Positions 1 through 64,000 of a stretch of DNA of 64,000 bases are shown piece by piece. The DNA lies in IMG/VR virus record IMGVR_UViG_3300019142_000010, positions 1 through 64,000 of that record, one strand, 5' to 3'. This DNA comes from a virus. The notes below the pieces were generated by a model that did not search any database, had not been told where the DNA came from, and saw only the letters and a list, made by a program, of their open reading frames with translations. The translations under genes were made by a program, and so were the position numbers. Positions within the stretch are counted from its first letter, which is position 1. Every line of letters begins with the position of its first letter.

Positions 1-1605
1 CTTCGTGAGTTCATCAAGGGCGGCTGGCACGTGCTCGAACCGGCCAACCCGTACAAGGCGAACTGGCACATCGATGCGATCTGTGAATTCCTGACGGCCA
101 TCACGCAGGGGCAAATCCGTAACGGCGTCATCAACATTCCGCCGCGGCACATGAAGTCGCTGGCCATCTCGGTCTTCTGGCCGACGTGGGAATGGCTCTC
201 GCAGCCGTCGCTTCGCTACATCACCTCTTCTTACCGCACGGCTCTCTCCAGGCGCGACAACGGCAAGGCGCTACAGCTCATTGAATCGCCGTGGTTCCAG
301 CAGCGATGGGGTCACAAGGTCAGAATCCGCAAGGATGTGCGCTCAAAGACGCATTTCCAGAACACGGCCACCGGCTACCGCATCGCGACCTCTGTGACGG
401 GCGGCGTGACGGGCGAGGGCGGCGACCGCGTGATGGTGGACGACCCGCACAACGTCAAACAGGCCGAATCGCTGGCGGTGCGTGAATCGACGCTCGACTG
501 GTGGGATGGGGCGATGTCGTCGCGCGGCAACAACCCGAAAACGGTCGTTAAGTTGATCGTCATGCAGCGCGTCCATGAGCACGACCTGGCCGGCCACGTG
601 CTCGAACAGGGCGGCTACGAGCATCTGTGTCTGCCGGCCGAGTATGACGGCAAGCGCCGGAGCTATTCGGTGGGCACGGGCGAGTATTTTCCCGGCACGG
701 AGCTGCTCAATAAGGAAGCGCGCGAGGCTGCCCTGCGCTCGCTCAAAGAGTCGGGGCTGACGCTGCACCCGAAGACGAATGAGATTCGTGAGATTCGGGA
801 ATATGACCCGCGCACCACAGAGGGCGAATTGCTCTGGCCTGAGCAGTTCGGTGATGAAGAACTCGGTGAACTCAAGCAACGGCTCGGCATCTACCGCGCG
901 GCCGGCCAACTGCAACAAGACCCGTCGCCGCCTGAAGGCGGACGCCTGAAGCGCGCGTGGTGGCACTTCTGGCAGTTCGAGGGGATGAATTTGCCGCCCG
1001 TTCCCGTGAAGCTGCCGAAGGGCGGCACGGTGCGCCATCCCGTTTACGTCCTGCCCCGCGAGTTCCAGCCCTACACGCCCGGTCGCGGCCTCTCCGGTCT
1101 GTTTTCCGAGACGATCCAATCGTGGGATATGGCGTTTACGGGCACGGCGGAATCTTCCTTCACCGTCGGGCAAATCTGGGGGCGTATCGCGGCCAACAAG
1201 TTCCTGCTCGACCAGCACCGCGAGCAGAACGACATCGTTGAGACCATCGAGGCGTTCCGCACGCTGACGACTGACTGGCCGTTCGCCGCGGCGAAGCTCG
1301 TGGAGAACAAAGCCAACGGTCCGGCGGTCTGCCAGACTTTGCAGAACGAGATCGCGGGCATCCTTCTGACGCCGCCCTACGGCGATAAGGAAGCGCGCGC
1401 CGTCGCGGTCGCTCCCGGCATCCATTCCGGCAACGTCTTTCTCCCGCACCCCGACATGCCCGGCTATGAGTGGGTCTGGGGACTCATCAACGAAGCGGCG
1501 CGCTTCCCGCTCTCCACCTACAAAGACCAAGTTGACACCCTCGCCCAAGCCCTCCTGTATTTCGACGGCGGCCTCGACTACCAAGAAACGGAACTGAACA
1601 TATGA
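1..1605 (+). CDS. terL: Terminase large subunit (5' end cut by window edge)
   Basis: Frame 1 is open from nt 1 (LREFIKGGWH precedes the GTG at 31). It has a P-loop-like INIPPRHMKSLA, a Walker-B-like RVMVDDPHN and a nuclease-like IQSWDMAFTG. The stop overlaps the portal start (ATGA at 1602-1605). Confidence 0.8.
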   Translation, partial: LREFIKGGWHVLEPANPYKANWHIDAICEFLTAITQGQIRNGVINIPPRHMKSLAISVFWPTWEWLSQPSLRYITSSYRTALSRRDNGKALQLIESPWFQQRWGHKVRIRKDVRSKTHFQNTATGYRIATSVTGGVTGEGGDRVMVDDPHNVKQAESLAVRESTLDWWDGAMSSRGNNPKTVVKLIVMQRVHEHDLAGHVLEQGGYEHLCLPAEYDGKRRSYSVGTGEYFPGTELLNKEAREAALRSLKESGLTLHPKTNEIREIREYDPRTTEGELLWPEQFGDEELGELKQRLGIYRAAGQLQQDPSPPEGGRLKRAWWHFWQFEGMNLPPVPVKLPKGGTVRHPVYVLPREFQPYTPGRGLSGLFSETIQSWDMAFTGTAESSFTVGQIWGRIAANKFLLDQHREQNDIVETIEAFRTLTTDWPFAAAKLVENKANGPAVCQTLQNEIAGILLTPPYGDKEARAVAVAPGIHSGNVFLPHPDMPGYEWVWGLINEAARFPLSTYKDQVDTLAQALLYFDGGLDYQETELNI

Positions 1606-3098
1606 GCACGACCATCACCGACACTCCCGATTATCGCAACGCCGAGCACACGATGATGCAGCCGGACTGGACGCTCGTTGCAGATCTGCGTCGCGGTCAA
1701 ACCTACATGCGCAGCTTGGGGACGAAGTATCTGCCGAAGAACCCGCTGGAGACTCCGACGAAGTACAAGAACCGCGTCGCCATGTCGCGCTTCTATAACG
1801 TCTATCTCCACACCGAAGATGCTTTGATGGGACTGGCCTACCGCCGCGATCCCGTCCTCGGTGATGACGTGCCGAAAAGAATCCGGGGCACGCGCGGGGA
1901 GCGCGGGTCAGGCATTGCCGAGAACATTGATTTGCAGGGTACGCACCTCGCGCTGTTCATGCGCCAGGTGACGAAGCTGGCCTTTGACGGTCACAGCTTC
2001 ATTCACGTCGAGATGCCGCCGAAGCTCAAACGTGGAGCGTCGCGCCTTGACGAGAAGAAAGCGAAGCGTCGCCCCTACTGGCGGCCGTATCGTGCCAATC
2101 AAGCTCTGAATTGGAACATCGAGATCGTGGGCGGTGTGCCGCGCCTGGCGCAAATTTCTTTCCTCGAAAACGTGCAGGTGAAAGACGGTCGTTTCGGCAA
2201 GACGTTCAAGGCTCAGTATCGCGTGATGCTGCCGGGCGGCTGGGAGCTGTGGGAAGAGTCGAACGACAGCGGGCGCATCACGGTCACGCGCAAAGATGCG
2301 GTCGCGGTTGATTTGCCGGAGATACCCGTTGCCGTCATCTACGGCCATAAAGTGGGCGCGCTCGTCAGCCAGCCGCCTCTGCTCGATCTGGCGCACGAGA
2401 ACGTCTATCACTTCCAACTGTGCAGCGAGTTCCGCAACGTCACGCACATCGCCAACACGCCCGTCATGGTCAGAATCGGCGCGCGCACCGACCAGCACGG
2501 AAAGGCGTTGCCGCTCGGCACGGACAAAATCATTGACGTTGATTTGAAGGGCGACGTGAAGTGGCTGGAACACGCAGCGCGCGCCATCCCTCACGCCCGC
2601 AACGAGATCAAAGACAGCGAGGGGCGCATGGCCGTCACCGGCATGTCCCTCGTCGGCGGTCGCCCCGAGGTGGAAAAGACCGCGACGCAATCCATTCTCG
2701 ATAACGTCGAGCAGACTTCGACGCTCGGCCTCATCGTGCGCTCGGCGGGCGACGCGGGCGAACAGTGTTTGGCGTGGACGGCGCAGTTCATGGAAGAGGG
2801 CGAGAACGGCGGCTCGCTCAACATGAACAAGTCGTTCATGAATCTGCAACTCGATCCCTCGAAGATGAGCGCCATCTCCGATCTCGTCTCCGAAGGTCAA
2901 CTCACGGTCGAGACGATGTGGGCGATCCTCAAACGCGCCGAAGAACTGCCCGATGAATTCGATCCCGTTGAAGAGGCGAAGAAGTTGGCCGCGCAGAACG
3001 TGGTCAAAGGAAGCGCGCCGGGTGAGAAAGCCATCGAGGACAAGAAACCCGGTCAGCAGGGTGATGACAATGACGACAACGAAGACGACGATCAATAA
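1602..3098 (+). CDS. Portal protein
   Basis: 498 aa, directly after the terminase with an ATGA overlap. Size and position fit a portal, and the C-terminal tail is acidic (DDNDDNEDDDQ). The N-terminus (YLPKNPLE..KYKNRV) recalls DUF4055-type portals, from memory only. Confidence 0.7.
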   Translation: MSTTITDTPDYRNAEHTMMQPDWTLVADLRRGQTYMRSLGTKYLPKNPLETPTKYKNRVAMSRFYNVYLHTEDALMGLAYRRDPVLGDDVPKRIRGTRGERGSGIAENIDLQGTHLALFMRQVTKLAFDGHSFIHVEMPPKLKRGASRLDEKKAKRRPYWRPYRANQALNWNIEIVGGVPRLAQISFLENVQVKDGRFGKTFKAQYRVMLPGGWELWEESNDSGRITVTRKDAVAVDLPEIPVAVIYGHKVGALVSQPPLLDLAHENVYHFQLCSEFRNVTHIANTPVMVRIGARTDQHGKALPLGTDKIIDVDLKGDVKWLEHAARAIPHARNEIKDSEGRMAVTGMSLVGGRPEVEKTATQSILDNVEQTSTLGLIVRSAGDAGEQCLAWTAQFMEEGENGGSLNMNKSFMNLQLDPSKMSAISDLVSEGQLTVETMWAILKRAEELPDEFDPVEEAKKLAAQNVVKGSAPGEKAIEDKKPGQQGDDNDDNEDDDQ

Positions 3099-3453
3099 GC
3101 GGTCGGCCAGATTACTAGGCGAATGGGAGTCATTGCCGGCCATCACTCCGGACGCGCTCTCGTTCGATGATCTGCATCGTCCGGCCTACGTGTTGGCCTC
3201 GCTCGATGCGGCCACGTGGGGCGACCCCGAGGCAGAGGAAGGCCAGCGCATTCTTGAGGTAGTTCCCTGCACCATCGTTAATTTCACCGAAGCGACTCTC
3301 ACCATCCGCTTCACTTCTCACACCCGCGAGCTCTACAGCCTCGCCCTTGAATACATCATCTGCGCGCCCGGCTTCATCAGGTGGGCGACCCCGGAAGAGA
3401 CAGCGCGCTGGATGGCTGGAAAGGAAGAGTTCAGTTATGACGACGGAATTTAA
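3064..3453 (+). CDS. Hypothetical protein (start uncertain)
   Basis: The ORF 2953-3453 overlaps the portal gene. The first plausible ATG is at 3064 (MTMTTTK..). No recognisable motif; support is positional only. Confidence 0.3.
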   Translation: MTMTTTKTTINKRSARLLGEWESLPAITPDALSFDDLHRPAYVLASLDAATWGDPEAEEGQRILEVVPCTIVNFTEATLTIRFTSHTRELYSLALEYIICAPGFIRWATPEETARWMAGKEEFSYDDGI

Positions 3454-4789
3454 TGCTGTCAGCGCCGGCGGGGCTACTGCCGCCGCCGTCGGCATTTTCA
3501 GCCTCATCATCGTTTCCCTCGTGCTCGGTTTGACCTGTGCCGGCCTCGTCCGGCAGAGCGTTCGGCTGCGCCGCGAAGTGCGCGCCCTGACCCGCACAAG
3601 CGAGTGGCAGAACCGGCGTATTAAGCGACTGGATTGCTTGCGCAATCAGGCGGTCGCAAACATCACTCGCCTCTCGCTGCGCAACCACGATCTTTTGCTC
3701 CAACGTCGTCACCTCGGCACGGCGCTCGAAGATACGGCGAAGGAATTAGACCTGGCGGAAGGCGTCATCCTCGGCCTCTCGCACGTCTCCGACGAGCAGC
3801 GGCAGACCATCCGTGATCTGCGGTCGGAACGCGAGGGATTGCGCGAGCAGGTCAAGCGCGGACAGGGCAATTTGCAACTTGTCGAGCGCTTGCTGTCCGG
3901 ATCGCGCGCCGAAGCTCGCCGGCTGCGCCGCGAGCGTGACGAGTTTGAATTGCAGCTCTTCGCTCATGAGATGAAGGAGCGCCTGGCCAGCGTCATCACC
4001 ACGCCGGCGAGCCTGAGCATTGAGCGCATCGAGTGGAAGGATTCAAACAACATCTTCGTCGAGGGCGCGGGACTGAACGGTGAGCGTCGCGCCGATGTCT
4101 CGGTGGAGTTCAAAAACGGAGTGTTCGAATACAACATCGAGGGGACGCGCGAAGCCATCCTCGAATTGCTGCCTATGGAGAATGAAATGGTGGTGAAAGG
4201 CGCGCGCTCAGAGGCGTTCGTGCGCAACACGATGGCTTTTGAGCCGGAGCAGAACCCGCTGGCCGCGCCCGCCGGGCTCTACATCAAGCGTGTCGATAAT
4301 GACCTGTTGATTAGCTGGCAGACCGAGATCGGGACGACGTATGAAATCTCGGACAACGGCCGGAGGATTCTCATGCGCGGTCTGAGCATGGCGAATTTCC
4401 GTCATGCCGACGCGTTGGAGACCCACCCGGACAGGCTGACCGGCAGTTGTTACACCTATTACGTTCGCGCCGTGCGAGGCGAGGAAGAGTCGCCGTGGGC
4501 GACCATCACCATCACCGTTCCGCGGGCGCAGCGAGAGCGCGACCACATTACCGGTGGCATCATTTACAAGCGTTCAATCGGCCATCGTGATTTCATTCCG
4601 CACCGCAACAGTGGATGGGGATGGGCAGCGCAGCCTGAGACCAGCTGCGAGTCGTTCGTCCCGCCGTCTGTCTTCACCGGCGCGTTGGAGAAGGGCTTGC
4701 CCCTGCGCTACACGCGCAAGCAGAGCGGCGATTACTTTGAGCATCAATTTACGCTCGGCGCTCCGGGCGATTCGTTGATGGACAAGTGA
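3437..4789 (+). CDS. Membrane-anchored coiled-coil protein with C-terminal FN3-like module
   Basis: The ATG at 3437 is preceded by GGAAAGGAAGAG. There is an N-terminal TM helix (AAAVGIFSLIIVSLVLGLTCAGLV), a long heptad-rich stretch, then YEISDNG..CYTYYVRAVRGEEESPWATITITVP. The same module recurs in the tail fibre. Confidence 0.6.
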   Translation: MTTEFNAVSAGGATAAAVGIFSLIIVSLVLGLTCAGLVRQSVRLRREVRALTRTSEWQNRRIKRLDCLRNQAVANITRLSLRNHDLLLQRRHLGTALEDTAKELDLAEGVILGLSHVSDEQRQTIRDLRSEREGLREQVKRGQGNLQLVERLLSGSRAEARRLRRERDEFELQLFAHEMKERLASVITTPASLSIERIEWKDSNNIFVEGAGLNGERRADVSVEFKNGVFEYNIEGTREAILELLPMENEMVVKGARSEAFVRNTMAFEPEQNPLAAPAGLYIKRVDNDLLISWQTEIGTTYEISDNGRRILMRGLSMANFRHADALETHPDRLTGSCYTYYVRAVRGEEESPWATITITVPRAQRERDHITGGIIYKRSIGHRDFIPHRNSGWGWAAQPETSCESFVPPSVFTGALEKGLPLRYTRKQSGDYFEHQFTLGAPGDSLMDK

Positions 4790-4923
4790 AACACGGATGC
4801 GCGGCGCGGGCGTGAGGACCTGCACCGCCGCAAGCGTCGTCCATAACGGGGCTGACGACGCGCCAGTACGTCGGGGCGCGGAAACGCAGCCAGAGGCCAA
4901 GCGAACGCGCCCCACGTACCTCT

Positions 4924-4950
4924 TACCTGATACCTGATACCTAAAACCTG
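4924..4950. repeat. Tandem heptamer TACCTGA x ~3.5
   Basis: tacctga tacctga tacctaa aacctg lies immediately upstream of the GTG at 4950. Confidence 0.6.
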
Positions 4951-5831
4951 TGCAGATCATCATCACACAACCCGTCGGCAGGAAGCGGCCGCGCGGCCGC
5001 GCTCAATTCTGGAACTCGAATGAGATTTCGGAGATGAGCGCGCCGACCGAGCGGCAGCAGGAAGACAGCCGGGCGCGCGTCGAGCGCGAGGCGGTCGCTC
5101 TCGCCCTGCTGCTGACGGCCGTGATCAAGCCCATGCTGCGCCGTCAACCCTCGCCCTATCTCTGGGACGCCGATGATGTGAGATACCGTCGCGCAGACAA
5201 TGAATTTTTAATCCGGCGCCGTGACGTTGATGACCTGCTTGACGGCTTCCTCGTCGGCAGCCAGAAGCGCGCTGCCGCCATCGCCGACGCGCTGCTCTCG
5301 CGCGAGACTTTCATCTATGAATTTCAGACCGCGCTGGCCGCCGAGATACGTCACGCGCACACCATCGCGGCAGTGACGGCGCGCGGCGGGTGGGCGCAGA
5401 TGCGCCCTGAAGACTTCCTGCGACTCGGCGCGCGCACGCGCAAAGAGTATGCCTACCTCAATGGCTTTGCGCGCCAGATTGAGACCGGTGAGCAAGCGAT
5501 GAACGGGCACATCCGGGCGCGCGCCCGTCGCTACGTTCGCGCTGCGCGCTCGACCTACATCAACACGCAACACGAAATGCTCGTGGAGCGCGCGGGCAAA
5601 TTCGCCGGCGTGCTGCTCGGCCGGCGCGTGTACGGCGGCGACAGCCGGAGCGAGCGGTGCGACGGCTGCGAGCGCGAGCATGATCGCGGCTGGCAGTTGG
5701 CTGCCGGCGTGGCCTACATCGGCAGCCAGGAATGCGGCCCGAATTGCAATTGCTATCTCATCTACAAAGTTGTGCCATCCCTCACCAGCGCCGACGAACT
5801 GATCGGCACGCTCGAAGACTTCGATGAGTAA
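4950..5831 (+). CDS. Head morphogenesis protein (Mu F / SPP1 gp7-like); alternative start ATG 5034
   Basis: It sits between portal and scaffold. The C-terminal Cys cluster CDGCEREHDRGW..ECGPNCNCYLIY resembles the conserved C-terminal ..CRC motif of Phage_Mu_F proteins (from memory). Confidence 0.55.
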   Translation: MQIIITQPVGRKRPRGRAQFWNSNEISEMSAPTERQQEDSRARVEREAVALALLLTAVIKPMLRRQPSPYLWDADDVRYRRADNEFLIRRRDVDDLLDGFLVGSQKRAAAIADALLSRETFIYEFQTALAAEIRHAHTIAAVTARGGWAQMRPEDFLRLGARTRKEYAYLNGFARQIETGEQAMNGHIRARARRYVRAARSTYINTQHEMLVERAGKFAGVLLGRRVYGGDSRSERCDGCEREHDRGWQLAAGVAYIGSQECGPNCNCYLIYKVVPSLTSADELIGTLEDFDE

Positions 5832-6081
5832 CCAGGACGAAAACGAAATCAAGTGCCTGTACCCGGGCTGCGGCAAGGTGGCGGCGGAAGTCGTCAACGG
5901 CACGCTCGAATGGCGATGCCGGCATTCGGGTGAGACGCACGTGAATTTCATCAGCGTCGAAGCGCTGGCGCGCAAACTCTCGTCCGCTGGATACGTCCTC
6001 TTGCCGCTCACTGAACTCGTGGAACTGCTCGCCGGGCGGACGACGCTCGCCGTCGTCGTCGAGAGAATCGGCGGCAGTTGA
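5824..6081 (+). CDS. Hypothetical small protein
   Basis: 85 aa. The start overlaps the upstream stop (ATGAGTAA). The sequence has a possible CxxC..C..H zinc site (CLYPGCG..WRCRH). Confidence 0.45.
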   Translation: MSNQDENEIKCLYPGCGKVAAEVVNGTLEWRCRHSGETHVNFISVEALARKLSSAGYVLLPLTELVELLAGRTTLAVVVERIGGS

Positions 6082-6091
6082 ACAAAAATGT

Positions 6092-6121
6092 TTGACAACC
6101 TCTCTGCTCGTGTGCTTCACT
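6092..6121 (+). promoter_or_regulatory. Candidate promoter upstream of scaffold/capsid genes
   Basis: TTGACA (6092-6097), an 18-nt spacer, then TG-c-TTCACT. The -35 is perfect and the -10 is poor. Confidence 0.25.
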
Positions 6122-6320
6122 TGATCCGCTTTGTTCAGCGCGTCTTGAGAACGCCCGCGAATGCAGAATGAGCGCCACGTGCGCCACCCGTTGCAATCGC
6201 GGGCGTTTTTGCGTCTGCGGCTCGCCCTACCATTCGAGCCGCCACTGGGACGCCTGACACCTACAACCCTCACTCACCGAACCCCGCCCGGGGAATCCTT
6301 CTGGAGATTAAACCTCACCT

Positions 6321-7127
6321 ATGAAACTCAAAGCCAAAATCAAGGAGCTCACCGAAGTCGATGAGGCTTTTCGCGGCCTCTACACCAAAGTCGGAGACAG
6401 CTACGAACTCACCGCCGTCGAAGGCGTCGAAAGCCTTTCGTCGGTGACTAACCTCGTCTCGACCACCACCACGCAGTACGAAGCGCTCAAGGAAAAATTC
6501 AAGAACGTCGATCCGGCGAAGTATGCCGAACTGGTCGCCGCCGAAACTGAGTTCAAACAGTTGCAGGCGAAGATTGACGAAGCCAAGTCCTCGGTCGAAC
6601 AGCAGCTCACGCAGCAGTTCACCGGCGAAAAGACGAAGTGGGGAACGCGCGAAAAGCAGTTGACCGACGCTCTGCACGAAGCCCTCGTCGTCTCGGCGGC
6701 CACGGCCGCGATCAGCAAGGTCGCGCCCGACTCGGTTGACCTGCTGCTGCCTCACGTCGTCGGCAAAATGAAGGTCGTCGAGAAAGACGGCAAGTTCGTG
6801 GCCAAAATCATGGGCGATGACGGCAAAGAGCGCGTCGTGTCCGTTGACGGCAAGACGACTGACTTCCCGATCTGGGACGAGAAGCCGGAGAGTAATTCGC
6901 TCCTTCGCGAGATGCGCGAGGACAAGCGATTCATGGGCGCGTTCCCGGCCTCCGACAAAGGCGGCGGCGGCGCGGCGTCCGACACGGGCGCGAATACGGG
7001 CGGTGCTGCTGGCGTCGGCGCGGCCGGTAAGACCGTCTCGATCTCACGCAACGCTCCCTTCGAGCAGTACAAAGCCGCCCGCGAGCAGGCCACCAAAGAG
7101 GGCGCCACCCTCCAACTCACCGATTAA
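6321..7127 (+). CDS. Scaffolding protein (candidate)
   Basis: 268 aa immediately upstream of the capsid gene. It is helical and charged (KEKFKNVDPAKYAELVAAETEFKQLQAKIDEAK) with a Gly/Ala-rich C-terminus. Confidence 0.55.
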   Translation: MKLKAKIKELTEVDEAFRGLYTKVGDSYELTAVEGVESLSSVTNLVSTTTTQYEALKEKFKNVDPAKYAELVAAETEFKQLQAKIDEAKSSVEQQLTQQFTGEKTKWGTREKQLTDALHEALVVSAATAAISKVAPDSVDLLLPHVVGKMKVVEKDGKFVAKIMGDDGKERVVSVDGKTTDFPIWDEKPESNSLLREMREDKRFMGAFPASDKGGGGAASDTGANTGGAAGVGAAGKTVSISRNAPFEQYKAAREQATKEGATLQLTD

Positions 7128-7257
7128 CGAATCTCGCCGGTGGCGGCTCGTCAGCAGCCGCCACCACGCAAGCTGACAGCGCGCGCCGCGCACCTCACCG
7201 GAGCGGCGCGCACCCACCCTTAGACCCTCACTCTTTGCAAGGAGCAGATAAAACCTC

Positions 7258-8403
7258 ATGAGTAACAAGTTGGGATCATTCGATCCCGTTTTCTACGCCA
7301 ACGAAGCCCTGATGCGTTTGGAGAACGTCCTCGGCATGGCGATGCGAGTCCACCGCGGCTACGACAAGAGCGCGAAGCAAAAAGGCTCGACCATCGACAT
7401 CCGCAAGCCGTCCGAGTTCGAGGCCAAAGACGCGCCTTCGTCGGATTCGCAGGACATCGACACCGACACCATCCAGATCGTGCTCGACAAGTGGAAAGAA
7501 GTGAAGTTCGGCGTGACGGACGCGGAACTGAGCTACACCCAGGAGCAGATCATCGAAGAGCATATCAACCCGGCGGTCTATGCCATCGCCAACCACATCG
7601 ATAACTCGTTGTGCGAACTCTACAAGTTCATCCCCTGGTTCTCGGGCGCGGCCGGGACGACGCCCTCGACCATCGAGGACATCACGGCGATTCATCAGGT
7701 GCTGTTCGACAACAAGGTTCCGATGGACGACCCCTCCAGGCTGCACCTCATGATCGACGGCATGGCTCAGGCGAAACTCCTCGCGCTGCCCGCCTTCCAC
7801 ACCGTCAACGGCGCGGGCGCGCAGGGTGCGAACACGCAGGAGAACGGCACCATCGGTCGCAAGTTCGGCTTCAACATCTTCGCCAACCAGAACGTGAAGA
7901 AACACGTGAAGGGCACGGTTGACACCGGCGCGCTGCTGACTAACGGGGCGTTCGCCAAAGGCGTCGAGTCGATCAACCTCGACGCGGCGGCGGTGACGGG
8001 CACGCTCGTCGCCGGCGATTCGCTCGCCTTCGCCAATCACTCGCAACGCTACGTCGTGACCAACACCGTCAACGCGGCGGGGAACGCCCTCGGCAACGTC
8101 GGCATCTTCCCGAAACTGAAGGTCGCGGTGGGCGACAACGTGGCCGTCGCGGTGACGCGCCAGAACGGGACGCGCAACATGGCGTTCCACCGCAACTTCG
8201 CCGCTCTCGCCATGGCTCCGCTCTCGATGATGGGCAACGGCAAGGGCGCGGAGATGCACGTCGCGCAAGACCCGCGCACCGGCCTGACCATCCGCGTCAC
8301 GTTCTTCTACGACGGCCACGGCTCGAAGAACTACGTGAAGTTCGATGTGCTCTACGGCCTGAAGGTGCTCAACCCCGATCTTGCCGGTCTCATGCTCGGC
8401 TAA
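7258..8403 (+). CDS. Major capsid protein
   Basis: 381 aa, after the scaffold and followed by a strong terminator. The N-terminus FDPVFYANEALMRLENVLGMAMRVHRGYD..KGSTIDIRKP follows a pattern I associate with P22-coat-like capsid proteins. Confidence 0.8.
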   Translation: MSNKLGSFDPVFYANEALMRLENVLGMAMRVHRGYDKSAKQKGSTIDIRKPSEFEAKDAPSSDSQDIDTDTIQIVLDKWKEVKFGVTDAELSYTQEQIIEEHINPAVYAIANHIDNSLCELYKFIPWFSGAAGTTPSTIEDITAIHQVLFDNKVPMDDPSRLHLMIDGMAQAKLLALPAFHTVNGAGAQGANTQENGTIGRKFGFNIFANQNVKKHVKGTVDTGALLTNGAFAKGVESINLDAAAVTGTLVAGDSLAFANHSQRYVVTNTVNAAGNALGNVGIFPKLKVAVGDNVAVAVTRQNGTRNMAFHRNFAALAMAPLSMMGNGKGAEMHVAQDPRTGLTIRVTFFYDGHGSKNYVKFDVLYGLKVLNPDLAGLMLG

Positions 8404-8509
8404 CCCCTCACCGGTTTAGCCGAGCAGGCAAGCTGGTCGCGCGCCGGAGGACAGCACCGGCGGCCCGGTGCTGCGGTGATTCGCGCGGCCAGTTGAGAGG
8501 CGGATAAAT

Positions 8510-8538
8510 CGGGCGGGGAACTGCCCCGCCCGGTTTTT
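8510..8538 (+). terminator. Rho-independent terminator after capsid gene
   Basis: A 9-bp GC stem cgggcgggg / ccccgcccg with loop aactg, followed by ggTTTTT. Confidence 0.8.
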
Positions 8539-8541
8539 CCT

Positions 8542-8562
8542 CCCTCATCCCTCATCCCTCAG
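8542..8562. repeat. Tandem heptamer CCCTCAT x3
   Basis: ccctcat ccctcat ccctcag lies directly after the terminator T-run. Confidence 0.6.
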
Positions 8563-8630
8563 CCCGTCCGACCGAGAATCGCAAACCACTTCCCTTCCCC
8601 GACCCTCTGAAAAAAAAACGAGTAAATATC

Positions 8631-9203
8631 ATGGAAATCTTTGAACTAATCGAAGCCTATACGCCCGAATACGGCGACCTCCCGGTCAAAATCCGGCGCG
8701 AGGACTTTCGCCCCGGCGTTGATGAGACTGTCACTGAGCGCGCTTTCCGGCTGGATGAAGAGGCTGGGAAATTACTCGAACTCAAGGGCGCTCGCGCTGA
8801 TTCCGGTCAAAATGAAAACGGGGCGAACACTTCCCTGCCTAAAGTAGTTTCTCAAGGTTTGACCGATCAACCCCCGGCCGTGACCGAACCTGCCGCCGAA
8901 ACTTCAAGTAACACTGGAAATGTCGGCACGCCGACACGCGATCTGCCCGCAGACAAAGGGGAAGCCGGCCAGATCGCGCCCGCGCAGCCTGCGGGCACGG
9001 GAAGCGCAGCAACGGGGGCGTCAGATGCGCCGCCGACACCCGCTAAACCGCTCTCGAAAGCCGAGCGGAAAGCGGCCGCGAAACTCGCCGCCGCCGCCGC
9101 CGCGCAGGCCATCAACAATTTGTCCGGTGGCACGACGACGGGCGAGGGCACCAACACGGTTGATCCCGCTAAGGCGGCCTCGACCGGGACGGCAGGGAAC
9201 TAA
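8631..9203 (+). CDS. Hypothetical Ala/Pro/Thr-rich protein
   Basis: 190 aa in the head module with a low-complexity C-terminal half. It could be a decoration or accessory head protein; support is positional only. Confidence 0.45.
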   Translation: MEIFELIEAYTPEYGDLPVKIRREDFRPGVDETVTERAFRLDEEAGKLLELKGARADSGQNENGANTSLPKVVSQGLTDQPPAVTEPAAETSSNTGNVGTPTRDLPADKGEAGQIAPAQPAGTGSAATGASDAPPTPAKPLSKAERKAAAKLAAAAAAQAINNLSGGTTTGEGTNTVDPAKAASTGTAGN

Positions 9204-9700
9204 TGCTCACCATTGATGCCACGGTCGCCGGAACGACCAGTAACAGCTTCCAGACGCTCGATGAGGCCGAGGCGTATTTCGCCACCGTCTTGCCCGCGCT
9301 CAAGCCGAACTGGACGGCCGCCGGTGATGAGGAAAAAAAGACCGCGCTCATCTCGGCCTGCTCCCGGCTGGAACGCTACCGCTACAACGGTGAGCGGACG
9401 ACGCGCACACAGCGGCTCAAGTTCCCGCGCTGTGGCATCTGGACGCTCGACCTCGATGCGCTCGACGAGCGCACCATCCCGCGCGTGATGAAGGAGGCGC
9501 AGTGCGAGTTGGCCGAATACATGCTCGGCCAGATCGCGCCCGTCTCTTCATCGCTCGACCGGTTTGAAGAGATCAAGTTGCCGGGCGGGTTGAGCATCAA
9601 GCCGCGCTTTCAATCGGGTAGCTCTGATGACTTACCGGCGCGCGTCTCGGAACTCTTGAACGATCTTCTGTTGAGCGGTTCTTCGCTCATCCGGGCATAA
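9203..9700 (+). CDS. Head-tail adaptor / connector (candidate)
   Basis: 165 aa with a TAATG junction. The pattern TLDEAEAYFA..ALISACSRLE..RLKFPRCG is typical of gp6/gp15-like head-tail connectors (from memory). Confidence 0.5.
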   Translation: MLTIDATVAGTTSNSFQTLDEAEAYFATVLPALKPNWTAAGDEEKKTALISACSRLERYRYNGERTTRTQRLKFPRCGIWTLDLDALDERTIPRVMKEAQCELAEYMLGQIAPVSSSLDRFEEIKLPGGLSIKPRFQSGSSDDLPARVSELLNDLLLSGSSLIRA

Positions 9701-9704
9701 CGAA

Positions 9705-10094
9705 ATGAGCGGCGGCGTCTACACAGATGTATTCACCGAGGCGGCAGAGATCGCGCGCCAGGAGCGGCACAAGAACCAAACGATGTCGCTCTGGGGCAAA
9801 GACCCGAATCCGCCGCGCGGCCACATCAAGTTGCTCGATGTGCAGACCTCCTGGTACGCGCTCTATTCCTCGCACGAACTGGCGACCGAAGCGACCGGGC
9901 AGACCTCGCGCCAGCGCACGCTGGACTTCTTCATCGCCGAGCGCGACGCGCTCACCGAAGAACTCGCCGCGGAAATCTCCAGCGTCGTCCTCGACGCTAA
10001 ACGCTACACGCTGGCCACCGACCCCCGCCACGAAATAGGCGACCCCTTCTACTGGCGCATCATCTGTGTCCCGACCTGTGAAGGAATCGCGTGA
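9705..10094 (+). CDS. Hypothetical head-tail joining protein
   Basis: 129 aa, tightly packed in the neck gene block. Confidence 0.45.
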   Translation: MSGGVYTDVFTEAAEIARQERHKNQTMSLWGKDPNPPRGHIKLLDVQTSWYALYSSHELATEATGQTSRQRTLDFFIAERDALTEELAAEISSVVLDAKRYTLATDPRHEIGDPFYWRIICVPTCEGIA

Positions 10095-10594
10095 TGGAAC
10101 TGGCACGGTGCGAATTCGTGGTCGAGTATCCGCCCGATTATCTCCGTCTCGAAGAGATGGTTCAGGGCGAACTCAAGACGGCCGCCAAGCATACCGGGGT
10201 GAAAACCTCAGACCGGGTGCGGCACAACATCGTGGAAGCGGGCGCGGTCGCCTCACATGCTCTTTTGAACTCCGTCGAGTGGGAAGTGACCGAAGACGCC
10301 TATGAACTCGTCGCGGAAATCTACTCGCTGGAAAAACAAGCCCTCTGGATCGAAGAGGGGCGCGCGCCAGGCCCGGTGCCGGTCGCGCCGATCATTGAAT
10401 GGATGCTCGATAAGGGCATCACGCCGCGCGAGGGCGAGACGCTTGAGCAAGCCGCTTTCGCCATCGCCCGCCACATCGCCAAAACCGGCTATGAAGGCCG
10501 CCACGTCTTCGCGGACGCCGGCGATGAAATGACCTCCATCGCCATTGAAGCGGTTGACCGAGCCGCACAGCGCATCGGCCGCCGCCTCGCCTGA
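10091..10594 (+). CDS. Hypothetical neck/tail-completion protein (weak HK97 gp10-like)
   Basis: 167 aa. The start overlaps the upstream stop (GTGATG). Support is positional. Confidence 0.45.
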   Translation: MMELARCEFVVEYPPDYLRLEEMVQGELKTAAKHTGVKTSDRVRHNIVEAGAVASHALLNSVEWEVTEDAYELVAEIYSLEKQALWIEEGRAPGPVPVAPIIEWMLDKGITPREGETLEQAAFAIARHIAKTGYEGRHVFADAGDEMTSIAIEAVDRAAQRIGRRLA

Positions 10595-10604
10595 CACCCT
10601 CACC

Positions 10605-11105
10605 ATGATCAGCCAGGACGATTTCTGCCAGCACCTCATCAACCTTGTTTCCGCCTCCGGCACGGCCGGGCTCGGCAACAACTACAACCGCCTGCTCGCG
10701 TCTCTGGTCAAGGGCGACTGGAACGCGGATTTGCGGGTGAAGGTGGCGAACCCGCACAAGGGGAAGCTGCACTCGTGGATGGCTTCGGTCTTGACGGAAG
10801 GGCAGAAGCGGCAGGGCGCGCGCATGAATCACTATTGGGGCGTGCGTCTGCGCGGCATCCTCTGGACGTGGGACAACGGCGACAACGACAACTCCGAAAA
10901 ATATCTCCGGGCGGAACTCAAGGCGATCAAAACCCACTTCGCCAACCGCAACGATCTCGACCTCGACCAGCAGGCGACCGGCTACCTGCGACACGACGAG
11001 ATTCAAGTTACCAATAACACCATCCAGCATGCCGGCAACGGCTCGGCGCACGTCGTCAATCTCTTCCTCGGCTGCTACCTCCACGAAATGCTCACCTCAC
11101 TCTAA
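10605..11105 (+). CDS. Hypothetical protein (tail terminator position)
   Basis: The ATG at 10605 follows TGAcaccctcacc. The listed ORF start at 10545 would overlap the previous gene. Confidence 0.45.
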   Translation: MISQDDFCQHLINLVSASGTAGLGNNYNRLLASLVKGDWNADLRVKVANPHKGKLHSWMASVLTEGQKRQGARMNHYWGVRLRGILWTWDNGDNDNSEKYLRAELKAIKTHFANRNDLDLDQQATGYLRHDEIQVTNNTIQHAGNGSAHVVNLFLGCYLHEMLTSL

Positions 11106-11146
11106 CTCTTCAACCCTCACCCTCAGACGAAAGGCTTCACCTCACC

Positions 11147-12265
11147 ATGCCTCAGACAGAATTCTTTTCACACAATCTCAATCTCGGCGCGAGCAAAGAC
11201 TATGAGGCGAGTTGCAACGGCATCCTGACGGCGGCCGCCTCGCACTTGCGCATTCTCATGGAAGGCAACGAGGCACAGTTGCCCGAACTGCTCACGCGCG
11301 AATCTTCCAACATGACCGGCTCAGGCAACGAGTTTGAGACCGGCGCGAACATCGTCTCGGATTACTTCGACGTGGTGCGCTTCCAGCGGGGCGAGTTTTT
11401 GAACCCGGAAGTCGGCGGCATGTTCTTTCATCAGGGACTTGCCGGTGGCATCGTCGATACGCCCGTCGCCGGTCAGGCCGGCGCGCACGATCACGAGTTC
11501 GGGATGCAACTGGACTCGGACGCCTCCGGGTTCAACATGCTCACGCGCTCGCTCATCGAGGACGTCGGCGGCGTCTCGTATGTCTACGGCGGCGTGGGCG
11601 TTGAAGAGTACGGGGTGAACTGGGACGGCGGCGAGTTTCCGAAGTTCGATACGAAGCTCGTCGGCACCGGCTATCACAAGCCGCTCTCGGATTACCCGGC
11701 GCTCACGCTGCCGACGCTCGAAGCGCAAATCCCGTTCAACTATCTCTCGTCGGTCGGCGCGAAACTCGAATGGACGGGCGCACCGTGGGGCGGCCTCTAC
11801 AACGCCGCGAACTCCGGTCGCTTCATGGCCTTCCAGTTCAATTTCAAGAACAACCCGCTCATCGGCGGCAAGGAGCGCCAGCCGAACGATCCCATCATCA
11901 CCGACGCTGACGGCTACGAAGGTGCGGTGCAGAACCGTCTGAGGCGCGGCGTCCGTGAGGCCACGGCGCGTGTCACGCTCCGGCTCGACAACCTCACGCG
12001 CGAGTTCAAAGCGCAGAAGTCGAAAGCCATCTGCACCAACCTCAAACTCGTTTTCCAGGGCGGGAAGATTGGGCTGACGACGGCGCGCTACGAATGGGAA
12101 TTGAAGATTCCGAAATTCCGCGTCATGAAAGTCACGCCCGGCGAGATGAACCGCGAGGAAGTGCTGCATCTCGATCTGAAAATCTACAAAGACACCACCA
12201 CGGGCGGACTCGTCAAGGGTCGCATCCGCAACAACGTCGCGGCCGGCATCATCGCCACCGTCTAA
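11147..12265 (+). CDS. Major tail protein (candidate)
   Basis: 372 aa, the largest gene between the neck genes and the tape measure. It is followed by a terminator-like hairpin, as the capsid gene is. Confidence 0.5.
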   Translation: MPQTEFFSHNLNLGASKDYEASCNGILTAAASHLRILMEGNEAQLPELLTRESSNMTGSGNEFETGANIVSDYFDVVRFQRGEFLNPEVGGMFFHQGLAGGIVDTPVAGQAGAHDHEFGMQLDSDASGFNMLTRSLIEDVGGVSYVYGGVGVEEYGVNWDGGEFPKFDTKLVGTGYHKPLSDYPALTLPTLEAQIPFNYLSSVGAKLEWTGAPWGGLYNAANSGRFMAFQFNFKNNPLIGGKERQPNDPIITDADGYEGAVQNRLRRGVREATARVTLRLDNLTREFKAQKSKAICTNLKLVFQGGKIGLTTARYEWELKIPKFRVMKVTPGEMNREEVLHLDLKIYKDTTTGGLVKGRIRNNVAAGIIATV

Positions 12266-12281
12266 CACTCGACCAGCGAGC

Positions 12282-12313
12282 GCGGGCGGCCTCTGACACA
12301 TCACGCCGCCCGC
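12282..12313 (+). terminator. Terminator-like hairpin after candidate major tail gene
   Basis: A 9-bp stem gcgggcggc / gccgcccgc with a 14-nt loop, followed by the pyrimidine-rich tccctccttc. There is no clean T-run. Confidence 0.35.
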
Positions 12314-12346
12314 TCCCTCCTTCAATCCTCACAGGTATTTCCGATT

Positions 12347-12607
12347 ATGGCGCAGCAGAAGAAAACCACCCCTATGACAGCCGAGCAGCGCGCGCAGATA
12401 GACCACGACGCGCAGATTAACGGCGAACTGTACCCGGAAACCACGCTCACCTCGGAAGGCATCACCGTGGCTGAAGCGCAGCGCCGGGCACGCCAGGCGA
12501 ACGACGACTGGCACAACCAACGAATGGCCGCGGCGAAGGCCGCCGCCGAAGCTGCCGCGAAACCGGCAGACAACGGCGCGGGGACGCCCGCCGTCGAGAA
12601 CAAATAA
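12347..12607 (+). CDS. Hypothetical protein
   Basis: 86 aa, helical with an Ala-rich tail. Confidence 0.45.
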   Translation: MAQQKKTTPMTAEQRAQIDHDAQINGELYPETTLTSEGITVAEAQRRARQANDDWHNQRMAAAKAAAEAAAKPADNGAGTPAVENK

Positions 12608-12643
12608 CCCTCACCAAATTTTCTGAAAGGTACACCTCCGACC

Positions 12644-13444
12644 ATGAATCACCTCACCAACAATCCCGGACAGCCCTATGTGCTGAACACCAGCGAATCC
12701 ATCATCCCCGTCAACATCGCCCCGGCCGGCGAGACGGCGCACTGGATCAAATGTCGTCTGCGTCGGCCGACGCGCGACGAACTCTTTACGCGCGAGCGTG
12801 AAAGCAAGATCGAGACGAAGCCGATTGCGGGCGGACAGAGCATCATCATCACCAACGACCGCGAAGCGAACATCAACCTCTTCCGCAAGATCGTGCTCGG
12901 CGTGTCCGGTCTCACTCAGGACGGGCGCGAGATACCCGTGGGCGACCAGTTGTTCGCGGCCATGGAAACGGGCTGGATGAACCGCGCCATTCAGGGCTAT
13001 TACTCCGGCTCCGCGAAAGTGCGCTGGAACCCGGCGATGGCCTACGTCGATTCCGACCAGCGCGGCTTCATCTTCGTCACGCACGAGTTCGGCACACAGG
13101 AGCTGCCCGACTACGTGGCCGATTGGAAGTTCAAGAAGCCGGATGAACTCGTGATGGCAGACTTCCGCCTCAACTCGCAGAAGATTGCGACGGGCGGCGG
13201 CGGTCGCCGGGCGAAGTCCACCCTCATCACCGATCTGGCCGTCGCGGAACGCACGTTCCGGGAAATCTTCTCCGGAGTGGAAGGCGCGGCGCTCGCCGTC
13301 GCGAATGAGGCGGGCGACGGTCTGACGTTCATCTCGTACTCGGAAGAGACGCGCGAGGAATACATCGAGAACATCGATCCGGTCATCAAGCGCGATGCCG
13401 TGCAGGTCGTGATGGATTACCTCGAAGGCCAACTCCAGGACTAA
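12644..13444 (+). CDS. Hypothetical tail protein (tail assembly chaperone position)
   Basis: 266 aa, the last clear gene before the tape measure. Confidence 0.45.
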   Translation: MNHLTNNPGQPYVLNTSESIIPVNIAPAGETAHWIKCRLRRPTRDELFTRERESKIETKPIAGGQSIIITNDREANINLFRKIVLGVSGLTQDGREIPVGDQLFAAMETGWMNRAIQGYYSGSAKVRWNPAMAYVDSDQRGFIFVTHEFGTQELPDYVADWKFKKPDELVMADFRLNSQKIATGGGGRRAKSTLITDLAVAERTFREIFSGVEGAALAVANEAGDGLTFISYSEETREEYIENIDPVIKRDAVQVVMDYLEGQLQD

Positions 13445-13994
13445 CCGAAGCTGTCTCTCAGTTCTACTTCGAGCAGCTTGATTCTCTCGACCGTTCGGGT
13501 GGGAAGCGATGCCCCGGCGAAACGCTCTGCGCGACGCCGCCGGGTAAGCGAAACGAGCCGGATTACAACCCGGACGCAGGCCCGCTCGCCGCCGCCCTCG
13601 CGCGGCGAATGACCCGAACGGTTGAAAGCATCTGCGGCGATTGTTCGATGTTGGGCACTAAACCCGAACGGCAATCGCCGCACTTGGCGCCGGCGCTGGC
13701 GCTCGCCGCGCGCCTCGACAGGTTGCGACAAGGGGGAGCCAGCTTTCCTTACCCACAATCCAACGACAGCCCGTTCTATTGGGCGTGCCTCGAAGCATCC
13801 GCCGACGGGCGCGCTCGCGCTGACGAAGCCAGTCAGAAACGGGCGGACGAGAAGCGAGAGCGCGACGAGCAGCGCCGGCTCGACGAGTGGAAGAACCGGG
13901 GCGGCGGGCGATAGCGTGATGGTGAATACCTCATGCAGCCCGCCACACCTCATGCAGCAGCCGCCCGCCACCAGCAGACAGCCCACTCCAACCG

Positions 13995-16900
13995 ATGAGC
14001 AGCAAACCAGCCTCAATCACGATGGTCTTCAACACTTCCGACGTGAAGCGCGGGAGTGGGGAAGTATCCGGGCAGTTCAAGCACATCACCACGGAAGCGC
14101 GCCGCACCGGGCGCGAGGTGACGAAGGCTCTGAACGTCCCGACGACCGAACTCGTGCGCAATCTGCGCTCGGTGGAAACGGCGCTCAAACGGATCAATGA
14201 GATTTCCAGAAAAGGGAATCTGGCCGAGATCACAAAGGCGGCCGCGGCGGCGTCGCGCGCGGAGTTGCGCGAGGCGCAGCGCACCGCCCGCGAGAAAGAA
14301 AAGTTCCAGCAGGAGGAGCTGCGGCGCGCGAAGAAGTTTGCCGACGAGCAGGCGCGCGAAGCTCTGCGTCTCGAACGCGAGAAACAGAAGCTACAAGCGG
14401 ACACGGCACGAGAAGCCGACCGCCACGCACAGCACCGGTTGGAGACAGCGCAGAGGATAGCCAGAGAGGAAAGGAGAATTGCAGGGGAGACGGTGCGCGA
14501 GCAGACGCGCCAGATGCGGGAACAGTGGGCGATTCAAGACCGCGCGCGGCGTGAGGCTGAACGCGCGCAGCGCGCCCGCGACTCTCGCCCGGCCATGGGG
14601 AAAGTCATCGGCGGCGGCATGCAGCAGACGGGCGGCGGCATGCTGGCCGCCGGTACGTCTTTGACGGCGACGCTGACCGCGCCGCTCGCCCTCTTCGCCA
14701 AATACTCGCTCGATGTCGGCACGCAGTACGACGCGGCGATGAACATGTTTCGCGTCTCGACCAGCGCGACGGCCGACGAGATGCAGCGCGCCGCCGACAA
14801 AGCCCTCGAACTCGGCGCGGATATGACCTTGCCGGCGACGAGCGCGGCCAACGCTGCCGAGGCGATGGTCGAACTCGGCAAAGCAGGGTTTACCAGCGCG
14901 CAGGCCATTGACGCTGCCCGAGGCGTCTTGCAGCTCGCGGCCGCGGCCAACATCAGCGAGGCTCAGGCGGCCGAAATCGCCGCCAACGCCATTAACAGTT
15001 TCGGGCTGGCCGCCAGCGAGTCCACGCGGATCGCTGACCTCCTGGCCGCCAGCGCCAACGCATCGAGCGCCGAGATTACGGACGTCGCGGCCGCCATGCA
15101 GCAGTCGAGCGCCGTCTTCGCCTCGGCCAAAGTTCCGATTGAAGACTTAACCACCTTAATCGGCATCATGGCGAATAACGGCATCAAGGGAAGTGATGCC
15201 GGCACCAGTCTCAAGACCATGCTCATGCGGATGCAGGCACCGACGAAAGATGCCGCCGCCGCGATGAAGGGGCTTGGCGTTGATGTGTTCGACGCACAGG
15301 GCAAGCTCATCCCGTTCCGCGAGATCGTCAACCAGTTCTCCGGCTCGCTCTCGAAACTCAACGACGAGCAGAAGGCGCAGGCTTTACAAACCATCTTCGG
15401 CGCTGACGCCATGCGCGCCGCGACCATCATCTTCGGGAAGGGCACCGAAACCTACGACAAGATGAAGGATGCGGTGACGAAGCAGGGCGCGGCGGCCGAC
15501 GTCGCGGCGGCTCGCACGAAAGGCCTCGGCGGCGCTATCGAAGGTTTGAAATCACAGTTCGAGACCTTCGCGCTGCTCGTCTATAACAACTTCAAAGGGC
15601 CTCTCGAAACCGCCGTCCGCGCCGTGGCCGACTGGCTCGGCACGTTCGGCGACAAGTTCAACGCGTTCGCACAGGCGCATCCGGAGATCGTCAAACTAGC
15701 GGGCGTCTTCCTGGCGCTCGCCGCGGCGGTCGGGCCGGTGCTCGTCATCCTGGGCGGCGTCGTCCTCGCGGTCGGCTCCATCGTCGCCGCCGGCTCTGCC
15801 ATCGCCGGAGCGGTTGCGGCCATCGGCGGCATCGGTCCGGTGCTCGTGATCGTGGGCGCGGCGCTGGCCGGCGTCGCCGTCTTTATCGCGCAGGCGGCCG
15901 TCGCCGCCTATGGCCTCTACACCGCCTGGACAACCAACTTCGCGGGCGTGCGTGATTTCACGGTGCAAATCTTCTCCATGCTGCGCGGCGTGGTGACGAA
16001 CGCTCTTAACTCCATCCGCTCGGCGTGGTCGGCCAACGGCGCAAACATCATCGCGACGGCGCGCGCAACGTGGACGGGCGTGATCGAGGCGGTGCGCCCG
16101 GCCGTGGCCGCCATCGTCACGTTCGCGCGGGAGAACTTTGAAACGCTCGTCTCGTGGGTGCGCGAAAACTGGCCGCTCATCAAGCAGACCGTCGCGGCCG
16201 TCCTCGGCGCGATTGTCGTCAACGTGCGCTCGGCGCTCGGTGAAGTGCTGGCCTTCTGGCAGGCGCACGGCTCGCAGATCAAAGCCGTCGTCTCGGCCGT
16301 CTGGACGATCCTCAAGACCGTCATCCAGACCGGCATGCGCGTCGTCCTCGACGTGATCCGGATGGCGCTGCAAATCATCAACGGGGACTGGCTGGGGGCG
16401 TGGACGACGATGCAGGGCCTCGTGGCGCGCGTCGTGATGGCCATCGGGACGATCCTCAAATCGTTGCTGACGATTCTCTGGAACGTCCTCAAGGGACTCG
16501 TCACATCGATCCTTCACTTCGGCGGGGAATTTCTCGCCGCCGGCGTGCGCATCGGTAAAGCGATTGTTGACGGCATCATCAACGGCATCAAGGCGGGCGC
16601 GAGCGCGGTCGGCGCGGCCGCCAAGTGGCTCGCCAACAAAGCCACCTTCGGAGCCACCGACGCGCTGGAAGTCCGTTCACCGTCGCGCGTGTTTTGGCGT
16701 ATCGGTCGGCACGTCGCCATGGGCTTTGCTTTGGGCATCGCGTCCCTCCAGGGCGAGGCGGACGCGGCGATCAAGCGTTTAGTTATCCCTAAAGATATCC
16801 AGACCGTGCAGGGCAAGGGAGCGGCCAAGATCAACGCCGCACGCCGCGCCGAAGACAAAAAGAATCGCCCCGGATACGACCTCTTGGAAAAGGTCTATCA

Positions 16901-19409
16901 GGACATCGATTCGCTCGCCCCGGCCGGACAGAAAACGCGCGAACTCGAAGTCCGCGCGGAACTGGCCGGTGAGAAGTACCGCGATCTGGCGGGCAACATC
17001 CGCGAAGCTCTAATTGAAGCGGCGCGTTACTACGACCAGCGCAAAGCCAACCTCGCGACCGGCGACGAACTCAACAACCAACTCGACGCGTCGGCCAAGA
17101 AACTGCTCGAATTCAAGTACGCGGCCAAAGAGGGCGCGAGCGAGGTCGAGAAGTTCGATCTGTGGCTCGCGCAGACGCGCGCCGAATCGCCGCTCGCGGC
17201 CGCCGCGCTCGACCGTGCCGCCGAGAAGATTAAAGCCGTGCGTGATGCGTGGGCGTCGGTGGACGCCGCTGAGACGGCGCGCAAGCAAGCGGAAGCGGCG
17301 GCGGAAGTCTCAAAGGCCGTCTCTCAGATGGCCGACGATTCCAGCGTGGCTCTGCGCGACTACGGCACGGTCGCCGATACCAACCTCGAAAAGATCATCG
17401 AGAAGCTGTCCCGGCTGAAAGGCGTCGGCGTCTCGCTCTCACAATTCAACCCGGTTAAAGACCTCGCCGCCTCAATTCGTGAACTGCCCGAGGCCGAACG
17501 CCTGACGAAGATCGCGGAAGCCCTCGAACGCATCTACGGCGCGGCCGGCGCGCGCCCGCCTGGCATGAGTGATGCCGACTGGCAGAAGTTCATCGCCGGC
17601 GGCGCGCAGGGCATTGACAACTCGGCGCGTCTCGACGCCGCGGAGAAACAGAAGCGGGCGATTGACGACTATCAAAAATTGATGGAGGGGTTGAATGAGA
17701 AGTTAATCGACAACAACCAACTGACGGAAGAGGCGCGCATCAAGCAGGAGCTTTTGCGCGGTGCCTACAAAGACCTCACGGAAGAGCAGCGCCGCCACCT
17801 CGTAGAGCGCGCGCGGGAAGTTGACCAGCGGCAAAAAGAGATCGAAGCGGCCGAGCGGCAGCGCGAGAAACTTGAAGAACTGGCCAACTCCGTGACCGGC
17901 ATCTTCGACCGCGCGCTCGATGATCTGTTCGAGCATGGGTTCAAAGGTTTCTTCACGTCCGTCTTGCAGGGCTTCAAGGATTTGTTCAAACAGATCGTTA
18001 AAGATTTCCTGATGTCGGGCATCCGTTCGGTGATCAATTCACTGTTCGGTCTGGACAAGACGACGACCGGGCAGAGCTCGGCAGCGTCGAGCGGCGGCGG
18101 CTCCTTCATCGGTACGCTTCTCGGCGGCCTGTTCGGCGGCGGCAACAATAACAATTCAACCGGCACGGGCGGCGGCTCCGTCATCGGCGCGATTATCAAG
18201 AATCTCGGCTTCGGCGGCCGGAGCGCGAGCGCACCGCTGAATCTCTCGACGACGACGGGCGCAAGCATCGCCTCGTTCTTCGGTCCCTCGCTGGCGGCCG
18301 GTCTGACCGGCAACACCGCCATGGCCGCATTGACCGGCGGCACCCTCACGCAGCAAATCTCGAATCAGGTCTTTTCCGACACGGCGAAGAACACCGCGAA
18401 ATCAGGGCTCGGCGGTCTGCTGGCGAATGCGGGATCGTTGTTCCGCGGCATCGGCTTCGGAGCGAAACCGGGCACGGGCGGGGCGCTGGCGGCCATGCTG
18501 CCCTTGCTCGGCGCGGGGCTGGGCGGCGGTCTGGTCGGTTCAATCGCCGGGCCGCAGGCGGGCGGCATGGCGAAGCTCCTGGGGATGGTGGGCGGCGGTC
18601 TGGTCGGCATCGGTCTGACCGCCACGCCTGCCATCTTCGCGGCGGGCGGTTCGCTGGCCTCGATGGGCGGCGTGGCCGGCGCGCTGTTCAGCAACCCCAT
18701 CACGGCGATAGCGGGCGCGGCCGCGCTCGTCGGCGGCCTCCTCTTCGGCCGCCAGCGGCAACGCCGCGCTGACGAGCAACGGCGCAACGCCGGACTGGCC
18801 GATTCCTTCGGCGCGCTGGAAAAGATCAAGCGCCTGGTCGAAACCGACCAGCTCGACCGCGCCGGCGCCGTTGCTCAGATCGCGCAGGTCAAAGAGGGTT
18901 ACATGCAGATGGCGCAGTCGCTCAAAGACTCGAAGGCCAGGCGTCATGCCATCCTCAATGCCTCGCTCCTTCAACCTTACGAGGATCGCATCATGGTCGC
19001 GCTCGCCTTGCAGGAGGGGAGAGCGAAGACGCTCTCGAACCGTCGCCCCGAGTTCGCCCGAGGCGGCGTCATTCCGGGCGCGCTCGGCCAGCCCGTCCCC
19101 ATCATCGGCCACGGCGGGGAAATCTTCATCAATCCGGGTCAGATGGCCGGTGTGGGCGCGGCCGTGCTGTCGATGGCGGGCGTGCCGGGTGTGGGCGCTC
19201 TGCCGTTCGCCGGTCTGCCGAGCGTGGCGGCGGTGCGTCCCGATCCGCGTGACGGCGGGCGCGGCCGTAGTGACGACGATTTTGTGATCGAAGAGATGCG
19301 TTTCAGCTTTGACGCCGAGGGCATGTGGCTGAAAGGGGCGCGCACGCGCTCAGGCCGTCGCGTCATCGTCGAGACCATCCGCGAAGATGACTACGAAAGC
19401 GGTAGATAA
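13995..19409 (+). CDS. Tail tape measure protein
   Basis: 1804 aa. It has an N-terminal charged coiled coil, a TP901-type core (GADMTLPATSAANAAEAMVELGKAGF..AINSFGL..SSAEITDVAAAM), a multi-TM Ala/Gly/Val-rich segment and Gly-rich tracts. Confidence 0.92.
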   Translation: MSSKPASITMVFNTSDVKRGSGEVSGQFKHITTEARRTGREVTKALNVPTTELVRNLRSVETALKRINEISRKGNLAEITKAAAAASRAELREAQRTAREKEKFQQEELRRAKKFADEQAREALRLEREKQKLQADTAREADRHAQHRLETAQRIAREERRIAGETVREQTRQMREQWAIQDRARREAERAQRARDSRPAMGKVIGGGMQQTGGGMLAAGTSLTATLTAPLALFAKYSLDVGTQYDAAMNMFRVSTSATADEMQRAADKALELGADMTLPATSAANAAEAMVELGKAGFTSAQAIDAARGVLQLAAAANISEAQAAEIAANAINSFGLAASESTRIADLLAASANASSAEITDVAAAMQQSSAVFASAKVPIEDLTTLIGIMANNGIKGSDAGTSLKTMLMRMQAPTKDAAAAMKGLGVDVFDAQGKLIPFREIVNQFSGSLSKLNDEQKAQALQTIFGADAMRAATIIFGKGTETYDKMKDAVTKQGAAADVAAARTKGLGGAIEGLKSQFETFALLVYNNFKGPLETAVRAVADWLGTFGDKFNAFAQAHPEIVKLAGVFLALAAAVGPVLVILGGVVLAVGSIVAAGSAIAGAVAAIGGIGPVLVIVGAALAGVAVFIAQAAVAAYGLYTAWTTNFAGVRDFTVQIFSMLRGVVTNALNSIRSAWSANGANIIATARATWTGVIEAVRPAVAAIVTFARENFETLVSWVRENWPLIKQTVAAVLGAIVVNVRSALGEVLAFWQAHGSQIKAVVSAVWTILKTVIQTGMRVVLDVIRMALQIINGDWLGAWTTMQGLVARVVMAIGTILKSLLTILWNVLKGLVTSILHFGGEFLAAGVRIGKAIVDGIINGIKAGASAVGAAAKWLANKATFGATDALEVRSPSRVFWRIGRHVAMGFALGIASLQGEADAAIKRLVIPKDIQTVQGKGAAKINAARRAEDKKNRPGYDLLEKVYQDIDSLAPAGQKTRELEVRAELAGEKYRDLAGNIREALIEAARYYDQRKANLATGDELNNQLDASAKKLLEFKYAAKEGASEVEKFDLWLAQTRAESPLAAAALDRAAEKIKAVRDAWASVDAAETARKQAEAAAEVSKAVSQMADDSSVALRDYGTVADTNLEKIIEKLSRLKGVGVSLSQFNPVKDLAASIRELPEAERLTKIAEALERIYGAAGARPPGMSDADWQKFIAGGAQGIDNSARLDAAEKQKRAIDDYQKLMEGLNEKLIDNNQLTEEARIKQELLRGAYKDLTEEQRRHLVERAREVDQRQKEIEAAERQREKLEELANSVTGIFDRALDDLFEHGFKGFFTSVLQGFKDLFKQIVKDFLMSGIRSVINSLFGLDKTTTGQSSAASSGGGSFIGTLLGGLFGGGNNNNSTGTGGGSVIGAIIKNLGFGGRSASAPLNLSTTTGASIASFFGPSLAAGLTGNTAMAALTGGTLTQQISNQVFSDTAKNTAKSGLGGLLANAGSLFRGIGFGAKPGTGGALAAMLPLLGAGLGGGLVGSIAGPQAGGMAKLLGMVGGGLVGIGLTATPAIFAAGGSLASMGGVAGALFSNPITAIAGAAALVGGLLFGRQRQRRADEQRRNAGLADSFGALEKIKRLVETDQLDRAGAVAQIAQVKEGYMQMAQSLKDSKARRHAILNASLLQPYEDRIMVALALQEGRAKTLSNRRPEFARGGVIPGALGQPVPIIGHGGEIFINPGQMAGVGAAVLSMAGVPGVGALPFAGLPSVAAVRPDPRDGGRGRSDDDFVIEEMRFSFDAEGMWLKGARTRSGRRVIVETIREDDYESGR

Positions 19410-19411
19410 TC

Positions 19412-20176
19412 ATGGCTCTCAAACTACCCGCAGGACTCAAGACTTTAATTCAGAGCGGCAACTACGATGCGCACGCCGGGCTGGACGTGTCGCTCGACGG
19501 CGGGACGCTGCGCATGGCGACCGCCGAATTGCTGTTGCCGGGCAACATCGCTTATGCGCCGACACTGCGCATGCGCGGCTCGGTCAAACAGTCGCTTCGT
19601 AAAGTGACGGACAACGTGGAACTGACCGGGCAGAACATCGACAACGTGCTTGGCCAGAGCATGCTTGACGCGGCCGACGTGCTGAACGCGGCCGAGGCCA
19701 CGTTCCTCTATTTCTTTTTCGGTCACGACGGCTCGTTCTATCAGGTCAAGCGGTTAATCGGTGAACTGACGGCCGCGCGCATCAACGAAACGCAAGTGCG
19801 GTTGAAGCTCCTGAGCGACCTCTCCGCCGGCGGCTCGGTGGCGGGCAATCGGACGGTCGGGATCAACTGCGGCCTGCGCTTCAAAAAGCGCGGTTGTGAC
19901 AGCACCTCGCCCGACGGCTTTTGCAGCAAGGTTCGTGATGACGCCGTGCATGGCTGCGCCTCGAAGCAGCCGGCCGCGCGCATCGTCCAGATCGGGGCGG
20001 CTAACAACATCGCTTCCTTCGGCGGCATGGACACGCGCGAGGGATTGACGTTCGGCTCGTCGGTCAACAACCGCATCGGCGGCAGCTTCGACGGCCTCGA
20101 CCCGGATGACCCGGCGCGTTACCAGGGACTCATCCACGGCCGTCATCAACTGCCTTATCTCATGCGCGCCGCCTGA
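19412..20176 (+). CDS. Distal/minor tail protein (lambda gpL / DUF2163-BR0599-like)
   Basis: 254 aa directly after the tape measure. The C-terminal Cys cluster CGLRFKKRGCDSTSPDGFC..HGC..FGGMD resembles the BR0599/gpL motif (from memory). Confidence 0.5.
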   Translation: MALKLPAGLKTLIQSGNYDAHAGLDVSLDGGTLRMATAELLLPGNIAYAPTLRMRGSVKQSLRKVTDNVELTGQNIDNVLGQSMLDAADVLNAAEATFLYFFFGHDGSFYQVKRLIGELTAARINETQVRLKLLSDLSAGGSVAGNRTVGINCGLRFKKRGCDSTSPDGFCSKVRDDAVHGCASKQPAARIVQIGAANNIASFGGMDTREGLTFGSSVNNRIGGSFDGLDPDDPARYQGLIHGRHQLPYLMRAA

Positions 20177-20319
20177 CGCGCACTGCTCAAAACGGGCACT
20201 CAAAATCAGTACCACGGGCGGTACTACTCACCTCTCGCCCGCTTACCCCCTACCTCACCCGCCCGCGCGCAGTCTGACGGGCAAATCCGGCGCAAAGAAG
20301 CCTACCTCCTCACCTACTC

Positions 20320-23300
20320 ATGGCAGCCAACAACAACATCAAGAATGTGAAGGGCGTCCTCGCCTCGGCTTTCGGCGTTCACCTCGTCAACGGCTACACC
20401 TTTCTCTATGAAGTTTTGACCGGGACGGGGGAAGAGAAGGAGGTCGTCGTCGTCCAGGGCCTCGGCGACGGCCACGGCGCGGGCTGGGACGGGCCGCGCG
20501 AAGTCACTTACCGCGCGCACGCAATCGATCCGTCGCGTTATCACTTTCACCCCGGCACATTTTCAAAAGGTGAAGACGATCCCGTTCAGGGCGTTGACTC
20601 TTGGTTTCCGAGCGGCATCACCTACAACGGCACGGCCTACATGGTGGCGAAGCTCCCGCCCGGCATTGCCTCGGAAGACAACCCGAACGAGTTGCAGGGC
20701 ATTTATCGCTGCCTGCGCCTGCCGAACTACAACTCACTCGGCCAGCAGATTGACATCAACGGCGTGGTCGTTCCGAACGGAGCGACGCCCGAAGAGTATT
20801 TTTACTACTCGGCAAATCCGGCCCGAGTCGCGGCCTACCTCATCCTCTTCGGGCGCGGTCTGTCAAAAGCGCGCATTGATTGGGCGGCGTGGACGGCCTG
20901 GCGCGATTACTGCGATACGCTCATTCCATGGGAAGACGGGACGACGACGGAGATTCCCGTCTCCTTCAACTGGACGACGGGCGGCGGCATGACGCCGGCG
21001 GCCGGGGGCGCGGCCTACAAGTCGCGGCAGACGACGGGCGCGCACGCGTGGGATTCGGGAACGACGACGCAGAACGCCTGCCCGGTCAACGCCAACCGCC
21101 GCGGCATCGAGTTCACGGTCGGAACGGGCGCATTCATGGCCGGGCTCTCGACGACGACCGAGATCTCCGGCTCCGGCTTCACCTACGGGGCGCTGGACAT
21201 CGCGCTCTACTTCGAGACGGGAACGGGCGCGCTCAAGTGCTACGCCAGGGGCGCGTATCTGGGGACGCTTGGCACGTGGGCGCTCGGTGACGTGTTCCGC
21301 ATCCAGGATGACGCGGGCGCGTGGAAGTTCTACAAAAACGGCGTCCTCATCCCGCATGGCCTCGCTCTGGCCGCCCCGCCGACGGGCGCGCTCTACGGCG
21401 CCATCGCCTGCAACGCTCCGGGCTCCGGCGTCACGTCGGCCGGTTACTTCCCGGCTGCCGGCGTCGGCTCGACCACCCGCCAGCGCATGATCCCGCGCTT
21501 CGAGTGTCATATCGCCTTCACGCAGGAAACGTCCCTCGAAGACGCGCTCGATCAAGTCTGTTTCATGGCCTGCGCCGACTGGCAGGAAACGCCTGAGATT
21601 CGTTTCCTTACGCCTGAGCCGGCCGTCATGCCCGGCCTCGAAGCGCACGCCGCGCAGCGTCTCATCGTCCACCATTTCGACGCGCGCGAGGGCGGCGCGG
21701 ACAACATCCTCAAGCGCACCATCACGGCCTACCCGGTGGACGTGCGCGAGCGGTGGAGCAAAGTCACGGGCGCGTTCCGCGACCTCGACCACCAGGACTT
21801 GATCGAGGATTTCGTCGATGACGACCGCGACGCTTTGATTGATCAGGCCAAGCGCATCGTGACGCCCGGCCAGATCAACCTCGGCAACATGAATCGCTCG
21901 CAAGCGCTGAGAGTCTTGAAGTGGCTCATGCGCCTGAGGAGCGACCGCATCTGGTTCTGTGAGCTGAGAGCGGGCGCGGATTCGCTCGATGTGCTGCCGG
22001 GCGACGTGGTGAAAGTCTCGCACCCGAAATACAACTGGGTCGAAAAACTATTCATGGTGATCGACGCCGCGGACGACGGCGAGGGCGCGGACGAGCGCAC
22101 TTTCATCTTGCAGGAGTATGACCCGGCGAATTACTACCATGACGACGATCACCAGCGCGGCCGACGCACGAGCGCGCCGCCGACGCCGAACCCTTTTGCG
22201 CCCGCGCCCGTCATCTATGCCTGCGACGTACATGAGCGGTTGATTGAACAGCAGGACGGGACGGTCATCAGCGCGATCCATGGCACGGTGACGTTTACCG
22301 GCTTCTCGCGCAGGCAACTGGCGAAGGTCTATATCAAGCCCGCCGCGGCGTCGGATTCGGAATGGGAACTGGCCGGCGCCAATCCGCTGCATCCTCATCC
22401 TGAGACCGGGATGGATGTCTTCGAGGTGCGCGGTGTCGCGGTCGGTAACTATCACATCAAGGTAGTCACCGAATCGGAGACGACGGCGCAACTTCCTTTC
22501 TCGCAGCATCCCGTGTTCCCCGTCACGGTGGCGGGCAAACTCACGCCGCCGCCAGTCCCGACGGGACTGTCCGCGACGTTGGGCGATAACGGCATGGTGC
22601 GCTTCACCTGCACGCTGCCGCCTGTCAGTGACTTTGCTTTTCTCAGGGTCTATGACAGCACGGGCGCGGTCGTCATTTCGCGCGTTGATTCAAACACGTG
22701 GCAGGAGCCGCCGCCTGCGGTCGGCTCCACCATCACGCGCAAGGTGACGGCCTTCAATTATTCGGGGCGCGAGAGCGGCTTTTCCAATCCGTATACGTTC
22801 ACCATGCCGTTGCCGCTCGCGCCAACGGATGTGCAGGTGACGCGGCTCAAAAGCCGTCCGAGTCTGGCCGTGACGTGGACGGCGCTCGAAGGCTTTGATT
22901 ATCAAGTTTCGCGCGATCAGGTGACGTTGCTCTATAGCGGCAAGTCCAGCCTCTTCATTCATGAAAACGCCTTCACCGGAGCCGGGACTTATACCTACTA
23001 CGTGCGCAGTGTACGTTTCGGTCAGGCTTCCGCGTGGGTCGCCGCCGAGGTCGTGATCGCGCCGCCGGCCGCGCCGGCGAACGTCGCGCTCACCCGGCAG
23101 GGGCGGCATCTGTCGCTGTCCTGGGCGGTCGAGGACGGACAGGAATATCAAGTCTCGGCTGACCAGGCCACGATCCTGTGGAGCGGGCGGGGCGGCAGTT
23201 TCCGGCACGAGAATGCCATCATCGGCGCGGCCATCTACATGCGCTATGTGCGCACGCTGAAAGACGGGCTGGCGTCCGACTGGACGCTGGCCACCCTCAC

Positions 23301-26300
23301 CGTCAACCCGCCACCAGCGCCCACCGGATTTACTCTGCAACAGTTCGGGGCGACGTTCCTCTGGAAATTCACGGCGCTCTCCGGGATGGAATATGAGTTC
23401 TCTCCGGATCAATCTCTCATCATCGGGCGCGGCACGACGGGCGAGTTCATCGAGACGGGCATCCCGTCGGCGGCCGGCACATATACCCGTTATCTGAGAG
23501 CGGTGGAGGACGGCGTGGTGCCGAGCGCGTGGACGCCCGCGCAGATCGTCGTCGTCCCGCCGCAGCCGCCCGCCGTCGCCGCGCCCGACTATGACGGGCT
23601 GAACCTCATCTACAAGCTGACCGCCTCGACCTCTCCCCACGTCACGCGCTATCTCGTCAAAGATACGCTCGGCAATCTCATCGCCGACGACATCGGGCTT
23701 GAATGGAAGATGAAGATCACGAGCGGGACGTCCGCTTACACTCTTCGCTTCTACGCGGCGACGGAAACGGGACTCGTCTCGACCTCCTACACCGAGGTGT
23801 CGTTTACCGTGCCCGTGCCGAACCCGGTCTTGAGCTACACGCTCTCGCATGAACTGGATTCAATCGTGCATACGGTCACGCCGCCCGCTGTGCTGCCCGA
23901 TGGGCTGGAATTTGAATTCGCCAGAGCCAACGACGGGACGGGCATCATCGGCACGCGCAAAGATTTGACGTTGCGCGAATACGGGTATCCGGTCGCGTCG
24001 CGCTCTCTGCCGCGCTACGTGCGCACGCGCAACCTCGCCGGGCGCACGAGCGGGTGGACGGCGGCCGCGCCCGCGTTGACGGTCGCCGTGCCGGCCGCGC
24101 CGACGCTGACGAAAGATGCGGCCAATGGGAACCCCACCTTCCTCCCGGTGCAGGTGGCCACGACGACGACGCCACGCGCGCGCATCCGTCACACCATCGT
24201 GCAAGTGCGGGCGACCGGCCCGGCATGGCCTTCGACCGCTGAAGGCACACCCGGCACATACCGCATCACGGGAGCGCCGCCGACGATTGACATCAACTGG
24301 ACGGCGGGCGGGACGATGGAGTTCCGCGTAGCGCATGAAGATGAATTTTCGGAAGCGCTGAATGATCGCCAGTGGTCAGCGACGACCTCGCACACCTTTC
24401 CGCAATTCAATGACGGCGCGATTGACCCGGCCTCGAACTTCCTCAAGAAAGCCTCGACGCGCAACCCCATCATCACCGGCGGCGGCACTTTCAAGTGGTC
24501 GAGCGACTATAAATTTTCGTGGACAGACCCGCTCCTCATCACCGGCCTGCCGTCTATCGTCTCGACGAATCACAACATCGAGATCGCAGCTAACCCGCTG
24601 GGGACGAGTCTCGGGGAAGGGCAGCGCCTCGTCGCCGTGCACACGCTCGGTCAGACGACCGCCGCGCTCTCCGTCGTCACGCTCTCGAACTATGAAGCGC
24701 CGGCTGAGCGGGAGCCGACGCAGCACTATCCGCTGGCCGAGCGCAAGGCGGGCGAGACGAGAGTGAAGGTCTATACCGGTCATTTGCTCTCGGCTAATCG
24801 CTTCCTCGATGCGTCGGTGCTGATTCCTCGTCTCGCATCCTTTGAGGCCGATTTTCAAAACCTGATCGTGGGTGAGGCCAACATTGGCTTGCTGCACGCC
24901 ACGAAGATCATCGCAGATTCGCTCTACGGTCGGATCGTTTTCGGCGACCGGATCGGCTCACAGAACTTCATCTCCTACGGCGACCTGAACCCACACGCCG
25001 AGGAAGGGCTGTGGCACGACGCGACCTGGAACATCACGATTTCATCTGACCGCAAGAGCATCATCAAGACGTCCGTGCCTTCGGGATTCCCCGCCGGGTT
25101 CGACGCCAAGGCCGTCCTGACGCGCGCCATCCATCGCGGCGCTGGCTACGTCGAATGGCCTGCCGGGATGCCGGGCTACACGCTCGGTTTCAACTTCAAT
25201 ACTTCCGCGACCGCATACAATGAGCTTGACTACGCCTTCTACTACGATGGCATCAACACCTACGCGAACGAGTCCGGCACACTCATAAATTTGCAGGCGG
25301 GCGCGCTGCCTGCCGCCACCCTCTTCCGCCTGGCGGTCAACGCATCGGGGCAAGTCGAGTATTGGATCGGCGGCGTGCTCAAGCGCACCGTGACCACGCC
25401 GACATTGCTATACCCCCTCAAAATTCAGGCCGATATTTACAACCAGTTCGTCGTCATCAACAACATGAAGCTTCACGGCGTGCTGACCGACACGACCGGC
25501 AAGAAAGTGAGATGGCAGAACCGCATCAACTGTTCTTACGACGCGAACGACGACCTCTCCAAGACCGGCGGCGCGGCCAACACGCACGACGCGGGCGCGG
25601 TCAGCGTCGAGACGTTCCGGAGTGGGCAGGACGTCTGGATCGAGCACCAGGTGGCGGACCTCGGTGTCAATCGCACGCTCGGCTTCACGGAGCTCATGAA
25701 TCCTGTCGGCGGCTCCGGGTTCAAGTACGAGGTGACAGTTGACGCGGGCAACTCAATGTACATCATCTACAACTACGGCGCGGCTTATCACCTCACGGAC
25801 ATCGGCGCGGTAGCAGTCGGTGATGTTATCCGCGTGGCGGTCGAGAACGGAGTCTTCACCGTCCGGCGTAACGGTGTGTTGAGGCATTTCGGCACGGGCA
25901 TCACCGTCCCTGCGACCTTCCGCGCGGGCGTCGGCTTCTACACGTCAGGCGCGACACTGAAGACCATCCGCTGGGGGCAGGCCACGGCGAAGGCCACGGG
26001 CTGGCAGGCCGGGCATAACGGCGACATCGAGATGGCCGGCACGCTCCTGGTTGACGGCAACGAGATCGGTGACGTCGGCGCGCGCGCGCTACAGGGCATC
26101 CGCTCGGACAAGCGGGTGCGCGGCAATGACGGCGACGTGTTCCTGATGCATAAGGTCACGGCGCTCACGGTCGTGGACAGTAAGGTGCAGGAGGACGGCG
26201 ACGTGTGGGTGCAGTGGGCTTCCACCTTTCCCGGCTACGGCACGGATAATTATGCAAACGGCGACTCGATTCGCCGGGCGCAGGTGCGAGTGCTGAACAA

Positions 26301-27405
26301 GTTTGGTGAACATATCAAGACATTTCCGCTATTTCCCTGTGTCGGCGATGGGGTGATCGGGCAAGGCATCCACTCTCGAAAGTACGCTGACCCGCTCGAA
26401 GAGGCGATCTACGAGGTCATTTTTTACAACGTCTATGGACCGAGCGCGCCGAAGTATCTCAACAAGGGAGTGACGAGCGATGTGATGCCGGCGCTTGTGG
26501 TGCCGAACGACCATCCGCGCGATTTGACCGGAACGGTACTTTCACAGTCTGAGGTGAAGCTGTCCTTCCGTGCGCCGACGACGAACACCGGGGGCGGGCG
26601 GGTGCTGTGCTATCGGCGCGCGGGCACCGTAGCGTGGACGGAAGAGGGGCTCATCACGGCGAACCCGCGCGTGGTGGAACGCCTGGACGCCGATACGTGG
26701 TGGGAGTTCCGCATCGCATCTACGGGGACGACGCCGAACAGCTATTCGAATATCCTCCGTCTCAAAACGCTTCAACCGCAGCTTCCAGCGTGGACGGGAG
26801 CAGACGGCGCACCGGCAGAACTGGCGGCAGCGGTCGCTTCATCATCACAGATCAACCTGACGTGGGCGAATACCACGACGCCGCAACCCATCAACACCAT
26901 TAACATCGTGCGCTACAACCCGGACGGCACGAAGACCAATTTCACCGCCGCCGCGTCCACGTCCACCAGCTACAGTGACACGACCTGCAATCCCGACACG
27001 CAATACACGTACGCGCTCTTCTACGGCTTCGACGTGCCGAACTACGTCGGGCCGCACTGGTCGAATCCGACCTCGGCGCGCACGCCCGCTTCGGCCACGT
27101 CCAGCCCGACCGGATTATCGGCAGCTCGCGTCGGCACTTCACAGATCAACCTGATGTGGGTGAATAACGGCGGGACGGGAACCATCTACATCGATTGGAA
27201 GGAGGATGACGGCAATGATACCGTCTGGCCGAATGTGGCCATCACGCCCGGCGCAGTCTCATCCTACCAACACACCGGGCGGGCGGCGGGCAAGGCTTAC
27301 GCTTACCGCATCCGCAACTCACAGACCGGCACTGTCCCGTCAAACGTGGCGCGCGCCCGCACGGAAGCCATGAACGAGTACGGCGACGATTTCCCGTCCA
27401 GCTAA
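20320..27405 (+). CDS. Host-specificity / central tail fibre protein (gpJ-like, FN3-rich)
   Basis: 2361 aa. The N-terminal third is gpJ/GTA-g15-like (VKVSHPKYNWVEKLFMVIDA..). There are at least three tandem FN3-like modules (about 22800-23570), three copies of an ~85-aa beta-rich domain, and C-terminal FN3 modules (QINLTWAN.., QINLMWVN..). Confidence 0.85.
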   Translation: MAANNNIKNVKGVLASAFGVHLVNGYTFLYEVLTGTGEEKEVVVVQGLGDGHGAGWDGPREVTYRAHAIDPSRYHFHPGTFSKGEDDPVQGVDSWFPSGITYNGTAYMVAKLPPGIASEDNPNELQGIYRCLRLPNYNSLGQQIDINGVVVPNGATPEEYFYYSANPARVAAYLILFGRGLSKARIDWAAWTAWRDYCDTLIPWEDGTTTEIPVSFNWTTGGGMTPAAGGAAYKSRQTTGAHAWDSGTTTQNACPVNANRRGIEFTVGTGAFMAGLSTTTEISGSGFTYGALDIALYFETGTGALKCYARGAYLGTLGTWALGDVFRIQDDAGAWKFYKNGVLIPHGLALAAPPTGALYGAIACNAPGSGVTSAGYFPAAGVGSTTRQRMIPRFECHIAFTQETSLEDALDQVCFMACADWQETPEIRFLTPEPAVMPGLEAHAAQRLIVHHFDAREGGADNILKRTITAYPVDVRERWSKVTGAFRDLDHQDLIEDFVDDDRDALIDQAKRIVTPGQINLGNMNRSQALRVLKWLMRLRSDRIWFCELRAGADSLDVLPGDVVKVSHPKYNWVEKLFMVIDAADDGEGADERTFILQEYDPANYYHDDDHQRGRRTSAPPTPNPFAPAPVIYACDVHERLIEQQDGTVISAIHGTVTFTGFSRRQLAKVYIKPAAASDSEWELAGANPLHPHPETGMDVFEVRGVAVGNYHIKVVTESETTAQLPFSQHPVFPVTVAGKLTPPPVPTGLSATLGDNGMVRFTCTLPPVSDFAFLRVYDSTGAVVISRVDSNTWQEPPPAVGSTITRKVTAFNYSGRESGFSNPYTFTMPLPLAPTDVQVTRLKSRPSLAVTWTALEGFDYQVSRDQVTLLYSGKSSLFIHENAFTGAGTYTYYVRSVRFGQASAWVAAEVVIAPPAAPANVALTRQGRHLSLSWAVEDGQEYQVSADQATILWSGRGGSFRHENAIIGAAIYMRYVRTLKDGLASDWTLATLTVNPPPAPTGFTLQQFGATFLWKFTALSGMEYEFSPDQSLIIGRGTTGEFIETGIPSAAGTYTRYLRAVEDGVVPSAWTPAQIVVVPPQPPAVAAPDYDGLNLIYKLTASTSPHVTRYLVKDTLGNLIADDIGLEWKMKITSGTSAYTLRFYAATETGLVSTSYTEVSFTVPVPNPVLSYTLSHELDSIVHTVTPPAVLPDGLEFEFARANDGTGIIGTRKDLTLREYGYPVASRSLPRYVRTRNLAGRTSGWTAAAPALTVAVPAAPTLTKDAANGNPTFLPVQVATTTTPRARIRHTIVQVRATGPAWPSTAEGTPGTYRITGAPPTIDINWTAGGTMEFRVAHEDEFSEALNDRQWSATTSHTFPQFNDGAIDPASNFLKKASTRNPIITGGGTFKWSSDYKFSWTDPLLITGLPSIVSTNHNIEIAANPLGTSLGEGQRLVAVHTLGQTTAALSVVTLSNYEAPAEREPTQHYPLAERKAGETRVKVYTGHLLSANRFLDASVLIPRLASFEADFQNLIVGEANIGLLHATKIIADSLYGRIVFGDRIGSQNFISYGDLNPHAEEGLWHDATWNITISSDRKSIIKTSVPSGFPAGFDAKAVLTRAIHRGAGYVEWPAGMPGYTLGFNFNTSATAYNELDYAFYYDGINTYANESGTLINLQAGALPAATLFRLAVNASGQVEYWIGGVLKRTVTTPTLLYPLKIQADIYNQFVVINNMKLHGVLTDTTGKKVRWQNRINCSYDANDDLSKTGGAANTHDAGAVSVETFRSGQDVWIEHQVADLGVNRTLGFTELMNPVGGSGFKYEVTVDAGNSMYIIYNYGAAYHLTDIGAVAVGDVIRVAVENGVFTVRRNGVLRHFGTGITVPATFRAGVGFYTSGATLKTIRWGQATAKATGWQAGHNGDIEMAGTLLVDGNEIGDVGARALQGIRSDKRVRGNDGDVFLMHKVTALTVVDSKVQEDGDVWVQWASTFPGYGTDNYANGDSIRRAQVRVLNKFGEHIKTFPLFPCVGDGVIGQGIHSRKYADPLEEAIYEVIFYNVYGPSAPKYLNKGVTSDVMPALVVPNDHPRDLTGTVLSQSEVKLSFRAPTTNTGGGRVLCYRRAGTVAWTEEGLITANPRVVERLDADTWWEFRIASTGTTPNSYSNILRLKTLQPQLPAWTGADGAPAELAAAVASSSQINLTWANTTTPQPINTINIVRYNPDGTKTNFTAAASTSTSYSDTTCNPDTQYTYALFYGFDVPNYVGPHWSNPTSARTPASATSSPTGLSAARVGTSQINLMWVNNGGTGTIYIDWKEDDGNDTVWPNVAITPGAVSSYQHTGRAAGKAYAYRIRNSQTGTVPSNVARARTEAMNEYGDDFPSS

Positions 27406-27423
27406 CAGCACAAAGGATGTCTC

Positions 27424-27750
27424 ATGATCTCGATTGACTTCACGAAACTCACTCGCCTTGAGCGCGATGCTTTGACGTTTGCGGCCAACCCCGAAGGCGC
27501 GGCCGTAGTGACGGCCGAAGAACATTTGAGAGCGAACGTCGAGGCGTTCGTCAACACCGCGCTCGAACTCTACATTCATAACAAGCTTCCCGGCCTGCGC
27601 CTGCTGGCCATTCAATTCCTCGGGACTGACGACGCGCGGCAGAAGGAGATCAGACGCCTGCTCGATGAAGGAAATGCCGAGCCGCCAGCCGAGGACGAGG
27701 ACGACGGCGAGCCGCCGACCGAGCCGCCCGCCCCGACGCCCGAAAGTTGA
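27424..27750 (+). CDS. Hypothetical protein with acidic tail
   Basis: 108 aa, with AAAGGA 6 nt upstream of the ATG. Confidence 0.45.
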   Translation: MISIDFTKLTRLERDALTFAANPEGAAVVTAEEHLRANVEAFVNTALELYIHNKLPGLRLLAIQFLGTDDARQKEIRRLLDEGNAEPPAEDEDDGEPPTEPPAPTPES

Positions 27751-27756
27751 TCCAAG

Positions 27757-28674
27757 ATGCCACCCATCATCACACCAAGCTCCGCGACCTTGCGCGGTCT
27801 GAACACGCTGCTGCTGACGGCCGACCGGCCGTGTAATTGGAGCGCGCCCACTGGCGGGACATGTACGCCGGGTTCGGGCGGACTGAGCTGCACCTATACG
27901 CCCATCAATCAGACCAAAAATTTCAGCGTCCTCGCCGCGCCCTTCGATGCCAGCGGCGTGAGTTCCGTGACGGTCAGCGTGGAGGCTGAAATCTCGCTCC
28001 ACCCGCAACTGAGCAGCAGCGGCTCGACGCGCAAGCACGTGGATGTGAGCGAAGGCGTGAGGGGGCGGCGGTGGACGATCTCGCGCTCGCCGGCGCTGAG
28101 GTTCTACGATCTGGAATTCACCGACCGGCCGGATGCTGATTTCCAGCAGATGTCGGCGGCGTGGGACAACAATTATCCCGCCTTGCCGTTCTTCTGGACC
28201 GACCCGTTTCTGAACCAGGAGCGCAAATTCCTCTTCGATTCCAAAATGAATTGGACGCGCGCCGGGCGCGGCTATTATGACTTCAAGGTCTCCCTGCGCG
28301 AGCAGAAAGTCTATCAGCCGGGCGCAATCATCCCGGCCTCATCCGTCTTCCCGTTCATGATCGATTACGGGTTCGAGGTCGAGGTCGGGAAGGAGATTGA
28401 ATCGTCAGATGCCGAGGACTGGTCACGCGCCGCGCGCGCGCTGCCAGGTACCAGACGGCGGCGCATCGAGATGACGTGCTTCGGCCGTTCCGCGGCCGAG
28501 TTTCTCCAGGCCGAGGCGTTCTGGATTTACAACTATCCGGGTCGCGTCTGGACGCTCCAACATGCCGGCGTGCTCGGCCTCGCGGGAAGCTTTCAGATGG
28601 ACAGCTTCTTATCCTGGCAGTACAAGCAGCACAACATGGTGGATTACAAATTCATCGCGCGCGAAGTTTTGTAG
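27757..28674 (+). CDS. Hypothetical tail-associated protein
   Basis: 305 aa, the last gene of the + strand late block. Confidence 0.5.
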   Translation: MPPIITPSSATLRGLNTLLLTADRPCNWSAPTGGTCTPGSGGLSCTYTPINQTKNFSVLAAPFDASGVSSVTVSVEAEISLHPQLSSSGSTRKHVDVSEGVRGRRWTISRSPALRFYDLEFTDRPDADFQQMSAAWDNNYPALPFFWTDPFLNQERKFLFDSKMNWTRAGRGYYDFKVSLREQKVYQPGAIIPASSVFPFMIDYGFEVEVGKEIESSDAEDWSRAARALPGTRRRRIEMTCFGRSAAEFLQAEAFWIYNYPGRVWTLQHAGVLGLAGSFQMDSFLSWQYKQHNMVDYKFIAREVL

Positions 28675-28879
28675 GAGAGGGCTTATCGTCCTCGGGCGGC
28701 GGCGGCGCGCAGGGTGGACAATAACCTTCTTTCGTACATTTACAGGGCTCGATGTCGGCGATGGGTTGGCAGCGACGTTTCTTGCTCACCGTGAAGCGGC
28801 AATCGTCACAGGCGGCTGCGGTCAGGAGCAGCACGGCGCAGAGCAACAGAACGAGGATGCGCCAGTTGCGTGAGAGCAT
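28652..28879 (-). CDS. Small Cys/Pro-rich lipoprotein (candidate)
   Basis: MLSRNWRILVLLLCAVLLLTAAAC has an n-region, an h-region and a lipobox-compatible TAAAC with Asp at +2. GGAAG lies 9 nt upstream of the ATG. There is a 23-nt convergent overlap with the last tail gene. Confidence 0.55.
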   Translation of the reverse strand: MLSRNWRILVLLLCAVLLLTAAACDDCRFTVSKKRRCQPIADIEPCKCTKEGYCPPCAPPPPEDDKPSPTKLRAR

Positions 28880-28920
28880 CAGGGGGAACTTCCTTTCAGG
28901 CCGGTGTGGTGAGTTGAGGG

Positions 28921-29256
28921 TTAAGCCCCGGCGCGTTCGACGATTTCAAAGTGGTCGTGATCGTCCGGGTTCCATTCGAACGTGCGTTTCCAGTAAACAA
29001 TACCGTCAACCGGCTCGCTCTGGCAACGCTTAAATTCTGCCACGGTGGTCGAGTTGTTCAGGGAGTTGTCGTTGAGGTCTTCCAGTTTCTTTTGACAGAC
29101 GAGGTCGATCCACACGTCTTCGACCATCTCATCAATGCCCGCCGTGGTCAGCGGGTGGGCGAGCTGGAAAATAGGCTTGACCATGACGAGATTGAACGTC
29201 CCGTCGGTATTCACGCCGCCCTCGATGAAGCCTTCGCAGGTGACGCGCTCGATCAT
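28921..29256 (-). CDS. Hypothetical protein
   Basis: 111 aa, with an ATGA overlap with the upstream gene. Confidence 0.5.
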   Translation of the reverse strand: MIERVTCEGFIEGGVNTDGTFNLVMVKPIFQLAHPLTTAGIDEMVEDVWIDLVCQKKLEDLNDNSLNNSTTVAEFKRCQSEPVDGIVYWKRTFEWNPDDHDHFEIVERAGA

Positions 29257-29495
29257 ACTTCCACCGCTTCCTCGGATACTTCCATTTGGCTTTCCAGCGT
29301 GCGCAGATGCTCCAGGATGAGCGGCCGCAGGCGGGCGATGGCGAATTCGTCACGTCGATTGAGCGCGTTTTTGAGCAGTCGCGCCAGGCTCAGCCCCGTC
29401 TGGTCGCCGGCGATGGAAGCGGAGTCAATCATCGCGTCGCACAGATTGAGCGCGTTCTGATTGTACTGCTCGATGCGGTTAAGCAGGTGAGCCAT
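29253..29495 (-). CDS. Hypothetical protein
   Basis: I prefer the ATG at 29495 (MAHLLNRIEQY), which has GAGGG 9 nt upstream, over the ORF-track start at 29525. Confidence 0.45.
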   Translation of the reverse strand: MAHLLNRIEQYNQNALNLCDAMIDSASIAGDQTGLSLARLLKNALNRRDEFAIARLRPLILEHLRTLESQMEVSEEAVEV

Positions 29496-29594
29496 GTGGC
29501 AAGCCCTCGGTAGTGAGGAGGTCAAGCGTTAAAGCGGCGCGCCCTCGTGTGGGCGCGGCACGCGCCGCGGTTCAAAAGCGAGGTCGCGGGGCGG

Positions 29595-29933
29595 TCAGCC
29601 CTTCAGTCCGCCGGCATTGTGGCCGCCGGCGATCATCGCCATTTCATGGAACGGCACCTCGCACATCACGCATTGGAGGCGTGCGCAGTCTTCCGGCTTG
29701 AGCGCGACCTTCTGCCGCTGCGCGCCGGGCATGTCGATCAGGCACGTCCCGTCTTCGTAGCATTCCGTGATGCGACAATCCGTGCCCTGGTAGTTGATGA
29801 CAAGCTGCTCGGTGTGCTTGTTGTTCTTGAGACACCAGTTGAGACAACCGATGAATGACCGGAAGCATGACTTCTGCATCTCGGCCAGGTTCACTTCTTC
29901 GACGGCCGTGCCGCCGTGCATGTTCGTATCCAT
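29595..29933 (-). CDS. Hypothetical Cys-rich protein
   Basis: I prefer the ATG at 29933 (MDTNMHGG..), preceded by GGAGGGTGAGTGTT. The protein has 10 Cys. Confidence 0.5.
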   Translation of the reverse strand: MDTNMHGGTAVEEVNLAEMQKSCFRSFIGCLNWCLKNNKHTEQLVINYQGTDCRITECYEDGTCLIDMPGAQRQKVALKPEDCARLQCVMCEVPFHEMAMIAGGHNAGGLKG

Positions 29934-30140
29934 AACACTCACCCTCCACAAGTAAAAATCGGTGTGGTTCTGCGAGAGGTTTGCCAATCGTCAGGCCAGC
30001 GGTCACCACCCGCTGACTACCGCGGCCGTGCGCTCCTTGGTACGGGAATTCGGCCGGCCGCAGTTTCGGCGCATGCGCACGCGGAACTTATGCCCCTCGG
30101 GGCGGCGGCCCGCGCGCTCTCGCTCGATCCGATTTGAACA

Positions 30141-30401
30141 TCAATTCATCGGCGCGTTTTGTTGGAGACTGGGGAGACTTGCCGGGGGTACTCGGGCGAC
30201 CGCATCGCGCACCGTGCAGAGGTTGGCGCAGAGCGTGGCCAGTTGCTCGACCGAGTGTTGACCTTCGAGGACGGAGCCGCCGAGCGCGTAGAGCACTGCG
30301 GCCACATCTGTCTCGCCCGCCTCGCGCAATTCGGTGGCCTGGCGAATGAGTTCTTTGCCAAGTTCGACGTTAGCCATGTACTCGCTCCAAGTCCGCGACA
30401 T
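30141..30401 (-). CDS. Hypothetical protein (alternative start 30377)
   Basis: 86 aa, helical. Confidence 0.4.
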   Translation of the reverse strand: MSRTWSEYMANVELGKELIRQATELREAGETDVAAVLYALGGSVLEGQHSVEQLATLCANLCTVRDAVARVPPASLPSLQQNAPMN

Positions 30402-30496
30402 TGTTGGTTACTGCTGAGGCTGTCGCCTGCCCGGCGCAAATTAGTGCACGTTACGTTATTTCTTCCCACTGTTGGCCGGGATTGTCAACTTAAAAA

Positions 30497-30895
30497 TCAC
30501 TCGTCAGTCGCCGCGCACTCACACATCCACAGGCGATGCCCGACGGGGCAGAGCAGGGGATTCACGAGCGGTCGCTGACTGGCCGCCTGAGGCGCGTCCT
30601 GCGCCTTCCGGCGGCCGTTTTCGTCCGGGACGGGCTGAGAAGCGCAGAGAAGCAATTGCGCGCCATGCAACGGGTCAGTCGTCATCGACAGGGGACGCAG
30701 CTCCCGTCCCGACGCACCGAGCCTGCGGACGAGCGGGGAAGATAAGACCATCAGCATGACGCCGGTGAAGTAGGCCGCCGTCTCATAGCGGATGAGGTCA
30801 TAGTTTGCGGTCGAGCACATGACGATGATGCCGACGTGCGCGGCCGCCCGCCACACGTCATAGGCGCTCCATCCTCGTTGCCGGCTGCCGCTCAT
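30497..30895 (-). CDS. Hypothetical membrane protein
   Basis: The start MSGSRQRGW at 30895 overlaps the stop of the HTH gene (ATGA). There are two hydrophobic segments (HVGIIVMCSTA.., YFTGVMLMVLSSPLV). Confidence 0.5.
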   Translation of the reverse strand: MSGSRQRGWSAYDVWRAAAHVGIIVMCSTANYDLIRYETAAYFTGVMLMVLSSPLVRRLGASGRELRPLSMTTDPLHGAQLLLCASQPVPDENGRRKAQDAPQAASQRPLVNPLLCPVGHRLWMCECAATDE

Positions 30896-31248
30896 TTTCG
30901 CCTGACCTTGCTCGCCGCTTTCTTCGTCGCTTTCTTCGTCGCCGGGCTGTGCGCGCGACGGCGGGTGTAGTTCTCGGCGTCCGCGTCGGCCTGCGCGAGC
31001 CAGCGCGTGCGCTCTTGTTGATGAAGGTTCTGCCATTCGACCAGCCCGGCCGCCCGCTCGATGGTGCAGAGCGCAAGGTGCAGGGTCTTACCGCGCTTGC
31101 CGAGCGGGTGTTTGCCGCGCTCGAAGAGGGCGATGGCGTTCGTATTGTAACCGAGGTCCTCAGCCAGTTCCGACTGGCTGCGGGAAGCTTCCGCGAGACG
31201 ACGCGACGGCAGCCGGAGCCGCCGAGCGCGCAGGATTTGGCCGGTCAT
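30892..31248 (-). CDS. XRE/Cro-CI-type helix-turn-helix transcriptional regulator
   Basis: It starts MTGQILRARRL... The HTH is SQSELAEDLGYNTNAIALFERGK and the C-terminal tail is basic. It is the first gene downstream of promoter P1. Confidence 0.7.
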   Translation of the reverse strand: MTGQILRARRLRLPSRRLAEASRSQSELAEDLGYNTNAIALFERGKHPLGKRGKTLHLALCTIERAAGLVEWQNLHQQERTRWLAQADADAENYTRRRAHSPATKKATKKAASKVRRK

Positions 31249-31346
31249 GTCTTCGCCGTTCAAGGTCGGTGACAAAGATCGACTCCTTTCAAGTTGGTCG
31301 GGAGATGAAACAGCGCGCGCGGGTGTTCTCGCGGACACGCCCGCAG

Positions 31347-31374
31347 GATATATCAAATTTTGATATGTGGTCAA
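31347..31374 (-). promoter_or_regulatory. Early promoter P1 with perfect palindromic operator
   Basis: The minus strand reads TTGACC-acatatcaaaatttga-TATATC (16-nt spacer, extended -10 TG). Positions 31350-31366 are a perfect palindrome, ATATCAAA-t-TTTGATAT. Confidence 0.7.
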
Positions 31375-31400
31375 TCAGCTTCCTTTCTCCCGGAGAGGCC

Positions 31401-31724
31401 TCAGACGCGGCGGCCGAGGCTGCTTTGCGCGGCCGTCTGCCGCATCACCATCGCGTAACAGACCGAGCAAACATTCTGCCCGCCGGTCAGCGCCGGATCG
31501 ATCCAGGTGCAGCCGCCCTCGCACGCCGCCGCGTCGGTACAGCCGCATCCCTCGCACTGGCGGGCGGCTTGGCCGCAGAACCCGCACTTGACACCGACGG
31601 GCAGCGACGGCTCCGGCTGGCGGTCGAGGTGCGCCATGCGCCCGGCCTCGTCGCACGCCCGGCAGAGCGTGATCCACAAATCGCGCTCGCCCGTGCGCGG
31701 GTTGTTGACGGTAAAAACTCTCAT
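31401..31724 (-). CDS. Hypothetical Cys-rich protein
   Basis: 107 aa with 14 Cys (CRAC, CGFCG, CEGCGC, CEGGC, CSVC). Confidence 0.5.
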   Translation of the reverse strand: MRVFTVNNPRTGERDLWITLCRACDEAGRMAHLDRQPEPSLPVGVKCGFCGQAARQCEGCGCTDAAACEGGCTWIDPALTGGQNVCSVCYAMVMRQTAAQSSLGRRV

Positions 31725-32074
31725 GCTGCGTTCGCTCCTTCCTGTTCGCTCAAAGGATCGCGTCTGAGGCCGCAGACTATTTCCAAGAGACGTTGAATGT
31801 AACTATCCCAACTACCCTCGGGAAGCTCGGAATCCGGGTAGCCTGCGGCGCGCAGCACCTCGATGACTAGCTGACCCTCTTCCTGTTCAAATCGTTCTTT
31901 GAACGGCCACTCCGCGCCGTACAGGGCATAGAGGGAGATGATCCGGGCGCGTAGTTCAGCCGTCAGTGAGCGGCGCAGGAAATTGAGATAGGCGCGCTTC
32001 TGCTCCGGAGCGAGCCTCTCCATTTGGCGATCCAGATAGGCTTGATAATCCCGCGAAAAGTCAGTGGTCATCAT
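31721..32074 (-). CDS. Hypothetical protein
   Basis: The start MMTTDFSRDY at 32074 overlaps the upstream stop (ATGA). Confidence 0.45.
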   Translation of the reverse strand: MMTTDFSRDYQAYLDRQMERLAPEQKRAYLNFLRRSLTAELRARIISLYALYGAEWPFKERFEQEEGQLVIEVLRAAGYPDSELPEGSWDSYIQRLLEIVCGLRRDPLSEQEGANAA

Positions 32075-32229
32075 TCCTCTTCCTCTCTCAGCAGACAAAG
32101 CATGCAGGTCTGTTTCTGCTTTTCCTCTGTGTACGCGCAGCCGTCGCAAATCAGATCGTCACACTTTTTGCAGACGACCGCGATGCGGTGCCGCTCGCGG
32201 CATTTGTCACAACGATCCTTGAAAGCCAT
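32071..32229 (-). CDS. Small zinc-ribbon protein
   Basis: 52 aa, MAFKDRCDKCRERH..CKKCDDLICDGC..CMLC. GGAGGG lies 4 nt upstream of the ATG. Confidence 0.45.
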   Translation of the reverse strand: MAFKDRCDKCRERHRIAVVCKKCDDLICDGCAYTEEKQKQTCMLCLLREEEE

Positions 32230-32477
32230 CACGCCCTCCGTTGGCTGCGCCGCGGCGGTGGTTCGGGAGCCGGGCGCGGCGTCGGCTCGACCTTGAGAAA
32301 CACGCCGTTGCATTGAACGAACGTGCGCGGCGTGGGGCACTCGACGACGGGCATGGTCTTGACTTCGAGATCGACGCGCAGGTTTTTTCCCGCCGCCGAG
32401 TAGAGCAGTTGATTAAGCGCGGCCAGGCTATCCCGGATCGCGGTCGCAAATTCCTCCGGCGACATTTCAGCACTCAT
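32229..32477 (-). CDS. Hypothetical protein
   Basis: 82 aa, tightly coupled to its neighbours. Confidence 0.45.
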   Translation of the reverse strand: MSAEMSPEEFATAIRDSLAALNQLLYSAAGKNLRVDLEVKTMPVVECPTPRTFVQCNGVFLKVEPTPRPAPEPPPRRSQRRA

Positions 32478-32770
32478 GCGCGGCGCTCCGACTTTCGCTG
32501 GTGGTAAACGCGCAGCGCGTTCATGCCGCGCACGTCCATTTCAATCACCCTCACGAGCGGCACCCGCAGCACGCCCCTCTGCATCACTTGTCGCATCGTC
32601 TCAGAGATGCTCGTCTGCTCGACGAGGAAGCCGCGCCGCTCAAGCTCGGCCAGCAGCGGCGTACACAGACGGCGCGGAAGTTCCTCGCGCTGACAAGGCA
32701 GATACGCGCGCAGCGCATCGAGCGCGGCGGCTTCCTCATCGGTGATGGTGAGGCGGTCAGGGCTTCGCAC
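32474..32770 (-). CDS. Hypothetical protein (possible winged helix)
   Basis: 98 aa with ATGA-type coupling. LLAELERRGFLVEQ is wHTH-like. Confidence 0.4.
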   Translation of the reverse strand: MRSPDRLTITDEEAAALDALRAYLPCQREELPRRLCTPLLAELERRGFLVEQTSISETMRQVMQRGVLRVPLVRVIEMDVRGMNALRVYHQRKSERRA

Positions 32771-33122
32771 AGGTGCCTTTCTTTCGCATCGAGCGCACAG
32801 ATTTAATGTTGCCTAATAGTCTGCGATTGGGGCGTGGCGGTCGCAAAGGGAACTTCATCACGTCGATCAAGGGGCGGCCAGCTTCAAGCTGTTTTCTGAC
32901 GTGCTCGCCTTCCGGCATCATCGTGACGTAAGTGATGCTCGCCGCTTCATCAGAGCGCAGGCCGGTAAGACCGAACGCAAAGCACAGCCCGGCAGCGTAA
33001 GCCTCGACGGCGGAAAATTCGCCCGTCGGCACGCCCCGCCCGCGCGACTCTTTGGCGCGCTGTAACACGGTCTGAATTAGATGGGGAATTGTCTCAGCGT
33101 TAATTTTATCTAATGAGTTCAT
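32757..33122 (-). CDS. Hypothetical protein
   Basis: The start MNSLDKINAE at 33122 overlaps the upstream stop (ATGA). Confidence 0.45.
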   Translation of the reverse strand: MNSLDKINAETIPHLIQTVLQRAKESRGRGVPTGEFSAVEAYAAGLCFAFGLTGLRSDEAASITYVTMMPEGEHVRKQLEAGRPLIDVMKFPLRPPRPNRRLLGNIKSVRSMRKKGTCAKP

Positions 33123-33529
33123 AGTGAAATGTTCTCCCCCGGCGTGCGCCATATCCTGCCCTCGCGCGAGACTTCATAAAACAAGTAATGCTTATCGCCA
33201 CGTGGACGCTGCGCGATGACGTTTGTGACGACACTGTTTGAACGCATGAAGGCGGCCATGCGCAGATTGCCGTCGCGCTCATAATCTTCCGGCAGCTTCC
33301 GGGCTATGACGATGAAGGTCGCGGAACGCGCGCCCTTCCGGTAAACGAAAGTTTCTGGCTCGCTCATTGCGTCGTCTTCGTCCTCCAAGCTACGCAGTCG
33401 CTTGTAAGCCTCGTCGTGATCCCGCTGCAAATCAGAGAGCAACTGATAATCAGTCTCACGCGCTATCTCGTCATCCAGCGAACGCAGGTACTCGACTAAT
33501 TCAGCACGCTCGTCAGTTGTTTGCATCAT
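33119..33529 (-). CDS. Hypothetical protein
   Basis: 136 aa with an acidic N-terminal half. Confidence 0.5.
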   Translation of the reverse strand: MMQTTDERAELVEYLRSLDDEIARETDYQLLSDLQRDHDEAYKRLRSLEDEDDAMSEPETFVYRKGARSATFIVIARKLPEDYERDGNLRMAAFMRSNSVVTNVIAQRPRGDKHYLFYEVSREGRIWRTPGENISL

Positions 33530-33780
33530 CAGTTATTCACCGCCTGTTGCTGGACATATTCACGATAAGCCGCGCGCGCGGCTTCCCGCTTGGTCAATCC
33601 CTGCTCGCCGGCGTGACAGTCTTTCGTCCCGCCGAACGCGGCGCATTCGCGCCGAATATGTGTCGCAGAGCCGGAGACAGCGCGGAAGATGCATTCGGGA
33701 TGCATGGCTTCTTTGCCGTTGTTGACCGGGACTCGCTTCTCGCCCGGCTCAAAAGTTTCTTTGCAATGCAGACATTTCAT
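33529..33780 (-). CDS. Hypothetical Cys/His-rich protein
   Basis: I prefer the start MKCLHCKETF at 33780, which does not overlap the upstream gene. Confidence 0.4.
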   Translation of the reverse strand: MKCLHCKETFEPGEKRVPVNNGKEAMHPECIFRAVSGSATHIRRECAAFGGTKDCHAGEQGLTKREAARAAYREYVQQQAVNN

Positions 33781-33784
33781 AAGA

Positions 33785-34063
33785 TCATGAGTTAATCGGG
33801 GGAAAGATTGAGTCAATCAGTCTGCCAGTCTCAAAATCCGGCGCGATAATGATTTCGCGCCCGTCTCCTAGGGCAATGTTCCCCGGTCGTTTGCCGTGGC
33901 CGCAGCATGAAGCGACTGTATGCACGCCCGCATCGTTTAATGCCCGGACGATTGGAGCGATGCAACTGTCAATATCTTTCGTGTCCCAACGAGCCTCGCC
34001 GGTGTGAGACAGATGCGCGGGAATTAACACCCTCAATAATGTCGTGTCGCCCCATTTACACAT
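33785..34063 (-). CDS. Hypothetical protein with ASCCGHG motif
   Basis: I prefer the start MCKWGDTT at 34063, which overlaps the upstream stop by 1 nt. Confidence 0.4.
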   Translation of the reverse strand: MCKWGDTTLLRVLIPAHLSHTGEARWDTKDIDSCIAPIVRALNDAGVHTVASCCGHGKRPGNIALGDGREIIIAPDFETGRLIDSIFPPINS

Positions 34064-34602
34064 TATTTTCTTTTCACCAAGCCCTGCCGCAAAACAAACT
34101 GATGTGAAAGGTAGCCGGGACATTCACCCTTCTTAAATCGAGGAATCTCCACTACCTGTAAGTCGCAAAGCTCACAGATGTACGCTTGTTCATCGAACAA
34201 CTCCAAAAAGGGCGGCAAGATGTCATCAGGGATTCTCGTCATGCTGCGCGGGTAGCGCACCCATCCCCAATCCTGGCTGTACAGCCGGCGCAGGCCGCGC
34301 ATGGTCAATTCCTCGCGCTCCGGGTAGTAGATGGCATTGCCAACCGGCGCCATAAATTTGTTATCGCACTTCGGGTTGTCGAACACTTTGCCGATGTTAT
34401 GGAACGGCTCGCCGGTGATCGTCACTCGGCCGACGATGCGCGCGACCGGCGCGGTCAGATAGACGAAAGCGATGTCACCGACTTTCGCGCCCTTCGGGAC
34501 TGACCACCACCACTGTTCGGTGTCCAGCCGGTGCTGCTCAAAGGCCGGCAAATGCTCCGGGCCGCTCATGACGATGTAGTACGCGAGAGTGTATTCAGTC
34601 AT
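34063..34602 (-). CDS. EVE/PUA-like (ASCH-type) domain protein (candidate)
   Basis: The start MTEYTLAYY at 34602 has an ATGA overlap. VPKGAKVGDIAFVYLTAPVARIVGRVTITGEP matches the strand pattern of EVE/ASCH PUA-fold domains (from memory). A C-terminal CxxC follows. Confidence 0.45.
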   Translation of the reverse strand: MTEYTLAYYIVMSGPEHLPAFEQHRLDTEQWWWSVPKGAKVGDIAFVYLTAPVARIVGRVTITGEPFHNIGKVFDNPKCDNKFMAPVGNAIYYPEREELTMRGLRRLYSQDWGWVRYPRSMTRIPDDILPPFLELFDEQAYICELCDLQVVEIPRFKKGECPGYLSHQFVLRQGLVKRK

Positions 34603-34829
34603 GAGTCCTTCGTTTCTATTTTGCTGAGAATCATTTGTCCCGCCGCGCTCGAAGCCCTCGCGGTAACGCCAATGCCCGCGACGTTGCGCTTGCGCATGTG
34701 GTCGGCAACGAGCTTCGTCAACGCGCGTTCGGCTTCGTCCATGGTGAGACCCTTCCAGCGCGCCGCATAGCTGGCGATCTCGCTGTTCTTGTAGGTGACT
34801 GTTCCCGTCACAAACCAATCAACCTTCAT
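34599..34829 (-). CDS. Hypothetical protein
   Basis: 76 aa with coupled junctions. Confidence 0.45.
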   Translation of the reverse strand: MKVDWFVTGTVTYKNSEIASYAARWKGLTMDEAERALTKLVADHMRKRNVAGIGVTARASSAAGQMILSKIETKDS

Positions 34830-34987
34830 CTGCCGCGCATCCTTCCGAGCATCCAGCCGACCCAGCCCGTCAGCAGGCAGGCGAGCAGAAAGGCGGCGGT
34901 GATGGCGATGCCGCCAGTTAGTAAAATCTGCGCCGCTCCCATCACGACGAACAGGAGGGCGAGCCTGTAGAAATTCATGTTCTCCAT
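34826..34987 (-). CDS. Small membrane protein
   Basis: MENMNFYRLALLFVVMGAAQILLTGGIAITAAFLLACLLTGWVGWML has two TM helices. The ORF-track start at 35146 would overlap the ATPase gene. Confidence 0.4.
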   Translation of the reverse strand: MENMNFYRLALLFVVMGAAQILLTGGIAITAAFLLACLLTGWVGWMLGRMRGR

Positions 34988-34995
34988 TGTCCGGC

Positions 34996-36588
34996 TTATT
35001 CCTCGATAATGTTGACTTTCATCCCCACGACCGCCTTGAATCCTTCGCCCGACTCTCTGGTAAGAAAACCTTTTTCCGCCAGCTTCACTAGCTCCCGCTG
35101 GACGTTGTTTGCGCCGGTGAAACCGCGACGTTGAACCTCTTTCCACACGACCGTAGCGCCTTTCGGCGCATCATCGAAAAAACCCTCATGGAGAAGTACC
35201 GCGATGCGACCCGGCAAGGTGTCAGCATCCATTTTGATCACCTCGCGGCGTTTCCTCACTTCAACTTCATAGACCGTCTCGGAGAGCGCGAGCGTTGACG
35301 TATCACCAGTGGCGGCCGGCATCTTCGGCAGACGCTTGATGACTTCCTTCACAATGGCCTCCACGTCCACGGGCGCGGCGGGAGCAGGCTTTGACTTGTC
35401 GGGCGCAGCCGAGGCCACGGGACGCGCCGCATTGCGCCCTTCCCGCGCGAGCTGTGCGCTCAACTCTTCGACCGCGCCGGTCAGTTCCGCCAGACGTTCA
35501 ACCAGAGCGGAAATGAGGCCGGGCGACAGAGAATCGTCGTGTGTGACCATGGCAGGCGTCTCTTCCTTTCGCTTGGGCTGCGGTTTCTGTTCGGCGGCGA
35601 CGTCGGCCGTGATTGAACCGAGGGCGACGGCGCGCGCCTGCGCTTCATTCAGCCAGGCGGGCTGAACGTACACGTGTTTGATCGTCTCACCGAAACAGGC
35701 GAAGAACTGGCCGCGCCCAAGTTTCATCACCTGCGCGGCCTTCGGCTTCTCGGTGTCTTCGGGGATGTTGGCCAGCGTGCGCTTGACCTCGTTCTGCTCG
35801 CGCTGCACGCCGACGATCCAGACGGTCGCCGCTCGCAGCATGGTTTTCCAGATGCCGGCAATGTCCTGGCTGTCCATCCAGATAAAGTTGCGCAAGCCCG
35901 CGCCCTCGCGAATGAGACGTTCGGCCGCGAGCTTCACGGGCGTCATGCGGGATTCGGGGATGAACTTCCACGCCTCGGGCATGACGGTGATCACGCCCTC
36001 TTCGTGTTCGTGAATCCACTCGACGACGGAGCGGATGACAAGCATCTGCATCTCTTCCGTGTAGGCCGTCAGGTCCATCACGTTCAGACCGTCACGCAGA
36101 GAAATCTTCGACGAGCGCGGCAGCCGCTCGATCTGCGGAATCACGATGTCGAGGTATTCACCGAGCAGCATGTAGAGGTCTTCGTCCATGCCGCGCTTGG
36201 CCGTGCCTTTGAGTCGCTCGATGTTGACGCGCACCTCTTTGAGCGTGTGCGCCCCTTCGGTCGCGCGGATCGTCCAGGCGCGCTCGAAGTTCATCTTCTT
36301 TTTCATGGCCGAGGCCATCAGCGATTCAACGAACTCCCAGAACGGCCGCCCCTCGGTCGCGCCTTCGCGGAAGTAGGGCTGGATGCGGTGCCCGTCGGCA
36401 AAGCTCGACTCGCCGCGCTTCGTCTTGAAGACAATCGCGCGCCGGCCGGAGCGGGTGATGAGGGCTTCGAGCGTCGTCGTCTTGCCGCTCATCTGCGTCT
36501 GCCCGGTGACGGCCAGATGATTGAGCGGGACGCTGACCGGCGCTCCGGTGTTCATTTCATAGCCGAGATGGATGGTCGTTTGCGTCAT
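34996..36588 (-). CDS. HerA/FtsK-like P-loop ATPase with C-terminal winged-helix
   Basis: It has a Walker A GQTQMSGKTTT and a Walker-B-like VITVMPEAWKF. The C-terminal ~70 aa is wHTH-like (ELVKLAEKGFLTRESGEGF). Confidence 0.65.
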   Translation of the reverse strand: MTQTTIHLGYEMNTGAPVSVPLNHLAVTGQTQMSGKTTTLEALITRSGRRAIVFKTKRGESSFADGHRIQPYFREGATEGRPFWEFVESLMASAMKKKMNFERAWTIRATEGAHTLKEVRVNIERLKGTAKRGMDEDLYMLLGEYLDIVIPQIERLPRSSKISLRDGLNVMDLTAYTEEMQMLVIRSVVEWIHEHEEGVITVMPEAWKFIPESRMTPVKLAAERLIREGAGLRNFIWMDSQDIAGIWKTMLRAATVWIVGVQREQNEVKRTLANIPEDTEKPKAAQVMKLGRGQFFACFGETIKHVYVQPAWLNEAQARAVALGSITADVAAEQKPQPKRKEETPAMVTHDDSLSPGLISALVERLAELTGAVEELSAQLAREGRNAARPVASAAPDKSKPAPAAPVDVEAIVKEVIKRLPKMPAATGDTSTLALSETVYEVEVRKRREVIKMDADTLPGRIAVLLHEGFFDDAPKGATVVWKEVQRRGFTGANNVQRELVKLAEKGFLTRESGEGFKAVVGMKVNIIEE

Positions 36589-36977
36589 CCGATGTCTCCG
36601 ATTTCAATCACGTCTACCGGTTGGATGAAGTTGACGGCGCGCGTCTCTTCCTCGTTGTAGATGGCGCAGAGCTCGGCCGACATGCCGAACTCCGCGATGA
36701 GCAGCGCGGCGGCTGCCGGGTGCGGCCAGCGCCCCTCACGCGCGACCGAGAGCGAGATGTGTTTGCACCATCCTTCAGGATGCTCTTCGATGGTGTAGCA
36801 GACGCGGAAGCCGCCGGGCAGTTGGGCGCATGATTCCGGGTACACTTCACCGACCGCCTTGCCCTCGTCAATCAGGCGGCGCAGTTCTTCAAGCTTGATC
36901 GGGTTGGCGTGCGCGTTGTCTTTCAGGCGTTTGATGATGGCCGTCACGCGCGGGTCGCCAAGAATTAAGACCGTCAT
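36585..36977 (-). CDS. Hypothetical protein
   Basis: The start MTVLILGDPRV at 36977 has GGAG 8 nt upstream. The stop overlaps the ATPase start. Confidence 0.45.
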   Translation of the reverse strand: MTVLILGDPRVTAIIKRLKDNAHANPIKLEELRRLIDEGKAVGEVYPESCAQLPGGFRVCYTIEEHPEGWCKHISLSVAREGRWPHPAAAALLIAEFGMSAELCAIYNEEETRAVNFIQPVDVIEIGDIG

Positions 36978-37057
36978 GGATAACTCTCCGGTAAGGGCGA
37001 GCGCCAGCGAAAGCAAATGGCGGCTCTCGCTGACGCTCGCGGTCAAGGGCGGTTGAC

Positions 37058-37393
37058 TCAGGCGGCCAGACGTTCCGGCGCGGAGTGTGCCTTTCGCACG
37101 AATTCCGCATAGGCCAGGCGCGCGCGCCGCTGCGCCCGCAGAGCCAACCGTCGCTCGACGTCCTTCAGGTACTCGCGGACGGGGACGAGCGCGCGCGCTT
37201 CCTCTAACTCCTGAGGGGTGCGCGGCTCGCCGCAGTATTCCACGTCCGGGTCTGGACGCCAGATGCGATCAAGCGTCATGGAAATCTCCGTGCAGCGATC
37301 CCAGGCCTCGCGCACGAGCGGGTGGTTGGCGATGTAGTCCCGCGCCTCTTCCGAGATGAGCGGGAACGATTGTGTAACGACGACACCGGGCAT
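37058..37393 (-). CDS. Hypothetical protein (first gene after P2)
   Basis: 111 aa, with AAAGGAG 9 nt upstream of the ATG. Confidence 0.5.
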   Translation of the reverse strand: MPGVVVTQSFPLISEEARDYIANHPLVREAWDRCTEISMTLDRIWRPDPDVEYCGEPRTPQELEEARALVPVREYLKDVERRLALRAQRRARLAYAEFVRKAHSAPERLAA

Positions 37394-37430
37394 TGTGGGG
37401 TTCTCCTTTCGTCTTCTGACTACATGCGGA

Positions 37431-37458
37431 AGTATATCAAAATTTTATAGACAGTCAA
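37431..37458 (-). promoter_or_regulatory. Early promoter P2
   Basis: The minus strand reads TTGACT-gtctataaaattttga-TATACT (16-nt spacer, extended -10 TG). Confidence 0.7.
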
Positions 37459-37466
37459 CGCACTTC

Positions 37467-37763
37467 CTAGCGCCGGCTGTCCGCCTCGTCGTCGTCCGCG
37501 GTCTGGCAGTAAAGTCGCGCGATGTGAATTTCCACGCACATCACGCAACCCTTGACGACCGCAGGTTCATCTACGACCGTGAGGAGGTGCAGCAGCAGGT
37601 TCACGCCTGATGCCATGCCGCGGTAGAACTCTTCCTGCTGCGCTTCGGGGATGAAGCCGACGAGTTGCCGGCGCAGCTCCTCGGGCACGGGTTCACCGAT
37701 TGTCTCATCGGCTAGTTTTCGTAGATTTTCCGGGGTGATGTTGAATACAATGGGCTCGTTCAT
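37467..37763 (-). CDS. Hypothetical protein
   Basis: 98 aa. Confidence 0.45.
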   Translation of the reverse strand: MNEPIVFNITPENLRKLADETIGEPVPEELRRQLVGFIPEAQQEEFYRGMASGVNLLLHLLTVVDEPAVVKGCVMCVEIHIARLYCQTADDDEADSRR

Positions 37764-37865
37764 GACTTAGCTCCCTTCAAAGCTGTTAAGTTATGGGCGT
37801 GGCGGGCGGGCGCAAGAGTCAGTTGCGACCGCCCTCCCTTCTGTTGGCGTCCCTCCTTGTCCCTT

Positions 37866-40800
37866 CTAATTCAGCGAGGTACTGAGCAGCGCGGGCGACG
37901 AGGCGGCGGCGGCGGGGATGAACGAGGACACGTCCGCGCCCGCGCCCGGCTGTTCAATCTTGTCGATGACGACGATGCGCGCCGCCCAACTCGTCGCGCG
38001 GTCGGAATTCTCGAACGCCCCTTCCGGCAGTTCGAACGACTCGCCGCCGACGTGTTCGAGCCACGCGCGGAACTCCTGCGCGCGGCCGTCGCCGCGGTAA
38101 AAGACTCCCTCACTCATGAGAGTCGTGATGCGCCCGCCCCACTTGCACCACTCCCACATCCGGCGCACGTGCGTGATGTCCGTTCCCAGCCCGTCGCAGC
38201 CGAAGGGCGGATTAGCGATGACGCGATCAAAGCCCGTCTCCGGGACAGGGAGGCGCAGGAAATCGTCATGGATGGGGCGGTAGCCCTGCGCTTCGAGGGC
38301 GCGGACGAGCAGACCGGCAATCTCGATGAGCGTCAACTCCGAGTTCGGGTAACGGTCGCGCACGATGTTGGCGATATGCGCGCCGCCGGCTTCCGGCTCA
38401 AGGATCGTCATGCCGTCTTCGATGGCCGCGTGTTCGAGCATGAGTTCCACCACGTCGGGCGGGGTAGGGAAGTAATCGGGTGGGAATTGACCCGGATACA
38501 TCTCGCGCATGACGCGCTCGGCTCTGGTCATCTCCGCGACCGCGACCCTGCGCCCCAAGTGTTCGCGCAGCGCGGCGCGCAGTTCCGGCAGCGAATCGAT
38601 ATTCATGAGACGCAGCCGCTTGAAGTGGCCGAGGGCTTCTCGGATGCGGTCGAGCGTCCAGCGCGACGTGCGGTGCAGGCGCGCGCGCCGGTAGAAATGG
38701 CGCAGCAGGTCGGCGCGCTCGTCGCCGATAAATCGAATCTCATCGGAGACGTGTTCGCGGCAGAGTTTGAGGATGCGCGACGAGACGAGCTTCGAGCCGT
38801 CGCGGTCGCCTATCTCGCGGGCGATTTCCGCGAGGGTGTGTTTGCCGACGGACGGCCAGGGATACGCGACTTTGGCAACGTCCCCGCCGGCGCGCGCCAG
38901 TATCTCGTCGAGAGCTTCGGCGTGGGTGCGCCAGCGGATGCGGTCGGTGTGGCGCGTGAGGCGCGCTTGCAGGTCCCGCGCGTAGTTCCTGAGCGTGTCG
39001 GCCATCGCCAACTGCTCGCGCGCCGTGTCGTCGGCGCGCTCGGCCTGCATGATGCGCCGCTCGGTGTTGAGCCGTCGCGGCGAGTTGAGCGCATCGGTCG
39101 CTCTGTCTTCCATCCGGTCGGCCAGCACGCCGAAATGCCCGATAGCGTTCTGACGGACGCGCTCGCGGTTGGCGAGCAATTTTTCAAGGCGCGAGATTTC
39201 AAACACGTCGCGGCTCTGTAGCTGAACGAACTTCTCGGCCTGCGCCTCGGAGAAGAAACGAAAGCCGCCCGGCGTGTTCGTCGGTTTCCACTCGCGCTGA
39301 TAGTTGCCGTCGAGCTTGCGCGCGGCGATGCACAATTCCTCGAACGTCGTGCGGTCTTCGCGCTCGGCCAGGACGACGACCCATATCTCACACTGGCGTT
39401 TGTCGTGATAGGACTTGACGATCTCCATGTAGTTGCCCTCGCCTATCTCGATGCGCCGGATGTTCGCCTTTTCAATCATCAGGCCAGCGCGCCGCTCGTG
39501 CGCGACGTCCGCGCGCAGTTCGTCAAAGCGAGCCAGTTCTTCCTCATTCAGCTCGCGCTCGCCGGCGACGCGGATCATCCGCTCGATTTCATAAGACTTG
39601 CCCCGGCCTTTCGGGATCATCGCCTTGTCTCGTTTGAGAGCGGCGATGCCGCGCTGCCGGATGCACGTCTCGAAGTCTTCGAGCGTTTGCGGGTTCGTGA
39701 CGGCGCGCTCGCGCTCGGCCTGCGCCGCTTCGTAGCGGGCGCGCGAGGCGGCTACTCCCTCGCGATGCGCGTCCAGATCGTCGTCGGTAAGTGCATTGAC
39801 GGTCTTCGTGATGAGTTCAAGCCGGTAGGCCTGATCGTTGAAATAACGCATCGAGACGCCGCCCGCGCGGAGCCGCCCGAAAGTGAAATCCTCGATCAAG
39901 TCCCAGACGATCCGCTCGACCAGTTCATCCTTGCGCTCGCCCCGGCTGCCGATACCGCCGATACATTCGAGACGTCCTTTCTTGAACTTGTTGAGTTCGT
40001 CGGTCAGTTGTGGCCGCGAGACGATCACGCGCCGGAACATGGCCACGTGCGCCGCGGCGTCCGTCTCAGGTTGGAGGATCGTCTCCGAGAAGTAGCGGCG
40101 CACCTCTTCGAGCGCGACGCCGGGCTGCTCGTCGGCCGTCGCGCCGTCGCCGTCCGTGATGGGCGGCGGCGGCGGGGTGTCATCAAAGTGGGGACAGGTG
40201 AGACTGTGATTCGGCGTGACGTAGCCGCATCGCTGACAGCGCCCGCCGGTCGGGACTGGCGCGGCCGTCTCTGCGCTTCCCGTGCCTTCAGGCTGCGCGT
40301 TCGCGCTCGCGTCGGCGTCCCCCGTGGCGTTACTCGCCGCGGCGGTGAAAGCTTCTGGCCAGACGGCCAGAACTTCCTCGCGCGTGACGTAGGAGAGCGC
40401 GCCGCGGCGCACGCTCCATCGAGAGCCGTCCGAGAGTTCGAGCGTGATGAAATCAACCTTGTGTTTCTGCTCCTGCCCGACGGCGCGGCCGATGCGCTCG
40501 AACATCTGGTGCGCGATGTCATTGATGCGCCAGTAACCGAATGCAAAGCGCGCTTCGAGTTCGGCCTGTTTCGCGCTCGTCGCGGCGCAGATTTGCGCCC
40601 GCTCGGCGGCGGTGAATCGTTCATCGGAGGGTGCGAAGTTCTCCACGACGAGCGGCAGCCGGAAGATGTCTTGATACTTGAACAGTTCGTCGGGGCGGGT
40701 GAAGGAAGCGACGGCGGCCACGTGCAACTGCGCGTCGGTGGCGAGCGTGTGCGTCGGGACGCTGGCGGCGCGCAGCCGGTCGCGGCGCGGATCGCGCGGT

Positions 40801-41597
40801 CTGAGGTTGAGGCGCGGGCGAGCCAGGACGTACGGCACGTTGCGCCATTCAACGAGCATCCCTTCATAGCCTACCTGTCGTTGCCAGGTCTTGTATTCAA
40901 ACGTCTCACCTGTGAAGTCCTCGCGCCGGACGAGGCGCATCGCGTCGCGCGACCCGGGCGCGTGGCCGCGGCCGATGTCAACGTAGAGTTCGCGCCCGAA
41001 CTGGAAGGGGCGGCGCACTCTACCAATCGTCACCTTGTCGGCGGAATAAGACTCGCGGATGTCGCCGCCCGTCTCCAGGCGCTCCGGGTCAACCTCGACC
41101 GTGAGGCGTTCGGCCGTCAAGTCTCCGAGCGCCTCGCGCTCCGGGCCGGATTGCGAGCCGTACACGACCGTTTCTTTCTTCGGCTGGCGGCGTCGCTCGT
41201 CGGCGGCGGCGTGACGTTGCAGGGCTGAGAGCGCGCCCTGATTGGCCGCCTCTGTGATGTTGGCCGCGGCCGCTCCGTTCATGACGAGTTCGACGGCCGC
41301 CGGGAGTTCCACGCCGGCGACGAGATGCCGGCAGATTTGCAGCCGTTCGCTGCACAATTCCAGATGCGCCGTGTGGTCGCGCTCGGCGTACTGGTCGCCT
41401 TCGGCGCGCGCCCGCTCGATGTGCCGTTCGTGCCCGGCGATGGATAATTGTAAATCTTCCTCGGTGCGCTTCCAGACGGCGGGCAGTTCAAAGCCCGCGA
41501 ACGCCGTCAGGCGCGGGCGCAGTTGAAAATAGTCACGATGCCCGTCGGCGCGGGCGCGAACGCGTTGGTCACGATATTTTTTTCCTGCTCTACGCAT
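37866..41597 (-). CDS. Large polyvalent-type protein with C-terminal N6-adenine DNA methyltransferase domain
   Basis: 1243 aa. The C-terminal ~220 aa carry motif I (ILEPEAGGAHI) and motif IV (NPPF). A central zinc ribbon is present (CQRCGYVTPNHSLTCPH). No Walker A was seen. The long helical N-terminal regions resemble the LPD-type modules of polyvalent proteins (from memory). Confidence 0.8.
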   Translation of the reverse strand: MRRAGKKYRDQRVRARADGHRDYFQLRPRLTAFAGFELPAVWKRTEEDLQLSIAGHERHIERARAEGDQYAERDHTAHLELCSERLQICRHLVAGVELPAAVELVMNGAAAANITEAANQGALSALQRHAAADERRRQPKKETVVYGSQSGPEREALGDLTAERLTVEVDPERLETGGDIRESYSADKVTIGRVRRPFQFGRELYVDIGRGHAPGSRDAMRLVRREDFTGETFEYKTWQRQVGYEGMLVEWRNVPYVLARPRLNLRPRDPRRDRLRAASVPTHTLATDAQLHVAAVASFTRPDELFKYQDIFRLPLVVENFAPSDERFTAAERAQICAATSAKQAELEARFAFGYWRINDIAHQMFERIGRAVGQEQKHKVDFITLELSDGSRWSVRRGALSYVTREEVLAVWPEAFTAAASNATGDADASANAQPEGTGSAETAAPVPTGGRCQRCGYVTPNHSLTCPHFDDTPPPPPITDGDGATADEQPGVALEEVRRYFSETILQPETDAAAHVAMFRRVIVSRPQLTDELNKFKKGRLECIGGIGSRGERKDELVERIVWDLIEDFTFGRLRAGGVSMRYFNDQAYRLELITKTVNALTDDDLDAHREGVAASRARYEAAQAERERAVTNPQTLEDFETCIRQRGIAALKRDKAMIPKGRGKSYEIERMIRVAGERELNEEELARFDELRADVAHERRAGLMIEKANIRRIEIGEGNYMEIVKSYHDKRQCEIWVVVLAEREDRTTFEELCIAARKLDGNYQREWKPTNTPGGFRFFSEAQAEKFVQLQSRDVFEISRLEKLLANRERVRQNAIGHFGVLADRMEDRATDALNSPRRLNTERRIMQAERADDTAREQLAMADTLRNYARDLQARLTRHTDRIRWRTHAEALDEILARAGGDVAKVAYPWPSVGKHTLAEIAREIGDRDGSKLVSSRILKLCREHVSDEIRFIGDERADLLRHFYRRARLHRTSRWTLDRIREALGHFKRLRLMNIDSLPELRAALREHLGRRVAVAEMTRAERVMREMYPGQFPPDYFPTPPDVVELMLEHAAIEDGMTILEPEAGGAHIANIVRDRYPNSELTLIEIAGLLVRALEAQGYRPIHDDFLRLPVPETGFDRVIANPPFGCDGLGTDITHVRRMWEWCKWGGRITTLMSEGVFYRGDGRAQEFRAWLEHVGGESFELPEGAFENSDRATSWAARIVVIDKIEQPGAGADVSSFIPAAAASSPALLSTSLN

Positions 41598-41709
41598 AAT
41601 CGGATGTCCCTTCGTTGGTGTCGGTTAGTGGCTTGTGGGGAAGCCGAAATGTTTGTTCTTACGGCGACCGTGCCGCCGGTGCGCTTTGGCGAGCGCGCGC
41701 CGGAGGGCT

Positions 41710-42252
41710 TTAATCGCCGCCGCCGTCAGTAGGTGCCGATTGCTTCGCAGGGTTGCTCCGCAGTGCCGGCAGAGATGAAACCGCAATTGACAGTCCCTCC
41801 TTTTCCAGAATGGTTTCGAGGATGGCGCGCTGGCGCGCTTCGAGCGTGACGAGCAGACGCCGCACGAGACGCGCCTGAAATCGCGCATAGGCGGCCTTGA
41901 TCTGTTCCGGGGTGTAGCTGGCCGGGGCGACCGCGCGCCCCTCACGCTCGGCGCACACCGGGCAGAGGCGGCGCGCTTCCTTGCGCTCCTTCAGGACGCG
42001 CTCGAACATGCGGTCGCCTTTCCACGTGCGCACCACGCTCCACGTGATCCCGGCCTGAGAGACGACGGCCATGAAGCGCGCGCCGGTGCCGTTTCGGTGA
42101 TGATGGAGTCGGCCGGTCAAGGTGTGCGGTGTGTGCGACCAGCCGAGGTAATGGAGCTTCCCGTAGTAGGGAAGGTCGAAGTGAATGAGATAGACGACGC
42201 CCGGATATTTCGAGCGTCGCCGTTTCTTTTGCTTTGGCTTGTTGGTGGCCAT
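41710..42252 (-). CDS. GIY-YIG-superfamily-like nuclease domain protein (candidate)
   Basis: VVYLIHF..HYLGWS..GRLHHHRNG..FERVLKE follows the GIY / YIG / R / E spacing. Confidence 0.45.
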   Translation of the reverse strand: MATNKPKQKKRRRSKYPGVVYLIHFDLPYYGKLHYLGWSHTPHTLTGRLHHHRNGTGARFMAVVSQAGITWSVVRTWKGDRMFERVLKERKEARRLCPVCAEREGRAVAPASYTPEQIKAAYARFQARLVRRLLVTLEARQRAILETILEKEGLSIAVSSLPALRSNPAKQSAPTDGGGD

Positions 42253-42264
42253 CGCGCTTGCCTC

Positions 42265-43143
42265 CTAACCTCTGAGGCAAGCTATTTCGAGAACCCACGC
42301 GGGCGACGGCGGGAGCAGCGCGCCGCGCGTGATGCGGTCAGCGATGAAGGGGTGGGCGAGCGGGGCGATCTGCGCGGCCAGCTTGAGCGCGTGATCGAGT
42401 TCGTGCGGGCGCAGCCCGATCTGCTCAAGACGGCGGCCGAGGTAGGAGAGCATCTTGACCGTGCCCGTCTCGTAGGTCGAGAGCGTGATGAGACGTGCGG
42501 CCAACTCGTCGCCGTAATCGGTGCGCGGGACGACGCGATAAACCGGCTCCGCGAAGAACGCGCCGTTGCCGCCGCACTGCTGGCAGCACATGATGGCGTC
42601 GTCCTCGCAGGCGTAGAAGGGCAGCGTCACGCCCTTGCCGCGACAGCGGGTGCAGGTGTGATGCTTGCGGTAGAAGTCGCTGATCGTCTTGCCCGGGTGC
42701 TGCTGCTTCCAGGCGAGGACGGTGGCGATTGACGGCGGCTCTGCGAAGTCGGAGAGACGGATGAAGCCGAACCGCTCGACCGCATACCGGCGCTCGCCGT
42801 CCAGCACCACGACGTCCGCCACCGAGAGCGAGCGATCCGTGTACCCGAACGGGTGATTGATGTTGAAGATTTGATAGACGCTCTCCAGCCGGGCGTGATC
42901 GTCGGCGTCGGCGTCGAATCTGATTTCACCTTCCCACGCGCGGCGCAGCTCGTCGGCGGCGTGATACTCGGTGAAGCGGTGGCCGTGCGTCTCGTTCAGA
43001 TAGATGGTGACGTTGACCATCGCCGTGACGGTGGGCGGGATGATGCGGAAGCTGCTCGCCTCGGAAAACTCTACTGCCCCCGTCGCCGCCGAGGGCGGGA
43101 TAGGGAACGACCTTGCGCTGTCGCGCTCAATTTCAAGTAGCAT
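42265..43143 (-). CDS. Hypothetical protein with zinc-finger cluster (first gene after P3)
   Basis: 292 aa with CTRCRGKG..CCQQCGG. GAAGGA lies 8 nt upstream of the ATG at 43143. An alternative start is at 43023. Confidence 0.5.
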   Translation of the reverse strand: MLLEIERDSARSFPIPPSAATGAVEFSEASSFRIIPPTVTAMVNVTIYLNETHGHRFTEYHAADELRRAWEGEIRFDADADDHARLESVYQIFNINHPFGYTDRSLSVADVVVLDGERRYAVERFGFIRLSDFAEPPSIATVLAWKQQHPGKTISDFYRKHHTCTRCRGKGVTLPFYACEDDAIMCCQQCGGNGAFFAEPVYRVVPRTDYGDELAARLITLSTYETGTVKMLSYLGRRLEQIGLRPHELDHALKLAAQIAPLAHPFIADRITRGALLPPSPAWVLEIACLRG

Positions 43144-43205
43144 GTCGGATGTCCTTCTTTCGTTGTGTTGTTGGTAGTTTGTGGGAACTACTTACTACGC
43201 GCCCG

Positions 43206-43233
43206 ACTATATCAAATTTTTATATACTGTCAA
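43206..43233 (-). promoter_or_regulatory. Early promoter P3
   Basis: The minus strand reads TTGACA-gtatataaaaatttga-TATAGT (16-nt spacer, extended -10 TG). Confidence 0.75.
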
Positions 43234-43250
43234 GCTTCAAGTGCATGCGC

Positions 43251-43289
43251 CCAAAAGAGAAACGCGCCGGGCTTTCGAGCCCGGCGCGT
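43251..43289 (-). terminator. Rho-independent terminator (minus strand) just upstream of P3
   Basis: An 11-bp stem acgcgccgggc / gcccggcgcgt with loop tttcga. On the minus strand it is followed by TTCTCTTTTGG. Confidence 0.75.
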
Positions 43290-43320
43290 CTGGGGTGAGG
43301 GAAGCGAGGTTGTTAATTCG

Positions 43321-43497
43321 TCAAGCGGCCTTCTGCTGGCGCTCGTCGAGCGAGTCGGCGCGGTGCGGATAGCCGCACTTCTGACAGAGGTTGCAGGTGC
43401 GGCAGTAATTCTCCGTCTGGCAGCGCGGACACTTGACCAGGCGGCGGCGGCACTGCGCGCAGCGCGCGATTAAGGTCAGACGGTGGACGCCGCTCAT
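43321..43497 (-). CDS. Small 4xCxxC zinc-ribbon protein (not in ORF track, 58 aa)
   Basis: My own translation gives MSGVHRLTLIARCAQCRRRLVKCPRCQTENYCRTCNLCQKCGYPHRADSLDERQQKAA. The start overlaps the upstream stop (ATGA at 43494-43497). Confidence 0.5.
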   Translation of the reverse strand: MSGVHRLTLIARCAQCRRRLVKCPRCQTENYCRTCNLCQKCGYPHRADSLDERQQKAA

Positions 43498-44249
43498 GAG
43501 GTTGCTCCCGCGACCGCGCGTTCCTCAGTCGGCAGATAGTCGGGCAGGTTCTTGCCGATGGTGCCCGTCGGCACGCGCTCGATGCGGACGAATGAGACGG
43601 GCGTGATCCGCTCCATCGCCCGGACGTACTGCTCGAAGACGGCGCGGTCGAACTTGAAGGCGGCGGGCAGGTTGACCTGCGCCCACGTGACGGCCTCCGC
43701 TTCGTTGTAGATGAGGCGCGTTTCCTCTCGCACCTTGAGCGTGTCGTTGACGGTCTTCGCGCCGGTGGTGCGAAAGTGCAGGACGGCGCGCGCGCGCACG
43801 ACATGATCGAGCGTGGCGGCCTGCTCCCTGGCGCGGCGGGCGCGCTCGTCGGCGGCTTGATAGTTGAGCGACGATTTGACCTCTTCCACGAGTCGGCGCT
43901 GCACCTCACTGTTCACTTCCGCGACGCGGCGCGCGACGGCGAGTTCGCGCAGCAGGTCGTCGGTCGAGCCGGTGCAGCGGTGGGCGTCCAGGATGAGGCG
44001 GCAATCGTCCTCGTCGTGTTTGTCCATCGCTACGATGACGCGCGCGGCGTCGGGAAAGGCGTTGACGCCTTCGTGCATATCGGTCGCCAGTTCGACCAGC
44101 GCGGCGGTGGCCAGCGGCTCGCGGTGCAGGCCGGTCGCGCCGCGCGGCCAGATCGTGCCGTCGGGATGAAGCTCGGCGTCATGAGGCTGGCGTTGTCCTG
44201 GCAGACCGATGAACAGCGCGAGATAGATGTGTGGTTTGATCTTGTTCAT
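43494..44249 (-). CDS. Hypothetical protein
   Basis: Only the C-terminal 251 aa of the 468-aa ORF (from MNKIKPHIY, ATG 44249) look protein-like. Confidence 0.5.
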   Translation of the reverse strand: MNKIKPHIYLALFIGLPGQRQPHDAELHPDGTIWPRGATGLHREPLATAALVELATDMHEGVNAFPDAARVIVAMDKHDEDDCRLILDAHRCTGSTDDLLRELAVARRVAEVNSEVQRRLVEEVKSSLNYQAADERARRAREQAATLDHVVRARAVLHFRTTGAKTVNDTLKVREETRLIYNEAEAVTWAQVNLPAAFKFDRAVFEQYVRAMERITPVSFVRIERVPTGTIGKNLPDYLPTEERAVAGATS

Positions 44250-44367
44250 GATCGTTCTCGATGTCCTTTGTGTTGTGGTTGGAAGTTGATTGTGGGGAAG
44301 GGGCGCGTGTGGGCGAGCCGCTTCCGTGGATACTATCAACGCCTGATAGTGTGAGACAAGGGCGCGC

Positions 44368-44832
44368 TCACCGTCTGAGGCGAGCGACAGCGGCCGTGTC
44401 CGGGTCGGGAAATCTCTGCCGGAGCGCGAGCAACAGCACGTCGCGCTCCGGCAGAGATTCATCGGCGCGCAACTGGTCGAGCGTGAGCGGCCGCATGGAT
44501 TTGAAATCGATCTTGCGCGGGTCTTCGATTGACAGAGGCCCGATTGTCCACTGGACGGGCTGGACGCGGAAGTTGCGCCTGCTGGCTCTGACGACCTCCA
44601 TCTTGCCGGGGTGTTTTTTCGACCAGCGGCACGCGAGGACGTCCTGAAATTCTGTGCGGTAAAACTGCACGCCTTTGAGCATGGGTGCTTCGTCATCCTT
44701 TCGTCGGAGTTTGAGGAAGTTGAGAGGGGGTGGCCGGGAGCCGTCGCCGCTTCCTTCCACCAGCGGCCAGCGCGTCCTGTCCTTGAACAACGGCGGCGCG
44801 GTGCCACGGCGACGGCTCCCGACATAAGGCAC
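44368..44832 (-). CDS. Hypothetical protein (alternative start 44682)
   Basis: 154 aa, and it fills the region wrongly covered by the 468-aa ORF extension. Confidence 0.4.
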   Translation of the reverse strand: MPYVGSRRRGTAPPLFKDRTRWPLVEGSGDGSRPPPLNFLKLRRKDDEAPMLKGVQFYRTEFQDVLACRWSKKHPGKMEVVRASRRNFRVQPVQWTIGPLSIEDPRKIDFKSMRPLTLDQLRADESLPERDVLLLALRQRFPDPDTAAVARLRR

Positions 44833-44867
44833 GCTGGAAGCGCGGGCGAGTGTATCCCGCGCGCGAT

Positions 44868-44895
44868 CCCGGTGTCTATAAAAATTTGATACTGC
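44868..44895 (+). promoter_or_regulatory. Inverted, degenerate copy of the early-promoter spacer/operator motif
   Basis: The + strand reads gtctataaaaatttga, identical in type to the P1-P4 spacers, but it is flanked by poor hexamers (cccggt / tactgc). Confidence 0.3.
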
Positions 44896-44896
44896 G

Positions 44897-45223
44897 TCAT
44901 GAGGCTTTGCGCTCGTCGGCCGGCGCGGCCTCGGACGGTTCGGCGTGGCGGTTGACGAGGGCGAGCGCGCGGGCGGCGTAGCGGCCGCAGGCGTCGAGCG
45001 CCTCCTCGCTGGCCGACTCGACGCCGGCCACTCCGCAGATGTCCCGGAGCAGTTTGCGGAGCTGCTCGGCGTCCTCGCGCGGGAGGGCGAGGACGGCCGG
45101 CGCGACGGTCAAGATTTGGGTTGCGGCGGCTCGGTCGGCCGTGCTATTTTCTTGTTCGCGTTTCATCTTGTCTTTCTCCCTTTCTCGGATGTCCTGTCGG
45201 TTGTGTTGGGGGGCGAACGGCAA
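44897..45223 (-). CDS. Hypothetical protein
   Basis: 108 aa. Confidence 0.4.
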   Translation of the reverse strand: MPFAPQHNRQDIREREKDKMKREQENSTADRAAATQILTVAPAVLALPREDAEQLRKLLRDICGVAGVESASEEALDACGRYAARALALVNRHAEPSEAAPADERKAS

Positions 45224-45286
45224 ACTGGAGCGTCTGACTACGAGGGCTGGCGATTGCTGTGGGGCTTTCGCCAGCCCGATTCGTTT

Positions 45287-45706
45287 TCAGCAGGTATAGC
45301 GACGCGGCCGAACGTGTCCGCCCGGCCTTCCAGCGCCCTCCAACGAGTTCAAAACAACGAGCCCGGCTTCCTCCCGCCAGAGATGGAAATTCAGCGCGCC
45401 CGGCACGTGATAGCAGGGCTGGCAGAACCGCCCGGCTTCGCACGGACAGGCGACCCACAAAAGACCGTTCATGGTGCGCGTGAAGATGGGGCAGTAGAAA
45501 CTGTGATCGGTGACGACGCCGTACTGAGAAAAGACCGAGACGGCGGAGCGACGGCGCAAAGTATCCTCGCGGTCGGAGAGCAGCCAGATGTGGAGCGACC
45601 GCGAGAGCGCCGCCTCTTGCGCGCGGGTGAAATCCTTCATCGCGTAGTCATAAAAGCGCGGCGCGTCATGTTCGAACTGGACGTAGGTGGACGTGGCTTG
45701 CTGCAT
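45287..45706 (-). CDS. Hypothetical protein
   Basis: 139 aa with a Cys cluster CPCEAGRFCQPC. Confidence 0.45.
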   Translation of the reverse strand: MQQATSTYVQFEHDAPRFYDYAMKDFTRAQEAALSRSLHIWLLSDREDTLRRRSAVSVFSQYGVVTDHSFYCPIFTRTMNGLLWVACPCEAGRFCQPCYHVPGALNFHLWREEAGLVVLNSLEGAGRPGGHVRPRRYTC

Positions 45707-45783
45707 CGGTTTCCTCTAGCGCGATGGCCGCGCGCCCTTTTCAGAGCGCGCGGCCTCGCCGCGTCGGGGTGATGGGGCGCGCA

Positions 45784-46740
45784 TTACTGGAACTGCGCGG
45801 GGTTCGTCTTGGCCGCGTCCTGGATGGCCGCGATGGGGTCGCCCTTGCCCGGCTTGGCGAGCTTGTGGTAGCGGATGTTGCGCCCCTTGCCGTCTTCGAG
45901 TCGGACGACCAGCCCCATGGCGGCCAGCCCGCGCGCGATGTTGCGGTCGGCGTTCGAGTTCAGATCGCCGCGCGTAACGGGCTGCTCGGGCGTCGCCGCG
46001 TTGAGGCGGTTGTAGATGGCGACGGCGGCCTGCGCGAGCTTGTCGGTGCGGCTCTGGCCGCCGGCATCGGCCGAGCGCGCGGCGCGGGCTGGCTGGCTGG
46101 ACTCGGGGGCAGCGTCAGCGGCGGCCGGGGCGGTGACGTTCGCCGCATCGCGCAACTGCGCGCTGGCCTCGCGCGTGTCCTGGACGGCTTTGGCGGCGGC
46201 GGTGCGGGTGGCGCGGGCGGCCTTGCCCTTCGTCGCCCCCTTCGTCGGAGCGGTGGCGGCGGCAAACTCAGGGTCGAGTTCAACGGTCGTTTCGTTCACC
46301 GGGGCGGCGGCGGCAGTCTCAAGCGTCTCTTTGCTCGCGCCCTTCTTCGTCGCGCCCTTCTTGCTGGCGGCTTTGGTCGTGGTGGTGGTGGCGGTGGTGG
46401 TGGTGGCGGCGGCTTTGGTCGTATTTTTCATGGTGTCGTTTTCCTCTCTCTGTGAATCAGGGTTAATGGTGGCCAATGCGATCAAGCGACGCATCGGATT
46501 AGTTTCGGTTTCGAGTCTGCGCCATTCGTCGATGCCGAGCAGCGAGCAGAGTTGATCGGAGGCGGCGCGCGTAGCTGAGCGAACCTGCGTGCGACGAGCG
46601 CACGCCTCACGATATTGTTCCCAATCGTTGTCGCTCGCCAGCGCGAGACATTCGCGGTCAACTCTCTGCAACTCGGTATTCAAAGAACGATAGCGCGTGA
46701 TGAGGGCGGCGGTCGCTGCGTTTGCTTCTGGTGCTGCCAT
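45784..46740 (-). CDS. Low-complexity Ala/Thr/Lys-rich DNA-binding-like protein (first gene after P4)
   Basis: 318 aa. An internal in-frame ATG at 46431 has a good SD (GAGGAAAA). The central part is a histone-H1-like AKT-rich tract and the C-terminus is wHTH-like (NIARGLAAMGLVVRLEDGKGRNIRYHKL). Confidence 0.5.
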   Translation of the reverse strand: MAAPEANAATAALITRYRSLNTELQRVDRECLALASDNDWEQYREACARRTQVRSATRAASDQLCSLLGIDEWRRLETETNPMRRLIALATINPDSQREENDTMKNTTKAAATTTTATTTTTKAASKKGATKKGASKETLETAAAAPVNETTVELDPEFAAATAPTKGATKGKAARATRTAAAKAVQDTREASAQLRDAANVTAPAAADAAPESSQPARAARSADAGGQSRTDKLAQAAVAIYNRLNAATPEQPVTRGDLNSNADRNIARGLAAMGLVVRLEDGKGRNIRYHKLAKPGKGDPIAAIQDAAKTNPAQFQ

Positions 46741-46794
46741 CGTCTCGTTCGTTCCTCTCTCTCGTCTGCCCGCGTCGTCTCGCGGTGTGACGGA

Positions 46795-46822
46795 ACTATA
46801 TCAAAGTTTTATATAGTGTCAA
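46795..46822 (-). promoter_or_regulatory. Early promoter P4
   Basis: The minus strand reads TTGACA-ctatataaaactttga-TATAGT (16-nt spacer, extended -10 TG). Confidence 0.75.
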
Positions 46823-47067
46823 TAGGGCAAGACGCAAAAAGGCGCGTCTTTACTGCGCGCGGGACTCCTAACGGCGGGCGGACAACACTTGCCGTCGCAA
46901 AAAATTTTTCACTTTTTTTTGTGGGATGTGGGAAAAATCAATCGCCGCCCCCGGAGCTCCCCAGAGGCGGCGTCGATTTGAGTATTTTCCATCGAAAACA
47001 CTCGGCCTGTAGCTGCGGATTGTACCATGAGCGGGGGCTGGTGACTAGGCAAAATGAAAAAAGTATG

Positions 47068-47097
47068 TTGATTTTTTATAGAGTCGAAGAGTAGTAT
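47068..47097 (+). promoter_or_regulatory. Candidate rightward promoter
   Basis: TTGATT, an 18-nt spacer, then TAGTAT. The spacer contains ttttatagag, related to the P1-P4 spacer. Confidence 0.3.
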
Positions 47098-47142
47098 GCG
47101 CGGCAGTGTTCGAGCGCGAGAGAACTATTTGCCGCCAGGCTA

Positions 47143-47171
47143 TTGACAGGGAAGTACCGGGCGGCTAGGCT
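47143..47171 (+). promoter_or_regulatory. Candidate rightward promoter
   Basis: TTGACA-17 nt-TAGGCT. It would give a ~260-nt leader before the initiator gene. Confidence 0.3.
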
Positions 47172-47433
47172 CGCGCCCGATTGAGAGCGGCGCACCTTTG
47201 GCCTGAGGCGCGCGGCTCGCCGTCGTATCCTCTGCCAGCACTTAGCCTGTGGCTGGACGAGGCGGGCGGTTCAGACCGTAACGCGAAAGTGTTGCGGAAC
47301 TTTAACCGGCAGTGCTACAAACACAGCGTCCCCCCTCCCGACCTGAGAGTTGGACGGTGATTTTGTAGGCGGCCTATAGGAGCTCCAACATGCGAAGCCT
47401 AGCAATCTTCCGTGCCCCGTCGTCTATCTGCAC

Positions 47434-48825
47434 ATGGACGAGGGCAGGGAACGAGTCCACCGGCAGGGGGTGTCGTCCATGGTAAAGACGACGGAACCTC
47501 CGGCCACCAAACTCTTAATCAACGAAACCCCGCTGCAATTTCTTCCGACGCTCGCCGTGCTCATCGGCGACCGCCCGGCGCTCGCCCTGCAACAAGTTCA
47601 CTACTGGCTCAACAACGTCAACGAGCACGGACGCCGCACGGCGCATCTGCGCGAGGGGCGCTACTGGATTTACAACAGCTACGATGACTGGCACGCCGAC
47701 AAGTTCAAGATGTGGTCATTGCCGACCATCAAGCGCGTGTTCCTGTTCCTCGAACGAGAAGGCATCGTCGAGACCAGGCAATACGAACTCTCGGAAGGAA
47801 ACGGGCGGAAGTGGTACACCATCAACTACGAGCGCGTGACGGAGATCGAGCATTGCGGAGGATTGACACAGAAACAGAAACGGCGCACGCGAGCGACGAG
47901 ACAGCCCGGCCAGGACGCCGACGAAGAGTTGTCATTCGACGCCATCGGGGGGGGTGGGATCAATTTGATCCCACCCCCCCCGATGGATCAAATTGATCCC
48001 ACCTTCGGATCAGAACGATCCGTTCTCTTAGGTACAGAGAGAACTACACAAGATCGAATACCACATGCTTCGCATGGCGAAGCGAGCGAGAACGGCGGGG
48101 CGACGGCGTTAGCCCTCATCCCGCTGCGCGGGGAAGCGGCGGCGGCGACGACCGCGGCGCACGCGCAGCGCCTCGTGGTCGAGACGGACACGGTGGGCGA
48201 GTTGATCGCGGCGGCGATGCAGGCGGGCGTCCCCGTCACCGAGGACTTGATCAACGATGCCGAGCGGGTGGCGCGCGAACTGGCGCGGGGCGCGCTCGGC
48301 GGGCGGCGCCGGCCGGAGGACTGCCCGGCGTGGTTCATCCGCGGATGTTTCGGCGTGCTGCGCAACAAGGTGCGCACGTTCCGGGACGAAGACGTGCAGG
48401 GCGCGGCGGCCAAGCGGCTCTGGGCAGACTTTTGGACGATTGAGCAGGTGGCGTGGTGCCTGGACCTGCTCTTGCGTGACCCTTATCGCAAAGACTGTCG
48501 CGAGTCGTTGCTGACAGTCGAGCGCGAGATCGGCACCCGATACGCGAAGGCGTATCGAGCGACGGACGGAACAACCCCACACACAACACAACCAGACGGA
48601 AAGGACACACCAGGATATGAAAGCAGCAGCACTTTTGGAACGGCCGCCGGAGCCGGAATTGAGGCGCGAGCCGCCGACAATTACGGCGGTTTCTGCCAGC
48701 AGCCCGCAGCAGCAGCAGCAGCAGCGGCACCAGCAGCGGTTGAAGATACTGGCGCAGTTGTTGGAGGACGCGCTCATCACCTCCAACTTGTCGAACGTGA
48801 AGACGGACGAGGCGCGGCTTCGTGA
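47434..48825 (+). CDS. Replication initiator / replisome-organiser-like protein (alternative start 47479; 3' end uncertain)
   Basis: The N-terminal wHTH-like pattern LALQQVHYWLN..GRYWIYNSYDDWHADKF..WSLPTIKRVFLFLEREGIVE is typical of phage O/DnaD-like initiators (from memory). The ori-like repeats lie in its linker. Confidence 0.5.
   Translation: MDEGRERVHRQGVSSMVKTTEPPATKLLINETPLQFLPTLAVLIGDRPALALQQVHYWLNNVNEHGRRTAHLREGRYWIYNSYDDWHADKFKMWSLPTIKRVFLFLEREGIVETRQYELSEGNGRKWYTINYERVTEIEHCGGLTQKQKRRTRATRQPGQDADEELSFDAIGGGGINLIPPPPMDQIDPTFGSERSVLLGTERTTQDRIPHASHGEASENGGATALALIPLRGEAAAATTAAHAQRLVVETDTVGELIAAAMQAGVPVTEDLINDAERVARELARGALGGRRRPEDCPAWFIRGCFGVLRNKVRTFRDEDVQGAAAKRLWADFWTIEQVAWCLDLLLRDPYRKDCRESLLTVEREIGTRYAKAYRATDGTTPHTTQPDGKDTPGYESSSTFGTAAGAGIEARAADNYGGFCQQPAAAAAAAAPAAVEDTGAVVGGRAHHLQLVEREDGRGAAS
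47943..48026. repeat. Candidate origin: 43-bp perfect palindrome plus iteron-like repeats and GATC cluster
   Basis: Positions 47943-47985 read catcggggggggtgggatcaa-t-ttgatcccaccccccccgatg. The 20-bp unit GGGATCAAtTTGATCCCACC recurs as TGGATCAAaTTGATCCCACC 28 bp downstream. The palindrome cggatc-agaac-gatccg lies at 48006-48022. Confidence 0.6.
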
Positions 48826-49255
48826 TCTGCGCCGGCGCATCTTCGAGGCGGCGAAAATCTACAACGACCATCTGCGCCCGGAGCGGATACCGACCTACAA
48901 ACTGCCGGCCGTCTTCGTTCACGCCTCGCTCTACCGCGACCCGGAACACCCGTTCTGCGTGGCCGACGTGCGCCAGGCGTGGACGGAATTGAAGGGCAAC
49001 CCGGAACTGATGCTGCGCTATCTGCCCGACGGCGACCCGACGGCGCAGCACGCGCTCCTGCCACCGGCAGACCCGAACTGCCGGGAGTGCCGGGGAACGG
49101 GGATGCGGCGCGGGAGCGTCGTCTGTACGAGCTGCCGTACGTGCCCGAACTGCTTTAATTCACGGCTGGAAATTTTCGAGGTCGAGGCCGGGCAGACGGC
49201 GGCGCGGCGGTGCGGGCGGTGCTGTCCGCCGCTGCCGCCCGAGGAATTCGGCTAA
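48617..49255 (+). CDS. Hypothetical protein with DnaJ-like CxxCxGxG zinc finger (start uncertain, alternative GTG 48797)
   Basis: It contains CRECRGTGMRRGSVVCTSCRTCPNC. The 5' 209 nt overlap the initiator ORF in another frame. Confidence 0.45.
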   Translation: MKAAALLERPPEPELRREPPTITAVSASSPQQQQQQRHQQRLKILAQLLEDALITSNLSNVKTDEARLRDLRRRIFEAAKIYNDHLRPERIPTYKLPAVFVHASLYRDPEHPFCVADVRQAWTELKGNPELMLRYLPDGDPTAQHALLPPADPNCRECRGTGMRRGSVVCTSCRTCPNCFNSRLEIFEVEAGQTAARRCGRCCPPLPPEEFG

Positions 49256-49309
49256 TCGGGGGCGAGCAGAGAATCCGAATCTCCGGAACAACCCGGCACA
49301 TTTACGCAT

Positions 49310-49361
49310 CCAAGAGCGCGTGTTCGACGTTTAGACTTGCGCTCTTGGGGCGTTTTTGTTT
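49310..49361 (+). terminator. Rho-independent terminator
   Basis: A 10-bp stem ccaagagcgc / gcgctcttgg with a 19-nt loop, followed by ggcgTTTTTgTTT. Confidence 0.7.
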
Positions 49362-49473
49362 ACAAAGGAAGCAGAGCTGAGCTAGACCTTACCCCACATC
49401 TTCGCTCCCGCGACTCTCAGCGTCTCAAAGGCCGAATAATTGAAGTTTCGCAATTGACTCGGAGACCGCCCCC

Positions 49474-50217
49474 GTGAGCGTTTTGGCACCGTCGCGCCTC
49501 GGCGACTTTTTCTCTCAATACCTCGCACCGTTTTCCTCGCACGTGCACCGCAATGTGGAGATGGTCTGCGCGCTGATGACGGCGCGCTGTCTGGTGACGC
49601 AGGAACACCTGGAGCGGACGGCCATCTACGCCGACGGGATGGCGGAGATTTTCGGGCTGTCGCGGGAGCGGCGGCGCGCGCTGCGGATCGGGGCGCTGTT
49701 GCATGACGTGGGGAAGATGGGAGTCCCGGACGAAATTCTGCATAAGCCGGGCAGACTGACGGCCGCGGAATTCAACGTCATGAAGCTGCACCCGCAGATC
49801 GGGGAGCATATTCTGGCGCAGAATCACTTTCCGGTCGGCGTGACGGATTGCGTCCGCTGGCATCATGAGCGATGGGGCGGGCGGGGCTACCCGGACGGCC
49901 TGAAAGGGAAGGAGATACCGATCACGGCGCGCATTCTGGCCGTCGTTGATTGCTACGACGCGGTGCGCGAGGACAGGCCCTACCGCGCCGGGATGGACCG
50001 GCAGGAGGCGATAGACGTGTTGCGGTGCGGCTCGGAGACGATGTTCGAGCCGCTCATCGTGAAAGCCTTCGTCCAGAATTTGCACAAATTTGAACGGGAG
50101 ATAGAAAGGCACAAAGTTTCCTATACGCCGTCGCGCATCGCGCCTTCCACCCTCACAGCGGAAGCGCGGGCGGTCGAGCCGCCGCAGGGCCTCGACCCGC
50201 CGCCGCTCAAGGCCTAA
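49474..50217 (+). CDS. HD-GYP domain phosphodiesterase
   Basis: It has LLHDVGKMGVPDEIL, HPQIGEHIL, HHERWGGRGYPDGLKGKEIP and AVVDCYDAVREDRPYR. It is a stand-alone domain with no receiver or sensor. Confidence 0.8.
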   Translation: MSVLAPSRLGDFFSQYLAPFSSHVHRNVEMVCALMTARCLVTQEHLERTAIYADGMAEIFGLSRERRRALRIGALLHDVGKMGVPDEILHKPGRLTAAEFNVMKLHPQIGEHILAQNHFPVGVTDCVRWHHERWGGRGYPDGLKGKEIPITARILAVVDCYDAVREDRPYRAGMDRQEAIDVLRCGSETMFEPLIVKAFVQNLHKFEREIERHKVSYTPSRIAPSTLTAEARAVEPPQGLDPPPLKA

Positions 50218-50251
50218 AGCCCCTCACCCTTCCTCAGAGGCACAATTCAAC

Positions 50252-50926
50252 ATGGCTATCCGTCGCTATCGGAGCCGCAGGACAACTGCGCCTCCGGGGC
50301 AATACCTCACCGGCGGACTGCTCGTGCATGACAATCAAGGCAATCTCTCACCGAAGCCTATCGGGGTCAGCAAGCGAGCGTCCAAAAACCTACAGAACGA
50401 ACACCAGGAACAGAGCGCATTTTTCAGCCAGATCGAGAAGAACGCGCAGCGTGCGCCGGAGCTGCTGCGCTTCCGCGCCATCCCGAACGGCGGCTACCGG
50501 GGCGAGCGCGTCGAGTACAAACGCAAGGATGGAAGGATCGGGGATTACAACCCGGTGGCGTATAAATTGAAGGCAGAGGGCGTCCGCGCCGGCACGCTCG
50601 ACACGCTCTGCACGGTGGCGCGGCGCGGCTACCATTCGCTGTGGATCGAGTTCAAGGTGAATGACAACACGCTCTCGGAAGAACAGCAGCGGGAGCGTGA
50701 ATTGCTGCTCGCGGAAGGGCACTCGGTTCATACGGTCTGGACGTGGGTGGAAGCGTGGCACGTCTGCATCTGGTATTTTGATTATGACCCGGAGCAGCTT
50801 TTCATGCCGCTCAAGAATGGATTTTTCGACAACGGGCGCGGCCACGACCTCAAGTGCGGCTGCGACCTGCAACTGAGGGCGATGCCGTCATGGGACTATC
50901 AGAAGAGTCGAAACATATTTCGATGA
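50252..50926 (+). CDS. VRR-NUC domain nuclease
   Basis: It has the D..ExK core GTLDTLC..GYHSLWIEFKVNDNTLSEEQ followed by LLAEGHSVHTVWTWVEAW. Confidence 0.75.
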   Translation: MAIRRYRSRRTTAPPGQYLTGGLLVHDNQGNLSPKPIGVSKRASKNLQNEHQEQSAFFSQIEKNAQRAPELLRFRAIPNGGYRGERVEYKRKDGRIGDYNPVAYKLKAEGVRAGTLDTLCTVARRGYHSLWIEFKVNDNTLSEEQQRERELLLAEGHSVHTVWTWVEAWHVCIWYFDYDPEQLFMPLKNGFFDNGRGHDLKCGCDLQLRAMPSWDYQKSRNIFR

Positions 50927-51045
50927 AGCGATTTCTGGCTTGCGGCTGGCGTCCCTTGCCGCCATGCAGGGAAGGGTGCCTGATACGCTACAGCCTGCGC
51001 CGGACGGACGGCGCGGAGTTCGAGCAGCACGCGCACCTGGAATGA
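50923..51045 (+). CDS. Possible 40-aa ORF
   Basis: ATGA overlaps occur at both ends (50923-50926 and 51042-51045). There is no other support. Confidence 0.25.
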   Translation: MKRFLACGWRPLPPCREGCLIRYSLRRTDGAEFEQHAHLE

Positions 51046-51383
51046 AAGGGTGGGCAGATGTGCATCATGACGCTCTGCCTGATGGCGCGCGGTCGTGGAG
51101 CATAGCGAGCGCGGCGGGCGTCTCAACCTGCACATGGAGGGCTACGGACGGCGCGGAATCCGCATACCAGACTTACGCGCGGGGAGTAACAATCATGGCG
51201 ACCGATGAGAAACGACCGAGTGAGATTGCCGAGGAAATTGTTGAGGCTTGGGCTAACACCGAGGCCGGGCCGCTGGATGTTCCTCGCGGCCGGTTGTGGA
51301 TACTGAAAAAAGAGATCGCGGATGCCATCAGGCATGAGCGGGTGCGGAGGATGACGACTGAAAATAATTCCTTGACAGGATAG
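51042..51383 (+). CDS. Hypothetical protein (alternative start 51196)
   Basis: ATGA coupling at 51042. The internal ATG at 51196 has GGGGAG upstream. Confidence 0.4.
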   Translation: MKGWADVHHDALPDGARSWSIASAAGVSTCTWRATDGAESAYQTYARGVTIMATDEKRPSEIAEEIVEAWANTEAGPLDVPRGRLWILKKEIADAIRHERVRRMTTENNSLTG

Positions 51384-51496
51384 GTGCTATCCTGTATCCT
51401 GCGCTTGTCTTTGAAAACAAACGAGCCTGACAGGGCGGCAACCCTCTCAGGCTCTCCACCACAAACCTTAGAAACAGTCGAAGGAGACTAAGGATC

Positions 51497-52936
51497 ATGG
51501 CTACTCAAAATACTAACACGAATAAAGTCACAGTGGCGGCAGAGGCGCAGGGCTTCATGCTGACCGCTACGTTCATCGTCGAGGGCAACCGGTACGCGCA
51601 CAAGGCGATGAATTTTAGCGGGCATGCCCGCTTCGGTGAAGGCGACGAAGTGTTTGCGAAAGTGAGCGAACTCAACAGCCGCGATAATCGATTCAGTATC
51701 CAGGTCAGATACGCGGATATTCCCGAAGCGGTCAAAGCCCTCCTGCTCGCCAGCGACCCCGAATTCGCCAACTGGCAGCCTCAATACAGCTATCCCTTCC
51801 CCGTCGCGGCAGAAGACACAGCGCGCGTGCGCGCTCTTTACGAATCGCTCTGCGCAATTGAACGCCAGTACGAAGTCGAGAGCATCAAGCGCGAAGTAGC
51901 ACTCGTCGCAGAATCGGTGAAGGACAAAGCTCAATATCAACTCACTGTTCAGGCAGGCGAGCGTGATGGGCATGGCAAAATCACGCTCGCCGGGTCGGAT
52001 GTGAAGTGCTACCTCAGCCGCCACAGTGACGGTCGCTGGCTCGCCGTCGTCTCTCATCGCAATGTGCCTGACTCGTTCCTCAAGGCGCGGGGCATCAAGC
52101 GTAAAGACCTCAATGGCGGGGATGTCAAAATTTTCCTGACGCGCGAGAGCCAGGCGCTGCTGCTCGACACCTTCGCTGCCGTGACTGCCGACATGGACGC
52201 AGAGCGCGAGGCAGTCGCGTCGCGCGCGCGCGCGGAAGCCGCGCAGTTTCAGGTGAAGGGATGGTGCTGGGACATAGGCTGCGACACGACCGATTCTTAC
52301 TATTTCATCTACCCGGATGAAGCGCATGCTTCTCTGCGTCCCTACATCAAGAGCAGTAATGAAATCCTCTTCTCGAAGCACCTGAAGAGAACTGACCTCG
52401 ATATGCTACGCGAGCGGTTCGGTGTGATCGGGGAAACCGAGGCGCGTCCCTACAGCTATGGCGGCTACATCTTCTCTATCGAAGCTTACGAATACCTGGC
52501 GAAACTGACGCAGGAGCGCGAAGCGGAAGTACAGCGCAAGGCGCGTGTGAGGGAAGAGGCTGAGGCCGCCGAGCGGCGGCGTGTGACTGAGGCCGCTCAG
52601 GGACGCGAAATCGTCGAGGTGACGGTCGAGAGCGCACCACACCCGCAGGATTTGTCGAACGTGATCTTGAATAGCCCCGCGCCCCAGGACGGCGCGTTCC
52701 TCGTCCACCGCCGCGTCGAGCGCGAGACGTGGGAGAAGATGAAAGCGGCGGGGACGCACTATCTCGATGCGGAGATGCTTGAAGATTTCGATATGTTCAA
52801 CGCAGAACCGGGCTGGCGGTATTCGCTCGCGGCGATTCATGTTCTGCTCGATGCAGGTTTCGCGGTCAAGATCGAGCGCGACGTGATGACGACACACGCC
52901 GAGTTGGACAACCTCTTCAAAATGGAGGTCAAGTAA
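51497..52936 (+). CDS. Hypothetical protein
   Basis: 479 aa with a strong SD (GAAGGAGA). Local GC is lower by eye. No motif recognised. Confidence 0.6.
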   Translation: MATQNTNTNKVTVAAEAQGFMLTATFIVEGNRYAHKAMNFSGHARFGEGDEVFAKVSELNSRDNRFSIQVRYADIPEAVKALLLASDPEFANWQPQYSYPFPVAAEDTARVRALYESLCAIERQYEVESIKREVALVAESVKDKAQYQLTVQAGERDGHGKITLAGSDVKCYLSRHSDGRWLAVVSHRNVPDSFLKARGIKRKDLNGGDVKIFLTRESQALLLDTFAAVTADMDAEREAVASRARAEAAQFQVKGWCWDIGCDTTDSYYFIYPDEAHASLRPYIKSSNEILFSKHLKRTDLDMLRERFGVIGETEARPYSYGGYIFSIEAYEYLAKLTQEREAEVQRKARVREEAEAAERRRVTEAAQGREIVEVTVESAPHPQDLSNVILNSPAPQDGAFLVHRRVERETWEKMKAAGTHYLDAEMLEDFDMFNAEPGWRYSLAAIHVLLDAGFAVKIERDVMTTHAELDNLFKMEVK

Positions 52937-53478
52937 TGCACCTGCTAAAAGTCGGTGAGCCTTACAATCCGCGTGTACGCCGCTGGCCGGAAGGGGCAAA
53001 TTACAACTTCCGCGCCGGCGCGCACGAATTATTGATGTTCTTCCCGGCTCCGACCGCGCAGGAGACAAAAGACGTGGCGCACGGCGCGGCTCAATTCGCG
53101 CTGCATTACGAGGACGACATCCTCTTTTTTCTTTATCGTTTCGGCACTTCAATCGAGTGGTCTGACGCGCCCTATTCCTATCATCTGGTGACGGCCGACG
53201 AGCGGCGGCTACCCGAACCTTTGGAGAGCGCTGAGACCCGCGCGCTGCTGAGCATCATCCTGATCGATGCGCGCACCGGGATCAACCGGGCGATGCGCGC
53301 CTTGACGCTTTCTGCCGCTTTCACTCGTGAATTGCACGCGCGGATCACGGAGCAGGCGGCGTCTACGTGGATGGGGCCGCAGGCTCACGAAGCGGCGCTG
53401 AACCGCCTCTATTCCAGATACCCGACGACGCGCCACCTGCTCGACGTGGCGAGCGTTCGCACAGAAGGAGGGATGTGA
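52936..53478 (+). CDS. Hypothetical protein
   Basis: 180 aa with a TAATG junction. Confidence 0.5.
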   Translation: MHLLKVGEPYNPRVRRWPEGANYNFRAGAHELLMFFPAPTAQETKDVAHGAAQFALHYEDDILFFLYRFGTSIEWSDAPYSYHLVTADERRLPEPLESAETRALLSIILIDARTGINRAMRALTLSAAFTRELHARITEQAASTWMGPQAHEAALNRLYSRYPTTRHLLDVASVRTEGGM

Positions 53479-53696
53479 TGCCGAATCGAGGCAAGCCCGT
53501 TCGCGTGTATCCGGAGACTGAGGCGGCCATCGCTGCTGCGAGTAAAGAGGATCGTCCCGATCTGCTCCGTCACGGACTGGCCTACGCGGTGAATGTACTG
53601 GTGATGGAAGTTTTAAATAAGAAGCCGCCGCCCACACCGCGCGAACTTAAAGCATCCAGCGCGCGGGCGCAGCAGGCGCAAAAGAAACGAACATAA
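53478..53696 (+). CDS. Hypothetical small protein (possible RHH-like)
   Basis: 72 aa starting MPNRGKPVRVYPETEAAIAAA, with a TGATG junction and GGAGGG upstream. Confidence 0.45.
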   Translation: MPNRGKPVRVYPETEAAIAAASKEDRPDLLRHGLAYAVNVLVMEVLNKKPPPTPRELKASSARAQQAQKKRT

Positions 53697-53738
53697 CGAC
53701 GGCCGCGACGAATCTTGCATCATTCGTCGCGGCCGTCG
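53697..53738. terminator. 17-bp perfect hairpin, likely bidirectional terminator
   Basis: cgacggccgcgacgaat-cttgcatc-attcgtcgcggccgtcg. On the minus strand it is followed by the T-rich TTATGTTCGTTTCTTTT. Confidence 0.6.
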
Positions 53739-54111
53739 CGGTTAGGGGTTGAAAGAAGATGCGCGGCATACCTGACAGGGTACCGTGCATTGAGCCTCAC
53801 AGTCAGCGCATAATAACAGGGAAGGCGGAATGATGAAAAGTGAGAATTCATCAATCAAACCGCGTGCCTGAGCTTTAAATCACCCCACATTGCCGGAGTC
53901 CGATAATGGCGATTATGTTATCAGCGTGGCCGCGCTCCGGGCTGGTTGAGCGGTTGTGTACCTCATAGCCGACACTAACACCTGATGGGTGATAGGTGAT
54001 GGGTGACAAGTTAATTCCTCTCAAATGCGCCGGGGAGAGGTCGAGGCACACAAAGAGGGGCGCAGCACGCGAACGCGCGGCCGAGAGAGATGAATTGTGA
54101 CCGGCGAAGAC

Positions 54112-54429
54112 TCAGCCAGCCGGAGCGCACTGGCAGTCAACGAGCGGCGAGAAGCGCACGCTCCACAGGTCGGGCACGTCGGCGCGCGAGGAGACATGCA
54201 TCGTCATGCCGTCCAGCGCCTCGACGCGCGCCCTGACTTCCTCATTCAAGACGAGCGCGGGAAAGTCCAGGCGCAGCGACCCGTCAGGCTCGAAAGTGAA
54301 AATGGCGTGCGTCTGACATTGATTTTCGGAGAGCCAGTGGCGCACGGTCTCCTTGACCGTATCCAGCATTTTCTCCAGGTTGTGGACTTCGGATGTCGGT
54401 GTGTTGATCTTCAATTTATCGTCTTTCAT
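54112..54429 (-). CDS. Hypothetical protein (isolated minus-strand gene)
   Basis: The start MKDDKLKINTP at 54429 has GGAG 8 nt upstream. The longer 183-aa ORF N-terminus looks non-coding. Confidence 0.45.
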   Translation of the reverse strand: MKDDKLKINTPTSEVHNLEKMLDTVKETVRHWLSENQCQTHAIFTFEPDGSLRLDFPALVLNEEVRARVEALDGMTMHVSSRADVPDLWSVRFSPLVDCQCAPAG

Positions 54430-54713
54430 CGTCGCGGCTCCGATGGGAGGTGAAGAAACGAGCAGACAGACCGGAGGTGAGTAAACATGTGGGCAAGTTA
54501 TTCCGGTTCGTCGCGTATCTTCGCACACAACGCGAGCGCGGTAGTATAAATTTTTCCCGTGGTGATGAAGGCTGGCGGGTGGGCGATTACCCCATGCAGA
54601 CGATGATACCTCATGCAGCAAGGGGAGCCAGGCCTGTTCTCTCCATACGTGGCATAACCCCATTGTTATAGCAGATATGAAGGCGGGCGGGTGAAGTCCG
54701 GTCTAAACAATGT

Positions 54714-54743
54714 TTGACAAGTGTTGAAAATGTGTGTTTAGAT
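54714..54743 (+). promoter_or_regulatory. Candidate promoter of lysis genes
   Basis: TTGACA (54714-54719), an 18-nt spacer with TG, then TTAGAT. Confidence 0.3.
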
Positions 54744-54829
54744 GATTTCAGTCAGCGGGGGCTTACCTTTCCTCAAGTCCTCAGACACCCCAAGGTAAAC
54801 ACTCGAACTGACCCCCAAAACCTCACTCT

Positions 54830-55324
54830 ATGAAGGGGCTTGCTCGTCACTCACCACGGGCGAACCGCGTTATGACATACCCTCACGTTTCGGTCCAGCT
54901 ACCACCGGCTGGCGAAGGGTTCACGACTTATAATCGGGAACTAAACGGCGCAGACCAATACGGCACCAAATCGACCATCGAGCGGATCGTGGAGATAGGG
55001 CGTCGCTGGCGTGCGTCTTCTGCAATTCCCTTTGCGGTTGGCGACATCAGCCGCAAAGGCGGCGGCGTCATGCCACCTCACAAGAGCCACCAGTTAGGCG
55101 TGGATTTCGATCTGCGGCCTCTCAGGACGGATGGAAAGAACCTTCCCTGTGAATTCTCGGCACGCGAATACTCACGCGACCTCACCCGCCGGCTAATCGG
55201 CGTGATTCGAGAAGTCAACCCGCAGGCGAAAGTATTTTTCAACGATCCGGTGCTCATCAAGGAAGGGCGCTGCGCATTTCTCTCCGGCCACCACAATCAC
55301 CTGCACATTAGATTCGTCGGGTAG
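54830..55324 (+). CDS. Endolysin: MepA-like (peptidase M74 / LAS family) murein endopeptidase
   Basis: The zinc-site motifs PPHKSHQLGVDFDL and GHHNHLHIRF match the H-x-S-H-Q-x-G-x-D-x-D and H-x-H signatures of LAS metallopeptidases. Confidence 0.75.
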   Translation: MKGLARHSPRANRVMTYPHVSVQLPPAGEGFTTYNRELNGADQYGTKSTIERIVEIGRRWRASSAIPFAVGDISRKGGGVMPPHKSHQLGVDFDLRPLRTDGKNLPCEFSAREYSRDLTRRLIGVIREVNPQAKVFFNDPVLIKEGRCAFLSGHHNHLHIRFVG

Positions 55325-55465
55325 CTGCATCCTACCCGGCGAATTTCCGTTTTCGGCTCACAGCACGCATGGCCGCATGCTCGCTGGCACCGGCCGAAGG
55401 CTTTCATCTCCGTGTCCGGGTCTCACCGCCCGCCGCGGACTCCCTCGAAGAAAGAAGATTTCCAG

Positions 55466-55675
55466 ATGAACAAGTTTCTCGCAGCCCTCGCGATTGCAGG
55501 CGTGATTTTGCCGACGGCGCAGCCCGTCGTGGATGCGCTCGGTGGCGACGCGGCCGTCGTCACGCAGATCGGCTCGGCCGTGGTGCTCGCCTCGACGAAG
55601 GCGATCATCGACGTGCAGGCCAAGATCGCCAAACAAAAGGAAAAAACGGCACGCCGGCGCGCAGCGCGCCGGTAA
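55466..55675 (+). CDS. Holin-like small membrane protein (candidate)
   Basis: MNKFLAALAIAGVILP.., a second hydrophobic stretch, and a basic C-terminus KQKEKTARRRAARR. Confidence 0.4.
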   Translation: MNKFLAALAIAGVILPTAQPVVDALGGDAAVVTQIGSAVVLASTKAIIDVQAKIAKQKEKTARRRAARR

Positions 55676-55780
55676 ACGCCCGCAGCTCGCGGCGGGCAGA
55701 CCTCACCACTGCCCGCCGCGTCTCCCCTGTCCCCTGTCAGCCCCCGAATCCTCACGGCTCGCCATGAAAGACCTCTCGCC

Positions 55781-56134
55781 GTGCAACTCAATTTACTCTC
55801 ACTCTTAAAACCCACCGATGTCGCAAAAGACTCCATCCTTCTCGCCGCCTTCACTTCCCCGGCCGCTCTCTGGGCGTCTCTCGACAAAACTATTGTTTTT
55901 GGCGTCCTTAACCTCGTTATTCTCGCGTTCTTTCGCTGGCGCGCGCTTCGTCTTAAAGCGCGTGAAATCGAGCTTCGATACGCTGAGGAATTCGTTTCGC
56001 TCCGCGCCCGTCTCGGCAAATACGAATCGGTCGAATCCTTTTCGCTTCAGGCCAGCGGAAAACCCGGATGGCGCAGAGGGCTCCAAATTCTGGAAAGTCT
56101 CCCACGAAGAGGCCGCACACTGGGCGGCAATTAG
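55781..56134 (+). CDS. Membrane protein (possible lysis accessory)
   Basis: It has a TM helix TIVFGVLNLVILAFF followed by a charged helical region. Confidence 0.35.
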   Translation: MQLNLLSLLKPTDVAKDSILLAAFTSPAALWASLDKTIVFGVLNLVILAFFRWRALRLKAREIELRYAEEFVSLRARLGKYESVESFSLQASGKPGWRRGLQILESLPRRGRTLGGN

Positions 56135-56138
56135 ACGG

Positions 56139-56399
56139 ATGATGCGCACCGAGGCGCGCTGGAAGACCAGGCGCAACACGCGCGGTCTACCGCTCGGCAC
56201 GGGGCGACACATGACGAGCATCGAGACGACGGAAGCGCTGAACCGGCAGGCCAAAGCGCGTGCGTCTCGGCCGTCGAAGTTCGCGCGCCTCGTCGCCAGT
56301 CTCAACAGTTGCGCGCCGGTGCGTGGCCTTGAAGTGCAATATCGCCGTCGGCGCGTCACTGTCATCAACTGCGATCCGATATTCTACAGTGTGGACTGA
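56139..56399 (+). CDS. Possible basic 86-aa protein
   Basis: Only the distal part of ORF 55818-56399 (from MMRTEARW) is non-overlapping and protein-like. Confidence 0.25.
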   Translation: MMRTEARWKTRRNTRGLPLGTGRHMTSIETTEALNRQAKARASRPSKFARLVASLNSCAPVRGLEVQYRRRRVTVINCDPIFYSVD

Positions 56400-56403
56400 C
56401 CAC

Positions 56404-56444
56404 CTGACTTCTGACCTCTGACTTCTCACCCCTGACAAGCTGAC
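56404..56444. repeat. Phased heptamer repeat CTGACnn x5-6 abutting a start codon
   Basis: ctgactt ctgacct ctgactt ctcaccc ctgacaa gctgac, then ATG at 56445. Confidence 0.6.
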
Positions 56445-57404
56445 ATGAGCACTGCAACACCCGCCCCGCACAGCACCGCACAAGAGACGCCGCGCCCGCG
56501 CGTCCTCAAGGCAAAAGACCGCGACGGACGGAAGAGCGGCAAAGGAGCCAGCGCGCCGCCCGAGGCCGCGCCCGCGCGCACGGCGACGTGGGTTGACCGC
56601 TTCGTGCGCCGCGAACTGGAAGACCCGGCGCAATTGCTCGGCAATGACCTGAACTGGCGCGGGCATCCCCGCTACCAGCAGATGGCCATGATCGGGGTGC
56701 TCGAAACGCTCGGCTGGCTCGATGAGGTGAAAGTCAACATCAACACCGGGCGCGTCTTCAACGGCCACATGCGCTGTGAGATTGCGATCTCGAAGGGCGA
56801 GCCGGTGCCGACGAGCTACTACGATCTGACGGAAGAGGAAGAGCGGATGGCGCTGGCCACGTTCGACCCGCTGGCCTCGCTCGCTTTCGTTGCGAGCAAA
56901 GAGAACTACGACGCTCTGGCCGACCTGCCGGGCGTCGCGCAGGCCGCCGACGGGCTGCAAAAGCTCGTGGCGCACATGGCCGGCCGGGGCAACATCCAGG
57001 CGGCCTATGAAACGAATTTTCTCTCAGGATTTTTGGATGCTGCCAGCGCAGAGGCGACGACGACCGCCGGCGCGCAGGCACCGGGAGCTGCTCCGGGCGC
57101 GAGTGGGAACGCGCCCGAATCTGTTGCAGGGGCGGCTTCCGTGGGCGACGGCCAAAGAGGAACAGCGCCGGGTCTGCCGGGGAGTGCTTCGTTAGTGGAG
57201 GCGGAGCATGCAGACCCGAGCGCGGCGGCCGTCGCCGAATATCTCAAGGTCGTCTTCGCGTTTCTGCCGCACCAGAAGCGCGCGCTGTTCGACCTCATCA
57301 ACCGCACGCGCAAGGAGCGTGCGTTGGGCGAGGCGACGCAATCGGAAATTTTATTGATTTTGTTGGGGGTGCCACTGAGCGATGATTCTGATACCGCGAG
57401 CTGA
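56445..57404 (+). CDS. ParB N-terminal-like (ParB/Srx fold) domain protein
   Basis: NWRGHPRYQQMAMIGVLETLGW..VNINTGRVFNGHMRCE follows the N-x-R-x-H..Q..(D/N)GHxR pattern of ParB-like nuclease domains. The C-terminal half is low-complexity. Confidence 0.55.
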   Translation: MSTATPAPHSTAQETPRPRVLKAKDRDGRKSGKGASAPPEAAPARTATWVDRFVRRELEDPAQLLGNDLNWRGHPRYQQMAMIGVLETLGWLDEVKVNINTGRVFNGHMRCEIAISKGEPVPTSYYDLTEEEERMALATFDPLASLAFVASKENYDALADLPGVAQAADGLQKLVAHMAGRGNIQAAYETNFLSGFLDAASAEATTTAGAQAPGAAPGASGNAPESVAGAASVGDGQRGTAPGLPGSASLVEAEHADPSAAAVAEYLKVVFAFLPHQKRALFDLINRTRKERALGEATQSEILLILLGVPLSDDSDTAS

Positions 57405-58113
57405 GAAGGGCGAATCAATCGACGCCCTTGAAACCATGTACCCGTCACGCCTCGTCGTGGCGCGCAACCTTCACACGCAGACCGTCTCGACGACGACGAG
57501 CTACGGCTTCGTGGTCGAGGGTGAAGTGACGTTGCGAGTTGACCTGAACGCCTACGAGCTGTCGCGCGGAAATTTCTTCTGCGTGCCCGGCGCATTCACG
57601 CTGGAGAATTACAGCCCCAACGGGCGAGTGGTCATCATCGAGCGGCTGGGCTATCGCGGGATGCTCTCAATCGGGCGCATCGAGCGGAAAGGCCGGCTGT
57701 CTTACATCGACGGCTGCTCGGATACGCTGCTCGTCGCGCCGCCGCGCCAGGGCGACCCCTGCTTTAACTTCCTGCACTTCCCTCCCGGCATCGACCAGAC
57801 GCAGCACACGCACCCCTCGATCCGCTTCGGCGTGGTCGCGGAAGGGCGCGGCGTGGCTTATCAGGCGACGGGCGCGGCGAGCGTCGGGTGGGAGAAGGAG
57901 TTGAACGAGGGAGACGTGTTCCTGCTCGAAGAACAGGAGCTTCATTCGTTCCGCACGACGCGGCTGCCGGGCGACGCCGGGCCGACGCACATGAACATCA
58001 TCGCATTCCACCCGGATACGGACTGGGGCGCGACCGACCAGAATCACCCGATGCTCAATCGCACCTACATCGGGACGACGCCGACGCCGGCGGGACAGTA
58101 CACCGCCACCTAA
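57382..58113 (+). CDS. Cupin-fold protein (alternative start 57436)
   Basis: Cupin motif 1 is like QHTHPSIRFGVVAEGRG and motif 2 is like GDVFLLEEQELHSF. Confidence 0.55.
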   Translation: MILIPRAEKGESIDALETMYPSRLVVARNLHTQTVSTTTSYGFVVEGEVTLRVDLNAYELSRGNFFCVPGAFTLENYSPNGRVVIIERLGYRGMLSIGRIERKGRLSYIDGCSDTLLVAPPRQGDPCFNFLHFPPGIDQTQHTHPSIRFGVVAEGRGVAYQATGAASVGWEKELNEGDVFLLEEQELHSFRTTRLPGDAGPTHMNIIAFHPDTDWGATDQNHPMLNRTYIGTTPTPAGQYTAT

Positions 58114-58119
58114 CAGCGC

Positions 58120-58335
58120 ATGATTACGCCGACCGGACGGACGACACAGAACACGAGGGAGCGGCTGGCGCTGACGTACAACGAACTGCGCAGCTACGTT
58201 GAACGACAATGCGGCCGCTGCCGCCGCGCCGAGTGCCGGTCATGCGCGATGCTCCGGAGCACCGGGGGCAAGGCGCTCAGAGCAAGATCGGAATGGGCGT
58301 TGAAATGCCCGGATCGCGTTTACACCGTCCGCTGA
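58120..58335 (+). CDS. Hypothetical small protein
   Basis: 71 aa with CGRCRRAECRSC. Confidence 0.35.
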   Translation: MITPTGRTTQNTRERLALTYNELRSYVERQCGRCRRAECRSCAMLRSTGGKALRARSEWALKCPDRVYTVR

Positions 58336-58387
58336 CTTACCCGGTCAGTATCTTCTTTGCAAAGTAAGTTTCCCCATCCTCACGACC

Positions 58388-58828
58388 ATGACCAAGAAAC
58401 TGATATTCGCTCTCGTCAACTTTCTCACGCTCGGCGCGCTGGCTCGCCGGCGACGACGCGCAACAGTCCAGCGCATCCAGGAGCGGACGCGCGCTCTGCT
58501 CGACGGCGCGACCCGGCAAGGCCGCCTCGTGATGGGTAAGGCGTTTCACCGCGCGACCATCTGGAAAGCCCTTGGAGCGCACCCGAAGGCGCGCCTGCTG
58601 CCCCGCAGAGTACGCCGGGCGGCGATGTTCAACGCGGCGAACCACGCGCACCGGTTGGAGCGTGGCATCGAGGTTGAAATGCTATCGCGCGGCCACCAGC
58701 GCCGCATGCGTCGCGGGTACATCGATCCCGCACTACTTTTGCCGACGGTGAAGGCGGGCGCGGACGAGACGCGCAGCTTCACGGCGACGGCAGACCAGGA
58801 ACAGCCGCCCATGCTGGCGGCTGCATAG
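58388..58828 (+). CDS. Hypothetical basic protein with N-terminal hydrophobic segment
   Basis: 146 aa. The start is preceded by catcctcacgacc. Confidence 0.4.
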   Translation: MTKKLIFALVNFLTLGALARRRRRATVQRIQERTRALLDGATRQGRLVMGKAFHRATIWKALGAHPKARLLPRRVRRAAMFNAANHAHRLERGIEVEMLSRGHQRRMRRGYIDPALLLPTVKAGADETRSFTATADQEQPPMLAAA

Positions 58829-59038
58829 TCGCTCCCTGATAGGAGCGACGGCCTCACGCCACCCCGCGCCGGCGAAGACTGGAGATGCACCGAGTCGACC
58901 ACGGGCGGACTAAGCGAACAGGCCACAAGGGAGAGCGGGCGCGCTCGGCTGAATGCGAAAGACGCCCAACAGTGAGACGGCGGCCGTCGTGCTTATTCAG
59001 AGTTGGCGGCCGCCATCTTCACTAGAGGATTTGAGACG

Positions 59039-59425
59039 ATGCCCGGAGTGAATGAACTAACCGAAGAAATCAAGCTGCTGCTCGCGCGGGAAGCGCAGGC
59101 GCCGGAGCGCGCCGACGAGCGGGAAGAGTTCAAGAACCTTCAGGAGCGACCGCAGGAGCTTTCGCCGGAGCGTGAGCGCGAGCTGATCGAAAAGTGGTAT
59201 CGGCCGTCCCCATTTGATTGGGGCGGGGAGATTCATTTCATGCAGACCCGCATCCACGAGCGTGATCTGTTCGTCCGCGAGTATATGCAGGAGCCGATGC
59301 CTCGCACGCCGGGCAACGACGATCTGCGGCGGGAGTTGGAGCGTTTCAAGCATCGTCTCGATGAGCGCAAACATAACCCGGACGTGGACGGCGCGGAGTG
59401 CGAAGTTAGAGGTTGCGACCAATGA
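59039..59425 (+). CDS. Hypothetical charged protein
   Basis: The start MPGVNELTEE has GAGGA upstream. Confidence 0.45.
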   Translation: MPGVNELTEEIKLLLAREAQAPERADEREEFKNLQERPQELSPERERELIEKWYRPSPFDWGGEIHFMQTRIHERDLFVREYMQEPMPRTPGNDDLRRELERFKHRLDERKHNPDVDGAECEVRGCDQ

Positions 59426-59562
59426 TTGAATTATTCCTCGTTTTATTCATCCCGCTGCTGCTCGGCCAGACCGTGCGCAGAGTCAGCCGCGGCTACAACC
59501 CGACCGCTGACATTTCCGAGATCACCGGCCGCCCGGTGACGATTGATGAGGTGCAGGGATGA
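59422..59562 (+). CDS. Small membrane peptide (46 aa, not in ORF track)
   Basis: My own translation gives MIELFLVLFIPLLLGQTVRRVSRGYNPTADISEITGRPVTIDEVQG. ATGA overlaps occur at both ends. Confidence 0.35.
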   Translation: MIELFLVLFIPLLLGQTVRRVSRGYNPTADISEITGRPVTIDEVQG

Positions 59563-59834
59563 AGCTCAGATTGCCCTCGCTCGCCGCATGGTTCTGGATC
59601 GAGGTCGTCGGGTCGGCCGCTCTGCTCGCGGTCTGGCTCATCGCGCCTGAGTGGGAAAACTGCCCGAGCTACATCATCGCGTTCGGTGGCTACATGAGCA
59701 TCGCCGTCAGTACGTCTGTCATCGCCTTCTATCGTTTACCGTGGCGCTCTCTGAGGTGTCTCTTCTCCCATGACGATTATCATCGTCAGCGCGCCAAGGA
59801 TGTGTGGTGTTTGAAGTGCGACCGCTATTTTTGA
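59559..59834 (+). CDS. Small membrane protein
   Basis: 91 aa with 2-3 hydrophobic helices and a C-terminal CLKCDRYF. Confidence 0.45.
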   Translation: MKLRLPSLAAWFWIEVVGSAALLAVWLIAPEWENCPSYIIAFGGYMSIAVSTSVIAFYRLPWRSLRCLFSHDDYHRQRAKDVWCLKCDRYF

Positions 59835-59839
59835 GTTGA

Positions 59840-60628
59840 ATGATGAAGTCAACGGTAGGAAAGAAACAGTCCGCGTATAACTCGGCCTTCGTCGCGCTCG
59901 CGGCGAACATCGAGCAGTACGTCTCGCGCGCCGAGATCGACAACCTGGTTGATAGAACGGTCGCGGAGATTCGGCGCGTGACGGCCGGCAAGCGCGCGGC
60001 CTATGCGTGGTCAGGCGGGAAGGATTCAATCGCCTTGGGGGGCGTCTGCCGTCTCGCCGGCGTTACGCCCTGTCTGCTCGGCATGACGAGCCTGGAATAC
60101 CCGGAAATGCTCGCGTGGCTGACCGACAACATGCCGGACGAGCTGACGGTGATTAACACCGGACAGGACCTGAACTGGCTGGCGAAAAATCTCCAGATGC
60201 TATTTCCGCAGGATGCGAAGACGGCGGCCACGTGGTTCAAGCAGGTGCAGCACCGGGCGCAGGAGCAATACTACCGGCAGGAACGTCTCGACCTCATCAT
60301 CCTCGGCCGTCGCCGCGCCGACGGTAACTATTGCGGCGCTCCGGGCGAGAACGTCTACACCTCGAAGGGCGTCACCAGGTATAGCCCCATCTGGCAATGG
60401 GGACACGAGCACGTGATCGCTTTCAATCACTACTACGGTCTTCCCTGCCCCCCGATCTACACGTGGCCGAACGGGTTTGTCGTCGGCACGGGAGCGTGGG
60501 CGGCCAGACAGTACACCGGCTCCATCGAGAACGGCTGGCGCGAAGTCTTTTCTATTGACCCTTCCGTGGTTGAAGGCGCTGCCACACGGATTGAGTCGGC
60601 GCGCTCTTTTCTGGCGTCGCGGTCGTGA
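59840..60628 (+). CDS. PP-loop ATP pyrophosphatase, PAPS-reductase-like (short form)
   Basis: The PP-loop is YAWSGGKDSIAL. LIILGRRRADG and WQWGHEHVIAFNHYYGLP are typical of the PAPS_reduct family. I did not see a CysH-type ECGLH motif. Confidence 0.75.
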   Translation: MMKSTVGKKQSAYNSAFVALAANIEQYVSRAEIDNLVDRTVAEIRRVTAGKRAAYAWSGGKDSIALGGVCRLAGVTPCLLGMTSLEYPEMLAWLTDNMPDELTVINTGQDLNWLAKNLQMLFPQDAKTAATWFKQVQHRAQEQYYRQERLDLIILGRRRADGNYCGAPGENVYTSKGVTRYSPIWQWGHEHVIAFNHYYGLPCPPIYTWPNGFVVGTGAWAARQYTGSIENGWREVFSIDPSVVEGAATRIESARSFLASRS

Positions 60629-61301
60629 CGGGACGCCGCATTTGATAAGTCAACTGTGAGTGCTGCGCAGAGCCGACGCGGTACACCTCAAACACACAAT
60701 CCTCCGGCAACTCCACCGCATCCTCATCATGAACACGAAACTTGAAGGAACTGAAATAGAACCGGCCGCCGCCGAAACGGAAGAACAGCGGCAGGCGACG
60801 CCGGGTGATGGCGATCTGTCGGCCGACGATCACGCCGACGGCGAAGGCCGGGGCGTCACAGAGCGAGAGCGCATGCAGGAGGCGCTCGCCGGCCGAACCC
60901 TGCTGCCGGGCAACCAGATGAGCCATCACCTCGCTGTCGCAGTCGCTCTGCGTGTCGATGCCATACGCCGCCTTCAGTTCTCGGAAGTTGTACAGGTTGC
61001 CATTGTGTACGAGCAGCGTGGATTGACCAGCCAGGAACGGGTGAAAGTTACGGAGGTCTTCCGACCCGCCGACGGTGGCGAGGCGAGCATGCCCGAGGGC
61101 TACACGAGCCGCGTCGAGTTCATCGAGTACCTGGAGCGACCGGCGCAGCGGCTCGCGGCTCCGGCATGCGTGAAGTTTGTCGGTTTCGTCGAGCCAGCCG
61201 ATGCCGTACCCGTCCATACCCCGACGTCCTGCCCCTTCTGCAATAGACCGCAGAACGCCTTTATCGTGTGAGTCGCCGGCGAAGCCGAAGATGCCGCACA
61301 T
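60552..61301 (-). CDS. Stand-alone class-II (Ntn) glutamine amidotransferase
   Basis: I prefer the ATG at 61301, giving MCGIFGFAG with catalytic Cys2. HARLATVG, NFHPF and LVHNGNLYN match class-II GATase signatures. The ORF-track N-terminal extension overlaps the divergent gene. Confidence 0.75.
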   Translation of the reverse strand: MCGIFGFAGDSHDKGVLRSIAEGAGRRGMDGYGIGWLDETDKLHACRSREPLRRSLQVLDELDAARVALGHARLATVGGSEDLRNFHPFLAGQSTLLVHNGNLYNFRELKAAYGIDTQSDCDSEVMAHLVARQQGSAGERLLHALSLCDAPAFAVGVIVGRQIAITRRRLPLFFRFGGGRFYFSSFKFRVHDEDAVELPEDCVFEVYRVGSAQHSQLTYQMRRPVTTATPEKSAPTQSVWQRLQPRKGQ

Positions 61302-61326
61302 AAATTTTTGATACCTCGAAATAGTC

Positions 61327-62451
61327 GTGACGATTCTCAAGAAACAAACGGTCGATCTGGATGTGCTGACGCTCTCGCGCCGGCGCATCGCTCGTCTCTT
61401 CGATGAGTTCGATGAAGTGTCGGTGATGTTCTCCGGTGGGAAAGACTCAACCGTCGCTCTCAATCTTACACTCGAAGAGGCCGAGCGCAGAAACCGCTTG
61501 CCCTTGGATGTGGTCTTTTACGATGAAGAGGCTTTGCCGCCTGAAACCATTGAATACTGCGAGCGCGTCGCCCGCGATCCTCGTCTCACCTTACGCTGGT
61601 ACTGCCTACCTATCCAGCACCGCAATGCGTGTTCTCGCAAAGCACCCTACTGGCATCCATGGGCTCCTGAGGATCAGCCCTTGTGGTGTCGCACCCTACC
61701 ATCAGGCGCGCTCACAGTATTGAGCGGTTTCAAACGGCAAGCCATCCCCCAGTGTAACGAACTCATCTACCCCGACCGCTCGAAGCGCACGGCCGTCGTC
61801 ATGGGCATCCGCGCCAGCGAATCGCTCCGGCGCTACCGCTCGGTCGCGCAGCGCGTCGAGGACAACTGGATATCGCCCGATCCCAACTGTCCGCACGTCT
61901 CACTGGTCAAGCCGATTTACGACTGGCTGACGGCGGACGTCTGGACGGCTCCGGCCGTCTTCGGGTGGGACTACAACACGACCTACGACGTGCTTTCACG
62001 TCTCGGCATTTCGCCTAACGATCAACGGGTCTGCCCGCCCTACGGGGAAGAGCCGCTTCGTGGTCTGTGGATGTACGCCCAAGGCTGGCCGGAGCTGTGG
62101 GAACGCATGACGCGCCGGGTACCGGGCGCTCGCACGGCCGCGCGCTACTCGCGCTCGCCGCTCTACGGGTTCGGCGCGGACGTCGAGCGCCCGGCCGGGC
62201 TCTCCTGGCAAGAGGCCATCGCGGCAGCGATTGAGAAGTGGCCGGCCGCACAGCGCGCGCTCATCGCCGAGCGCATCCAGTGGGAAGTCGAAAACCACTT
62301 TCGCAAAAATCCTCAGTCGTCCATCCCGGAGACTGACGCAACGATGTATGACGGCGGCGTGACGTGGCGTTTCCTCTACACGCTGGCCGTCCGCGGCGAC
62401 CTCAAAGGGCGCAGGCGTCCCGACATGCACGCGCCGAAGAAAAACGACTAA
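61327..62451 (+). CDS. IbrA-like PAPS-reductase/PP-loop protein with C-terminal extension, paralog 1
   Basis: It has MFSGGKDSTVAL, YDEEALPPETIEY, YWHPWAPED, CPPYGEEPL and ARTAARYSRSPLYG. The length and extension fit the PAPS_reduct+DUF3440 (IbrA) architecture, from memory. Confidence 0.75.
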   Translation: MTILKKQTVDLDVLTLSRRRIARLFDEFDEVSVMFSGGKDSTVALNLTLEEAERRNRLPLDVVFYDEEALPPETIEYCERVARDPRLTLRWYCLPIQHRNACSRKAPYWHPWAPEDQPLWCRTLPSGALTVLSGFKRQAIPQCNELIYPDRSKRTAVVMGIRASESLRRYRSVAQRVEDNWISPDPNCPHVSLVKPIYDWLTADVWTAPAVFGWDYNTTYDVLSRLGISPNDQRVCPPYGEEPLRGLWMYAQGWPELWERMTRRVPGARTAARYSRSPLYGFGADVERPAGLSWQEAIAAAIEKWPAAQRALIAERIQWEVENHFRKNPQSSIPETDATMYDGGVTWRFLYTLAVRGDLKGRRRPDMHAPKKND

Positions 62452-63581
62452 TGGGACTCAAAAAGGAAATCCTGGAGAAGAACGTCATGGAGCTTGCGCG
62501 CGAGCGGTTCGCGCGCTCGTTTGACGAGTACGACGACGTGGCCGTGTCTTTCAGCGGCGGCAAGGATTCGACCGTCTGTTTGAACCTGGCGCTGGCGGAA
62601 GCTCGCCGGCGCGGTCGCCGTCTGACGGTCTTTTGCTTCGACGAGGAAGCGCTGCACCCGCCGACCGTGGAATACCTGGAGCGCGTGGCCAGCCTGCCCG
62701 ACGTTGATTTCCGCTGGTACTGCATTCCGGTCGAACACCGGAACGCCTGCTCACCCAAGAAACCTTACTGGCATCCGTGGGCGCCGGAGGATCGCGCGCT
62801 GTGGGTGCGCGAGTTGCCGCCGGGCGCGATCACGGAGTTGCCCGGCCACCGGCGCGAGCCGATTTCCGGTTCGATGGCCTACTGCTTTCCGAACGAGGGG
62901 CGCACCATCGGACTCATTCTCGGCATTCGCGCCGATGAATCTCTGCGCCGCTACATGAGCGTGACGCACGCGGTCGAAGACAACTGGATCAGCGTGGACT
63001 CGCACGCGCCCTGGATGGCGAAATTAAAACCTATCTTCGACTGGACGGCCGACGATGTGTGGACGGCCACACAGCGCGAGGGATGGGACTATAACCGCAC
63101 CTATGACTTGATGGCGCGCGTCGGCATGCGCTACGTCGATCAGCGCGTGTGTCCGCCGTTCGGGGAAGAGCCGTTGGCCAACCTCTGGATATATCAGCAG
63201 TGCTGGCCGGAGATGTGGGAGCGGATGACCCGGAGAGTGCCGGGCGCGCGGACGGCGGCCAAGTATTCGCGCTCGCCGCTCTACGGTTACGGCGGCGTCC
63301 CGAAAGACCCCTCGAAGTCCTGGCAGGAGATGATTGCCGAACGCCTGGCGCGCTGGCCGGAACCCTACCGCACGGCCATCGCCAACCGGCTCCGCGGCGA
63401 GATTGAGCGCCATTTCGACAAGAACCCGGATGAGCCGATTGTTGACCGCAGAACCGACAACCCCGACGGCGGGCTGTCGTGGGAGTTCCTTTACATGGTC
63501 GCGCTGCGCGGCGATTTGAAGGGACGCAAGAAAGTCTTTTTCAAGAGCACCGAGAAGTTCCTCGCGAACAAAAAGAAATGA
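62451..63581 (+). CDS. IbrA-like PAPS-reductase/PP-loop protein, paralog 2
   Basis: The ATG at 62451 forms a TAATG junction. It is collinear with paralog 1 (SFSGGKDSTVCL, FDEEALHPPTVEY, YWHPWAPED, CPPFGEEPL, ARTAAKYSRSPLYG). Confidence 0.75.
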   Translation: MGLKKEILEKNVMELARERFARSFDEYDDVAVSFSGGKDSTVCLNLALAEARRRGRRLTVFCFDEEALHPPTVEYLERVASLPDVDFRWYCIPVEHRNACSPKKPYWHPWAPEDRALWVRELPPGAITELPGHRREPISGSMAYCFPNEGRTIGLILGIRADESLRRYMSVTHAVEDNWISVDSHAPWMAKLKPIFDWTADDVWTATQREGWDYNRTYDLMARVGMRYVDQRVCPPFGEEPLANLWIYQQCWPEMWERMTRRVPGARTAAKYSRSPLYGYGGVPKDPSKSWQEMIAERLARWPEPYRTAIANRLRGEIERHFDKNPDEPIVDRRTDNPDGGLSWEFLYMVALRGDLKGRKKVFFKSTEKFLANKKK

Positions 63582-64000
63582 ATTCCTCACTAATCAACCA
63601 GCACCCGATTTCGCAAGTTTACTGGGTCGATCCGGAGCGCGTCCGGGCCAACGACTACAACCCGAATCACGTCTTCGACGCGGAGATGGAGTTGTTAGAA
63701 CTCTCTTTGCTCGAAGACGGTTTCACCCAGCCGGCCGTGATTCGCCTCGACGAAGGGCTGACGCCGCCGCCGACGATGAAGGAAGCCTACCGGCTGGCCA
63801 TGATGGACGAGTTCGCGCAGGAGGGCGCTTTCGAGCCGTCGCTGGCGCACGTCTGGTGCGAGCGCGTGGCCGACCGTGCAGTGCGCATCATCATGGAAGC
63901 GTCATGTGTGATCACCGGCGAGATCGTGGACGGCTACCATCGTCGCACGCTCGCGCTCAAATCCGAGAAGGTACGCGCCAAGACGGGCGGCCTGCTCCCC
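63578..64000 (+). CDS. IbrB/ParB-like N-terminal domain protein (3' end beyond window)
   Basis: My own translation from ATG 63578 (ATGA overlap) gives MNSSLINQHPISQVYWVDPERVRANDYNPNHV..LELSLLEDGFTQPAVI..GEIVDGYHRR. This is the ParB-type DGxHR motif. Confidence 0.7.
   Translation, partial: MNSSLINQHPISQVYWVDPERVRANDYNPNHVFDAEMELLELSLLEDGFTQPAVIRLDEGLTPPPTMKEAYRLAMMDEFAQEGAFEPSLAHVWCERVADRAVRIIMEASCVITGEIVDGYHRRTLALKSEKVRAKTGGLLP

Follow-up and report, generated by a model that had tools for sequence, protein, structure and literature searches.

Comparative sequence analysis identified positions 47942-48066 of a 64,000-nt viral sequence (positions 1 to 64,000 of IMG/VR record IMGVR_UViG_3300019142_000010; hereafter, the window) as what is very probably the origin of vegetative replication in an uncultivated tailed phage, nested within the linker-coding part of the phage's own initiator gene (Table 1). 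A lambda-like origin inside this gene had been proposed from the sequence alone, and this proposal gained strong comparative support: the initiator has a winged-helix N-domain, the element falls into the linker-coding segment and is conserved at the DNA level, and its layout is shared family-wide. The phage genome has a GC content of 62% and its nearest genomic relatives reside in Anaerolineales MAGs; DNA searches against GenBank phages returned no relatives.

Table 1. Features of the candidate origin and adjoining genes (positions in the window).
Feature	Position	Strand	Details
Replication initiator (replisome-organiser-like) gene	47434..48825	+	463 aa; PHROG matches
Perfect palindrome	47942..47986	.	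45 bp (22+1+22); centred on iteron 1
Iteron 1	47957..47971	.	15-bp dyad GGATCAATTTGATCC; translated G-I-N-L-I-P
Iteron 2	47985..47999	.	GGATCAAATTGATCC; translated D-Q-I-D-P; frame differs from iteron 1
Iteron 3	48007..48021	.	GGATCAGAACGATCC; half-sites retained, centre diverged
Low-GC tract, candidate DNA-unwinding element	48022..48066	+	40% GC vs 64% for the rest of the gene
Inverted repeat GTTCTCT / AGAGAAC	48022-48028 / 48038-48044		Within the low-GC tract
Family hallmark 12-mer	48034-48045		ACAGAGAGAACT; within the low-GC tract
Degenerate second unit	48046-48057		ACACAAGATCGA; contains the 7th GATC
Cys-rich (CxxC) protein gene	48740..49255	+	Overlaps 3' end of initiator gene; 52% identity to L004 6475-6945

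The initiator and its neighbourhood

In the initiator, the winged helix spans aa ~25-145; a disordered linker follows (aa ~146-237), and the C-terminal region is helical. Residues 7-160 matched PHROG 6493, 'DnaD-like helicase loader' (1.6e-27), as well as PHROGs 428 and 11233, 'replication initiation protein' (~6e-10), and the N-domain shares 42-44% identity with the N-domains of replication initiators from Staphylococcus and Geobacillus phages. No Pfam family was assigned to the 463-aa protein at E ≤ 0.01, nor was it recognized as a member of the lambda O family (Phage_rep_O); a full-length homologue, P0002 (40% identity), gave a weak match to the 'O-like' PHROG 678 (6.6e-4). The C-terminal half, conserved only with P0002, returned no Pfam or NCBIfam match and no DnaD/DnaB_2 domain. 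In an AF2 model, pLDDT values were 72-85 for the winged helix and 24-30 for the linker, the latter representing an indel-rich, low-confidence segment between two conserved halves. Foldseek searches against the PDB yielded no significant match, and the weak ones were generic winged helices, including that of pSK41 RepA. Homologues align from residue 25 of the initiator, and translation may actually start from ATG 47479. The small HTH_36 initiators of relatives L005-L010 showed no BLASTP similarity to the N-domain of this phage; both match PHROG 428, at overlapping profile positions.

The Cys-rich gene, whose TTG start (48740) was deduced from the homologue alignment, is also present in the only full-length relative, and its product may partner the initiator. 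The Cys-rich protein fell into no Pfam, PHROG or NCBIfam family, and Pfam and PHROG searches with the downstream ORFs (48617-49255, 49474-50217, 50252-50926 and 51497-52936) revealed no loader or helicase match. In cultured relatives, the protein with the homologous N-domain is followed by helicase loader and DnaB helicase genes. Upstream, the divergent intergenic region (46741-47433) harbors promoter- and terminator-like sites. GC and AT skew carried no origin signal and follow the direction of transcription only.

Three dyad-symmetric iterons in the linker-coding segment

The original prediction described a 20-bp unit in two copies 28 bp apart and a set of overlapping dyads at 48006-48026. 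Both were recovered, the former at 47956-47975 and 47984-48003. The latter additionally includes a third copy of the 15-bp core, bringing the array to three GGATC-N5-GATCC dyads in all. A search of the 64-kb window for this pattern returned these three exact matches and no others. The dyads are centred at 47964, 47992 and 48014, i.e., 28 and 22 bp apart, and thus form the kind of dyad-symmetric iteron array, spaced by about two helical turns, that characterizes lambda-type origins. The array codes for aa 170-211, between the winged helix and the C-terminal half; the suggestion that the region encodes a linker proved correct, the peptide reading ...IGGGGINLIPPPPMDQIDPTFGSERSV... at residues ~170-200. 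A literature search with the iteron sequence produced irrelevant matches only.

Inspection of the coding context showed that the repeats are selected as DNA elements rather than as peptide, given that they are read in different frames, use minority codons and recur in distant homologues. The three iterons are translated into GINLIP, DQIDP and GSERS in this phage, as compared to DQIDL and GSNCA in the related locus L004, where iterons 1 and 2 share one frame and iteron 3 is read in another. Despite a phage GC3 of 0.80, the iterons employ rare A/T-ending codons. The DQID stretch of iteron 2 consists exclusively of minority codons (GAT 0.32, CAA 0.26, ATT 0.17), with a joint probability of 0.005.

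Conservation of the layout across the initiator family

L004, whose initiator is 40% identical at the protein level, has a linker with a nucleotide identity of 36-47% and carries three repeats in the same order, at a spacing of 27/22 bp, the third of which is degenerate and aligns with iteron 3. In L054, a plasmid-like relative encoding ParA and TraD (GC 35%, N-domain 37% identical), the repeats recur with their order and spacing retained: this locus shares the N-domain and the iteron type, with GGGATCAAAAAGATCC and GGGATCAATTTGATCCC upstream of ACAGAGACTACTACAGAGACTAC. Altogether, the same DNA repeat was found at 35%, 44-47%, 60% and 62% GC.

To assess recurrence family-wide, 40 relatives were chosen by protein, and spacing-constrained repeat chains were counted and compared with 923 control windows. 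This test replaced an earlier statistic, the number of 12-mer copies at any spacing, which had not separated test windows from controls. At least three repeats at 20-29 bp spacing directly downstream of the winged helix were present in 19 of the 40 relatives versus 7 of the 923 controls, and iterons combined with a putative melting tract are found just downstream of the winged helix throughout the family. The relatives' iterons are spaced by 22-23 bp, and all iteron types fit one format, N3-4 CAA W3 TTG N3-4. Moreover, residue 100, in the recognition helix, tracks the outer iteron bases in a comparison uncorrected for phylogeny: lysine goes with GG[AG]TCAA, arginine with TGCTCAA and glutamate or glutamine with ACGTCAA. 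A search for the iteron pair in representative genomes came back empty.

A low-GC tract with a CAGAGA element

The tract adjoining iteron 3 constitutes the GC trough of the gene and, by GC content, falls into the bottom 1.5% of the window's 40-mers, while not being AT-rich in absolute terms. Within it, CCGTTCT and TACAGAGA are kept in L004. A CAGAGA-N6-CAGAGA repeat follows the iterons in 28 of the 40 relatives and occurs nowhere else in 175 kb of those loci; in the present phage, this element is degenerate, with one good unit. In 27 of the 28 cases the repeat is read in one frame, as [TSP]-E-x-T, so that selection on the encoded peptide could account for some of its conservation.

A working model and its relation to known systems

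By analogy with lambda O/ori-lambda and SPP1 gp38/oriL, we infer that the N-terminal winged helix of the initiator would bind the three dyads as dimers, at sites whose A/T-rich centres should be bendable, and that the bound initiators would oligomerize into an O-some-like nucleoprotein complex. This complex may then destabilize the adjoining 45-bp low-GC tract with its CAGAGA 12-mer, and the C-terminal half of the initiator, possibly together with the conserved Cys-rich neighbour, would recruit the replicative helicase. The helicase is presumably that of the host, given that neither a helicase nor a loader turned up beside the initiator gene.

The ori-lambda sequence sits in the middle of gene O, and the phage resembles lambda in that its candidate origin occupies the segment encoding the interdomain linker, is transcribed within the initiator operon and combines dyad-symmetric iterons, A/T-centred and separated by about two helical turns, with a putative melting tract on one side (PMC7466680). 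Unlike lambda, it has three rather than four to six iterons, of unrelated sequence; the protein is not a recognizable lambda O, no P-like loader was identified, and the candidate melting tract is AT-rich only in relative terms. In SPP1, oriL lies within gene 38, with repeats and an AT-rich unwinding element embedded in the gene of the origin-binding protein itself (PMC6316719). As in the PHROG 6493 phages, the N-domain is homologous, being 42% identical to the N-domains of gp20 of Staphylococcus phage P954 and gp46 of Geobacillus phage NIIg9.7, and at the corresponding location P954 gp20 has three copies of GGGACAAAATGGCCC, 22-23 bp apart, as well as ACAGAGACTAAC. The phage differs from SPP1-type and PHROG 6493 modules in its unrelated C-terminal half, which lacks a DnaD/DnaB_2 domain, in having no adjoining G39P-like helicase-loader or DnaB genes and in its GC-rich genome.

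Another in-gene origin is that of phage 80alpha, where deletion of the replisome-organiser gene, ORF20, cannot be complemented in trans and the origin was consequently placed inside the gene (PMC5499656). The RefSeq entry of 80alpha annotates a rep_origin within gp20, in which direct repeats precede a 12-mer-like, AT-rich tract. The embedding in a replisome-organiser gene is thus shared with the phage studied here, whereas the gp20 repeats differ and are not dyads, and BLASTP detected no similarity between 80alpha gp20 and the initiator. RepA_N plasmids likewise have iterons inside the central part of repA (e.g., pSK41 RepA), which are bound by a winged-helix N-domain. Foldseek matched the initiator to the pSK41 RepA N-domain (4pql, 4pt7, 5kbj), albeit weakly and not significantly (E 0.06-0.2), and unlike RepA_N proteins the initiator has no RepA_N Pfam match.

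In-gene origins are already textbook knowledge from lambda, SPP1 and staphylococcal phages; no concept is changed, and the present case is a clean but ordinary example. It nonetheless provides an uncultivated GC-rich phage with a well-delimited, testable candidate origin and a cognate initiator. Since few genetic tools exist for Anaerolineales, a cassette of this origin and initiator could provide the starting point for a replicon. More broadly, one initiator family, distributed over phages and plasmid-like elements ranging from 34% to 63% GC, keeps a single origin grammar in the linker of its own gene: 15-bp N3-4-CAA-W3-TTG-N3-4 dyads ~22 bp apart, then CAGAGA 12-mers. This grammar could serve automatic origin annotation.

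The GATC cluster and alternative explanations

The original prediction listed GATC sites at 47958, 47967, 47986, 47995, 48008, 48017 and 48052, all of which are present. Seven sites in ~100 bp compare with 3.9 per kb overall; nowhere in the window is GATC more clustered, the runner-up 110-bp window holding four. The cluster had been taken as a hint that the origin may fire in a methylation-dependent manner, possibly through the phage's own NPPF enzyme; more generally, in a Dam/SeqA-type origin, the cluster would itself be the signal and firing would need N6-adenine methylation by the NPPF enzyme or host Dam. We consider this unlikely. Besides the local excess, it would agree with the somewhat reduced frequency of GATC elsewhere in the genome (observed/expected 0.67 under a trinucleotide Markov model), with the location of the seventh site in the putative unwinding tract and with the GATC-bearing 13-mer repeats of some relatives such as L005. 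Yet six of the seven sites are half-sites of the three dyads, so the cluster arises because the half-site sequence is GGATC. Relatives with iterons of the types TGCTCAAAATGAGCA, GGGTCAAAATGACCC or ACGTCAATTTGACGT share the architecture yet lack GATC, and the GATC in the 13-mers of L005 is GATT in its close relative L007; conservation of GATC independently of the initiator motif was hence not observed. Nor was a phage-encoded cognate GATC methyltransferase found: no ORF of at least 100 aa contains a DPPY (Dam-type) motif, and the sole [DNS]PP[YFW] motif is an NPPF (VIANPPFG) in a 1243-aa ORF (37866-41597) whose product belongs to a giant multidomain methyltransferase PHROG. As the NPPF methyltransferase domain had no sequence match in Pfam, NCBIfam or the PDB, no GATC specificity can be deduced for it, and nothing pointed to the proposed role of this enzyme in firing.

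It is similarly improbable that the dyads mainly act as an autoregulatory operator or roadblock, or as a secondary site like SPP1 oriR, with replication starting elsewhere, for example within 46741-47433. SPP1 gp38 has a second binding site apart from the primary origin (PMC6316719), an initiator bound within its own gene could hinder transcription, and the nearby intergenic sequence at 46794-47090 is, at 23-30% GC, the most AT-rich and far more so than the low-GC tract. However, that intergenic region (46741-47433) holds no iteron-like repeats, no second copy of the dyads exists anywhere in the window, and the family-wide coupling of iterons with CAGAGA or low-GC sequence fits an origin layout rather than an operator; autoregulation would also be compatible with origin function and hence not really exclusive. 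Whether the repeats might instead merely encode a flexible Gly/Pro-rich linker, with no cis-acting role of the DNA, is a question that the reading frames effectively settle. The segment does encode a low-complexity, disordered linker and the CAGAGA unit is always read [TSP]-E-x-T, but one DNA repeat yields unrelated peptides in different frames, minority codons are used against the prevailing GC3, dyad symmetry is meaningless for a peptide, and the same DNA sequence persists across relatives of such different GC content, leaving this explanation with a negligible probability.

A mobile element or MITE insertion, a pac/cos site and a parS site were rejected as identities of the element in view of its conservation in place within homologous genes and its origin-like layout. 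Among the features that count against the origin reading are the low number of iterons (only three, the third with a diverged centre), the degenerate CAGAGA element, a tract with a GC content of only 40% near the much more AT-rich 46794-47090, the lack of an adjoining helicase or loader gene and the lack of a GC-skew signal.

An extended palindrome around iteron 1

Iteron 1 lies at the centre of a palindrome that had been described as 21+1+21 (47943-47985). The perfect symmetry was confirmed and the length was not, as the palindrome extends by one further base on each side. Its arms include a G8 run (47947-47954) and a C8 run (47974-47981), which code for GGGG and PPPP; no other G or C run in the window reaches a length of 7. 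The predicted single-stranded DNA fold of 47930-48075 had an energy of -40.6 kcal/mol as compared to -17.5 ± 3.0 for shuffled sequences (z = -7.6). Rfam searches returned only sub-threshold matches to miRNA hairpins, owing to the perfect palindrome. The counterpart in L004 is partial only, with a G5 run in the same spacer, and the G8/C8 extension that turns iteron 1 into a 45-bp perfect palindrome is lineage-specific. The extension may be a mutational by-product, i.e., the perfection of a quasi-palindrome by template switching, or an accessory structural element.

That the G8/C8-flanked palindrome is a functional add-on to the origin, either as a cruciform or hairpin or as a slippage-prone pair of homopolymers, appears very unlikely. 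If it formed a cruciform or hairpin, extrusion under supercoiling would help or gate melting and initiator loading. With regard to slippage, both frames that a frameshift at G8 could enter run into a stop codon within 20-50 nt; the product would then be the N-terminal DNA-binding domain alone, a possible replication inhibitor or copy-number regulator.

An array of three dyads lies within the initiator gene

Reading of positions 47300-48700, combined with direct computation, recovered every sequence feature on which the original prediction of a replication origin had been built. The perfect palindrome proved to be slightly longer than described, spanning 22+1+22 bp at 47942-47986 (CCATCGGGGGGGGTGGGATCAA T TTGATCCCACCCCCCCCGATGG) rather than 21+1+21, while the 20-bp unit does occur twice, starting at 47956 and 47984 (offset, 28 bp). 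The ‘nested dyads’ at 48006-48026 were likewise present and hold a third copy of the core of this pair. The resulting three iterons have no further exact copy in the 64-kb window. GATC sites are clustered as claimed, with seven in ~100 bp vs 3.9 per kb overall—the densest cluster of the window—and six of these seven are half-sites of the dyads. A single strand of the region folds at -40.6 kcal/mol, compared to -17.5 kcal/mol for shuffles (z = -7.6).

All three repeats fall inside ORF 47434-48825 (463 aa). Residues 7-160 of its product match PHROG 6493 (‘DnaD-like helicase loader’, 1.6e-27) as well as PHROGs 428 and 11233 (‘replication initiation protein’, ~6e-10), and the N-domain is 42-44% identical to those of Staphylococcus and Geobacillus phage initiators. 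An AlphaFold model places a winged helix at aa 36-145 (pLDDT 72-85) and a linker without structure at aa 146-237 (pLDDT 24-30); the C-terminal half is helical and of low confidence. The repeats encode residues ~170-211, in line with the earlier proposal that they specify a linker between the two halves of the protein. Directly 3’ of iteron 3, the tract 48022-48066 has a GC content of 40%, against 64% for the remainder of the gene, and contains the gene's lowest-GC 40-mer (among the lowest 1.5% of the window). This candidate melting tract is placed like the AT-rich tract of ori-lambda and the unwinding element of SPP1 oriL.

The best-supported reading of these sequences, whose position, anatomy and conservation are shown here, is a lambda/SPP1-type replication origin within the initiator gene, and comparative evidence supports this original assignment well. 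Ori-lambda lies mid-gene in O and consists of iterons and an AT-rich tract (PMC7466680); SPP1 oriL, in gene 38, combines repeats bound by gp38 with an unwinding element (PMC6316719). In 80alpha, a deletion of ORF20 could not be complemented in trans, implying an origin within the gene (PMC5499656), and the gp20 gene carries an annotated rep_origin. The candidate origin belongs to a known in-gene class of the lambda/SPP1/80alpha type and is conceptually unsurprising, yet useful for annotation and possibly as a replicon tool. By analogy, we infer that dimers of the initiator would occupy the three dyads and assemble into oligomers, with bending of the A/T-centred sites, and that the adjacent low-GC tract would open as a result. 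The C-terminal half would recruit the helicase, a task in which the conserved Cys-rich neighbour protein may share. In the Staphylococcus and Geobacillus phages, genes for a helicase loader and for the DnaB helicase come after the initiator gene; Pfam and PHROG searches found neither beside the window initiator, so the helicase is presumably the host's.

Coordinates of features in the window and in related contigs
Feature	Position	Strand	Remarks
Three 15-bp dyads (iterons 1-3)	47957-47971, 47985-47999, 48007-48021		GGATC-N5-GATCC; centre-to-centre 28 and 22 bp
CAGAGA 12-mer, one good unit	48034-48045		Within low-GC tract
Second CAGAGA unit, degenerate	In 48022-48066		Contains seventh GATC
7-bp inverted repeat	48022-48028 / 48038-48044		Within low-GC tract
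CAGAGA hallmark, relatives L002-L047	About 20-120 bp after iterons		Usually ACAGAGACTACT x 2-3
Repeats of plasmid-like contig L054	3250-3360		CAGATCAAAAAGACCC, GGGATCAAAAAGATCC, GGGATCAATTTGATCCC, then perfect ACAGAGACTACTACAGAGACTAC
Large terminase	31-1605
Portal	1602-3098
P22-type coat protein	7258-8403
1243-aa protein	37866-41597	-	PHROG 15406, giant multidomain methyltransferases, 4e-116
318-aa Ala/Thr-rich protein	45784-46740	-	Divergently transcribed
Strong terminator-like hairpin + T-run	46972-46943	-	After sigma-70-like promoter
Sigma-70-like promoter	47047-47019	-	Divergent intergenic region upstream of initiator
Cys-rich protein	48740-49255	+	Four CxxC; overlaps initiator gene 3’ end by about 86 nt
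HD_5 / HD-domain (HD-GYP-like) phosphohydrolase	49474-50217	+	1.4e-32; inside replication module
PHROG 824 protein	50252-50926		Weak resolvase-like match; next after HD-domain gene
Weak methyltransferase match	56445-57404	+	PHROG 498, 1.7e-5
PAPS-reductase + DUF3440 protein	61327-62451	+	PHROG 2302, 2e-81

The repeats are maintained as DNA elements

Translation of iteron 1 gives G-I-N-L-I-P, and that of iteron 2, which lies 28 bp further on, gives D-Q-I-D-P. Because one DNA sequence here yields different peptides in different frames, the repeats are DNA elements. The DQID codons (GAT CAA ATT GAT) are all minority choices in this genome (GC3 = 0.80; joint probability about 0.005). The sole full-length homologue found (P0002, 40% identity) is encoded on a 7.3-kb contig, L004, that carries three CAYCGGATCAAATTGATCTCAT copies at the equivalent place, spaced by 27 and 22 bp, with copies 1 and 2 sharing a frame and copy 3 in another. 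In the DNA alignment of the two, all three sites, the CCGTTCT after them and a TACAGAGA are in register, in a linker of just 36-47% nucleotide identity.

L054, a plasmid-like contig (GC 35%; neighbours ParA/CbiA and TraD), encodes a 37% identical relative whose N-domain is that of the window initiator, fused to a C-terminal DnaA_N domain. The contig also has the window's iteron type and a perfect ACAGAGACTACTACAGAGACTAC; phages and plasmids therefore share this initiator/origin cassette. An iteron-pair search of IMG/VR matched six contigs, five of which (L005, L006, L007, L009 and L010; GC 44-47%) contain 4-6 GGGATCAAATTGATCC dyads ~21-22 bp apart, followed by 13-bp TACCAATAGAAGA repeats. Dyads and 13-mers alike reside within the gene for a ~165-aa HTH_36 winged-helix protein matching replication-initiator and O-like PHROGs, and the iterons read GI(K/N)LIP or DQIDP depending on the frame. 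BLASTP detected no similarity between the HTH_36 winged helix of L005-L010 and the window protein, although PHROG 428 is hit by both. The iteron sequence has thus persisted beyond the point at which the proteins can still be recognised as similar.

A common architecture across the initiator family

Relatives gathered by protein similarity alone (3 viral, 5 genome and 35 metagenome contigs) provided 40 usable loci. A repeat chain—at least three copies of an 11-mer with up to two mismatches, spaced by 20-29 bp, within 330 bp following the winged helix—was present in 19 of them, whereas of 923 control windows drawn from these loci only 7 had one. CAGAGA-N6-CAGAGA, a near-diagnostic hallmark of the origin family, occurred in 28 of the 40 regions tested; a scan of both strands over 175 kb gave no other instance. 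It keeps one reading frame in 27 of the 28 cases (translated [TSP]-E-x-T) and may act on the DNA level, in unwinding or as a loader element, on the peptide level as a motif, or on both.

Iteron sequences vary by lineage (TGCTCAAAATGAGCA, GGGTCAAAATGACCC, ACGTCAATTTGACGT, GGGACAAnTTGTCCC, CCGCAACTTGCGG, ACCCAAAATGGGT, GGATCAAnTTGATCC) within a common grammar, N3-4 CAA W3 TTG N3-4. The recognition helix (WS..T[IV]xR) has a conserved Arg, and the residue preceding this Arg covaries with the outer iteron bases: K goes with GG[AG]TCAA, R with TGCTCAA and E/Q with ACGTCAA. This tracking, uncorrected for phylogeny, fits an N-domain that would read the iterons. Among cultured phages, Staphylococcus phage P954 shows the same layout in gp20, with three GGGACAAAATGGCCC copies spaced by 22-23 bp and then ACAGAGACTAAC.

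GATC sites and the palindrome extension

Firing had also been suggested to depend on adenine methylation. The GATC excess, however, is explained by the dyad half-site, whose sequence contains GATC: lineages with other half-sites retain the architecture and lack GATC, and where the 13-mers of L005 have GATC, those of L007, a close relative, have GATT. Among ORFs of at least 100 aa, DPPY is absent and the sole [DNS]PP[YFW] motif is an NPPF in the C-terminal domain of the 1243-aa protein, which resembles the giant multidomain methyltransferases that phages and plasmids encode. Its C-terminal ~300 aa form a gamma-type N6-adenine methyltransferase-like domain (VIANPPFG), its N-terminal ~900 aa gave no match, and its specificity cannot be inferred, as comparison of the protein with Pfam, NCBIfam and PDB sequences gave no hit. 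Genome-wide, GATC is mildly under-represented in the window (249 vs 373 under a trinucleotide Markov model; observed/expected 0.67), second among 4-bp palindromes to CTAG (0.24). This could stem from restriction or Dam/MutH pressure but does not link methylation to the origin. Methylation-dependent firing is conceivable but unsupported, and we consider it improbable.

The 15-bp extension on each side of iteron 1, which creates the 45-bp perfect palindrome, cannot be attributed to chance. It contains the window's only G8 and C8 runs, the sole G or C homopolymers of at least 7 nt, and is not conserved in relatives; in L004, the equivalent spacer has just a run of G5, and the extended match is 10 of 13. 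The extension may be a mutational by-product, a quasi-palindrome perfected through template switching; alternatively, it may form an accessory cruciform or be prone to slippage. After a frameshift at G8, both alternative frames run into a stop within 20-50 nt, and slippage, if it occurs, would yield a protein consisting of the N-domain only.

Genomic neighbourhood

With its terminase, portal and coat genes, the window is a tailed-phage genome, and DNA searches of GenBank phages turned up nothing closely related to it. For the initiator N-domain, the nearest genomic relatives (44% identity) come from Anaerolineales MAGs (Chloroflexota; L011-L013), which hints weakly at the lineage of the host. 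The phage itself has a GC content of 62%. No family assignment was found for the Cys-rich or the 318-aa protein; the former is 52% identical to the L004 gene in the same position, and the C-terminal ~160 aa of the latter are 40% identical to their own positional counterpart in L004. The Cys-rich protein may be the initiator's partner or a helicase-recruiting factor. The promoter/terminator pair at 46943-47047 could give rise to a small RNA (about 50-75 nt), which matched no Rfam family. The PAPS-reductase gene and the ORF matching PHROG 498 may jointly form a DNA-modification module. The structural region contains two very large plus-strand ORFs, 13995-19409 (1804 aa) and 20320-27405 (2361 aa).

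Follow-up and report, generated by a model that had tools for sequence, protein, structure and literature searches.

The stretch of DNA analysed here (the window, 64,000 nucleotides) belongs to a tailed phage, with TerL, portal, major head and tape-measure proteins all encoded in it, and no integrase or lysogeny module was found among its larger open reading frames. The predicted HD-GYP phosphodiesterase gene under study is flanked by structural and replication genes, a bona fide phage setting, and the DnaD-like gene upstream of it marks the module as a replication or early one (Table 1).

Table 1. Features of the HD-GYP locus, with positions counted from the first nucleotide of the window.
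Feature	Position	Strand	Remarks
Replication initiator / DnaD-like helicase loader, 463 aa	47434..48825	+	PHROG 6493 (1.6e-27), PHROG 428 (5.7e-10); Pfam none
152-aa gene, function not assigned, last before the terminator	48797..49255	+	51% identity in L247; no Pfam match
Conserved intergenic block, ~100 nt	49305..49410	+	Alignment with L001 and L003; overlaps the hairpin
Intrinsic-terminator-like hairpin	49309..49361	+	RNA fold dG -30 kcal/mol, z=-4.1
HD-GYP phosphodiesterase gene (predicted)	49474..50217	+	GTG start, 247 aa, single domain
Cys39 codon TGT	49588..49590	+	PmGH Asp183 position, by alignment to 4mcw
V41 codon	49594..49596	+	PmGH Glu185 (third-metal ligand) position, by alignment to 4mcw
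HDVGK, aa 77-81	49702..49716	+	H77 and D78 metal ligands; K81 equivalent to PmGH K225
HHERWGGRGYP, aa 130-140	49861..49893	+	Includes metal ligands H130 and H131 and, as Y139, the Tyr of GYP
G135 codon	49876..49878	+	Gly at the consensus Asp of HHExxDGxGYP
DCYDA (aa 159-163)...RPYR (aa 168-171)	49948..49986	+	D159 metal ligand, D162 structural, R168/R171 the guanine-reading Rxx(K/R)
VRR-NUC family nuclease gene, 224 aa	50252..50926	+	PDB 4qbl 'VRR-NUC' E=1.8e-8; PHROG 824 1.5e-24

The product of the open reading frame is a true single-domain HD-GYP protein. A GGAG sequence is located 13 nt upstream of the GTG start, and the choice of this start is supported by the conservation of N-terminal residues (RLxxF..YL) across homologues. 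Pfam HD_5 matched residues 43-189 with an E-value of 1.4e-32 (113 bits against a cut-off of 27.2), Pfam HD matched at 3.8e-20, and the best NCBIfam match was a model for a response-regulator c-di-GMP phosphodiesterase, in its HD-GYP portion. No second domain was found in the 247 residues by Pfam or NCBIfam. An earlier note on this DNA had described a stand-alone HD-GYP domain with the hallmark blocks HDVGK, HHERWGGRGYP and DCYDA..RPY, a Gly for the usual Asp in the second block, and no sensor or receiver domain. Each block was found in its place, the Gly was read directly as G135, and this description was confirmed. An AF2 model built from 26 homologues (pLDDT 87.8, pTM 0.87) consists of two helices (aa 1-41) lying against a compact helical domain and a low-confidence tail (aa ~213-247), the latter being disordered as modelled. 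When this model was compared with the PDB by Foldseek, the top matches were PA4781 (4r8z), PmGH (4mcw) and DvhD (9rbz), all of them HD-GYP proteins with a probability of 1.00 and TM-scores of 0.66-0.70 (normalised to the query); E-values were 2e-11 for PA4781 and 1e-10 for PmGH, at about 31-33% identity in those alignments. By sequence, the PDB matches were V-cGAP3 (5.8e-34), PmGH (1e-31) and PA4781 (2e-27).

The hairpin located 5' of the gene is a credible intrinsic terminator. It spans 49309-49352 and is built on perfect 10-bp arms (CCAAGAGCGC at 49310-49319 and GCGCTCTTGG at 49340-49349) with extra G-C and G-U pairs; UUUUUGUUU follows directly on its 3' side, and the element as a whole (49309-49361) comprises the hairpin and then TTTTTGTTT. 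An equally good fold was obtained from 1 of 200 shuffled sequences, the inner part of the hairpin was also recovered by a terminator scan, and a related phage (L002) carries an analogous 17-bp hairpin at the equivalent place. The earlier note's placement of the gene after a strong terminator (49310-49361) was therefore upheld. Its claim that the gene forms its own transcription unit held for the upstream side, where the terminator lies, but not for the downstream side, as 35 bp separate the stop codon of the HD-GYP gene from the start of the VRR-NUC gene, an interval in which the terminator scan gave no terminator-like site. From this arrangement the HD-GYP and VRR-NUC genes are predicted to be co-transcribed, probably as a shared unit. 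With the nuclease gene so close downstream and the DnaD-like initiator upstream, the HD-GYP gene is taken to open a short unit within the replication module and is not an isolated moron.

The conserved intergenic block follows the pattern CGCATCnAAG ... TTGCGC ... GTTTACAA ... CCCCAC, and TTGCGC-N-TTACAA occurs once in the window against 0.05 occurrences expected. The block may be a candidate promoter/operator or regulatory site of the HD-GYP unit. A repeated phage promoter motif was ruled out, the block being unique within the window. The upstream region was likewise judged free of a c-di-GMP riboswitch or any other known RNA: across the window Rfam gave no match at its gathering threshold, and a search of 49200-49560 at E<=10 brought up no meaningful one.

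The active site was compared by alignment to PDB sequences and to 120 homologues. The protein has the HD-superfamily ligand set H...HD...H...HH...D, and all seven metal ligands were accounted for, H45, H77-D78, H106, H130-H131 and D159 corresponding to H189, H221-D222, H250, H276-H277 and D305 of PmGH. Residues that bind substrate are present (K81, K91-P92-G93 of the KPG motif, and R168-P-Y-R171), and Y139, I148 and D162 are also retained. With the metal site intact, a cyclic-dinucleotide phosphodiesterase is a reasonable reading of the protein. In the comparison with cellular binuclear, non-E/D HD-GYPs (with PA4781, 4r8z, as the structural reference and PmGH, 4mcw, as the mechanistic one), the likeness covers the fold, the ligand set, the Lys of HDxGK, KPG, the Tyr of GYP and RxY(K/R); PmGH, however, has a GAF domain and PA4781 a REC domain, whereas the phage protein is without sensor or receiver, and relative to PmGH it has Cys for Asp183, Gly for the Asp of HHExxDGxGYP and Val for Glu185. 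In the trinuclear (E/D-T-G) subfamily, to which PmGH and TM0186 belong, the carboxylate at the Glu185 position bridges the third metal. No carboxylate is present there in the phage protein, where Val41 is found instead, as in its closest cellular relatives; the protein is therefore assigned to the binuclear-type subfamily, and a third metal is not expected.

Two near-invariant Asp residues are replaced in the phage protein. In the GYP loop, HHE, GxGYP and Tyr139 of the HHExx(D/N)GxGYP consensus are kept and Gly135 takes the D/N position, at which Asp was found in 114 of 123 aligned sequences and G, N, N, G and A in the phage clade described below. No stated role for this Asp was found in the literature, and alanine mutants of PmGH at G, Y and P of GYP stay active (PMC4159591). 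The second departure, which was absent from the earlier note, is Cys39 as aligned to PmGH Asp183: of about 108 aligned homologues, 98 carry Asp here, and Cys is exclusive to the phage clade (5/5); V-cGAP3 has Ser, and in several viral HD-GYPs the residue is Ser or His. Asp183 is the proposed general acid of PmGH, and the D183A exchange abolishes activity (PMC4159591). As that mutant is inactive and Cys39 is found in all five clade members, activity of the phage enzyme could be low or altered. An Asp at this position is nevertheless dispensable in the family, given that V-cGAP3 is active with Ser and that those viral HD-GYPs lack the Asp as well. The clade-wide loss of a residue essential to PmGH bears on whether that residue is the general acid in HD-GYP enzymes.

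These replacements also raise the possibility that the protein is a crippled enzyme serving as a binder or regulator, either as a sponge for c-di-GMP or another dinucleotide, or by using its altered GYP loop to dock with GGDEF cyclases of the host in the manner of RpfG, for which GYP-dependent HD-GYP::GGDEF interactions are documented (PMC4159591). The loss of hydrolysis in PmGH D183A, the invariance of Cys39 in the clade and the confinement of G, N or A at the GYP-loop Asp to the clade are consistent with such a role, as is the existence of non-catalytic HD-GYP receptors, one of which, DvhD, was among the top fold matches. DvhD, however, has lost both HD and HH, with SQ and MN at these positions, whereas both are intact in the phage protein, in which purifying selection has strictly preserved K81 and the seven metal ligands. 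A stoichiometric sponge would have no need of an intact metal centre, and V-cGAP3 is an active enzyme that lacks the Asp of the PmGH-183 position. A role mainly as a binder or protein-interaction partner is regarded as unlikely.

Four close homologues (P0002-P0005, 58-63% identity) were retrieved by a word-indexed search of 5.8 billion clusters, and together with the phage protein they form a five-member phage HD-GYP clade recovered in 198 of 200 neighbour-joining bootstrap replicates; no stable sister group emerged, P0026 taking that place in 34 of 200. The neighbourhoods of P0002-P0005 are alike, with a replication-like gene, the HD-GYP gene and then a gene of 222-235 aa. The order HD-GYP followed by VRR-NUC was found in at least eight phage contigs (L001-L004, L247, L248 and the IMG/VR contigs L007 and L008). 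In L247, which encodes P0026 (50% identity), synteny extends through a cupin-like gene and PAPS-reductase genes. The pair is also kept in L248, which encodes P0011. L248, L007 and L008 still have the canonical Asp, so that its exchange for Cys took place within the phage lineage. The contigs that carry orthologues measure 65,487, 65,121 and 65,507 bp, and their near-equal sizes suggest complete genomes of about 65 kb.

Between phages, the HD-GYP proteins are 58-59% identical and their syntenic neighbours 45-70%, and the position of the gene is constant among phages diverged to 43-59% identity. With dN/dS values of 0.19-0.40, and with GC and GC3 (0.815) equal to those of the phage genome, the HD-GYP gene is an old, selected and stably inherited component of these phages. 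A neutral passenger, that is, a host fragment caught by chance and with no role in infection, would fit the clear descent from a host gene described below, but the constant genomic position across such divergent phages, the purifying selection and a composition fully ameliorated to that of the phage make this explanation highly improbable.

An exhaustive search of 1.84 billion representatives returned the query alone as a representative of the clade. No new clade member was among the best 80 of at least 600 matches in a metagenome scan, in which one known member (L087, encoding P0002) was recovered, and none was among the best 80 of at least 600 matches in a genome scan. Clade-specific patterns gave no relative in IMG/VR; with a broader pattern set, at least 159 viral contigs there proved to carry HD-GYP relatives. 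Among the best 80, about twenty are stand-alone open reading frames of less than 250 aa, the viral context having been checked for two. Not every short HD-GYP close to the clade is carried by a phage, as P0080 and P0076 lie among cellular genes.

The nearest cellular proteins among the matches listed (48-57% identity across the HD-GYP domain) were all from Acidobacteriota, chiefly from Blastocatellia/Pyrinomonadaceae MAGs. They are proteins of 650-850 aa with an N-terminal multi-TM region, an HD-GYP domain, a GAF domain and often a GGDEF domain. Those examined as open reading frames in L090, L100 and L103 share with the phage protein the Val at the Glu185 position and the PAAGLA linker, but retain both Asp residues that are substituted in the phage clade. 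The PAAGLA motif is found just after the HD-GYP domain in phage and cellular proteins alike, and in the cellular ones it precedes GAF. On these sequence grounds, membrane-HD-GYP-GAF(-GGDEF) proteins of Blastocatellia/Pyrinomonadaceae are the probable source of the phage gene, and the simplest history is one in which the hydrolase module alone was captured from a host c-di-GMP turnover gene: an ancestor of the phage family would have copied the module out of such a protein without taking its sensor, its GAF domain or the cyclase that opposes the hydrolase. One phage contig, which encodes P0003, was binned in a Pyrinomonadaceae MAG. The homology of the cellular relatives and this one binning label point to an acidobacterial host, and the phage is probably one of soil Acidobacteria, an abundant soil phylum in which almost nothing is known of molecular conflict between phage and host. 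The evolutionary route suggested here is thus that of a hydrolase module cut from a host sensor-hydrolase-cyclase and long kept beside a nuclease of the replication module.

The earlier note had held that known phage counter-enzymes use other folds, which is outdated: HD-GYPs of jumbo phages were predicted to act in counter-nucleotide defence by Iyer et al. in 2021 (PMC7824862), and in a 2026 preprint a purified phage HD-GYP degrades 3'3'-cGAMP in vitro, the accessible part of that preprint reporting no c-di-GMP assay of the enzyme (10.64898/2026.07.21.739742). These earlier examples (the jumbo-phage proteins of Iyer 2021, MaAM05, and Ph-HD-GYP-2 of the preprint) resemble the present protein in being phage-encoded HD-GYPs and proposed unregulated erasers of nucleotide signals. 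The Microcystis phage MaAM05 protein, annotated '3'3'-cGAMP-specific phosphodiesterase 3', is 38% identical over 60% of the query; Ph-HD-GYP-2 was compared through its description in the preprint. They come, however, from jumbo phages (270-310 kb) of other hosts, whereas the present protein belongs to a phage of about 65 kb and has a Cys/Gly active-site variant. Phage HD-GYP enzymes had therefore been predicted before, with one of them shown to be active, and judging by the alignments the one unusual trait here is the pair of changed active-site residues. The phylogenetic affinities speak for an independent acquisition, from an acidobacterial gene, by phages of ~65 kb whose host phylum has been little studied. 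With this protein the known range of phage HD-GYPs reaches beyond jumbo phages and takes in soil phages of ordinary size (~65 kb), whose hosts are probably Acidobacteriota.

We infer the enzymatic activity, substrate, product, timing of expression and benefit to the phage as follows. It is slightly better than an even prospect that the protein is a constitutive binuclear cyclic-dinucleotide phosphodiesterase that converts c-di-GMP to pGpG and so lowers host c-di-GMP without sensory control. Expressed with the replication-module genes in early or middle infection, as the first gene of the HD-GYP and VRR-NUC unit, it would open c-di-GMP to linear pGpG with no input signal required and push the infected cell to low c-di-GMP; the likely benefit would lie in switching off matrix and surface programmes that depend on c-di-GMP, or other responses gated by this signal. 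As the clade has Cys at the Asp183 position and has lost the GYP-loop Asp, catalysis is assumed to proceed without the Asp183 equivalent, as it does in V-cGAP3 with Ser. As there is no Glu185-type ligand (V41), the first hydrolysis step alone, to pGpG, is expected; binuclear-type HD-GYPs are usually expected to halt at this product, a rule to which exceptions exist.

Reprogramming of c-di-GMP and destruction of immune signals are the two leading options for the role of the enzyme. [quoted passage not shown] Rxx(K/R) reads the guanine of c-di-GMP and is regarded as a c-di-GMP signature, and RxxQ/N is that of cGAMP-selective HD-GYPs (GAPs: PmxA, Bd2325); the motif of the phage protein is RPYR and not RxxQ or RxxN. 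Directly upstream of the HD-GYP gene in L248 lies a gene for a REC-GGDEF cyclase with an intact GGEEF and an RxxD I-site, and the presence of this cyclase beside the HD-GYP suggests that manipulation of the c-di-GMP pool is a trait of the phage family.

The main rival to c-di-GMP reprogramming is an immune-signal eraser, which would hydrolyse cyclic (oligo)nucleotide defence signals before their effectors are activated, candidate substrates being 3'3'-cGAMP, further CBASS products, or the c-di-GMP that CdnE synthesises for bacterial STING. Both the 2021 prediction for jumbo-phage HD-GYPs (PMC7824862) and the degradation of 3'3'-cGAMP by a phage enzyme, as given in the accessible preprint text (10.64898/2026.07.21.739742), argue for it. 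The best PDB sequence match is itself a 3'3'-cGAMP phosphodiesterase, Vibrio V-cGAP3 (5z7c), which likewise lacks Asp at the PmGH-183 position, having Ser there, and likewise carries RxYR, so that the RxYR motif is no bar to cGAMP as a substrate. V-cGAP3, however, was merely 12th in the Foldseek ranking, and it differs in being a tandem HD-[HD-GYP] protein of 463 aa with a degenerate N-terminal HD, against a single domain in 247 aa, in keeping Asp in HHEKLDGTGYP, and in being a cellular regulator of chemotaxis and colonisation. The absence of all regulatory domains fits a counter-defence enzyme, and the window holds other apparent anti-restriction and DNA-modification genes, but the RxxQ/N signature of cGAMP-selective HD-GYPs is absent and the cellular proteins closest to the phage protein serve in housekeeping c-di-GMP turnover and carry GAF and GGDEF domains. 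Overall, immune-signal erasure is possible but improbable. Removal of cyclic-nucleotide signals would be a possible common purpose with Acb1, Apyc1, Acb2 and Tad1/2, although their folds (2H phosphoesterase, metallo-beta-lactamase, sponges) are unrelated and they have no sequence or fold similarity to the phage HD-GYP. If the substrate is a defence signal, the clade would constitute a further, independently acquired lineage of anti-CBASS enzymes.

It is conceivable, with a low probability, that Cys for Asp183 and Gly, Asn or Ala for the GYP-loop Asp, changes that became fixed in the clade under purifying selection, are adaptive and give the enzyme a new catalytic or specificity profile, for example one that is thiol/redox-gated or aimed at a defence nucleotide that is neither c-di-GMP nor 3'3'-cGAMP. 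Were this so, the clade would represent a separate class of counter-signalling enzymes, which phages had drawn from the c-di-GMP machinery of the host itself. The combined signature of R-C-[LV]-V-T-x-x-H and HHExx[GNA]GxGYP was found in 0 of 259 other proteins retrieved. P0210, an uncharacterised protein of 229 aa with an RRC motif that surfaced in the exhaustive search of 1.84 billion representatives, shows the Cys alone.

Seven residues before Cys39, the residue standing at the position of Asp183 in the PmGH reference, a second cysteine (Cys32) was found to be invariant in the five-member phage clade formed by the window HD-GYP protein and P0002-P0005. It was also present in P0026, the homologue from related phage L247, while the cellular relatives carry Ala at this position. 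Lying beside the metal site, the C-x6-C pair (C32/C39) may have a bearing on redox or metal chemistry. Following the HD-GYP domain, a short linear motif, P-A-A-G-L-A, was common to the phage proteins and to acidobacterial HD-GYP-GAF proteins, and may represent a linker or docking motif; in the window protein it is degenerate (PPQGLD). PAAGLA-like tails were also seen in two more short stand-alone HD-GYPs from the search of representatives, P0210 (229 aa) and P0182 (250 aa), in which the PmGH-183 position was again occupied by a residue other than Asp (RRC.. and ARH.., respectively).

Upstream of the HD-GYP gene, an intergenic block (CGCATCnAAG, TTGCGC, GTTTACAA, CCCCAC) has been kept in three phages. 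The block occurs once within the window, where it overlaps the terminator hairpin, and gave no match in Rfam; it may serve as a promoter or operator. In related phage L248 (ENA AH_farmland_Scaff5391598), the HD-GYP orthologue is directly preceded by a gene for a REC-GGDEF diguanylate-cyclase-like protein, in which GGEEF is intact and an RxxD I-site is present. Approximately nine residues after NRR, a position occupied by Asp/Glu in canonical cyclases and by Ser in Hypr GGDEFs, this protein has Gln. The presence of a 'writer' and an 'eraser' in one phage is an unusual pairing.

Coordinates of the features described (window unless another phage is named)
Feature	Position	Strand	Remark
2361-aa ORF	20320-27405	+	downstream of tape-measure gene
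1243-aa protein gene	37866-41597	-
Divergent intergenic region	46741-47433		between leftward genes (up to 46740) and rightward replication genes
Promoter	46822-46795	-	TTGACA-16-TATAGT
Terminator-like hairpin	46943-46972	-	13-bp stem
Conserved upstream block	49305-49410; L001 ~9850-9950; L003 ~4800-4910
Cys32 codon	49567-49569
P-A-A-G-L-A motif	50200-50215		C-termini of P0002-P0006, P0011, P0015
Terminator-like hairpin	53696-53739	-	18-bp stem
ParB/methyltransferase-like gene	56445-57404		weak match
PAPS-reductase-like genes (three)	59840-60628, 61327-62451, 62364-63581	+	near right end
L248 REC-GGDEF gene	798-1721

Elsewhere in the window, PHROG 2302 (PAPS reductase) was matched by two of the three PAPS-reductase-like genes; the counterparts of these two in related phages contain PAPS_reduct and DUF3440. 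Together with the ParB/methyltransferase-like gene, the three form a module, also seen in the related phages L001, L002 and L247, that is probably involved in DNA modification or anti-restriction. The 1243-aa protein had no match in Pfam; its C-terminal 300 aa matched phage proteins of very large size that carry the label 'DNA methyltransferase' (PHROG 15406, 4e-116). It could be an anti-restriction protein of the polyvalent type. The product of the 2361-aa ORF is presumably a giant tail fibre or a protein that recognises the host. The promoter in the divergent region is near-consensus, and both tabulated hairpins are very strong.

Among the loci retrieved, L005 and L006 carried an identical phage sequence (0 differences in 13,088 bp), obtained from ENA assembly ERZ27286106 and a Logan assembly of SRR5855425; the two either come from one sample or share a source in the very recent past.

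Follow-up and report, generated by a model that had tools for sequence, protein, structure and literature searches.

Gene content of the cassette

The window analysed here, a stretch of 64,000 nucleotides from an IMG/VR virus record (IMGVR_UViG_3300019142_000010), ends in a cassette that starts at 56445 and reaches about 270 nt beyond the last position. Its genes follow the order ParB1, cupin, three small ORFs, PPA, glutaminase (antisense), IbrA1, IbrA2 and IbrB (Table 1). The phage genome that carries it is about 65 kb long; the small and large terminase genes (TerS/TerL) lie directly downstream, and the cassette stands just before the DNA-packaging genes.

Table 1 Genes of the cassette, with window coordinates and supporting matches (E values).
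Gene	Position	Strand	Product	Matches and remarks
ParB1	56445..57404	+	Second ParB-like protein, 319 aa	Overlaps cupin start
Cupin	57382..58113	+	Cupin metalloprotein, 243 aa	Pfam Cupin_2 5e-11
Small ORF	58388-58828	+	146 aa	Between cupin and PPA
Small ORF	59003-59425	+	140 aa	Between cupin and PPA
Small ORF	59559-59834	+	91 aa	Between cupin and PPA
PPA	59840..60628	+	PP-loop ATP pyrophosphatase, PAPS-reductase superfamily, 262 aa	Pfam PAPS_reduct 8.3e-6; phrog_424 2.6e-20
Glutaminase	60552-61301	-	Stand-alone class-II (Ntn) glutamine amidotransferase, 249 aa	GATase_6 2.3e-15; GATase_7 2.3e-7
IbrA1	61327..62451	+	PAPS_reduct + DUF3440, 374 aa	Pfam PAPS_reduct 1.8e-11; DUF3440 9.7e-8; phrog_2302 2.2e-81
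IbrA2	62451..63581	+	Tandem paralogue of IbrA1, 376 aa	Pfam PAPS_reduct 2.1e-12; DUF3440 1.5e-9; phrog_2302 7.9e-82
IbrB	63578..64000, cut by window end	+	IbrB-type ParB-like protein	phrog_2159 'ParB-like partition protein' 2.8e-24

An earlier note on this DNA had reported five of these genes: three ORFs with SGGKDS, an antisense class-II glutaminase and a terminal ParB-type protein. All five are real, and sister phages conserve them together, with amino-acid identities of 50-85%. By six-frame scan, the window contains the hexapeptide SGGKDS exactly three times (nt 60011, 61432 and 62553), always on the plus strand, inside 2.6 kb and in an ORF with a PAPS_reduct match; MCGIFG occurs once, on the minus strand, with its codon starting at 61301, and DGYHR once, at nt 63929. 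The cluster had been taken to begin at 59840, and this limit does not stand: the ParB-like and cupin genes upstream had been missed.

The three small ORFs have no match in Pfam or PHROG, and only the 146-aa one has a homologue in the sister phage L002 (2e-16). Their membership is doubtful; elsewhere the cassette has versions in which nothing separates the cupin from PPA or IbrA.

Pfam coverage of the contig's called genes takes in all but window 7106-9411 and 30177-34251. The recorded matches include no cysteine desulfurase, in agreement with the earlier note, and no TGT/DpdA, QueCDE or DNA methyltransferase; nor is there a hydroxymethylase, TET/JBP, C5-methyltransferase, DpdA or kinase able to install a 'handle', a point against the DNA modification proposed below. 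No DndD/SspC/BrxC-type ATPase is recorded among the called genes of the genome.

IbrA-type enzymes

IbrA1 and IbrA2 are 55% identical, and IbrA1 retains the family invariants SGGKDS, DEE and GxRxxESxxR. The tandem is kept in three related loci (L002, L004 and L180), and IbrA2 has more than 1686 homologues. Among the closest known systems is IbrA/IbrB of E. coli prophages and cultured phages (COG3969, 'predicted PAPS sulfotransferase'), with the same two-domain IbrA architecture and a ParB-like gene next to it; two proteins of Escherichia phage PhiR5_2 that are annotated as IbrA and IbrB match window genes at 7e-43 and 2e-30. Compared with that pair, IbrA is here tandemly duplicated, and ParB1, the cupin, PPA and the glutaminase are added. 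We found no biochemical function for IbrA/IbrB in the literature searched. To our knowledge, their genetics in E. coli concerns only gene expression, not DNA chemistry.

The AF2 model of IbrA2 has a pLDDT of 90.3. Its best Foldseek matches are CysH-type PAPS reductases, the PAPS domain of human FAD synthase (rmsd about 3 Å), FMN adenylyltransferase and CysD; TilS/MesJ, TtuA and NcsA rank lower, and GuaA subunit B is also listed. The IbrA family has no invariant cysteine. Neither PP-loop family, PPA or IbrA, classifies as CysH, DndC, QueC or AsnB. CysH was tried as the identity of the PP-loop genes and rejected: ECGLH is lacking and the cysH model gives 18.6 bits against a cut-off of 165. This result favours the earlier note's reading.

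PPA and its glutaminase

PPA has 1036 homologues, many of them about 55% identical across distant phages. Its invariant motifs are WSGGKDS, NTGQD, MLFPQD, GRRRADGN and ARQ(W/Y)TGS, and only one cysteine is invariant. The glutaminase gene, antisense to the operon, overlaps that of PPA by 77 nt, 3' end with 3' end. It retains all catalytic and glutamine-binding motifs: Cys2, RRG, GHARLAT, HNG(N) and DS(E/Q) are kept even in homologues only 27-53% identical, and all copies begin with MCG, the window protein with MCGIFG. Its scores lie under every curated NCBIfam cut-off (GlmS 62 bits against 381, AsnB 46 against 267, PurF 45 against 350, EgtC 39 against 219). By exhaustive HMMER search, it is most closely related to stand-alone proteins 190-400 aa long; of four that were checked, three lie on contigs that also encode PPA or IbrA homologues.

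Wherever the glutaminase is seen, in at least 16 loci and with three different gene orders, it directly follows PPA. It is co-directional with a 1-nt overlap in L178, and convergent and overlapping in five lineages. Given this strict adjacency and the intact catalytic residues, PPA and the glutaminase look like a two-subunit glutamine-dependent amidotransferase. The earlier proposal of glutamine-dependent PP-loop chemistry gains support here, except that the partner would be the 262-aa PPA and not the IbrA-type enzymes. We know of no glutaminase pairing within the PAPS-reductase superfamily. Two points count against the proposal: no amidotransferase is known to us from that superfamily, and an EgtC-type gamma-glutamyl amidohydrolase is another possible identity for the glutaminase.

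Two-subunit GMP synthetase (10.1101/2022.02.27.481963) offers a mechanistic likeness: its glutaminase and its PP-loop enzyme are separate chains, the reaction passes through an adenylated intermediate, and ammonia is transferred. GuaA, however, combines a class-I (triad) glutaminase with an N-type ATPPase acting on XMP, whereas the window pairs class II with a PAPS-reductase-like PP-loop subunit.

ParB-like proteins and cupin

IbrB starts in an ATGA overlap with the stop of the preceding gene; its sequence reads NDYNPNHV...DGYHR, as noted earlier. Completed beyond the window, it is 230 aa long (L001:12252-12944). It scores 16.3 bits with Pfam ParB_N (cut-off 26.3); its orthologues in L008 and L179 have recorded ParB_N matches. 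In essentially all related loci IbrB comes after IbrA.

In ParB1, a ParB/Srx-type domain at the N terminus is joined by an Ala/Gly-rich linker to a C-terminal part without a recognised fold. Over residues 62-138 the protein matches phrog_498, a family of ParB-methyltransferase fusions, in their ParB-type N-terminal part (1.7e-5), and the syntenic gene of L002 matches ParB1 at 6e-91. A ParB1 profile made from gut-phage copies matches the gene immediately before the cupin in 50 of the cupin-seeded loci; the window ParB1 itself is too divergent to match it. For the gut ParB1 there is also a match, at 6.5e-17, to the N-terminal part of PADLOC MTase_II. Neither ParB1 nor IbrB showed an HTH or any other DNA-binding domain, which, like the sub-threshold ParB_N score of IbrB, counts against the DNA reading; the clamp role suggested in the earlier note is putative.

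Among 64 cupin homologues, residues Q139, H142, H144, R148, E186 and H188 and the C-terminal block HPDxDxGPxDxxHPMxNRT are conserved at 90% or more. A PDB profile search with the cupin gave generic cupins only, at E values of at least 0.1; a single-sequence AF2 model had a pLDDT of 41 and was unusable. The protein is probably a supply or tailoring enzyme.

Distribution among phages and prophages

The system is real and conserved. Across 240 related loci the recurring core is IbrA (PAPS_reduct + DUF3440) with IbrB, usually accompanied by a second ParB-like protein; the accessory slots hold PPA, a cupin or Na+/solute symporter, and sometimes the glutaminase. IbrA-type genes also occur in 223 cultured-phage records. 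In IMG/VR loci seeded with PPA, IbrA and IbrB adjoin it in 78 of 80; the remaining two have IbrA, and one of these contigs stops inside it. The order SSF-PPA-ParB1-IbrA-IbrB is found in 66 of 80 genome (prophage) loci. Among IMG/VR loci, 74/80 have a full-length Na+/solute symporter; among genome loci, at least 66/80 do.

This symporter version belongs to gut prophages; in the window the cupin takes the same slot. Symporter and cupin are both more typical of small-molecule metabolism, a point against DNA as the substrate. The order ParB1-CUP-IbrA-IbrB occurs in 38 of 80 cupin-seeded IMG/VR loci. In about 20 of the 80 the cupin adjoins a third PP-loop family, P360, and in one phage lineage (L146-L149 only) cupin and P360 lie beside QueE, QueD and FolE. 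The basic cassette is very common among phages and prophages; the extended form in the window is rare and lineage-specific.

Proposed function

Most likely, the cassette modifies nucleic acid, probably the phage's own DNA, and does not serve sulfur metabolism. We infer DNA as the substrate from the ParB partners, the terminase-adjacent position and published analogies. As a whole, we propose an ATP- and glutamine-dependent, ParB-assisted DNA hypermodification cassette acting before packaging, with a probability of roughly 0.45.

IbrA1, IbrA2 and PPA would be ATP pyrophosphatases that adenylate a substrate oxygen, a role suggested by homology: the PP-loop is the canonical SGGKDS, and the fold is closest to adenylyl-transferring and PAPS-reductase members. 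The glutaminase would hydrolyse glutamine and hand the ammonia to PPA, making an amidotransferase or amidoligase; PPA without a glutaminase may use free ammonia or another nucleophile. ParB1 and IbrB would be partners, one per enzyme set, that engage or open double-stranded DNA, in which case the substrate would be replicated phage DNA prior to packaging. We infer this step purely from analogous cases, namely the fusions of ParB to methyltransferases and the thymine dioxygenases that ParB activates. The cupin here may make, and the symporter of gut prophages import, a small co-substrate or precursor, as their common slot suggests.

The DNA would end up with an amidated or aminated hypermodification that shields the genome from host nucleases. 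Candidates for the modified atom are a base substituent, a base carbonyl or the backbone phosphate; an O-to-N replacement on the edge through which bases pair in duplex DNA would be mutagenic, which makes it difficult to name the target atom and speaks against the proposal. Glutamine-dependent amination of a phage DNA base, the earlier note's suggestion, is plausible by analogy. Its view that such a route was not described for phages is partly outdated, given three published precedents.

In the first, Gat-QueC of phage 9g makes dG+ in DNA together with DpdA, protecting against restriction (PMC6884629). The likeness to our proposal is that a class-II glutaminase and a PP-loop ATP pyrophosphatase add nitrogen to a group that ends up in phage DNA. 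The glutaminase is, however, fused to QueC, a member of another PP-loop family with a zinc site, whereas the window partner is of the PAPS-reductase family. The Gat-QueC substrate is free or inserted 7-deazaguanine, and a transglycosylase and FolE/QueD/QueE are needed, none of which was detected in the window phage.

In the second, CmoY, an AsnB homologue, amidates 5cxmC in DNA; glutamine use is predicted for some clades, and one clade has a glutaminase domain (PMC12783734). CmoA, CmoX and CmoY of Synechococcus phage S-B43 account for 5-carboxymethylcytosine and its amide, with ParB-domain genes as frequent neighbours (PMC12783734). The resemblance to our proposal lies in post-replicative, ATP-dependent adenylation of a base-substituent oxygen followed by amine attack. 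CmoY differs in being an asparagine-synthetase homologue of another PP-loop family, and it depends on a carboxymethyl handle that CmoA makes together with a C5-methyltransferase homologue; genes of this kind are not on record for the window phage.

In the third, ParB176 is required for the activity of the phage thymine dioxygenase 5mYOX176 on dsDNA, and GATases are listed with the T-hypermodification genes linked to ParB-dependent dioxygenases (PMC13229309). In that system, and by our proposal here, a small ParB homologue lacking any obvious DNA-binding domain is encoded beside a DNA-modifying enzyme. 5mYOX176 is an Fe/2OG dioxygenase; the window has PP-loop enzymes instead, and its cupin site reads HxH...ExH, not the HxD...H signature of 2OG enzymes.

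Alternative explanations

The alternative that survives best, though we consider it rather unlikely, is a small-molecule or nucleotide pathway. A precursor from the symporter or cupin would be adenylated by the PP-loop enzymes and amidated by the glutaminase. The product might be a cofactor, a compound acting against host immune signalling, or a modified nucleotide or base; in the last case it would be incorporated prior to replication, or a transglycosylase that escaped recognition would insert it. The ParB/Srx-fold proteins would be nucleotide-binding enzymes, not DNA partners. The symporter is indeed integral to the common version of the cassette; the cupin shares its slot, also pairs with P360 and meets deazaguanine genes. 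The nearest solved structures to IbrA act on FMN, sulfate and PAPS, and the IbrA profile has a short match to 9nto_B, a chain deposited as 'Cap9' (3e-4). However, each cassette has two ParB-like proteins, of the type fused to DNA methyltransferases, and its position beside the packaging genes is constant. No polymerase, kinase or transglycosylase partner was detected for the cassette, and the deazaguanine neighbourhood is confined to the one lineage.

A backbone chemistry like that of Dnd, Ssp or BREX-4 is improbable. The DNA phosphate would be activated and sulfur, or here nitrogen, would replace a non-bridging oxygen; alternatively, the cassette would mimic such a system and neutralise a phosphorothioate-based host defence. 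DndC, SspD and BrxP belong to the same PAPS-reductase-like PP-loop superfamily and act on DNA, and all four known phosphorothioation systems have a PAPS-reductase-domain protein (PMC12914056). IbrA1 and IbrA2 match PADLOC DndC (2e-7) and BrxP (7e-7) weakly, as well as TIGR03183 DndC, but the DndC model gives 20-24 bits against a cut-off of 290. The scarcity of invariant cysteines, none in IbrA and one in PPA, makes a DndC-like Fe-S or cysteine-dyad site unlikely. Desulfurase and DndD/SspC/BrxC-type ATPase are missing from the recorded genes, and the associated donor is a glutaminase, which would supply nitrogen, and not a sulfur donor. On the side of defence neutralisation stand the anti-Dnd activity of a Vibrio phage PAPS-Dam fusion and the proposal of Aca-regulated phage PAPS reductases as anti-defence genes; the former is also one of the analogies behind our main reading.

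Low probability also attaches to regulation of late or prophage gene expression without bulk DNA modification. Cultured-phage homologues are annotated as 'co-activator of prophage gene expression', and in many siphophages late activators sit immediately upstream of terS. ParB-family CTP switches can regulate transcription (KorB, cited in PMC13229309). Yet a regulator would need far less than the two or three strongly conserved catalytic PP-loop enzymes, the glutaminase and the cupin or transporter that are present, and identities of about 50-55% across very distant phages argue for a conserved chemical substrate.

Many PP-loop enzymes modify tRNA bases (TilS, ThiI, MnmA, TtcA and TtuA), and three tRNA enzymes appear among the lower-ranked structural matches of IbrA2. 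The cassette might thus retailor host tRNAs; PP-loop plus amidotransferase chemistry on tRNA is established for archaeal Gat-QueC (PMC6884629). We judge this quite improbable: neither the ParB-like partners nor a place close to the packaging genes makes sense for tRNA, searches for an RNA-binding domain (THUMP, PUA) found none, and Fe-S cysteines are absent.

That the genes are viral CysH (PAPS reductase) of auxiliary sulfur metabolism, as the Pfam and PHROG names and the routine 'host metabolism' annotation (PMC11318856) have it, is extremely unlikely: the ECG[LIV]H redox motif, as noted earlier, is nowhere in the window by six-frame scan, the cysH, PAPS-reductase and APS-reductase models reach 18-28 bits against cut-offs of 154-235, the cysteine pattern of both families speaks against it, the SGGKDS loop is of the canonical ATP type, and the ParB-like partners are obligate.

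Position of the cassette in the phage genome

The window is phage DNA, with genes for the large terminase, portal and major head protein. It reproduces, rotated and almost in full, a metagenomic contig of 65,487 bp, ena:ERZ27286106:k141_800999, whose termini overlap by a 141-bp repeat; the genome is therefore circular or permuted, of about 65.3 kb. About 1.35 kb of it is absent from the window, between positions 64000 and 1: the end of the last ParB-like gene, a 33-aa ORF and most of the gene of a 242-aa protein preceding the large terminase. The cassette thus stands directly upstream of the packaging genes.

An earlier note had proposed a DNA-modifying cluster at 59840-64000. Its genes are real, but its start was set too late: the cassette begins upstream, at a second ParB-like gene (ParB1) and a cupin. 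A six-frame scan confirmed the motifs on which the note relied: exactly three SGGKDS loops on the + strand (nt 60011, 61432 and 62553, within 2.6 kb), a single MCGIFG start on the minus strand at 61301, and one DGYHR at 63929, in the ParB-type protein at the cluster end. Pfam places GATase_6/GATase_7 in the antisense ORF (the glutaminase), PAPS_reduct in all three PP-loop ORFs (PPA, IbrA1 and IbrA2) and DUF3440 in the latter two. The corresponding PHROGs are phrog_424 for PPA and phrog_2302 (~1e-81) for both IbrA ORFs. Extension of the contig, as the note had advised, completed the terminal ParB-like gene, IbrB, which ends about 270 nt beyond the window.

The note had seen no cysteine desulfurase; neither this enzyme nor TGT/DpdA, QueC/D/E, FolE or a DNA methyltransferase has a recorded Pfam match among the called genes of the contig, window positions 7106-9411 and 30177-34251 excepted. 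No DNA polymerase or methyltransferase was recognised among the annotatable genes of the window.

Coordinates of the features in the window and in related loci (L numbers: retrieved loci; L001, source contig of the window; L002, a sister phage)
Feature	Location	Strand	Remark
Large terminase	31-1605		
Portal	1602-3098		
Major head protein	7258-8403		
Tape-measure-domain protein	13995-19409		~1800 aa
Very large ORF	20320-27405		2361 aa, no recorded Pfam match
Very large ORF	37866-41597	-	1243 aa, no recorded Pfam match
YodL-domain protein	42265-43143	-	
DnaD-like helicase loader or replication initiator	47434-48825		phrog_6493, 1.6e-27
HD-domain protein	49474-50217		
Peptidase_M74-like protein	54830-55324		2.7e-10
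ParB1	56445-57404		319 aa
Cupin	57382-58113		
PPA	59840-60628	+	262 aa, PP-loop
Glutaminase	60552-61301	-	249 aa, form called on source contig
ORF through the glutaminase gene	60660-61271	+	203 aa
IbrA1	61327-62451	+	PP-loop
IbrA2	62451-63581	+	PP-loop
IbrB	from 63578		230 aa
Glutaminase directly after PPA, set 1	window/L001, L002/L003/L180, L004, L005, L013/L014/L017, L034, L081, L097		
Glutaminase directly after PPA, set 2	L177, L178, L179, L186, L199, L203, L217, L220		
Na+/solute symporter (SSF)	L008:4617-6008, L178:1228-2685, L237:4517-6001		examples; ~140 further loci
P360	L146:5898-6977, L153:5853-6989		
P360	L155:7293-8438	-	
P360	L159, L170-L176		
DUF5131 protein and C5 DNA methylase (PF00145)	L013:15053-16783		

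Architecture across related loci

Sister phages keep the entire arrangement: a ParB-like gene, the cupin, PPA, the antisense glutaminase, two IbrA-type genes and IbrB, then the terminase genes. Identity is 81-86% for IbrA2 and PPA and 50-53% for the glutaminase. Relatives measure 63-66 kb, and two contigs are linked to Pyrinomonadaceae (Acidobacteriota) MAGs: one of 65,121 bp with proteins attributed by NCBI to such a MAG, and one of 63 kb belonging to such a MAG. This hints at the host of the window phage. The three small ORFs between cupin and PPA have no Pfam or PHROG matches and just one is common to the sister phage; they are probably passengers. Compared at the nucleotide level with 50,697 phage records, the cluster gave a single weak partial match.

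The neighbourhood survey comprised three sets of 80 related loci, retrieved with profiles built from the window proteins. The sets hold the best-scoring matches, near-duplicates included, and the counts below give prevalence among retrieved loci, not independent evolutionary events. ORF calling was simple and the profiles were our own, so that absences, such as that of a desulfurase, are those of a non-exhaustive screen.

Among the IMG/VR loci seeded with PPA, both IbrA and IbrB adjoin PPA in 78 of 80; the other two have IbrA, one of them at a contig end. The order is SSF-PPA-ParB1-IbrA-IbrB in 58/80, where ParB1, the second ParB-like protein, takes the slot after PPA; IbrB precedes IbrA in 12/80. 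IMG/VR loci seeded with the cupin read ParB1-CUP-IbrA-IbrB in 38/80 (CUP, cupin), and in about 20/80 the cupin lies beside another PP-loop family, P360. Bacterial genome loci (GTDB species representatives) show SSF-PPA-ParB1-IbrA-IbrB in 66/80. Their carriers are genomes and MAGs of Lachnospiraceae, Oscillospiraceae and other gut Clostridia, presumably as prophages; complete cassettes occur in the cultured Anaerotruncus colihominis DSM 17241, Acetatifactor muris DSM 23669 and Otoolea muris DSM 111138. One gut-prophage cassette lies at NZ_CP102255.1:782580-795341. Altogether, the recurring core is IbrA and IbrB, usually with ParB1, to which PPA, a cupin or symporter, and the glutaminase are accessory.

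A stand-alone glutaminase, the probable partner of PPA

The antisense ORF has the N-terminal Cys and the glutamine-binding and oxyanion residues of a class-II (Ntn) glutamine amidotransferase. All homologues examined (at least 13) start with MCG, the nucleophile Cys directly following the initiator Met, and RRG, GHARLAT, HNG(N) and DS(E/Q) are kept between copies at only 27-53% identity. By analogy with GlmS and PurF, we take the Cys and these motifs to supply the nucleophile, the Arg for the glutamine carboxylate, the oxyanion Asn-Gly and the Asp binding the α-amino group. Judging from this conservation, the glutaminase is probably catalytically active. It falls below the cut-offs of all curated families tested (GlmS, AsnB, PurF and EgtC). 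An Asn_synthase domain, as in AsnB and CmoY, is absent. With TIGR01536 the glutaminase reaches 46 bits (cut-off 267), and its proposed partner is of the PAPS_reduct family.

Close homologues were not found in IMG/VR, and a word-indexed protein search gave four; further copies came from neighbourhood mining and from an exhaustive HMMER search of 1.84 billion representatives. In the latter, 59 representatives matched at 1e-30 or better and the nearest relatives are stand-alone proteins of 190-400 aa. Of the top new matches, P0246, P0247 and P0248 come from contigs that also bear PPA or IbrA homologues; once fetched, these contigs confirmed that the glutaminase adjoins PPA.

The glutaminase lies immediately downstream of PPA in at least 16 loci, in three gene orders: CUP-PPA-GAT-IbrA-IbrB, ParB1-SSF-IbrA-IbrB-PPA-GAT and SSF-PPA-GAT-ParB1-IbrA-IbrB (GAT, glutaminase). 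The two genes are co-directional with a 1-nt overlap in L178, and convergent in five lineages, with 3' overlaps of 47-92 nt. About 45 CUP-IbrA-IbrB loci that have no PPA have no glutaminase either. As the glutaminase directly follows PPA in these loci and is missing from those that lack PPA, there is strong genomic evidence, from gene adjacency, that its synthetase partner is PPA and not IbrA. The independence of this adjacency is that of three gene orders and of copies sharing 27-53% identity.

In the window the glutaminase is antisense inside a + strand operon, and its 3' end overlaps that of PPA by 77 nt (60552-60628). Convergent overlaps recur in L002, L013, L177 and L179; the gene is co-directional in L081, L097, L178 and gut prophages. 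Its start codon is 25 nt from the divergent IbrA1 start (61301-61327), so its promoter must lie inside IbrA1; a promoter and terminator scan around the gene gave nothing above shuffled expectation. The 203-aa ORF running antisense through it, with equal GC3 (0.72) and no homologue of its own, is most readily explained as the shadow ORF of a GC-rich gene.

PP-loop enzymes outside the CysH and DndC families

PPA is tightly conserved: copies from gut prophages are still about 55% identical to that of this soil-type phage. It has 1036 homologues at E 1e-3 or better. Its invariant motifs are WSGGKDS, NTGQD, MLFPQD, GRRRADGN and ARQ(W/Y)TGS, with one invariant Cys. IbrA-type homologues number more than 1686 at 1e-10 or better among 8000 scored candidates; such genes occur in 223 cultured-phage records, often labelled IbrA or PAPS reductase. 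A profile-profile comparison aligns PPA and IbrA over 32 columns only, so they are distantly related within one superfamily rather than recent paralogues. Both have canonical SGGKDS loops of the ATP type and are best read, by homology, as putative adenylating enzymes.

IbrA1 and IbrA2 carry PAPS_reduct followed by DUF3440, both above the Pfam gathering cut-offs, as in IbrA of the IbrA/IbrB pair (COG3969). The adjoining ParB-like gene overlaps the IbrA2 stop and matches phrog_2159 ('ParB-like partition protein', 2.8e-24) and annotated IbrB (2e-30). The tandem genes are 55% identical, share one base of stop and start at 62451 and keep the family-invariant residues in both copies. The tandem is common to the sister phages L002, L004 and L180 and absent from most other cassettes; as it is conserved across the clade, the two enzymes may form a heteromer or divide the work.

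AlphaFold models IbrA2 with confidence (pLDDT 90.3). In Foldseek the model comes closest to PAPS reductases of the CysH type, the human FAD-synthase PAPS domain (rmsd ~3 Å), FMN adenylyltransferase and CysD; TilS, TtuA/NcsA, LarE and the GMP-synthetase ATPPase rank lower. The PDB profile search with IbrA agrees (CysD 1.8e-7, FAD synthase 7e-6). Single-protein PDB sequence searches with IbrA and IbrB gave nothing useful, profile searches reached the superfamily level only, and a BFVD fold search added nothing beyond 'PAPS reductase' names.

CysH-type sulfur metabolism is hardly credible: the C-terminal ECGLH redox motif, which the earlier note had not seen either, is absent (the six-frame scan of the window found no ECG[LIV]H), and CysH/APS reductase models score 18.6 bits against a cut-off of 165 (TIGR00434), 18-28 against 154 (NF002537) and 19 against 235 (TIGR02055). 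PPA has no NCBIfam match whatsoever. The searches thus did not place the PP-loop ORFs firmly in sulfate assimilation, the outcome that the earlier note had named as fatal to its proposal.

Dnd-like backbone chemistry, or an anti-Dnd activity, is improbable as well. The IbrA-type and PPA-type proteins fall outside DndC (20-24 bits against a cut-off of 290 for TIGR03183), and the PADLOC matches to DndC and BrxP reach only 2e-7 to 8e-6 over partial regions. The cysteines of DndC, SspD and BrxP (4Fe-4S ligands or dyad) are missing: PPA has its one invariant Cys, and distant IbrA members share no invariant Cys column, which argues against Fe-S thiolation in the style of DndC, TtuA or TtcA. Such chemistry had been considered from WYCxPxxHRNACS and RVCPP, conserved in close IbrA homologues, and was rejected when these cysteines proved to be lost in distant ones. 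Neither a desulfurase nor a DndD/SspC/BrxC-type ATPase was found in the recorded Pfam matches of the contig or, by a non-exhaustive screen with our own profiles, in the 240 related loci.

ParB-like proteins, cupin and symporter

IbrB of the window carries DGYHRR, a possible counterpart of the GxxR(R) nucleotide-binding motif of the ParB N-terminal domain, but scores only 16.3 bits with Pfam ParB_N against a cut-off of 26.3; its orthologues in two related loci (L008 and L179) have recorded ParB_N matches, with TIGR00180 at 1.7e-7. The ParB1 gene of the window overlaps the cupin start and is assigned by this position and by a ParB-type N-terminal segment, its sequence being too divergent for a match to the ParB1 profile. 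Models of type II methyltransferases match ParB1 of the gut loci through their N-terminal ParB part (6.5e-17), and both ParB-like proteins of the window touch phrog_498, which contains ParB-methyltransferase fusions. In neither IbrB nor ParB1 did Pfam detect a central HTH or another DNA-binding domain, so that the DNA-clamp role suggested in the earlier note is at most a possibility.

The conserved residues of the cupin (Q139, H142, H144, R148, E186, H188 and a C-terminal His/Asp-rich block) would fit a metal site. Its PDB profile search returned generic cupins only, and its single-sequence AlphaFold model has no usable fold (pLDDT 41). The symporter is a full-length SSF member (PF00474 3e-23, TIGR00813 5e-39) below the PutP, PanF and ActP cut-offs. 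Its gene lies directly upstream of PPA and overlaps it, inside phage and prophage cassettes; it opens 74/80 of the PPA-seeded IMG/VR loci and is present in at least 66/80 genome loci. It is unusual for a phage to carry a transporter linked in this way to PP-loop enzymes. Cupin and symporter occupy one slot (ParB1-X-IbrA-IbrB), which suggests that they are alternative ways of providing one small molecule, made or imported.

Proposed function

We favour, at a probability of roughly 45%, a nucleic-acid modification cassette, dependent on ATP and in part on glutamine, that would act on phage DNA ahead of packaging. DNA would be the substrate, the ParB-like proteins would serve as activators on duplex DNA, and the cupin or symporter would provide a small molecule. 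DNA is suggested by ParB partners of the methyltransferase-associated type, by the packaging-proximal position, and by four published precedents. Many phage DNA methyltransferases occupy that position. Against the DNA reading counts that no handle-installing enzyme was found among the recorded Pfam matches.

Among the precedents, Gat-QueC with DpdA makes dG+ in the DNA of phage 9g (PMC6884629), and CmoY, which has a glutaminase-bearing clade and ParB neighbours, amidates 5cxmC in DNA (PMC12783734). No cassette protein here has a QueC or TGT family match. Thymine dioxygenases can be ParB-dependent, and GATases are listed among the T-hypermodification genes linked with that subclass (PMC13229309); amidoligase and amidotransferase genes of unknown role occur in thymidine-hypermodification clusters (PMC8989533). 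Given CmoY and Gat-QueC, the earlier note went too far in calling a post-replicative route of this kind undescribed for phages. On the favoured reading, the cassette would belong with the phage multi-enzyme nucleic-acid modification cassettes that have ParB partners; the specific enzyme families and their combination appear undescribed. A full-text literature search found no mechanistic study of IbrA/IbrB, DUF3440 or the cassette, nor any account of the extended architecture or of a PAPS-reductase-family enzyme with a glutaminase as its partner.

The strongest rival, though unlikely, is a small-molecule or nucleotide pathway: the transporter and cupin look more like small-molecule metabolism, while the ParB partners and the position beside the packaging genes point to DNA. 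A specific form of DNA modification is doubtful but consequential. In it, the PAPS-reductase/DndC branch of PP-loop enzymes would gain its first amidotransferase, formed by PPA and the stand-alone glutaminase; with IbrA/IbrB and the second ParB-like activator, this enzyme would replace a DNA oxygen by nitrogen after replication. The oxygen may belong to a carboxyl or carbonyl on a base, or be a non-bridging one of the phosphate; in the latter case the product would be a natural phosphoramidate backbone, the nitrogen analogue of phosphorothioation. Regulation of late or prophage genes seems as improbable as Dnd-like chemistry; IbrA/IbrB were originally defined genetically by their activation of prophage (eib) gene expression. 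Modification of tRNA is a long shot.

Reports of phage 'auxiliary metabolic genes' name few genes more often than 'PAPS reductases' of the IbrA and PPA types, which are routinely assigned to sulfur metabolism; the component families are usually annotated 'PAPS reductase, host metabolism' (e.g. PMC11318856). These enzymes lack the hallmarks of CysH and DndC. Their genes belong to fixed cassettes that also encode two ParB-like proteins, either a cupin or a symporter and, in some loci, a dedicated glutaminase. Should the cassette modify DNA, it would represent a widespread, chemically new class of phage genome modification, with bearing on restriction evasion, sequencing artefacts and enzyme tools. 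Oxygen-to-nitrogen replacement on DNA by a DndC-superfamily enzyme could prove categorically new; were that doubtful form true, thousands of virome 'viral PAPS reductase (cysH) auxiliary metabolic genes' would largely be DNA-modification enzymes. If DNA is not modified, the cassette nonetheless encodes a large, conserved pathway with a product yet to be named. Complete cassettes in prophages of cultured gut Clostridia make the question directly testable.

Neighbouring PP-loop and modification genes

The IbrA profile has a short match (positions 181-220, 3e-4) to PDB 9nto_B, deposited as 'Cap9', which we take to be a QueC-like accessory protein of type IV CBASS; the match may reflect only the shared PP-loop-superfamily motif.

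P360 is a third PP-loop family of 358-386 aa, with the motif MYSGGIDST and no Pfam match, that adjoins the cupin in large marine-type phage contigs without IbrA. In L146-L149, cupin and P360 lie beside QueE-like, QueD (PTPS), FMN reductase and FolE genes, with no QueC in view. A link to 7-deazaguanine was considered from these genes and set aside, as they are confined to that one lineage; QueE, QueD and FolE queries had no match in the sister loci.

The window phage has no recorded DUF5131 or PF00145 match. The sister-type 66-kb phage L013, whose cassette reads ParB1-CUP-PPA-GAT-IbrA-IbrB, encodes both, in a DUF5131 protein and a C5 DNA methylase whose genes follow the cassette at a distance of about 4-6 kb on its downstream side.
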